Below are positions 1-64,000 of a DNA stretch of 64,000 bases, piece after piece (position 1 is the first letter of the stretch; each line of letters begins with the position of its first letter). Below the pieces are notes generated by a model. The model was not told the origin of the DNA. It did no database searches and saw only the letters and a program-made list of their open reading frames with translations. Source of the DNA: Eledone cirrhosa. Taxonomy: Eukaryota. The stretch lies in the NCBI GenBank assembly GCA_964016885.1, contig OZ024740.1, positions 410,068,001 through 410,132,000 of the forward strand, given 5' to 3'. The position numbers and the translations under genes are program-made.

Positions 1-27115: not shown

Positions 27116-28042
27116 AATTAATATCTAGTAACATATATATACATACAGATGCATATCAATGCTAGCAAATATATAGGTTTTGTCTTAGTAACTTTGTGGT
27201 TCAATGCATGGGGTTGCAGAACAATAATATGAGAGACGTAAAATAAGAAAATTATAAAATTAACTTACTTACTAAAATTTCACTCCCAACTAATTAGTTT
27301 CTGAAATGGAATAAATATACTTTCCGAAGAAAATATGGAGAAGCATTTCGTCGTCAGGGAAGGCTATTCTCAGCTAAGTATCCAGGCAAAGCGTGGACTC
27401 TGGAAACTTATACAAAAATAATTCAGTGGATAGAAAATAGCAAAGCGTGGACTGAATTCCTAGCCATTGAGAAAATCACTGCCTACTGCGTCGGTGGCAA
27501 ATTCAAAAAGAATCAATCACGTGACATCGAGGTCAATCAGTGGAAAGTGGTTTGAACCACAAAGTTACTAAGACAAAACCTATATATTTGCTAGCATTGA
27601 TATGCATCTATATGTATATATATGTTACTAGATATTAATTCTTTATAATTATCTTCAAATTATTTGTCGAGCAATATTGGCCAAGACTGCTGCTATGGTA
27701 GCAGGCAGGCCGCTGTCTTATTAACAAACCACTTTCCACTGATTGACCTCGATGTCACGTGATTGATTCTTTTTGAATTTGCCACCGACGCAGTAGGCAG
27801 TGATTTTCTCAATGGCTAGGAATTCAGTCCACGCTTTGCTACTTTCTATCCACTGAATTATTTTTGTATAAGTTTCCAGAGTCCACGCTTTGCCTGGATA
27901 CTTAGCTGAGAATAGTCTTCCCTGACGACGAAATGCTTCTCCATATTTTCTTCGGAAAGTATATTTATTCCATTTCAGAAACTAATTAGTTGGGAGTGAA
28001 ATTTTAGTAAGTAAGTTAATTTTATAATTTTCTTATTTTACG

Positions 28043-28052
<10 letters not shown>
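27111..28052. repeat. Interlocked inverted repeats A-B-A'-x-B'
   Basis: 27111-27204 vs 27551-27645 (~95 bp); 27227-27552 vs 27726-28052 (~325 bp); near-perfect; (TA)n on both sides. Confidence 0.9.
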
Positions 28053-28087
<35 letters not shown>

Positions 28088-28091
28088 TGAT

Positions 28092-28139
28092 ATTCTACAG
28101 GACTAGAACTGTTTCATTCTTGAGAAATCATCAGGAATC
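28092..28139 (-). ncRNA. Hammerhead, inverted copy of 28145-28193
   Basis: Reverse complement GATTC-CTGATGA-TTTCTCAAGAAT-GAAACAG-TTCTAGTC-CTGTA-GAATA. Confidence 0.8.
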
Positions 28140-28144
28140 TCAGT

Positions 28145-28193
28145 GATTCCTGATGATTTCCCAAGAATGAAACAGTTCTAGTCCTGTAGAATC
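28145..28193 (+). ncRNA. Complete type I hammerhead ribozyme motif
   Basis: Stem I GATTC/GAATC, core CTGATGA and GAAA, stem II TTC/GAA, stem III ACAG/CTGT, GTA triplet. Confidence 0.85.
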
Positions 28194-28484
28194 TCATCTA
28201 TATTAGAACTTTTATACTCTGCTATGTATTGAGTAACTTACTTACTGTGGTTACCTCCGATTCAACCCGGAATAACTTACTATATATAAATCAGATAAAT
28301 CCACCAATTAATGGTAGGGTCTAAAGCGTATGAAGAACTCAAATTAATCCGTATATAGAAGATGTTGTGAAGCAAAGTTTAAAATACAAAATTTTCAACG
28401 ATATAATTCATTGGATACAGAGTCAAAAATAGAAATATTAAAACATAGAAATATTAAAACAATGAAATTAAATTTCATTGTTTT

Positions 28485-28641
<157 letters not shown>

Positions 28642-28956
28642 CACACATTTGTATGTGTGTGTATGTGTGTGTGTGTGTAAACACAAATCATCGATAATAT
28701 GACAATAAAAAGTATTGCTTATATCAAATAGGAAACAGTATATATATATGTATTTATATGTACCTATATATATCTATACGTATAAATATATATATACATA
28801 CATATATATATATATGAGAAACCACAAACCCTCCATCTTAATTCTACTTTTGAAAAGCAGAAGAACTGCGAAACTGGTAAAGGAACCAAATAAATATATA
28901 TTAAAAAAAAAAAGACTCCAGTTGCATTTCGATTTCATCTTTTTACCTTATATATA

Positions 28957-29116
28957 TCCCTGAGAACTACGCCAAGGGTACACGTGTTTGTGGAATGTTC
29001 CGCCACTTGCACGTTAATTTCACGAGCAAGCTGTTCCGTTGATCGGATCAACTGGAACACTCGTCGTCGTAACCGACAGAGTACCTTCTTCTTATGCATG
29101 TACATATGTATATATA

Positions 29117-29170
<54 letters not shown>

Positions 29171-29360
29171 TATATATATATACACATATATATATATATA
29201 TACATACACATATGTACATGCATAAGAAGAAGGCACTCCGTCGGTTACGACGACGAGTGTTCCAGTTGATCCGATCAACGGAACAGCCTGCTCGTGAAAT
29301 TAACGTGCAAGTGGCGGAACATTCCACAAACACGTGTACCCTTAGCGTAGTTCTCAGGGA
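28957..29360. repeat. Palindrome with ~150-bp arms (SINE 3' end) around a TA/CA microsatellite
   Basis: 28957-29108 is the near-perfect reverse complement of 29210-29360. Confidence 0.92.
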
Positions 29361-29560
29361 GATTCGGCGTGACACAGAATGTGACAAGGCTGACACTTCG
29401 AATTACAGGTTCAACTGATTTTTGCCAGCTGAGTAAACTGGAGCAACGTGAAATAGTGAAATAAAATGTCTTGCTTAAGGACAAAGCGCGCTGCTTGAAT
29501 AGAACTCACGACTTTCGATCGTGACCTGAATTCCTAATCACGAAGCCATGCGCCTTCACA
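29210..29560 (-). mobile_element. tRNA-derived SINE, family 3
   Basis: Reverse complement begins GTGAAGGCGCATGGCTTCGTG..., as the copy at 59473 does; shared TGCTCCAGTTTACTCAGCTG. Confidence 0.75.
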
Positions 29561-29667
29561 TACTCATATACATACATATATATACACAAACACGCACACA
29601 CATACTCACACACACACAAACACGAATTAGTAACTTTCATCGCATTTTTGACGACAGAAAATAGTCT

Positions 29668-29850
29668 AATAATTGTTTCTACTTTTGGCACAAGGCCAGA
29701 AATTACCCCAGTGTATTACTGGAACTTTATTTTATCGACCCCGTAAGGATGAAGGGCAAAGCTAACCTCAGCGTGATTTGAACTCAGACTGTAAAGGACT
29801 GTAACTCTATGCTGTAAAAAATGGTGTCCGTCTCTATACCGCTACTGCCA
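29668..29850 (-). mobile_element. SINE family 1
   Basis: Reverse complement of the 126-312 consensus. Confidence 0.8.
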
Positions 29851-30004
29851 AAATAACAGTGTCTAAGCACCCCAGAACGTAAAGGAACGTATATCAATAT
29901 ACTGATGCCCTCTTAGACTATTTTAGGTAATAAAAAATACAGCGAAATTTACTAATTCATTTCAGTTTTCAAATTCCATTACCGTCTTCAATCATGTGGT
30001 ATTT

Positions 30005-30043
30005 ACACACACACGCAAGCACACGCACACACACACGCACGCG

Positions 30044-30131
<88 letters not shown>

Positions 30132-30228
30132 CACACACGCACACACACGCACACACACACACACACACACACATACACACGCACACACGCACACGCACAC
30201 ACACACACACACGCACACACGCACACGC

Positions 30229-30310
<82 letters not shown>

Positions 30311-30330
30311 ACACACACACACACACATAT
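30005..30330. repeat. (CA)n/(CACG) microsatellite
   Basis: Direct reading. Confidence 0.97.
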
Positions 30331-31572
30331 ATACGCATATATACATCTGTGTGTATTTATCTATACATGGATGCATGTATTTGTAAAAGCAATAATTTAT
30401 TTCTAGAAATCTCTTGAAGATTCATCTTAGGAAACAAAACTAATCTTGATCAAATAAGTTAGACAAGCTAAAAAAACAACCCCCACCCCACCCCACCCCA
30501 GAAAATAGAACAAAAATAACTACAGCTGGCACTGTAGGAAATAAAATATGTTTGTATTAAACTGAATACAAAACATACAGGTATACTGGAAATAGATACA
30601 AATAAAAAAAAAAAAAATGAAAAAACGTCCAATTTACATAAAATCATAGATAATGTTGTTAGGGTTTTCTTATTTGCTTTTATATCAATTCAATCAAGAA
30701 AAATAGTCATGGGAATATATAATTGCAACAATCCTCGTTGTTGTTTAGCCTCGGGTCAGCTCTGACTACTAGATCTATGATAAAAAAGTGTTCTAACCGT
30801 TACCACCCCGTCTTTTATTGAATCATAGGGCATCATACAGTGGTAGGATGTGATTTTAAGGATATTTGCTTGCTATTTCTAGCATCTAGTGTGTGCAAAT
30901 AGAGTAGGTTTGAAGAAGCTTTTACTACCAGGGGCTTCTGATTAACCGAGCTTTCCTCTTTAATGATAACACTAAATGTTTCGGACGGAGGTTGGCTCAA
31001 TCCATATTTGCCTTCTGTACCCATCATTGTGGGCGATGGAAATCGCCTTTAATGCTGGCAATGGATATATATTATGATTTAAGCACGCACAATTTCAAAT
31101 TTGCTTCATGGAATGTACAAGATCTGTTCGACAAAGAGGTCTTTAATCATTCATAACAAGTCCTCTAGGCGTCAAAGAGTTAACCCAAATAAACAAAGCT
31201 GTAGCTTTTGGTAAAGTCTCTTTTGAACAAAAATCTTTAACTGAATATTGTGAATGTTGCACGTGTCTTATTTATAAAAACAAAAAGAAAAGTATGTTTC
31301 TTGAGTCAGGTCATAGCTAAAATTTTATATCATTATCCGTGCAGTCATTTGTGTATACAAAGATGGATTACTGTTACCGTGATCAGTTCGTCTTCTTCCA
31401 GTTATGTACCTTACAGGTCTTCGTGGATGAAGGACCTATCTTGAAGACTTTTTCTCTTTCACCGTCTGCCAATTATAAATGGTCAAACCTAGAATCTCTC
31501 TGCCACAAATGGAATTTTAGTGAGCTGAAAGGTGAGCTATTAAAACACACAGGTGTACATTTTCTTTGATAT

Positions 31573-31673
31573 TCTGCTACTCTCTGGTGAGTACTTCACT
31601 CGTCTCTGCTACTCTCTGGTGAGTACTTCACTCGTCTCTGCTACTCTCTGGTGAGTACTTCACTCGTCTCTGC
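31573..31673 (+). repeat. 32-bp tandem repeat, ~3 copies (TCTGCTACTCTCTGGTGAGTACTTCACTCGTC)
   Basis: Direct reading. Confidence 0.9.
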
Positions 31674-33264
31674 TGGTTGAACTGTATAGTCTAAACATTC
31701 CACTTCTCTTTATCTCCTCCAGTCTTGGTATTTATGGTGTCGTAATCAACTGTTCTTTTTTTTAAATTGTAGTTGGTTCTGCTGTGTTTGTTACTTTTCC
31801 ATCACAACTTGAGATACTGTCAATTGACGTTGATTCTGTTGGTGGCCAAATATTTGTAATATTGGTCGCATTAGCAATTGATGTTGCATTTAGCCTAGAA
31901 AATGTTGTTCTTCTCTATCACAAACATTTTACCTAGTATTCTTCGCCGTGTGCCATAAACGCGTCTGATATTTTGCGAAATTATCAAGTGTAACGAACAA
32001 CTGTAACTGTAATGTCACGTTCGGCCACTTTTCAAAGACAGAGACATTGCAATTTATAACTTCCTTATCCTCCACTACAGTTGTCATCATCCAAATGTTC
32101 AAATAACACAGTGTGGGTATGATAGAACTCGCACAATATAGTGAAGAATTTAATAGATTCTTGCTGGTCACTAAATATTATTCATATTCTACGAATCGAG
32201 GACTGTTGATGTATTTTTTGTTGGAGGAAAACATGGTATTGCATTTTGTCAGCAATCCACTAGTAATGGTATTGGGAATAAATATTTTGAGAGGTTTAAA
32301 AATAAAAAACATTTTGAATTAATAATTACTAACACAGAACCTCACAAATCTACTCGGGTTCCCTTAGTAAGCACCACCTGTATATTTTCCATTTGCAAGG
32401 AACTAAATCATCTTTCACATATTCGTGCAACAGTTTATTTATTGAGCACTGATACAGTTTTTTACCTTCTTCTAAATCACTTCTCGATGCACTGGCAATC
32501 CGTTGCACTAGTCTGCCTTCTTTGTAAGGAAATAAAACTAGGCTGGGTTTTATTTTCTTCCCGCTTCGCTTCTGAATATTTATTATGTGGTGGACTCCGC
32601 TAAAGACACTAAAAGGGGGAGGTGGTAGTGATAAGTTGAATGATGGATAATTTTATTCTTCTTTCAAGAAAAGTCACAATCCATCTGGTGCGTTTTTGCA
32701 CAATTTCCGCCTACCAATTTTCATTCCTTAGGCTTATGTTTACTCAAGTCTGTAGTAGAAGACACTTACCCAAGGCAATACGAAATCACATTATTGTGAA
32801 TCAACATTTTAACTACATTGCTATGTCTACTACGCTCATTTAGTTGTCATTCTAGGTTTTACATTCTTTCTTTTTTGGTTATTATTGCTATCATTATTAT
32901 TGATAGTAGAGTTTCTATTTCTGTTGCTGTCATTCCTGTTATTCTCGTTCGGTATATTGTTATTGTTGTTAACCTTCTGAAATATAAGAGGGTAGCTAAT
33001 CTCTTGGCAGTAGTTGTGCTCTACGTAAAAGTACTGTTCACCACGTCGGCCAAAACAAAAATAAATTTAAAATATATTCCCCTTGAAAGCAGAAATGCTA
33101 TAAAACTGTTCTAACTAAGCCACTGAAGGGGCTGTAAATGCAAAGCAGCAATAAAATAGTAACATATAGCAAATAAAAACAAATATTTCCAACTACTCAC
33201 AGAGCTTCGCTGGTTGTCAGACCATAGTTATTAAACGAGAATAACATTTGTAATAATAATAATG

Positions 33265-33730
33265 ATTTCTTATATAGGCACAAGGCCAGCAATTTTGGTA
33301 CTTTATTTTATCGACCCCGTAAGGATGAAAGGCAAAGTTAACCTCGGCGGGATTTGAACTCAGACCATAAAGGGCTGTAACTCTTTACTGCAAAGCATGG
33401 CGTCCAACCCTCTACCGATACTGCCATTCTACCACCCTTTAGTAATAATTAGTAATAATAATTAGTAAACATTAGTAATAATAATAATAATAACAGTTTC
33501 TGATTGAAGCACAAGGCCAGAAATTTTTTTTCGTTTGGGGGGGGGGGGGGGGTCAATTAAATCGACCCCAGTGCGTGATTGGTTCTTTATTTTATCGACC
33601 CCATAAGGACGAAAGGCAAAAATAACCTCGGGATTACTAGACGGGATTTGAAATCAGAACGCAAAGTGCCATAACTCTATGTCATAAAGTATGTTGTCCG
33701 ACGCTCTACCAATACTGCCAATCTACCACA
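33265..33730 (-). mobile_element. Two SINE family 1 copies separated by (AAT)n
   Basis: Reverse-complement core TTTATCGACCCCGTAAGGATGAAAGGC and B box. Confidence 0.8.
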
Positions 33731-33749
33731 ATAATAATTATTATTATAA

Positions 33750-35985
33750 AATACTGGATTGGTGACCAGCGCAGCTTGGCTCGCTTCAATTTTAAAGTTT
33801 GAGCGACTATTAAAGTCATTTACGCCTAACCTTAATGAGTGAAATGAATCAAAACAATTGTATACTCTAATACGTGAATGTTGTCGGAACTTCTAGTGAA
33901 AGTGCCTCGTCCGACAAGTACCCTGTGGTTGAGCAGCACAGGTCCGGTTGTCATCATGACACTACTAGAATGAAGTGGAGTAAGGAGGTAAACGAGACTG
34001 TTATGGAGTGTTATTCTTGAAACAAGCCATTCAATGAAAATGGTGTGTAAATTAGAGGACATAGATTAAGGGTGTTACGAGTATGGCATGAGATGGTGTT
34101 CTTTGACTCAACTGAACAGAGGATTTGTGATCAGGCAAGGGCAATATACAAAACCAGATGGCTATCTGAGATTGAGATTGAAATGATTAAAATATAAATG
34201 AAGAGAGTGTGGGGGATATGGAGGATCAGGATGCTGGATATTCTAAAGAGTATGGAAAATAATGGAATAACAGGAAGAAGAGGAACTGAATATTTGAGAT
34301 GATGTGGGAGATGACATTATCATTGATGAACTGGAGAACATATAAAAAAAGACAGATGATTGCTGATATATTAGAGATATCTAAATCAGGAGGCAATAGT
34401 CCAAAACATTTTAAAAAAGCAAACCAACGTCAGCTAAAAGAAATAACAAAGTAAACAGCATCCTTGACAAGGTGCCAACTAGAACCATCACAGAAACCAA
34501 CGATCTCATCAGTGTTGCAAGTATCTACATTGTTAAAGAGTTAGGTCTGAAACAGACAACATGAGAGACGGTCAAGGAACCATGCTGGAAAAGGAGAATT
34601 GAAGGGGACATCAAAATGTTAAGGAAAGAGATTAATATTCTGGAAAGGGAAAAACGAGGTGAATTAAGAAAAAAGGGGAAAAGATTGAACAACCTACGGG
34701 GAAGTACAATACCAGGAGAAAGAAGATTACTACAGTCACTGAGTGGCTGAAACAAAGGTACTTGCCAAAACTGCAAAGATTAAGAAGTATGAAGAACAGG
34801 TCATGCAATATAAACAGAATGTACGTTTCCTAAAGATTCTATCAGGAAATAAATGGCATGGTTTGGAATGTTGTAGTCTCTGATGCGAATGAAAATAAGA
34901 AGTTTTGGAGTGTAGGAAAAGGGCACTATAGAAGTGTGGAGTGGTTGACTAACATCAAAAATGACATTGGGGAGAATCAACAGGGAGAATTGGAGGTAAC
35001 TGATATGTTACCCTATCGAGTGTAAAAGATGAACAATTTGAAAGCTCCCGGCAGAGACGCTATGCAAGGATCTGGATGAAAAGGCCGAGGGCTCTTCATG
35101 GGAGAATTGCTGAACAACTGAATAAGATCTTGAACGGAGAAAAGAGGTTACTGAAATGACTAATCTTTGGGAGAATGATCTTGTGTTTGAAGGAACCCAA
35201 CAAAAGTAATGTAGCTGAAAAGCTTAGACCTATCTCTGGCCTCCCCCTTATGTGAAAGCTTATGACAGGTGTCATTACTGAGGATATGTATGAATATCTG
35301 GAGGAGGCTCTACCTGAAGATCAGAAGGGGTATAGGAGAAGAAGCGGGGGGGGGGGACTAAGGATCAATTGTTGATTGGTAAGGTGTTCTTTAAAGATTG
35401 TAAAAGGAGGCCCACAAACCTTGCCATGGCTTGGATCGATTACCGCAATAATTATGACAGGTACCACAAAGCTGGATAGTAGAATGTGTGAACATGTTTG
35501 GTATTGCAGCTAACGTTAGACAGTTCCTGGTGAGCAGTATGGATGGTTGGAAGACTGAACTGACATCATGTAGACAGACATTGGGTGTTGTGAAGATAAA
35601 GAGAGAAATATTTCTGGGAGACATTCTTTTGCCTTTGCTGTTTGGATTGTGTATGGTTCTACTTTCATTGGTGTTGAGAAAGTCAAAGGCTGGTTATGTG
35701 TGGGGAGGATGTGAGTTTAAGATAAACCACCTGCTGTTCACGGATGACTTAAAACTCTTTAGGAAATCCTATGAACATATTGATTCCCTTGTACGAACAG
35801 TTAATACATTCAGTACAGACATAGGAATTGAACTTGATATTAAGAAAATGTTGGGTGTTACTACTGAAGTGAGGTAGAATTGATAAGTTCGAAGGAATTA
35901 TATTACAGACGGACAAGTTATGAAGGAAATTGACGATAACGGGTATAAGTATTTAAGTATCATGGAAATAGACCGAATGAAAGAG
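33750..35985 (+). pseudogene. Old Dong/R4-like retrotransposon, 5' half (N-terminus to RT), many stops
   Basis: [58 protein letters not shown]; begins after an (AAT)/(ATT) tract; ends at a SINE (35986-36115). Confidence 0.8.
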
Positions 35986-36339
35986 AGTTCAAATCCCGTC
36001 AAGTTTAGCATTGCCTTTCATCCTTACGGTGTCGACTAAATAAAGTACCAGTAACACACTGGGACCAAGTTAATCAACTTTACCATCTCCCAAAATTCTT
36101 GGCCTTGTGCCAGTATTTGTTCTAGTGTTGTCGAAATTTGGAATACTAATTCTTTTGTGCAAAATGTCACATTATTAGAACTAGCTTTCTTTAGCTCAAT
36201 TTGGTTTGACGTCTGCCGTATTTAACATTATAGCGATACCAGGATCCGCCAACTTGAAGCAATATCGAAATATTTCTGTAAATATTAAACAAAAGAAAAT
36301 AAATATGAACGCGAACGTATCACACAGCTCCACATAGTT

Positions 36340-36377
<38 letters not shown>

Positions 36378-36443
36378 AAACAGCATCAACAACAACAACA
36401 ACAACAATAACAACAGCAGCAAAAACAGCAACAACAACAACAA
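36340..36443. repeat. (AAC)n microsatellite
   Basis: Direct reading. Confidence 0.95.
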
Positions 36444-36607
36444 TCATTCTGAGTACCGTAGGTGATTTTAACACATCACTTTACAATAGCCACAAGCAGC
36501 AGCAGCAACCCACAGAGAGATATTTCTGAAACACCACCTCATAGAGTCATATCTCAATACATGGATCAGCGAAACAGTCAGGACCATTGGCATATATATA
36601 TAAATAT

Positions 36608-36670
<63 letters not shown>

Positions 36671-36674
<4 letters not shown>

Positions 36675-36730
36675 TTATAAAAATATTTACTTGTTGTATC
36701 CCAACAATTTAAATAGAACTTTTGCATATA
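36671..36730 (+). mobile_element. ~60-bp 3'-terminal remnant of the PLE Z family in (TA)n
   Basis: TCAGTTATAAAAATATTTACTTGTTGTATCCCAACAATTTAAATAGAACTTTTGC matches 8329-8383. Confidence 0.8.
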
Positions 36731-37616
36731 TATCTGTTAGAACACGAAAAGTGTGAAACAACAGAATGTTCACTTTTCGTGTTCTAACATATATGCCTAG
36801 CTTCTTCATAAATTTTCCGGGGATAGCCGTGGTGGTGGTGATCGTATGTCATTGGCTAATTTTCAACCAATCAGAGTAAGTGTTGATATATATATATATA
36901 TATATATACTATTCCCCCTCTCTCTATATATATCTTACGCTTTCGCTTTACACTCCTCCCCTTCAATAACATATATCTCTTATACTGTTACACTTATATT
37001 TCCATTTATTTATTACCCCCTCTCTCTATATCTCTTCCACTGTTACTTACGCCTGTTTCTCTCTATCTGTTCCGTCTCTATATATATCTCTCTTACTCTT
37101 TCGCTTTGCACTCCTCCCCTTCAATACCATCTCTCCCCTCTCTATATATTTGTTACTCTATCGCTGCACGCTCCTCTCCTTCAATATATCAATTACACAC
37201 GCTTTACACTCCTTTATCCCCAGCGCCCCTATATATACACCCCCCCCGCATCTATATTTTAATGTTCCGTTGCACCGTGAATATATGTGTCTATATATAT
37301 ATACATATATATTGTATATACACATTCATGTATGTGTATACACACTCATGTATGTATATAAACTGGTTTTATGTGTGTATTGTAAATTTGTACTGTTAAA
37401 ACACGAAACTAACATTCGATTGACACTTTGATTACCTGTACAGGCAATAGTTATTAGAATGCTGTTGAAGTGTGTATATATTTTTGGGGGACATCCTGTA
37501 TATACACACATTATATATAATACAATAAACAGATAAATACACACATATATATATGAGCTTATTTAATTATAAATATTGTGAATTTTTAACTCAGTTCAAT
37601 TATATATATAAATGGC

Positions 37617-37660
37617 TTCTACAGGACTAGAACTGTTTCATTCAAAAGAAATCATCATAA
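37617..37660 (-). ncRNA. Degenerate hammerhead (C3>A), same family as 28145
   Basis: Reverse complement ATT-ATGATGA-TTTCTTTTGAAT-GAAACAG-TTCTAGTC-CTGTA-GAA. Confidence 0.65.
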
Positions 37661-38275
37661 TATTGAGAGGGGGGACTAGATAAAATATTTCAAATCAAAT
37701 GTGTATAAGTTATAAGTTAAAATGTATAAATAGAGACGATAGTGGAGGTATATCTGTTTAGTGGAACAGTAGACGATAGAATTAAATACAGACGAGAATC
37801 TCCCTTTAATGAAACAGCAGACGATAGAATTAAGGCAATTTAAATTTTAAGCATTTGCATTTTTGCCTTTCATCGTTACGGGGTCGATAAAATAAAGTAC
37901 CAGTAATACACTGTCACTATAAGTAGACGACTTTCAAATTGAATTGTTGGTTCCATTTCTTTAGTATTTTCAATTGTAGTTATCTACTTAAAAAGCGTTA
38001 CACGGTTAGAGACATAATTGGTAAGTTATATCTTCCCTATTAAACCATTGCATTATTTCGCCTACAATAGAACAAAAATGAAATGTTCTTTAAAGAAACA
38101 GGAATATAACTTTATAAAAAAAAAAGTTGCATCCGCTTCTTTTATCATTGATAATTTTTTCGTTTTAATATTAATTGTTTTTTGTAGTTGTTTATATTAA
38201 AAATCTTACTGTAATATTTACTTAAACGAAGGCAGACATCTAAACTTATAGATTAATCTTGAGCGAAGGACTAGA

Positions 38276-38366
<91 letters not shown>

Positions 38367-38714
38367 GAAGAATGATAAAATTTCAAGCAAAGAGTTTAAT
38401 TAGGTAATGACTTACAAATTTGTTTCAGTATATATTTAATATAATATTAATATATTTTGTAATATTATTAACTAATTATTATAATTAGCGCTTCAGGCTT
38501 TGTCTATATATATCACTCTTCGTTTTGAATTTCTCCTAAGTATTCAATACTCTGTTGAGAAATACATTTTACATAAACAGTCTTTGTACCATTTATACGG
38601 TATTAATTACTTATATTTATATATATATATATATATAGCGTATGATTAGAACTGTGTTTATTATTAATATTTTAATGGATTTAATGAAAAATTTTAGGTG
38701 TTCATATATATATT

Positions 38715-38780
38715 CTAAAAATGCGCGAAATCGTGAATCCGGGATAGTTGAACCGCCAAGTAGCGAGGTATCACTGTATA
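38715..38780. mobile_element. Tc1/mariner/pogo-type terminal remnant (another at ~37440-37502)
   Basis: Ends GCGAGGTATCACTG-TA and GGGGGACATCCTG-TA, typical TA-flanked termini; partner TIRs not found. Confidence 0.45.
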
Positions 38781-38799
38781 TATGTTTAAATATATAGTG

Positions 38800-39460
38800 T
38801 AGCTGTGATGTATCTCGCGAGTGAATCGAGACCTGTCACTGATTTTGGTGTCCCCACTGCCGATGTGAATGAGCAACGCTGCACTTGTGAATTGGGTCTT
38901 GATGTTGCAGGAACCCCTATCTTGCTCAGAACATTGACCTCCTGGAAACTGTTCAGAGACATGCAACCAAGCGCATACCCTCCATCAGACACCTACCATA
39001 CCCTGAATATTTTGCTTCCCTCTGGCAATGGACTTTGTAAACACCCACAAAGTTATTAACCATCCGACCAACAACAACCCCGAACACCTTTTTGATCTCC
39101 ATGTGTCTAACACGTGGACATGCCTACAAAGTCAGAAAACAACACAGCTCCCATGACTTTAGGAAATATTTCTTCATGCTCAGAGTTGCTGAAGGATGGA
39201 ACAAACTTCCTGCATCAGTTGTTAGCTGATGACACACTGCATCCTTTAAAACCATCATACATTCCGAAATACACCAAAACTACACCTGATGTCCCCCTTC
39301 CATACACATGCACATATGTGTATATCATGACTCATGCACTGTTCTTTTTTCCTGACGTTTTTATATTACCCTATGTATTATATATGCACTTTTGATGAGT
39401 TGTAGTGCACCTCAGCATTGTACACAATATTTTCATTATTATTATCATTATTATTATTAC
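38800..39460 (+). mobile_element. CR1-type LINE 3' fragment
   Basis: TRGHAYKVRKQHSSHDFRKYFFMLRVAEGWNKLPASVV, typical CR1 ORF2 C-terminus; (ATT)n tail. Confidence 0.75.
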
Positions 39461-39924
39461 ACTCATTGATCCATTTTGCACTAACTCTGCATCAAGCACC
39501 CTCACCTAAATATTAACCAATCAAGGATCCAATACAGTTATCTGTTGGATGAGTATTGTATAGTGCCAAAAACGAAACCAATCAGTTTAGCAGAAAGTTT
39601 CCAGACAAGAAACACGCATATTTTGCTATCCTCAAACACGTTTACACATGGCATGAAATATAACTAATCCGAGATGGCTAGGTTTCATCTTCTAACTGGA
39701 TATACGAAATCCATTATGTCTTGACAACAACATGAGGTAACATTATGTTATTCACAGACACACTTTGTACACTGTTCCATATCAGAATGTATTTCCTTTG
39801 TCACATTCACAAACAGTATTGAAAATATGTTCTTCGGCAAATAAAAATGTTTTGTTCATAATATTTCAACTAGCGATTGCTCTACTCCACGCACGACCAC
39901 CATAAATTAATGACCAGCTCAACA

Positions 39925-40095
39925 CAAGTATTGGTAGAGCGTCAGACACCATGCTTTGCAGTATTGTTATGGTCCTTTGCATTCTAAGTTCAAATCCTGC
40001 CGAGGTTAACTTCGACTTTCATACTTACTAATTCGATAAAATAAAGTACCAGTAATGGACTGCCGTAATGGATTTGTGCCGAAAAATAGAAACAC
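39925..40095 (+). mobile_element. SINE family 1, diverged
   Basis: GTATTGGTAGAGCGTC..AGTTCAAATCC..GATAAAATAAAGTACCAGTAAT. Confidence 0.7.
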
Positions 40096-40650
40096 TATTA
40101 ATGTGCAATAAGAGCAAAATATAACGACATTGCTCAATTATTTTATCTAATGTTGTAATAACACAAGGAAATGTTGTTTGTGTATTTTTTTTTATATTTG
40201 CTCATAGGCTTTTACAATTTCGCTCAGCCAACAACTATTAAAAAGTGAGTTGCTTAAGATAACAATTTAATCACAAATTGTTGCTATCTTTTAATACACT
40301 CCAACAAGTCATCAAATTATGTACAATAAAAACAAATCTTATTAATTTGCTCAGGGAATATAAAGAAAATGTATATACACTGATAATTGCAATTGTATGT
40401 AAATATTTTGTTTTTGTATTGTTTATTTTATGTTTTCTATTATGTATAATATATTGATTTAATATTGATTGTTTTTTGTAGTTGTTTATATTAAAAGTCT
40501 GAAAATATTTTTATACATCTTACACTAATATTTATAAGATAATTTATAATAACAATTACATAATCTAATTACATTACAACGATAATTTATTATTAATATA
40601 TATCCTGTTTAACTAGAGTTATTACAAGCGTTGCCTTAAAAAAATATTAA

Positions 40651-41607
40651 ACTAGACATGAAAAATGCGCAAGCTCAAAAGTGCCACAGAATGTTATAAT
40701 AAACCTTCAAAAGTGTGGGACTAGAGTTGTTGCTAAAAAATATTGTAATCGTTATATATCGTACATTCTGTGGCATCCTTTATAAAAATAGCTTAAACCA
40801 ACGAAGCCTTTATTTTTACGCTATTTCACTTAGTTAATTCTTAGAGTGTAACATATAAAAATAAATACATCTATGTTTAATGTAATAACAGCTATAAATA
40901 ATTACGTAATATTATTATCATATACTCATAGTAACAAAATAATTGTGTTGAAAATTAATATGATGCTTATATGAACGATCAAATCTATAATGATAATTTC
41001 TTTAATATACTAATAGTAAAATAATTTAGTTATCTATTGTTACATTTTCATAGAACTATAATATTAACAATCGTATTGCATTATCAAATTTTTATCACTA
41101 CAAACTTTCATATTGGAATTACCTTAAGCCACTTATTATTACTTCGCTTTCGTACTTTTACAGCTGTAGATATTGCGCTGTATCTTATATCTAATATCAA
41201 TATCTCATGGTAATTTGCATGCAGTGTAAAATAGGTTTATTAATAACTTTAATATGAAATGTATTATACAGAGCTGCGGAGTCGGCCAAAAATTGACTGG
41301 CTCCAACTCAGGATCCGATACTCCATTATTTCCTAAATTTCAGCTCCGCAGCTCTGTTATTATATTAATTAATTTATTTTATAGTTGTAAATCATATTTT
41401 TATATGTTACACTCTAAGAATTAACTAAGTGAAATAGCGTAAAAATAAAGGCTTCGTTGGTTTAAGCTATTTTTATAAAGGATGCCACAGAATGTACGAT
41501 ATATAATGATTACAATATTTTTTAGCAACAACTCTAGTCCCACACTTTTGAAGGTTTATTATAACATTCTGTGGCACTTTTGAGCTTGCGCATTTTTCAT
41601 GTCTAGT
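40651..41607. repeat. Inverted repeat with ~210-bp arms and ~530-bp spacer (MITE or fold-back)
   Basis: 40651-40863 is the near-perfect reverse complement of 41395-41607. Confidence 0.9.
41269..41356. mobile_element. 88-bp hAT-type MITE
   Basis: 13-bp TIR CAGAGCTGCGGAG/CTCCGCAGCTCTG; 8-bp TSD GTATTATA/TTATTATA (7 of 8 match). Confidence 0.8.
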
Positions 41608-42514
41608 ATATATATCTTTAGCTTTGTGAAGAAAAGTGGATGGATAGTAAGCGAAAACCTCACGCAAATCGACATGTAGTCAGGCGAAGTCAGTATGGAT
41701 TTACAAGATCTTATGATCCATCAGCAGTGACAGTGATGGGGAAATAGAAAAGAGCGGTGGATAGCAGTAAGAATAGCATGTAACTGTGACTCCAATCCCA
41801 TAAGAGTCTCAAGTGTTTGGTTTGTCTTCGGTCTTAGAAGCAAATGAGCAAGAATCGTCCTTTCCTACAACCAACAGCCCTACCACGTACTTTTGTGACA
41901 ATGAGGACGCAATAGAGACCGGAGAGAAGAGGAGAAAAGGAAAAAAGGAGAAAAAGTTGAACAGGTCAACCCAACTGGAAGTCACGTAAAACGAAACGCA
42001 ACCAGAAGTTGACAAAGAAACATTTTTGATTTGTCGCATGCAAAGTATATTAATGGACACTTGTGGATGTATAAAGCTCCAGTGAATAAAATGGATAGCA
42101 GGCGGAGACACGAGGCTTTCTAATTCGTCCTAAGCAGTAGGTTCTCACCGGTATGCGTGTGGAAACTGTAAATGTTTTGTATTGACCTTACCTTACTTAA
42201 TATCTTATTTCATTAATCATGTTTTCTCCCTACTTATCTATTTATTACATGGCCTTGGTCTAGTTACGAAATCTTCAAAGACAAAAAGGATGAAATTATA
42301 TCAATCCACCCAATTAAAGTTTAGAAGGACAAATAATAAACATTGATCACTTCAAGTACTTGAGGTAAACTTGAGGTAAACAGTGTTAAACTTGATGGTA
42401 AGGTTACAATTTATCAATGGCTTTTAAAAGAATAAGAATTGCCAGATTTTCACCTATCAATCTATACTTCCACCAATCGATTTTCTATTCACCCATCTAT
42501 CCATCTGTCTATAC

Positions 42515-45500
42515 CCGGAGGGTCGACTAGTGGTTCTGGACCTTGGCAGTGGTAAAGGCGGAGCGTTTAGGTTGGTAGCCGCCTACGGCACTTTCGGGTC
42601 AATGCGGCCGGACTTCTTCCATCGTCTGGAGACTTTTCTGGGGACGTCCCGCTCCTTGCTATTAGTGGGGGACTGGAATGGTATCCTAGATGCACGCTGG
42701 GACTACGTAGGGGCCTGCCCCGATAGAGAGGGGTGTAATAGCCTCAAAGGGTTAATCGGTCGATTTGACCTGGCCGATAGATATCGACTAGATTTTCCGA
42801 CTGCGCCAACCTGGACTTGGGCAAATCGTAGCGGATCATCTAGGTCGTACCTAGATAGGTTCTTAGTTAGAATTAAGGATAAGGACTTTTTAAGTTGTCA
42901 AAAATGCGCATGGTTGGCTATTCAGACCACAAATTAGTGACCTGCATGGTCAACCTTGATAGAACTCATAGACAGGGCCCCGGTTACTGGAAGCTCAACT
43001 TGTCCTTGCCGGCAAGTAGAGCCTACAGGAATCGGATTAGTACGTTAGTTAAGGAACGGTTGACTGGAGCGATCGTCAACAGCAGGTGGTGGGTATCTCT
43101 AAAGAGAGAGATTAGAGTAGTCTCGATAGAATTTAGTAAGGTTCTAGCTGCGGATAGGAATAGGAAGGAAAGGGAGCTAATAAATAGAGTAGAAGAGGCA
43201 ATTAGAAGCGGCGACGTGGCCAGAGTGCTAGCGTCGAGAACGGCTTTGAGCCAGTTTTTCGACGCGAAGCACGAAGGCTGCGTTGTCCGAAGTAAAATAC
43301 GTGCTCTAGGGAACGAGGGGACCAAAGCTGTTAGCTGGGCCCGCGTGACAGAGGCCAACAGTGGAACTAAATCCACCATCCGGTCTTTGCGAGACCTGGA
43401 TGGACGGGCGATTCTTGAGCCTAAGCAGATGTGTGAGGCCTTTCAAAGGCACTTTGCCCGACTGTTCGGGAGGGGCGGGGAGCCGGTTGGGAACGTGGAC
43501 TTCGGTCCATACCTCGACGGCCTGCCGCGCCTCTCGGACAGGGAGGCGAAGTCCTGCGAGGAGCCGATTTCGGCCGCTGAGATAGAGGACGTGCTGAGCC
43601 AATGCGGCAAACGCAAATCCCCGGGTCTCGATGGTCTTCCTTACGAATTATATCTAGCTATGCCGGACTTGTTCCCCGATCTCCTCGAGGCGGTCTACTG
43701 CAACTGGCAACAGAACGGGAGAATTCCCTGTACTGTGACCAAGGGTGTAGTCACGCTAGTGAGGAAGGACGAGAACAAGGGGGACGAAATAAGTAACTTC
43801 AGGCCCATAACTCTGCTAAATACAGAGTTACAGATTTTGGCCAAGGTGCTAGCAAAGAGATTGGCGCTTGTCGTGGGCAACCTGGTGGGAGATGCGCAGA
43901 CATGCGCTATCCCGTCCAGGTCCATCCATGACAACCTCCACCTCATGCGATACATCATAGAGAGGGTTGGGAACGAACCCGGCTTTGGTGGGGCTCTGAT
44001 CAACTTGGATCAATCTAAGGCGTTCGATAGGGTCGACCATGGTTACCTGGATGCGGTGCTAGCGGCGGCAGGCTTCGGACCCGTTTTCAGGGGCTGGATC
44101 ACTGCTATGCACAGCAGCCGCATCTGCTCTAGGGTCAAGGTGAACGGCTACCTCTCGGGGCCGTTCAAAATCGCGCGGTCCATCCGACAAGGGTGCCCTC
44201 TCTCCTCCCTTCTGTATGTGTTGACTCTCGAGCCACTACTGCGGAAGTTGGAGTTGTTGCAGGGCATCCCTTTGGAACCGGGATTGCGGAAAGCGGTGTC
44301 GGCCTACGCCGATGACGTGACAGTAATGGTGTCGACGGCCTCCGAAATCGAGGCGATCGGCACCTTACTGGAGGAGTACGAAAAGTTCACAGGGGCTAAG
44401 TTGAACCGGGACAAGTCGATCGGTTTGCAACTCGGCACGTGGAGGGGCAGACCGATGCCCTCCGATGGCGTCGTCGGACGCTGGACGGAGGGCCCGGTGA
44501 AGTTGCTCGGGGTCTGGTTCGGACCGGACCTCCAGGTGGAGAAAAACTGGGCGGAGGTTACGAACAGGGTGTTTGCACTGACCCAGAAGTGGGCCAGTTG
44601 CAAACTATCCCTGAAAGGTCGGGCGGAGGTGGCGAACACCTACATAGCGTCCGTTATCTACTACCGCCTGACCGTAGTGCCCTGCCCAAGGGAAACCCTC
44701 ACCAAGATGGAGCGCGCGCTCTTCCAATTCCTTTGGAAGAGGCGGGCTCCTATGGTGAGGAGATCCATCTGCTGTCAACACCCTTCGAAAGGAGGGCTGG
44801 GGATGCCGTGGCTAATGATGCGTAAACACGCATTAAGGCTATGGTACCTCTACGTATTCCTCACCGGACAACCGGTGTGGGCCTCGTTTGTGAGACGAAC
44901 CTTTCCCAGACTCGTCTCACTCACCGAGCTGCAATCCTGGGTCAAGCAAAGACCGAGAAAACTGGGCGCCTGGCACACTGAGTGTGCCCAGACGCTCACC
45001 GCCCTCTGGCAGGCGGATCCGGTTATCAGTGGAGACTCTACCGCAACATTCTATAGAGGGCTGGTACGCAGCAGGTGCGACGACGCCCTCGGAGAAGCCC
45101 TAGACATGGAGGAGGACGAACTGGCCGGCCTGTTCGGTAGGACATTCAGCCCGGGACCTATGGACAACTTCCAGAAGTCCCTGGCCTGGCAGTGCTACCG
45201 AGGAGCTTTACCCGTTCGAGAAAGGCTCTACAGACACGGGCGCCCGGGTAGGGACCCCGCCAAAAAGATCTGTCCCAGATGCGTGTGCGACGAGGAAACC
45301 GTTGCACACGCATTGGTACACTGCTCGGGCGTAGCCGATCTGTGGGGCTATGTCGAACAACTGCTGTCAAGGGTGGGACCGATCCGGTTGACCACCGAGT
45401 CTATTGTAATGATCAAGCCGCCTCCCCCCTTCAAAGATGAAGCAGAGGCGGTGTTTCTGTGCGTAATAGCCATGGCGAAAGAGGTTGTATGGTGGACGCG

Positions 45501-46005
45501 TCTGAAAGGACTGAGGTCAGGCACCTTTCTCTCTGGCCAACAACTGGTCCGTTTCTTCCGATATCATTTCGGAAGAAGGATCAGGATGGAGAGAGAGGTG
45601 CTGCACCCCAGTCGTTTTTATGAAAGGTGGGTGAAAGTGGCGAGAATGGCCCGTGTGAATGGGCCTTCTCTTTACATGAGCCTGTAGGTGGAAGAGAGGA
45701 AGGAACGAGGGAGCACCCCCTCTCTGTGCTCCTGAGGAAAAGGGTTGCACACTTTTTTCGGGGGTGTGTGCGACCCCCCAAGGCGCCTCCTCTCTATTGA
45801 GGATTTTGTTATAAATTTTATTTTTTGTTATATTTTATAACAAAATCCTCTATTGAGGATTTTGTTATAATTCTATTTTTTGTTATATTTTATTTTATTT
45901 TTATATATTGTTATTGCCTCCTCCCTATTGAGGACGCCTTGTTTTGTAAACTCCCCCCATTGTACTTGTCCCACTTTTGATACCCTTGTGGCAAATAAAA
46001 GAAAC
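42515..46005 (+). mobile_element. Tx1/L1-clade non-LTR retrotransposon, 5'-truncated within the APE domain
   Basis: GC-rich island; APE (VGDWN, SYLDRF, SDH), RT and CCHC; 3' UTR ends AATAAAAGAAAC then (TATC)n. Confidence 0.93.
42895..45687 (+). CDS. Tx1-like ORF2 (end of APE, RT, zf-RVT), 930 aa open; upstream APE part 42530-42937 in another frame
   Basis: PGYWKLN, KSPGLDG, NFRPITLLN, DQSKAFDRV, RQGCPLS, YADD, LLGVWF, GGLG, CPRC..ETVAHALVHC. Confidence 0.92.
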   Translation: MSKMRMVGYSDHKLVTCMVNLDRTHRQGPGYWKLNLSLPASRAYRNRISTLVKERLTGAIVNSRWWVSLKREIRVVSIEFSKVLAADRNRKERELINRVEEAIRSGDVARVLASRTALSQFFDAKHEGCVVRSKIRALGNEGTKAVSWARVTEANSGTKSTIRSLRDLDGRAILEPKQMCEAFQRHFARLFGRGGEPVGNVDFGPYLDGLPRLSDREAKSCEEPISAAEIEDVLSQCGKRKSPGLDGLPYELYLAMPDLFPDLLEAVYCNWQQNGRIPCTVTKGVVTLVRKDENKGDEISNFRPITLLNTELQILAKVLAKRLALVVGNLVGDAQTCAIPSRSIHDNLHLMRYIIERVGNEPGFGGALINLDQSKAFDRVDHGYLDAVLAAAGFGPVFRGWITAMHSSRICSRVKVNGYLSGPFKIARSIRQGCPLSSLLYVLTLEPLLRKLELLQGIPLEPGLRKAVSAYADDVTVMVSTASEIEAIGTLLEEYEKFTGAKLNRDKSIGLQLGTWRGRPMPSDGVVGRWTEGPVKLLGVWFGPDLQVEKNWAEVTNRVFALTQKWASCKLSLKGRAEVANTYIASVIYYRLTVVPCPRETLTKMERALFQFLWKRRAPMVRRSICCQHPSKGGLGMPWLMMRKHALRLWYLYVFLTGQPVWASFVRRTFPRLVSLTELQSWVKQRPRKLGAWHTECAQTLTALWQADPVISGDSTATFYRGLVRSRCDDALGEALDMEEDELAGLFGRTFSPGPMDNFQKSLAWQCYRGALPVRERLYRHGRPGRDPAKKICPRCVCDEETVAHALVHCSGVADLWGYVEQLLSRVGPIRLTTESIVMIKPPPPFKDEAEAVFLCVIAMAKEVVWWTRLKGLRSGTFLSGQQLVRFFRYHFGRRIRMEREVLHPSRFYERWVKVARMARVNGPSLYMSL

Positions 46006-46006
46006 A

Positions 46007-46065
<59 letters not shown>

Positions 46066-46156
46066 ACATCCATTTATGTATGTATGTATGTATGTATGTA
46101 TGTATGTATGTATGTATGTATGTATGTATGTATGTATGTATGATTGTATGTATGTA

Positions 46157-46620
46157 TGTTTTGTACCAGAGTTTTCAACTCGCTGGCTGGACTAAAAAAT
46201 CACACTCGTTCAGCACATCGTTAGGGGTTCTCCTACATGGATATAAAGTAGTGGCTCTACTCGAAAACGAGTTGGCAGCCACCATGTATGTATGTATGTA
46301 TGTATGTATGTATGTATGTATGTATGTATGTATGTATGTATGTATGTATGTATGTCAGGTCACCAGTTGGTGCTACTGGTAACATGTATCCCAGTACAAC
46401 CTGTCTTATGGTCGGGTCGTTGGCGACTAAACTGGCAACCCCACCAAGGTTTCTTGGTGAGGAGGGTGACTTTGGACATCCTGCAGGACTAAAAACAAAA
46501 CCTGTCAAAGGGCAAAGGAGCTCTTAAGAGTCAATGGCCATCCAAAATCACCGGGAGAGATGACCCCTTAGCCTTTGCCAAGGCAGAATTCTAGGAGAAG
46601 GAAAACTCTGATATAACACC
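46157..46620 (+). mobile_element. Two pieces of the non-autonomous RTE derivative (3' piece 46157-46285; internally deleted copy 46354-46620), each with (TATG)n tail
   Basis: Match to parts of 51424-52018. Confidence 0.85.
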
Positions 46621-46708
46621 ATGTATGTATGTATGTATGTATGTATGTATGTATGTATGTATGTATGTATGTATGTATGTATGTATGTATGTATGTATGT
46701 ATGTATGT

Positions 46709-49700
46709 TCTTATGATTTTATAATTTCACAAAGTTTTACCAATAGAGAGAGAGTCGGTTTCTAACCAACTAGGTATATATGTATGTATGCATGCATGTG
46801 TAGATATGGATGTTATTGTATGTGTGGATGTGTATGTCTTGAGTTGTATGTGTGCATGTGTATATGCTTTGTATCTGTACATGTATATATGCAGTTATTA
46901 GATGCAAAATGTTTGGAATCTTTTACATATTTTTACTGTTCCATTAATGGATTGTACTTGTAATTTCCTAACTAGTTGTGTTCTTTCTGTTCCTGTGAAG
47001 CCTAGCTTCTCAAGATTTGTATTGAGGCAGTTACTAACATACCCCAGTGCCCCAATAATCACAGGCATAAATCTGAAGGTGTAATCACGGTGGAGTATCT
47101 ACAGATTTCTCATCAGTTCTGCATAAATATTCTCCTTTTCACTAATCTTTGATATTATATTGGCATCTGCTGGGCAGTTAATTTCCACTACTGTGCATGT
47201 TTTCTTCTCCCTGTCCCATATCATAATATCTGGTCTGTTATGCCTGCATTTTATTGGGTTTTTTACTGGAACATTCCACCGGTACTCTTTCATATTATGT
47301 ACATGGATGTCTTCCACATTGTTGTAGCTTTTAATGTGTTTATTATCGGGGCTATCTTTTTTACAAACTGCATTGTACAGTGTTTTGCCCACTACATCAT
47401 GCCTCATAGGTAGATAGTACCGCGATGACATCTTTGGACAGCTGCTGATAACATGGGTGATATCCTCGATGTTAGTTCTGCAGAGTCTGCACTTGTTATC
47501 ACATCTAGGTGTTTTGCCTGCATCCCTATCTCTTTTGTGAATCAGGTATTTCGAGCTAATCTCCTGTTCCTGGATTGCAAAAGCGTATCCTTCAAAGTGG
47601 GAGCCAATATAGCGGTTGTTGGTCCAAGATAGACAACTTTCCTTATCTCTATTACTCGCACTCTGGAGCTTCTTGGCAACATATCCATGCATGATTTTTT
47701 GCTGATAAGCATGCAGTTTTTCATCCATGGATTCACTGCGATACTGCTGAGCGACATCCCTGGGTGTGAGTTTTTGATTATCACACAGGGAATATCTCTC
47801 ATGGAGTTCCTTCCCGACCCTCATGATCTTATCTGTTTCATGCAGATAGACTTGCTCGAGAGACGGGCTCCTACACTTCGAGGTTCGTAGATGTTGTCGG
47901 AGGGATATGATGCGACATTCAAATGTCGTCTGGACAGATGTTAAGCCTCTGCCTGTCTGCTTACGTTTCAAGTAAAGGCGGTCTATGTCACTGTTGATGT
48001 GGAAGTTTCCGGTGTTCAGTATTTTTCGAGTTCCAACATCAACTGCTCGGATTTCGTCTATCGTCCAATTGAGTATTCCAAACGTTGGTGTTAGGACAGG
48101 CACAGCAAACACATTATGAGCCGCTGTTTTGTTTTGCGCAGAGAGTTCTGATGAACATATCTTTCTTAATCGGGTGTAGTATTCCCTGGTTACGCGTTCT
48201 TTATTACAGATACCATTATAGGATATGTTCTCATCTATCCCCAGGTATCTGTAGCAATCCTCATCAGATATCGGTGAAACAGTTAGGCTATTGATGACAA
48301 TGTTGCTAGATTGGGTTGTTATTTTTCCCCGCTTTACAGTCATGTATGAGTATTTATCTTGGCCAAACTCCATTCCTATATCCTTTGAGAACGTTGTAAC
48401 CAGGTCAAGATTTTTCTTCATCCCATCCATGTTCTTGGCATAGAGTTTCAGATCGTCCACAAAGAAATTATGGGTTAGGTTCGTATTTCTGTCCTCCTGT
48501 GAGCCAATGATGTATCCCTCACATTTTTTGAGCAGAAAGGACAAGGGGTTTAATGACAAGATGAACAATATCACAGAGAAACTGTCCCCCTGAAATATAC
48601 CCCTGCAATATTTTATTTTATCAGTGAAAATAGAGTCCTCCCTCTCTGTCTTTAACCTTAGGATAGTAGCCCAACAAGAAGACAGCCTCTCTATGGCTCT
48701 GACAATAATGTCTGGAACTTTAGCAAGTTGGAGGGCCTCTATCATCCAAGAGTGCGGAACAGAACCGAAAGCTTTCCTGTAGTCCAGCCAGACTGTAGTC
48801 ATATTCCTCCTAAGTTGTCGCACCTCCGACATCGCAGTTTTGTTGATTAGGAGTTGTTCAGCACATCCCCAAACCCCTTTCTTTCCAGCTGCTTGTTCAT
48901 CTGTGATGATGTTATTATTTTCACAGTGATCTTGGAGGAATAGGTTCAGACAGGCTGTATACATCTTATACATCAGGTTCTGGCATGCAATGGATCGGTA
49001 GTTTTTGCCAAGTGGGTGTCTTTGTTCTTGGGGACCAGTAATGTTTGTGCTAATGTCAACCATTCTGGTATAAGTGTATCTCCCTTAAGAACTTGTTGTC
49101 AGTAAGATACCTCCGATAGAATATCAGTTTTTTGTACCAGTAGCCGACAATCATGTCTCTTCCTGGTGTTTTCTTATCTTGGAGTTTTCCTATCACAGTC
49201 TCAAGGGTACCCTCACTTATTTCGTATGTTTTTGTTGTAGTGTAGGAGCAATAGTTCTTTCGGATTCCTCTTAGCCACACTGCATCTTGGTTGAAATTCT
49301 TCTTTTCACCCCATATTTTGCTCCAAAAGGAATCTATGTCTTTCTGGGATGGGGCCTCAGTGACGCTTATTATTTTGCCCTTCATATCTCTATAGACTGA
49401 TGTTTGGTTTCGTCTGAATCTTTTATTAAGCACTTTTCTCTCATCTACCTTCTTCAGGTATCGGCGTTTTTCGCTAACAGCTTTCAATTCTTGTTTGAGG
49501 GTGATCAGCTTATATTGGAGAGTTTTGGTTCTACTGTTACCAAACATCGTCTCTATTTTATTTTTCACTCTTTGTTGGTGAGGAGTGAGGTTTTTGTGTT
49601 TGTTTTCATGTAAGGAGCATTGTCAAATATCCTATGTTTTTTCGTAGGTCAGCAATCTTTTTTTCTATTTTAGTTATATATGATGGTATTTTTGGTGGTG

Positions 49701-50760
49701 TTTTGTTCTTGTTAATATCTCTGCTATCACCAAGATAATGCTTCACTGTCGTTGCTAAGGCATATAAACAGGCGTTGGCCAAAATGTTGGGGTTTTTATC
49801 CGTCGTAAATATTCATCTCCTATTTCGTCAATATCACGTAGTATTTCATTATTTGGTTTTTTATTCAACATTGTCGTTTTAACACGTTCAGCAAGAGAGA
49901 TATTTATACATGAGTTAATTTCTCTCTGGAAGATTTCGTTAAGGGAAATTTTCAATTGTTTATACTTTTGATTATCATTATCGATAGTATTTTCCACAAC
50001 AGTCGAGGTAGACTCGGATGGTACACGTGGTGTCACATTTATTCGATTATTATTATTATCGATAGTGTTTTCCCCAGCATTCGAGGTAGACTTAGATGGT
50101 ACAGGTGGTGTCAAGTTTCTTACAGGCATAGTTGTTTCAAGGCGCTGTTCGACCTGGCTGCTAGGAAGTCTAGTAGCATGGCAACCTGTAGCACGTGTTG
50201 TTGATAACATATTTGTTGTTGGGGATTTACAATTAATAATATTTATCTTATTTTTACGTCCAACAAACGTCGCTTGTTGGCGTAATTGTTGCGCTGTGAA
50301 ATAATTTAGCTCTAGGTGCATTTCGTCCCAGTGTAGCTTCATTCTATTCATATAGCCAATGGAGGGATTGTTTTTTGTCATTTTATAACAATTAAATAAA
50401 TCATTATTAAGTTCGCAACTCCAAGAGAAATGCGATTTATAATTTCGGTTTCTTCTGTAGCTACAACTGAATAAAGTTTGATTACCTTCCTTGTTATTTG
50501 TCTTCGGTACTTCCTCAATCTTTTTGTTGATGTTGTGTTCAGCCATGCTGTTTGTAGCAAATCCTTGTAAAATGAATTATGTATTTAGTCGGATATCTCT
50601 ACGAATTCGAATAAAAGGTGTCTTCAGAAGGGATAGTTAGAAGAATAACCAGTTATTCAACCTGACTGTAGTTGTGGCATTACTGTCGGAGATAGTATTC
50701 ATCTTAAATTTAATAAATAGTCTCCCACGCCAAAATATGCGACTGATCGCGTTGACTGTC
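46709..50760 (-). mobile_element. Near-full-length R4/Dong-like RLE retrotransposon, frameshifted
   Basis: ORF pieces 49755-50546, 49056-49568, 47099-49063: FVDD RT, CRLC..HVISSC, RHD, RPDI..VVEINCP..K..Y endonuclease; (CATA)n on both sides in element sense. Confidence 0.93.
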
Positions 50761-50792
<32 letters not shown>

Positions 50793-50830
50793 TGTATGTA
50801 TGTATGTATGTATGTATGTATGTATGTATG

Positions 50831-50864
<34 letters not shown>

Positions 50865-50896
50865 TGTATGTATGTATGTATGTATGTATGTATTTA

Positions 50897-51390
50897 CGTC
50901 AGGTCGCTCTCGAGTGCTACTGGTAACATGTAACCCAGTACAACCTCTCTCATGGTCAGGTCGTGGGCGACTAAACCGGTGATATTTGGACACCCTGCGG
51001 GATGAAATACAAGACCCGGCAAAGGGCAGAGGAACTCAGCAGTGTCAACGGCCATTCAAATAGTACTTTTTTTTCGCCTGGGAGTGAAAGGCCCCCAGTT
51101 GTTGTTACAACACCTTTCTAAGAGAGGGGAACTCTGAAAAAAACAACCTGCGGCTTCGGCAGCATCCGATGATGTTGACCAGATCTCCGTTTCGGGTAGT
51201 GTTTTCGATGCACAGAAAGTGGGATTAGTCGAGTGCAAGGCCTTCCCCCACTTAAAAAACCTTCTAAGCACAGGCATTGCTTGTTCAGGGTCTGTTACAG
51301 GTTCGTGTGGCTAGCCGTAGCCTAAAGGTGCACCATTTTCTGTAATCTGACAAGCGATTGCAATACTCTTAGCAGAGTTTGCAGCTATCA
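50897..51390 (+). mobile_element. RTE-type 5' UTR fragment, second subfamily
   Basis: Homologous start GTCAGGTC..GTGCTACTGGTAACATGTA.CCCAGTACAACC..GGCGACTAAAC; flanked by (TATG)n. Confidence 0.7.
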
Positions 51391-51423
51391 TGTTTGTATG
51401 TATGTATGTATGTATGTATGTAT

Positions 51424-52120
51424 GTCAGGTCACCAGTTGGTGCTACTGGTAACATGTATCCCAGTACAACCTGTCTCATGGTCGGGTCGTTGGCGACTAA
51501 ACTGGCAACCCCACCAAGGTTTCTTGGTGAGGCGGGTGACTTTGGACATCCTGCAGGACTAAAAACAAAACCTGTCAAAGGGCAAAGGAGCTCTTAAGAG
51601 TCAATGGCCATCCAAAATCACCGGGAGAGATGACCCCTTAGCCTTTGTCAGGGCAGAATTCTAGGAGAAGGAAAACTCTGATATAGAACCTGCAACCGTG
51701 ATGGTATCCAATGATGTTGACTTGTTCTTCTTTTTGGTAAATATCATCTTGGTTAAGAGAGTGGGACTGGCTTTGTGCAGTGCCTTTGCTCACGGCACAG
51801 GCATTGCTTTATATCTGGAGATCTCTCTGCACTTGTCATCACATGGTACCATGGGCCCAGCACTATGTGTCAGTAATTGTCACAAGTGTAGTGTTTGTAC
51901 CAGAGTGTTCAAGTCGCTGGCTGGACTAAAACGTCACACTCGTTCAGCCCATCAGTAGGGGTTCTCCTACATGGATATAAAGTAGTGGCCGTACTCTAAA
52001 ACGAGTTGGCAACCACCATGTATGTATGTATGTATGTATGTATGTATGTATGTATGTATGTATGTATGTATGTATGTATGTATGTATGTATGTATGTATG
52101 TATGTATGTATGTATGTATG
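51424..52120 (+). mobile_element. Bipartite non-autonomous RTE derivative (~595 bp + (TATG)n tail), most complete copy
   Basis: 5' UTR fused to a 3' end that retains a C2H2 remnant CSVCTRVFKSLAGLKRH; further copies at 46157-46620 and 53235-54209. Confidence 0.8.
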
Positions 52121-52149
52121 CGATCATTCTACACATTATCTAGTACCAT

Positions 52150-52660
52150 AGGGTCCTCCTATGGTGCTGACATGCAACGTCTGTGCGAGACTCTGCCTAA
52201 GCAAAGCTGGACTCGAAAGTCATCTTCGCAGTCATAAAGTAAGACCAGTGGTTGACCAGGCTGCTGTTGGAGATGCTACTCATCATGCTTGCCAAGCATG
52301 TGGTAGAGAATGTAAATCAGCAGGAGGGCTCAAACGACATGCAAAAGTACATGAACTCCAACCACAGCCGGCTATTCCCAGTGAATATTTTGGTTGCCGA
52401 CTCTGTGCAAGACATTTTAGATCATTGGCTGGGCTAAAAAGCCACATTCGATCGCAGAGCTGTTAATTGCTATCGTGTGTGTGTGTGTGTATAGATGTGT
52501 TTATGTGTGCGCGTCTGTGTATATATATATATGCATATTATTATCGTTGTTGTTGTCGTTATTATTATTGTTATTAATATATATATATATATATTTTTTT
52601 TCTCGTGCAATGGCCATACTCGATAACGAGGGGGCAGCCATCATGTATGTATGTATGTAA
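52150..52660 (+). mobile_element. 5'-truncated RTE-clade LINE 3' end with three C2H2-like fingers
   Basis: CNVCARLCLSKAGLESHLRSH, CQACGRECKSAGGLKRHAKVH, CRLCARHFRSLAGLKSH; 3' end CTCGATAACGAGGGGGCAGCCATCATGTATG. Confidence 0.75.
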
Positions 52661-53234
52661 GTATGTATGTATGTCAACATATGTGTCTAACATACTCTTT
52701 TCTATATCTAAATGTTTATATATGAAGTGGTATGGATATTTACGAGCGATCTCAGTTATTTTTTTACAAATGAAAAACAAAAGAACCTAGGCCTGTGTAT
52801 TTACATACGCACACAGATAAATGTATTTACGCATATATGTATAAACGTCATATTTCCTCTTCTACTTGAACTTGGCGTTATAAATTGTTGAAGAGAATAT
52901 AATTATAAGAACAATTGTGTTAAATATTTAAAATTGTAATTAAGACAGCGTTATCCTGGGAGAATGGACAACTGTTATAATGCAGTAAAAACCATAATTC
53001 GACTATTTTCATACATACATACGTATGTTCATACATACATACGTACGTTCATACATACATACGTACGTTCATACATACATACATACATACATACATACAT
53101 ACATACATACATACATACATACATACATACATACATACATACATACATACATACTTACGTACATACGTACTTACGTACTTACATACATAAATGAATACAA
53201 ACATACATAGTACATACATACATACATACATACA

Positions 53235-54209
53235 TGGTGGCTGCCAACTCGTTTTAGAGTACGGCCACTACTTTATATCCATGTAGGAGAACCCCTACCG
53301 ATGCGCTGAACGAGTGTGACTTTTTAGTCCAGCCAGCGACTTGAAAACTCTGGTACAAACACTACACTTGTGACAATTATTGACACATAGTGCTGGGCCC
53401 ATGGTACCATGTGACGACAAGTGCAGGGAGATCTCCAGATATAAAGCAATGCCTGTGCCGTGAAGCTTTTATAGTGAGCAAAGGCACTGCACAAAGCCAG
53501 TCCCACTCTCTTAACCAAGATGATATTTACCAAAAAGAAGAACAAGTCAACATCATTGGATACCATCAGGGTTGCAGGTGTTATATCAGAGTTTTGCTTC
53601 TCCTAGAATTCTGCCTTGACAAAGGCTAAGGGGTCATCTCTCCTGGTGACAAAGGCTAAGGGGTCATCTCTCCATACATACATACATACATACGTACATA
53701 CATAAGTACATACGTACTTACATACATACTTGGTGGCTGCCAACTCGTTTTCGAGTACGGCCACTACTTTATATCCATGTAGGAGAACCCCCACCGATGC
53801 GCTGAACGAGTGTGACTTCTTAGTCCAGCCAGCGACTTGAAAACTTTGGTACAAACACTACACTTGTGACAATTATTGACACATAGTGCTGGGCCCATGG
53901 TACCATATGACGTCAACATCATTGGATACCATCAGGGTTGCAGGTGCTATATCAGAGTTTTCCTTCTCCTAGAATTCTGCCCTGACAAAGGCTAAGGGGT
54001 CATCTCTCCCGGTGATTTTGGATGGCCATTGACTCTTAAGAGCTCCTTTGCCCTTTGACAGGTTTTGTTTTTATTCCTGCAGGATGTCCAAAGTCACCCT
54101 CCTCACCAAGAAACCTTGGTGAGGTTGCCAGTTTAGTCGCCTACGACCCGACCACGAGTCAGGTTGTACTGGGATACATGTTTCCAGTAGCACCAACTGG
54201 TGACCTGAC
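53235..54209 (-). mobile_element. Two copies of the non-autonomous RTE derivative (53235-53672 5'-truncated; 53730-54209 internally deleted)
   Basis: Reverse complement of 51424-52018; tails read (CATA)n on the plus strand. Confidence 0.85.
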
Positions 54210-54244
54210 ATAAGATACTTACATACATACATACTTACATACAT

Positions 54245-57200
54245 ATAATGGCGACCGTTGTGGTCAGTGTCCGATAATCGGACGTGTGTACTTACGGCTT
54301 ATATGAAGGCAACATACCATATATTGGAAAAAGTTGAGCTACATTACGCGGTAAGATTACATACAATAATTCTACATAAGTGTTTGAACTGTAAGTGTGT
54401 TGTAAAACACCTATTTATATGAACAATACATACACTTATGATATATGAACGATACATACACTTTAACATATAAATGCAACGTTGTTATATTACATTTATA
54501 AAGAAATATACAAGTAACGTTTTCGATTCAGAAACAAAAACATAAGTGTTTGAACTGCGAATATGTTGTGAATAAGTTGTAGAACACCTATTTATATGAA
54601 TGATACATAAACTTTAACATATAGATACAGCGTTGTTATATTATATTACATTCATAAAGAAATATACTAAGTAACGGTTCTTTTTGTTCTCGATTCAAAC
54701 GATTCAAGAACAACGTTTAAAACACAGTTGTAGAATTAAAAACTAACTGAAAAGAAATATTACCCAAGCTGTGAATAACTTTAAATTTGATTCTGACAGA
54801 ACTTTGTCGAAACTTTTAAAGAAGATCATCGATTATTTTGAAAAATAAATACGAAATATTAGTGAATAGACGAACTCATCATGGCAAAAAGTACAAGTCT
54901 CCTTCGACCAAATCGCGACTACAACCGCTGTAGAGCTACGAGCTTAACAAGGTATTATATGAAGCATACAAACAATCTGAACCCCAAAAGTTCGGTTTTA
55001 TGCAAAGGCTAAAAACTTTATGGAACTCCAAACACCCAGAATTAGACTTTTCTCCAAAGCATTTAAATGAACAGGCAAAACGTATCATTAGATGTAAATT
55101 GATACATCTAACGGAATTGAGTGATACTACAAATACAGCCCTTGTAGACAACCACCCCACCTCCACTGACAGACAAAGAGGATGGTCAGCTAAATCTAAC
55201 AGTGAACAGCTCACCAACAATTTTGCTGAAATCCATCCCACTTCCACTGAAGAACAGCGAGAAAGGTCAGCTAACTCTAGTAGTAATTGTCACCACATCA
55301 ACAATGAGGCTGAAATTCATGACTCTACTGAACAAACAGAGCACCAAAAACTTGTGGACACCCTACAAGTGATATGGAACGATATGTTTCAAGAGATACA
55401 CAGCCTTAATGTGAGTGACAGACCATACAACACTAGAATCAGTAAAGAACCCACTAAATTGGAATTGGAAGCGGTGAACGAAATAGTTGGCAATTATCTG
55501 AAGGCTATACGATCTAAAGGTGTAGAAACGACATTTGAAACGCTTAATGTTTTGTTATATGTTTCAGCTGTCACATTGCTATCATATAACACACATCTAA
55601 AACCACGCAATCAAGATACAAACAGAAAGCCTGAACCAGCGTGGATGCGAAATTTAAAAACCAAAATTTTGTCCCTTAGACGAAGTATCTCATACATCGC
55701 AGTCGTTATGAAATACAACATAGAGAGCAACTTCACACGACACCAGGAAAACCTAAAGAAAAAGTTAGAGAGACGATTTGGAGATACAAAATTTAAAACT
55801 TTGAACTCCAAATTACACCAGTTGAAACAACAACTCACAGCTACAACAGAAATACTAACATATAAGTCAATAAGACATAAACGACAAGTGCTAAATAGAT
55901 TGTTTGCCAGAGATCCTAAATCAGTTTATGGCAGCTTCGGTGGCAAAAGCTCAATCCCTGTAAACGACACCCCTTCAAAAGAACAGGTTGAGGGCTACTG
56001 GAGATCTGTATGGGAAACGGATGACGGATTCAACAGACAAGCTAATTGGCTAAAAGAACTGGAACAGGACTACTGCCAACATGTCCAGACAAAACAATAT
56101 GACATAGATGAGTCAATACTGGAAACAGCTCTACAGAAAATGTCGAATAGGAAATCGCCTGGCCCAGACCTCATTACAGGATACTTTCTATCGGCAAGAT
56201 CTCATGCGGCTGTTTACAGAAACCATTAAAGGCACACAAGAACTGCCCAGATGGTTATCAACTGCCACTACTCTTCTCATTCCCAAAAATAGCCAAACCA
56301 CCCTTGCTAAAAATTACCGCCCGATTTCCTGCCAAAACATCATGTATAAATTATATACTGGGTGCCTTAACCTGTTCTTACAGGATCACTGTGCTACCAA
56401 CAACATCATAACACCTGAGCAAGCTGGTGGAAAGAGGGAGGTGTGGGGTTGCATAGATCACCTACTAACTAACAAAATGATTCAGGAAAAAACAACAAAG
56501 AATCGCAGAAACATGACTGTGGTGTGGCTGGACTATCAAAAAGCATTTGATAGTGTACCTCATGGGTGGATTATTAAGGATTTACAGTTAGCTAAAGTCC
56601 CACAACCATTGGTAGCTGCTGTTGAACGCCTGACCAAGAACTGGTACACCAATTTGATCCTTAGAGGTGAGAAGGAGCAGGTTAAGACTGATAAGATACA
56701 TTACCAGAAGGGCATCTTTCAGGGTGATAGCTTGTCAGTGCTACTCTTCGTTCTCTCACTGAATCCACTATCTATCTTACCTACTCAGGAAACAAGGTGG
56801 ACAAAGAAGTGGGCCCAGAAGTATCTCCCATCTTTTCTTTGTTGATGACCTGAAGTTGTATGGGCCAAATATCAATGACATCAAGAAACAATTGGACCTC
56901 ATTACACAATTTTCAACCGACATCAAAATGAAATTTGGTGAGTCCAAGTGTGCATATTTGGCAGTAAAACGTGGAAGAGCTGTGCCCTTCTCTAGAAATC
57001 TAGAGATGAACGGCCTGACAATACAACCTCTGCAGTCAGGTGACAACTACAGATATCTTGGACAGGATGAGAATGTCAGCTATGATGGACCCATAAATAA
57101 GGACAGAACCAGAACTGAATACATCAGAAGAGTAAAGAAAATATGGTCATCAGAACTGTCAGCGTACAACAAATACATTGCCAACAATACTTATGCTGTG

Positions 57201-58451
57201 CCAATTCTAACGCCAACATTTGGCCTGCTGAACTGGTCATTGCAAGAACTAAGTGAGATGGATTTTAGAACTCGAAAACTTCTCAGTGTTACTGGGAACT
57301 TTAACATCAATGGTGATGTGGATAGGCTATACTTCTCACGCAAGGAAGGTGGCCGGGGTCTAAAATCAATATTAACAACATATGAGACCCTGATAGTAAC
57401 ACTGAAGCAACACCTTCAACAGAGGAAAAAGGTTGGCAACCATCTTGCCCAGGTTTATGAGGATGAAAAAAAAATATCATTAGAATAGCGACTGATCTGG
57501 AGGAGAGATATGGAATAAAGCCTGATATAAATCTCCCACCCAGAGAAATCGGAAGATCCTACTCAATGTTCAAACAAGATAAAAAAATTGACCAATTTAC
57601 AGAAAAAGTTGTGCATGGATACTTGAGGCGTAAAACACAGACCATAGAGGGGATAAACCACTCAAAAAGCCTGGCATGGAGTTCCGACAAGTTTATGACA
57701 TCACACCTTGAGGGATATCTCTATGCAATACAGGAATAAGAACTCCCTACCAAATATCTGCTGCACAAAAGAGGAGGGCCAGCAGCTGACAATAAATGTA
57801 GGCTATGTAAAACAAAGATCGAGGATGTAAGCCACATTGTTTCCAGCTGCGCAAGAATGTCATCTCGCTACTACCTCCCCATGAGACACGATGGGATAGC
57901 TAGAACTATCTGGAACGCACTTCGGAAAACAAAATTAACAACAAACGAGGAAGAATATATTGAGACAGATGGCACTAAGGAATACTGGTGGAACCTGAAA
58001 ATAAAAACTGCCACCAAATTAAAGCACAACCGGCCTGATATTGTTGTTTGGGACCACACATTGAAAACGTGTTCTGTTGTGGAGATCAGCTGCTCACTTG
58101 ATGTAAACGTTGTCAGAAAAATACAGGAGAAGGAGGACATCTACGGACCATTGATGAAGAGTTTACAAATCCAGTATCCAAGATACACCTTTAGCTTCAT
58201 ACCCATCATTATTGGAGCTACAGGTTATATACCAACCCGCTTGGACCAAAGTATGACTGAACTTGGATTTGCGGACAAAAAGCGCAGCTCCCTAATTCAT
58301 AGTCTACAAATGGCTGCGATAGCTGGCACCTTCAAAATTTGTAAAACATTCTTGCGATTCAAAGGATGACAATTTCTTTTCTTTTACAACCTTGCCACCA
58401 GGAAGGTGGCCGGTGAAAAAAAATATACTCGAAATTAAGAGAAAGAGATAA
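54245..58451 (+). mobile_element. Near-full-length R4/Dong-like RLE retrotransposon, second family, frameshifted
   Basis: Coding ~54881-58369: KSPGPD, NYRPISC, WLDYQKAFDSV, IFQGDSLS, FVDDLKLY, CRLC..HIVSSC, RHD, RPDIVVWD..VVEISC..KEDIY; (CATA)n both sides; ~165-bp tandem duplication in 5' UTR (54373-54700). Confidence 0.93.
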
Positions 58452-58851
58452 CATACATACATACGTACATACGTACTTACATACGTACTTACATACATAC
58501 ATACATATGCACATACAAAACCAAACAAGTAAACAGAAGCACATAACACCATATTATTCTATTTATATGTAAAACTAGCTACCATTTTCTTACCGGAAAT
58601 AGCTTTCTCTTCTTTTACTTCTCAGACAATTAGTTAGTCATATTTGTCTAATTGATGTTTTATTTTATTACTTCCTTATCAATAACTGTAAAAAGTGTCG
58701 TTGTTAATTAGAAAACCTACCAAGTGAGACAACTACACTGTTTGCGAGAAAGTTAAAAAATTAGGTCAACGCTGTTTACTAGCATGCATCTCTTGAATGA
58801 CATGAAATTCCCTGCGGTATTCAGTTACGTATGTTTTCATTGTGTATTTAA

Positions 58852-59135
58852 ATAATTGTTTCTACGTTTGGCACAAGGCCAGCAATCATCCAGTACATTA
58901 CTGGTACTCTATTTTATCGACCCCGTAAGGATGAAAGGCAAAGTTAACCTCGGCGGGATTTGAACTCAGACTGTAAAGGGATGTAACTATGCTAGAAAGC
59001 ATGGCGTCCAACCCTCTACCGATACTGCCAATTCACCGCCTGTGTATTTAAATATTTAAATAATTGTTTCTACATTAGGCACAAGGCCAGCAATTACCCA
59101 GTGCATTACTGGTACTTTATTTTATCTACCCCGTA
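58852..59135 (-). mobile_element. SINE family 1, one full and one partial copy
   Basis: Reverse complement of consensus. Confidence 0.8.
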
Positions 59136-59472
59136 AATACCACCAGTGTCTACTTTGCCATTGATTATCCGCCTCTGAACTTGATGAAATAAGATAAGCT
59201 ATGTACTGAGGTCGATTCACTCAACTATCTCTCTCCTTTATAAATGGTTGCTCTTGTGCTAAAGTTATAAATGGATAGTAGTATTGTATATGAATATTAA
59301 TAGTATACCTTTATAGATAAGGTGTAGAATTATCCCCCGAACCATAAGTTTTCTTTTCTTCGGTGCCACTGTATAAGGCAAAACACTTGACATTCAAATG
59401 ATCTAATGTAGTGCATCACGTACGTAGATGCCATAACTTAAGTGTCAAGACTTAGGTATACTTGCATATCTT

Positions 59473-59625
59473 TGTGAAGGCGCATGGCTTAGTGGTTAGA
59501 GCATTGGGCTTGCAATCGAAAGGTTGTGAGTTTAATTCTCGGACCGGGTGATGTGTTGTTTCCTTGAGCAAGAGACTTTATTTCACATTGCTCCAGTTTA
59601 CTCAGCTGTAGAAATGAGATGATAG
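59473..59625 (+). mobile_element. SINE family 3, 5' part
   Basis: GTGAAGGCGCATGGCTTAGTGGTTAGAG A box; TGCTCCAGTTTACTCAGCTG. Confidence 0.7.
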
Positions 59626-59639
59626 GACTGGGGTCCCTA

Positions 59640-61787
59640 TCTTTAAAATTACCCAAGACATCTCCAACGAGATATACCTTAGAGGAGGCCAGCTAAACCT
59701 GCATAGGTGTGAGCTGTCACACTCACATACTTTGCCATGACATATGAATAACATTCCTCCATTAAACAGCGTGAGCCTTGTATAAAATGGTAGACTTATT
59801 GCGTCACCCCGATTAACACCACTACCTAACTATTCACCTCCATTAGTAGAATCCATTCTATTTAAGCATTCGTAACAGGTCTAAAGTTTGAAAATATCTC
59901 ATGAGTTGTTATTTTCTATCCTTTCTACCTAGTCTTGAAGGTCTTACATAACGATCAGGGGTGCTACTCTTTCTCCTTGAAGTCACGAAAAATATAAAAA
60001 ATAACTAGGAGTGTTTCGTTAGCGTGAAGTAAACGAATCAATGTCACTTGGAGAAGTGGGGTTTTACTCTGTTGAAACGCCCTCAAGAAATACAGGGCCA
60101 TGGGATATATTTTCAATTTCCACAACTATCTTAGTTAGTTAGTAAATATACAATTTAATACGGATTCATTATTTTGAGAATGTTAGAAAAATACGTCCAT
60201 TTTAGTAATTGTGTTAAATTTCTCGCGTGTCTATGACTATCATTCGATTGCATAATGATACAGGACAATGTGAATGTTCAAATTGATGTCAAGATTTTAA
60301 AGATACTTAATCTGTGGATTTAATAAATTGAATCCTCCAAAAATTTCATTTGTTTATGGTCTAATAGAATCCGAGCTGGATTTCTTCGGATAGAAGTTAG
60401 ACGGTGATTTGGTCCTGAGTTTTGATAGTGACCATTTCTCTTGATCTATATAATTGCGAAAGGCTTACACAAAGTGCCATTTCATTATCTTCAGAAATTA
60501 GTAATATATATATGATCTGTTGATTCTGAGTCGTCAAGCAACTGGCTCTATTATACTAGTGTACGGGATAAATAAATATTTATTCTTATTATTTACTCGC
60601 CGAGGCGAGCTTTGCCTTTCATCATTACGTGGTCGATAACATAAAGCACCAGGAACGTACTGGAGTCGATTTAGTCGACTTTACACATACCCCAAAAATC
60701 GTTGGCCTTGTGCCAATATCAGAAACCATTATTTATAACATGGCAGTATCGGTAGACGGTCGGACGCCATGCTTTGCAGCATAGAGTTACGCCCCTTTAT
60801 GATCTGAGTTCAAATCCCGCCGAGGTTAACTTTGCCTTTCGTCCTTACGGGGTCGATAAAATAAAGTACCAGTAATACACTGGGATAATTGTTGGCCTTG
60901 TGCCAAAAGTAGAAACAATTATTTATAACAGATAATCGTCATGTTTAATGAAGGGTAACACTCAGATACGTTAAACTTTAGTATTATCACAAACTAGTAT
61001 TATCACAAATCAGTATTCTCACTGACCAATTAATTGCTTTCGATGAATGAAGGTAGAATTGGTTGTTGAAATAAATAAATCAGTCTCTTTATTATGGAAG
61101 CTTGATGGGTATTTGATGGTGTAAAATTAGATTTCTGTGGTGGAAATAATTGACTTTGAAACATCGTTGAATGTCTAATTACTGCAGAGTCTACAACTTT
61201 GGATCCTAATTTCCATTTACCAAGTTCCTACACAGCTGCTCATTTAAAGAAGAATCTTGAAAAAAATCTCGATCTAATAACATTATATAGAATACAAAAT
61301 ATGCAAAATGAGTAAATAAATAAGAGAGTTGAGGTAGAACCAGTTTATGTGTTCGTGGGATCAAATCAGATGCATATGTTTCAATGTGTTACTCCTGCAC
61401 ATGTCTCACGATGGTAACACTACGTCTCTCCATCCACCTAGATTTGACAAATTGTTAGCAATTCGGTGAAAATCCTCAGTTTCATGTATACTTGAAACTG
61501 GCACTAGAAAATGTCCTCCTTAGAAATTCTCATAGCTGCTTCTTTGATTACATCACCAAGAGATGGTTTATAATCTCCAGCATATATAATTCCTTAAATG
61601 ATTTCTGATTATGTGTAGGTTAAATAGTCTGTTTAAGTGAAGGGCAAACGAAATTTAAAACAGCTAATAGAGTATTCCATTCAGAAAACCTATACTACTT
61701 TAAATATTTGCTCATTACATCCCAGCTTTACACGAGAAGCTCAACATTATCAGATGTATATCCCGATGTGTCCTTTATAAATTGTTT
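59640..61787 (-). pseudogene. Highly decayed LINE ORF2-like sequence, interrupted by SINEs at 60598-60922
   Basis: Scattered remnants only (QGERVAPL near 59960-59980, FLEAF-like near 60070-60095, SGP near 60410-60420) in RT order. Confidence 0.4.
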
Positions 61788-62358
<571 letters not shown>

Positions 62359-62689
62359 AATAATACAACATTCAGATATATTTGAAATATAAATCTTTGT
62401 ATTACGGGAAAACTTAAGGGCACACATACATACACACATACACATACATACACACATACACATACATACACACACATACATACATACATACATACACATA
62501 CACATACACATACACATGTATTATACATATATGATATAATATAATATATACAATGTACTATATATAATAAAAAGTAAAATGATCTCATTTCCTTATATCT
62601 TCTCGGCGATTGACTATGAAGTACGAAATTATTTTCAAACATAGACATCCTAGCCATTTTGTTAAGTAGTACTTTAACTAATACAGTTA

Positions 62690-62927
62690 ATGTTTTAATG
62701 AAATCATGTTTTAATGAAATCATGTTTTAATGAAATCATGTTTTAATGAAATCATGTTTTAATGAAATCATGTTTTAATGAAATCATGTTTTAATGAAAT
62801 CATGTTTTAATGAAATCATGTTTTAATGAAATCATGTTTTAATGAAATCATGTTTTAATGAAATCATGTTTTAATGAAATCATGTTTTAATGAAATCATG
62901 TTTTAATGAAATCATGTTTTAATGAAA
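62690..62927 (+). repeat. 16-bp perfect minisatellite ATGTTTTAATGAAATC, ~14-15 copies
   Basis: Direct reading. Confidence 0.95.
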
Positions 62928-62998
62928 TAAATTATATTTCTCCCGTATTTCCTTACACTAATCTAAAAATGTCTCTACCATTATTACATTATACATAG

Positions 62999-63360
62999 AG
63001 GGCGGTGGATTGGCAGTATTGGTAGAGAGTCGGACGCCATGCTTTGACGTATAGAGTTACGGCCCTTGCCATTCTGAGTTCAAATCCCGCCAAGGTTTAC
63101 GGCGTCGATAAAATAAAGTACCAGTAATGCACTGGGTAATTGCTGGCCTTGTGCCTAACGTAGAAACAATTATTACATTATACATATGCATAGAATTACG
63201 GCCCTTTACGTTCTGATTCAAATTCCACCGAGGTTAGCTTTGCCTTTCATCTTTACGGGATCAATGAAATAAAGCATCAGTTATTCACTGGGGTCGATTT
63301 AATCGACCTTCTTTTCCCCTCCAAATTGCTGGCCTTGTGCCTATAGCAGAAACAATTATT
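62999..63360 (+). mobile_element. Two SINE family 1 copies
   Basis: GGCGGTGGATTGGCAGTATTGGTAGAG, GAGTTCAAATCCC, core domain. Confidence 0.8.
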
Positions 63361-63777
63361 ACACTATACATAAAACAAAGGGTACTAAGGTTTGCCAATA
63401 AAGTTGTAAATATTTTAACATCAGAAAGGAAGAACATGATCCAATGCATACATTTGAAATAAATTTCCTTGCTGCCTACTTATGTTCAGATGATGACTGA
63501 CAAAAGTCGGAAAGACGGTGAACATCTTGAGGAGGGAGTCCCGTGAGGTGGAGTGGCTGTTGCAGTGTTAGAGTGGTGTTTTTGGCCATTCTCCACGGTA
63601 ATGATTCATCATTTTGTCCACGGGGCGCAGCTGAGGCACCGTACAGACCGTGGTGTAGTGTCTGTTCTCCCTCTCCCTTCCTTTCATTGCTTGATCCCTT
63701 TTTTCTTCTTTTTTTTCTTTTTCTTCTTCCTTGTTTTGTTCTCTCTAATAGTGTTTTGTTTTTATTAGATACTGCTC

Positions 63778-63958
63778 AATAATTGTTTCTACTTTTGGCA
63801 CAAGGCCAGCAATTACTCAGTGCATTACTGGTACTTTATTTTATCGACCCCGTAAGGATGAGAGGCAAAGTTAACCTCGGTGGGATTTGAACTCAGAATG
63901 GCAAGGGCCGTAACTCTATGCGTCAAAGCATGGTGTCCGTCCCTCTGCCGCTACTGCT
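63778..63958 (-). mobile_element. SINE family 1
   Basis: Reverse complement of consensus. Confidence 0.8.
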
Positions 63959-64000
63959 CAAAAATGTTTATATAATATCAATGGTTATTCATGATATTGT

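What the first reader, a model, noticed from the sequence alone, without database searches (positions are those of the whole stretch)
46157..58500. (TATG)n/(CATA)n ecosystem: RTE tails appear to supply the target for R4/Dong-like elements, always antisense
Seen: RTE-derived pieces end in (TATG)n and stack head-to-tail (plus strand 46-52.7 kb, minus strand 53.2-54.2 kb). Two divergent near-full-length RLE elements are bounded on both sides by (CATA)n in their own sense, opposite to the adjacent RTE pieces, and they flip orientation when the microsatellite flips at ~53 kb. The same polarity holds at 436-770, and the fragment at 2333 also follows (CATA)n. Established: Dong/R4 elements are sequence-specific, with TAA repeats as the known microsatellite target. 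Inference: a CATA-specific R4 lineage exploits tails laid down by an unrelated RTE family.
Basis: partly seen in the sequence, partly recalled or inferred. Interest (0 to 1): 0.75.

Follow-up and report, generated by a model that had tools for sequence, protein, structure and literature searches.

The report
Two retrotransposon clades share CATA/TATG microsatellites
In this animal genome (probably an octopus relative), two families of jumping genes sit almost always inside CATA repeats and face the same way, likely because their own enzyme cuts that repeat; the unrelated jumping genes thought to have built these repeats sit inside them too, facing the other way, so they are likely co-tenants rather than builders.

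Summary
The anatomy is real and holds genome-wide. Two young R4/Dong-like LINE families (51% protein identity) have (CATA)n before 54 of 57 full 5' ends, 22 of 25 truncated 5' ends and after 44 of 52 3' ends (background 2.3%). All 32 adjacent RTE ends are antisense. The claim that RTE tails supply the target fails. An RTE 3' end lies beyond only 13 of 52 R4 3' tracts, no more than RTE 5' ends beyond R4 5' tracts (19 of 57) or at background tracts (5 of 28). The RTE's own tail is (CAT)1-3. The repeat after it matches the repeat before it (p=6e-11), and one copy duplicates the TATG tract within a 94-bp target-site duplication. So RTE also inserts into pre-existing TA/TATG tracts. The R4-like families lie on a separate branch with two (CTTA)n-flanked metagenome elements, apart from (TAA)n-flanked ones. 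No paper found reports a CATA-targeting R4 or a microsatellite-targeting RTE; R1-clade Waldo targets ACAY. Repbase was not checked. Three earlier notes of this scan reached a similar reading on other pieces of this genome. Cleavage is untested.

The parts
46709..50758 (-). R4/Dong-like LINE family A, full length, ORF broken by frameshifts; RT, CCHC and PD-(D/E)xK-type endonuclease motifs
54247..58451 (+). R4/Dong-like LINE family B, full length, frameshifted; 94-97% identical in protein to a natural intact 1170-aa copy (L206)
46075..46158 (+). (TATG)n tract at the start of the stack
46160..46285 (+). 5'-truncated RTE-derived non-autonomous element N1 (3' end)
46356..46620 (+). N1 5' part ending in CACCAT, likely joined to its own 3' end by internal deletion
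   Evidence: the join is inferred
46624..46707 (+). (TATG)21 tract, read as (CATA)n at the 3' junction of A
50763..50890 (+). (TATG)n tract between the 5' end of A and the 5' end of N3 (not an RTE tail)
50897..51391 (+). RTE-derived non-autonomous element N3 (older family)
51426..52019 (+). Full-length N1 (~608 bp family), TATG on both sides
52150..52643 (+). 3' fragment of the autonomous RTE-type LINE (C2H2 fingers and 3' UTR ending in CAT)
52674..53009 (.). Unique spacer between two tracts of opposite polarity
53010..53232 (+). (CATA)n tract
53234..53649 (-). 5'-truncated N1
53731..54207 (-). Internally deleted N1 whose 5' end faces the 5' end of B
54222..54245 (+). (CATA)n at the 5' junction of B
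58452..58507 (+). (CATA)n at the 3' junction of B, followed by unique DNA with no RTE
436..740 (-). RTE-derived bipartite element N2 (5' UTR part and 3' end shared with the autonomous RTE)
767..2060 (+). Older R4-like 3' fragment (~80% to A) with a ~220-bp SINE-like repeat inside; preceded by CATA x3, ends in (CA)n
2328..4514 (+). Internal fragment of family A after a CATA-like run that follows a B-like 3' end

Best explanation
Two R4/Dong-like LINE families sit in (CATA)n in their own sense and an RTE-type LINE with its short derivatives sits in TA/TATG repeats on the other strand, likely because each enzyme independently targets pre-existing microsatellites, which would build the polarized stacks. 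Shown: junction sequences, polarity, fixed phase, independence from RTE 3' ends, and the tree position. Inferred for R4: the restriction-like endonuclease, perhaps guided by the N-terminal three-helix domain, nicks the TATG strand and primes reverse transcription at a fixed phase (element...AGA then ACATACATAC). Inferred for RTE: the APE endonuclease nicks the opposite strand in a looser (A/G)TAT context that TA and TATG satisfy and CATA does not, with the RNA's CAT end pairing to the target. Each insertion splits or duplicates a tract and leaves target on both sides, so later elements of both clades land in the same place facing opposite ways.
For: R4 5' full: CATA 54 of 57; 3': 44 of 52. Truncated 5' ends: 22 of 25 in copies chosen by their 3' end and 80 of 97 overall. 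Background 463 of 20,000. TATG polarity at 1 of 286 R4 junctions. Fixed phase after A: ACATACATACAT at 0.74-0.94 per position, n=54. Evenly spaced 900-kb sample: R4 3' 5 of 5 CATA, 5' 4 of 6. RTE N1 5': 27 of 28 in TA or TATG; 3': 28 of 29. Truncated autonomous RTE: 13 of 17 5' flanks are RY repeats by eye. RTE flank types agree on both sides: TA/TA 23, TATG/TATG 92, TA/TATG 11, TATG/TA 9, p=6e-11. L034 has a 94-bp duplication that starts in the TATG tract, and informative duplications number 39 of 190 against 7-13 in shuffled pairs. RTE neighbours of R4 are 32 antisense, 0 sense. RTE 3' ends 13 of 52 against RTE 5' ends 19 of 57 (p=0.40); background tracts 5 of 28 and 8 of 29 (p=0.58, 0.63). 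A, B and two (CTTA)n-flanked elements lie on one side of a 0.34-long branch (SH-aLRT 99), with 15 TAA-flanked elements on the other. The families overlap in age: pairwise distance A 0.048, B 0.028, RTE 0.021, N1 0.033.
Against: No cleavage was tested and no empty orthologous site was seen. RTE preference is loose: in the unbiased sample 3' flanks were TA 9, TATG 6, TG 1, CATA 1, none 2, and 9 of 27 5' flanks had no repeat. About 7 of 39 inspected RTE rows are real non-repeat 5' flanks. 8 of 52 R4 3' flanks are not CATA class. R4 shows no target-site duplication above shuffled pairs (21 of 86 against 13-19). Copies were the best BLAST matches, so they are biased to young, window-like copies. 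The background is small (32 tracts), so a 1.5-fold preference for RTE-adjacent tracts is not excluded (odds ratios 1.5 and 1.3). The library misses old RTE families, so ancient seeding of tracts by decayed RTEs cannot be excluded. The tree is a quick search without bootstrap and holds no named Dong or R4 sequence.
Confidence: 0.8

Rival explanations
1. One reading: RTE inserts at ordinary sites, appends a (TATG)n tail, and the R4-like elements colonize those tails.
For: 25% of R4 3' tracts (13 of 52) do end at an antisense RTE 3' end, and polarity is always antisense. RTEs are reported to generate microsatellites (PMC2887409). 30 RTE copies scored no repeat at 5' and TATG at 3'. N2's 5' UTR holds a degenerate TA/TATG stretch.
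Against: No excess over background or over RTE 5' ends. TA-to-TATG and TATG-to-TA flank pairs are 11 and 9. RTE 3' ends are followed by pure TA in many copies. Most no-repeat 5' rows are gaps in my library or internal deletions, and the 7 or so real ones have no long pure TATG tail. 17 of 32 background tracts have no library element on either side.
Confidence: 0.08
2. Passive accumulation: both clades insert broadly, and copies in microsatellites are kept or multiplied by selection, slippage or recombination between tracts.
For: Passive accumulation near CA repeats was proposed for Drosophila Waldo-A/B (PMC3812793). Tandem duplicates exist (L068-L071). It fits the looser RTE pattern better than R4.
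Against: It does not explain base-exact junction phase, strand polarity (1 of 286 reversed) or CATA before random 5' truncation points in copies only 2-5% diverged.
Confidence: 0.07
3. The R4-like elements write the CATA themselves: 3' read-through of the donor tract gives the tail, and template jumps add CATA at the 5' end; RTE then uses those tracts.
For: A few copies have only ACATA or ACATACATA after the 3' end (L077, L079, L083). Extra element-derived bits occur at some 5' junctions (L006, L037, L040).
Against: 5' tracts are long (medians 57 and 78 bp) and often impure or continuous with CA/TA runs. Most background tracts and most RTE-flanking tracts have no R4 beside them.
Confidence: 0.05

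Closest known systems
Dong (Bombyx mori), DongAg, DongBg and ostracod Dong1/2 (R4 clade, (TAA)n-specific)
   Same: Single ORF with RT and C-terminal restriction-like endonuclease, no N-terminal zinc fingers, inserts in a microsatellite on both sides (PMC7998251 passages; PMC3812793 passages). The nearest relatives with flanks in view are (TAA)n-flanked.
   Different: Target is (CATA)n here and (CTTA)n in two relatives. About 31-33% protein identity to the insect relatives, separated by a long branch.
WaldoAg1, WaldoAg2, WaldoFs1 (ACAY microsatellite-specific)
   Same: Their ACAY target includes the ACAT repeat (PMC3812793 passage).
   Different: They are APE-type elements of the R1 clade (cited there to a paper on R1 target specificity). 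The elements here use a restriction-like endonuclease, so this would be convergence.
RTE-clade LINEs, including the octopus RTE with APE, RT and C2H2 fingers, and bipartite non-autonomous RTEs
   Same: Same domain order (PMC9115989 passages), short repeat at the 3' end, 5'+3' UTR derivatives (PMC5786205 passages). Pairing of the 3' repeat with the target has been proposed (PMC6007223).
   Different: RTE insertion is described as not sequence-specific (PMC2887409) or as a T-stretch signature. Here 27 of 28 and 28 of 29 N1 junctions lie in TA/TATG tracts with strand polarity.
R2 retrotransposon proteins (PDB 9nl3, 9dou, 9nl2, 8gh6)
   Same: Best sequence and fold matches of the intact B protein.
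   Different: 16-19% identity in the fold alignments; R2 has N-terminal zinc fingers and targets 28S rDNA.

Membership tests
R4 clade (R2 group) | Single ORF with RT, C-terminal CCHC and PD-(D/E)xK-type endonuclease | tested here: met
   Natural 1170-aa ORF with RVT_1, zf-RVT, conserved CxxC..H..C, RH and PD..E motifs; best folds are R2
R4 clade (R2 group) | No APE endonuclease | tested here: met
   No Exo_endo_phos match in P0001 or the window pieces
R4 clade (R2 group) | No N-terminal zinc fingers | tested here: met
   No conserved Cys/His pattern before the RT in 17 aligned proteins and no Pfam finger
R4 clade (R2 group) | Diverged N-terminal Myb/SANT-like domain | tested here: inconclusive
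   Three helices at 27-39, 47-58 and 66-79, pLDDT 74-91, with a conserved Trp; no Pfam Myb hit; no profile or single-domain fold search run
R4 clade (R2 group) | RT groups with named R4/Dong elements | tested here: inconclusive
   Neighbours are (TAA)n-flanked elements and unnamed insect proteins. No named Dong or R4 sequence was available, and the Pediculus accession could not be tied to the published alignment
Dong in the strict sense | Insertion into (TAA)n | tested here: not met
   Flanks are (CATA)n; not filed as Dong
RTE clade | Single ORF with APE endonuclease and RT | tested here: met
   Exo_endo_phos, RVT_1 and C2H2 fingers in two frames of one copy; relatives are single 1030-1230 aa proteins
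RTE clade | Short tandem repeat at the 3' end | tested here: met
   (CAT)1-3
RTE clade | Bipartite non-autonomous derivatives (typical, not exclusive) | tested here: met
   N2 shares its 5' part (~86%) and 3' end (88-98%) with the autonomous element; N1 and N3 are 64-73% similar to N2 and to each other in the 5' part
RTE clade | RT groups with named RTE/BovB elements | not tested
   None of the 120 listed relatives is named as RTE; the label rests on architecture and recalled motifs
RTE clade | Insertion not sequence-specific (typical behaviour, not a clade criterion) | tested here: not met
   Strong TA/TATG preference with polarity

The most novel reading that the evidence does not exclude
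A widespread, unnamed sub-lineage of the R4/Dong group switched from (TAA)n to four-letter C(A/T)TA repeats, and an RTE lineage became microsatellite-targeting, a trait mostly known from R1 and Tx1 among APE elements. Together they cut opposite strands of one repeat, duplicate it, and drive both TE stacking and TATG expansion in this genome.
Probability: 0.45. Interest if true: 0.65.

Novelty: new variant of a known kind. Interest (0 to 1): 0.5.

Why it matters
Dong-R4 and RTE are among the largest recently active LINE groups in octopus (PMC13282606), yet the papers read give no insertion target for them. A CATA/CTTA branch next to TAA-specific relatives is a natural series for asking how a restriction-like retrotransposon changes its target, with a natural intact ORF at hand. 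A repeat-preferring RTE would qualify the view that RTEs are unspecific and only generate microsatellites. Shared targeting also offers a testable cause for TE hotspots and for microsatellite markers with shared flanks.

Tried and rejected
Rfam scan of 46000-58600 gave only sub-threshold miRNA hits on the repeats and no ribozyme. Folding the 5' ends gave z -0.40 (N1), -0.07 (B) and -2.0 (A), so no ribozyme is claimed; B's 3' UTR folds well (z -3.75). R4 target-site duplications were not above shuffled pairs. No intact ORF was found in 20 family-A copies; 1 of 20 family-B copies was intact. The first trees with RTE and Tx1-like outgroups were unusable for rooting, and a bootstrap run timed out. 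The Atlas did not hold P0001; the Pediculus homologue gave only unnamed RVT_1 clusters. No RNA holder was listed, which says nothing about expression, and no reads were laid. Library element C matched mostly an inserted SINE-like repeat and was dropped from the counts. Counts over all junctions include loci chosen for a neighbouring element, so I rely on centrally selected copies. The original Dong paper and two R4 papers were not held. The shrimp paper held nothing relevant.
Full report
Setting. The window lies on contig C1 of a 3.0-Gb genome and is 36% GC. The best-scoring named relative of element B is an Argonauta hians protein, 66% identical over the RT region, so an octopod host is likely (inference).

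Anatomy. A (46709-50758, minus) and B (54247-58451, plus) are full-length, frameshifted LINEs with RT and zinc knuckle and no APE. One of 20 fetched B copies has a natural 1170-aa ORF. Its model has mean pLDDT 82.9, an N-terminal three-helix domain, and matches R2 proteins best. A and B share 51% identity. First looks gave 1512 and 601 candidates for their 5' ends, of which 40 each were scored. The short pieces are three non-coding families. N2 consists of the 5' UTR part and 3' end of an autonomous APE-RT-C2H2 element, and N1 and N3 are related to it.

R4 junctions. Of 30 loci per search I dropped the window's own copy, identical-flank duplicates and matches that missed the end, leaving 29, 28, 26 and 26. 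The 24 bases next to the junction are CATA class at 54 of 57 full 5' ends and 44 of 52 3' ends; the other 3' ends are 4 TA, 1 CA and 3 none. Random 24-mers give 463 of 20,000. Truncated 5' ends test targeting, because they cannot carry a 5' UTR repeat: 22 of 25 are CATA in copies selected by their 3' end. One of 286 junctions has the reverse polarity (L006). The 3' phase is fixed. In 90 evenly spaced 10-kb stretches, 5 of 5 3' ends and 4 of 6 5' ends are CATA.

Do RTE tails supply the target? That model predicts RTE 3' ends beyond R4 3' tracts and ordinary DNA beyond R4 5' tracts. Found: RTE 3' ends 13 of 52, other R4 8, nothing in the library 31. On the 5' side: RTE 5' ends 19 of 57, other R4 12, nothing 26 (p=0.40). 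Background tracts of four or more units carry an RTE 3' end in 5 of 28 and an RTE 5' end in 8 of 29 (p=0.58 and 0.63), and 17 of 32 have neither clade beside them. These samples are small, so a weak preference is not excluded.

The RTE is itself a tenant. Its own end is (CAT)1-3, followed by TATG, TA or mixtures. N1 5' ends are preceded by TATG 13, TA 14, none 1 of 28; 3' ends are followed by TATG 19, TA 9, none 1 of 29. In 190 copies with both junctions, flank types agree (23 TA/TA, 92 TATG/TATG, 11 and 9 discordant, p=6e-11; 55 other combinations). The balanced discordant pairs argue against an appended TATG tail. Thirty copies scored none at 5' and TATG at 3'. Of 39 such RTE rows inspected by eye, most are library gaps, internal deletions or chimeras, and about 7 are real non-repeat sites without a long pure TATG tail. 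Copy L034 has a 94-bp duplication that begins inside the TATG tract and runs into unique DNA, so its apparent tail is duplicated target. RTE is looser than R4: in the unbiased sample TA outnumbers TATG, 9 to 6 of 19 3' ends. Pairwise distances overlap (A 0.048, B 0.028, RTE 0.021, N1 0.033; N2 0.073 and N3 0.097 are older), so the main families were active together. These values are biased low by best-hit selection.

Relatives. A metagenome scan kept 80 loci; I examined the ends of 36. The closest, L381, has (CTTA)n on both sides, L382 ends in (CTTA)n, and many distant ones are (TAA)n-flanked. The tree used 27 of 31 chosen loci and 28 of 122 proteins (55 rows, 392 columns, quick IQ-TREE, SH-aLRT only). 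A, B, L381 and L382 fall in a 21-row group on a 0.34 branch with support 99, and the 15 rows I labelled TAA lie outside it. A pairs with L381 (97) and B with Argonauta (99), so A and B are not sisters. Seventeen members of the group have no flank data, so a single origin of four-letter targeting is not shown.

Mechanism. Shown: where and in which phase the elements sit. Inferred from target-primed reverse transcription (established knowledge): the first nick is on the strand opposite the element's sense, so the R4-like enzyme would nick the TATG strand and the RTE enzyme the CATA or TA strand. After the RTE's CAT end the flank reads G/A, T, A, T (0.96, 0.96, 0.86, 0.94), which TA and TATG satisfy and CATA does not; this would explain the polarity. 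Each insertion leaves repeat on both sides, which would produce the stacks. The flip at 53 kb is two tracts with opposite polarity.

Literature. I saw passages of PMC3812793 (Dong targets TAA, Waldo targets ACAY), PMC2887409 (RTE sites not sequence-specific, RTEs generate microsatellites), PMC4640811, PMC5786205, PMC7998251 (Dong on TAA in most insects, molluscs and cnidarians), PMC8967140, PMC9115989 and PMC3124438; the abstract and passages of PMC6007223; and the first third plus passages of PMC13282606. No CATA- or CTTA-specific R4 and no microsatellite-targeting RTE turned up in searches. Repbase, the 2004 Kojima and Fujiwara paper, the Dong paper and all supplements were not seen and may record such targets. 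The labels RTE, Tx1-like and the endonuclease motif names rest partly on recall.

Earlier notes. Three unreviewed notes on other pieces of this genome reach a similar reading. I had recorded mine before seeing them, and they are not independent evidence. One mentioned CTTA, which I then found.

Verdict. A real, genome-wide pattern: a new target variant within a known kind, plus an RTE with an unusual repeat preference. The host-and-parasite story is not supported. Interest 0.5.

Noticed in passing
window 42428-46060 (+): Young L1/Tx1-like LINE (APE, RT, zf-RVT) whose 3' end runs into (ATCT)n. At least 40 copies at 99% identity. It may be another microsatellite-specific family; flanks of other copies were not seen.
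   Followed up: partly
L361 and L362, about 1.4-1.7 kb into the oriented loci: Elements with a similar 3' end (AATAAAGAAATC) are followed by (ATT)n inside the autonomous RTE's 5' UTR, and L363 has a SINE-like repeat in the same run. The RTE may supply a target to a different clade there.
   Followed up: no
L381 1-100 and 4820-4871; L382 3' end: Metagenome relatives flanked by (CTTA)n with 3' UTRs of about 1.1 kb.
   Followed up: yes
N1 and N3 5' ends, e.g. window 51423-51425: Full-length N1 copies start with a nearly invariant TGT even inside pure TA tracts (0.94-0.98; 0.74-0.87 in N3), suggesting a target-like 5' end on the RNA.
   Followed up: partly
N2 5' UTR (L037, L221, L282, L304, L305, L360): A conserved degenerate TA/TATG stretch lies inside the element itself.
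   Followed up: no
window 11411-16029: Tandem array of a 26-bp unit, about 171 copies.
   Followed up: no
window 5214-11079, 17568-24749, 27157-28052, 28954-29363, 40648-41610: Several large inverted repeats at 95-99% identity; the first two flank ORF pieces, one with a weak GIY-YIG hit (20055-20423), possibly Penelope-like.
   Followed up: no
window 21309-22882: Near-perfect 624-bp direct repeat in about 2.5 copies.
   Followed up: no
window 33-320, 1165-1385, 58849-59136, 60598-60925, 63001-63957: Very abundant ~150-220 bp SINE-like repeat; it accounts for most of the 152 hits of library element C in 900 kb.
   Followed up: no
L002/L182: Family A copy with an inversion near position 2910 and CATACA retained in front of its 5' end.
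   Followed up: no
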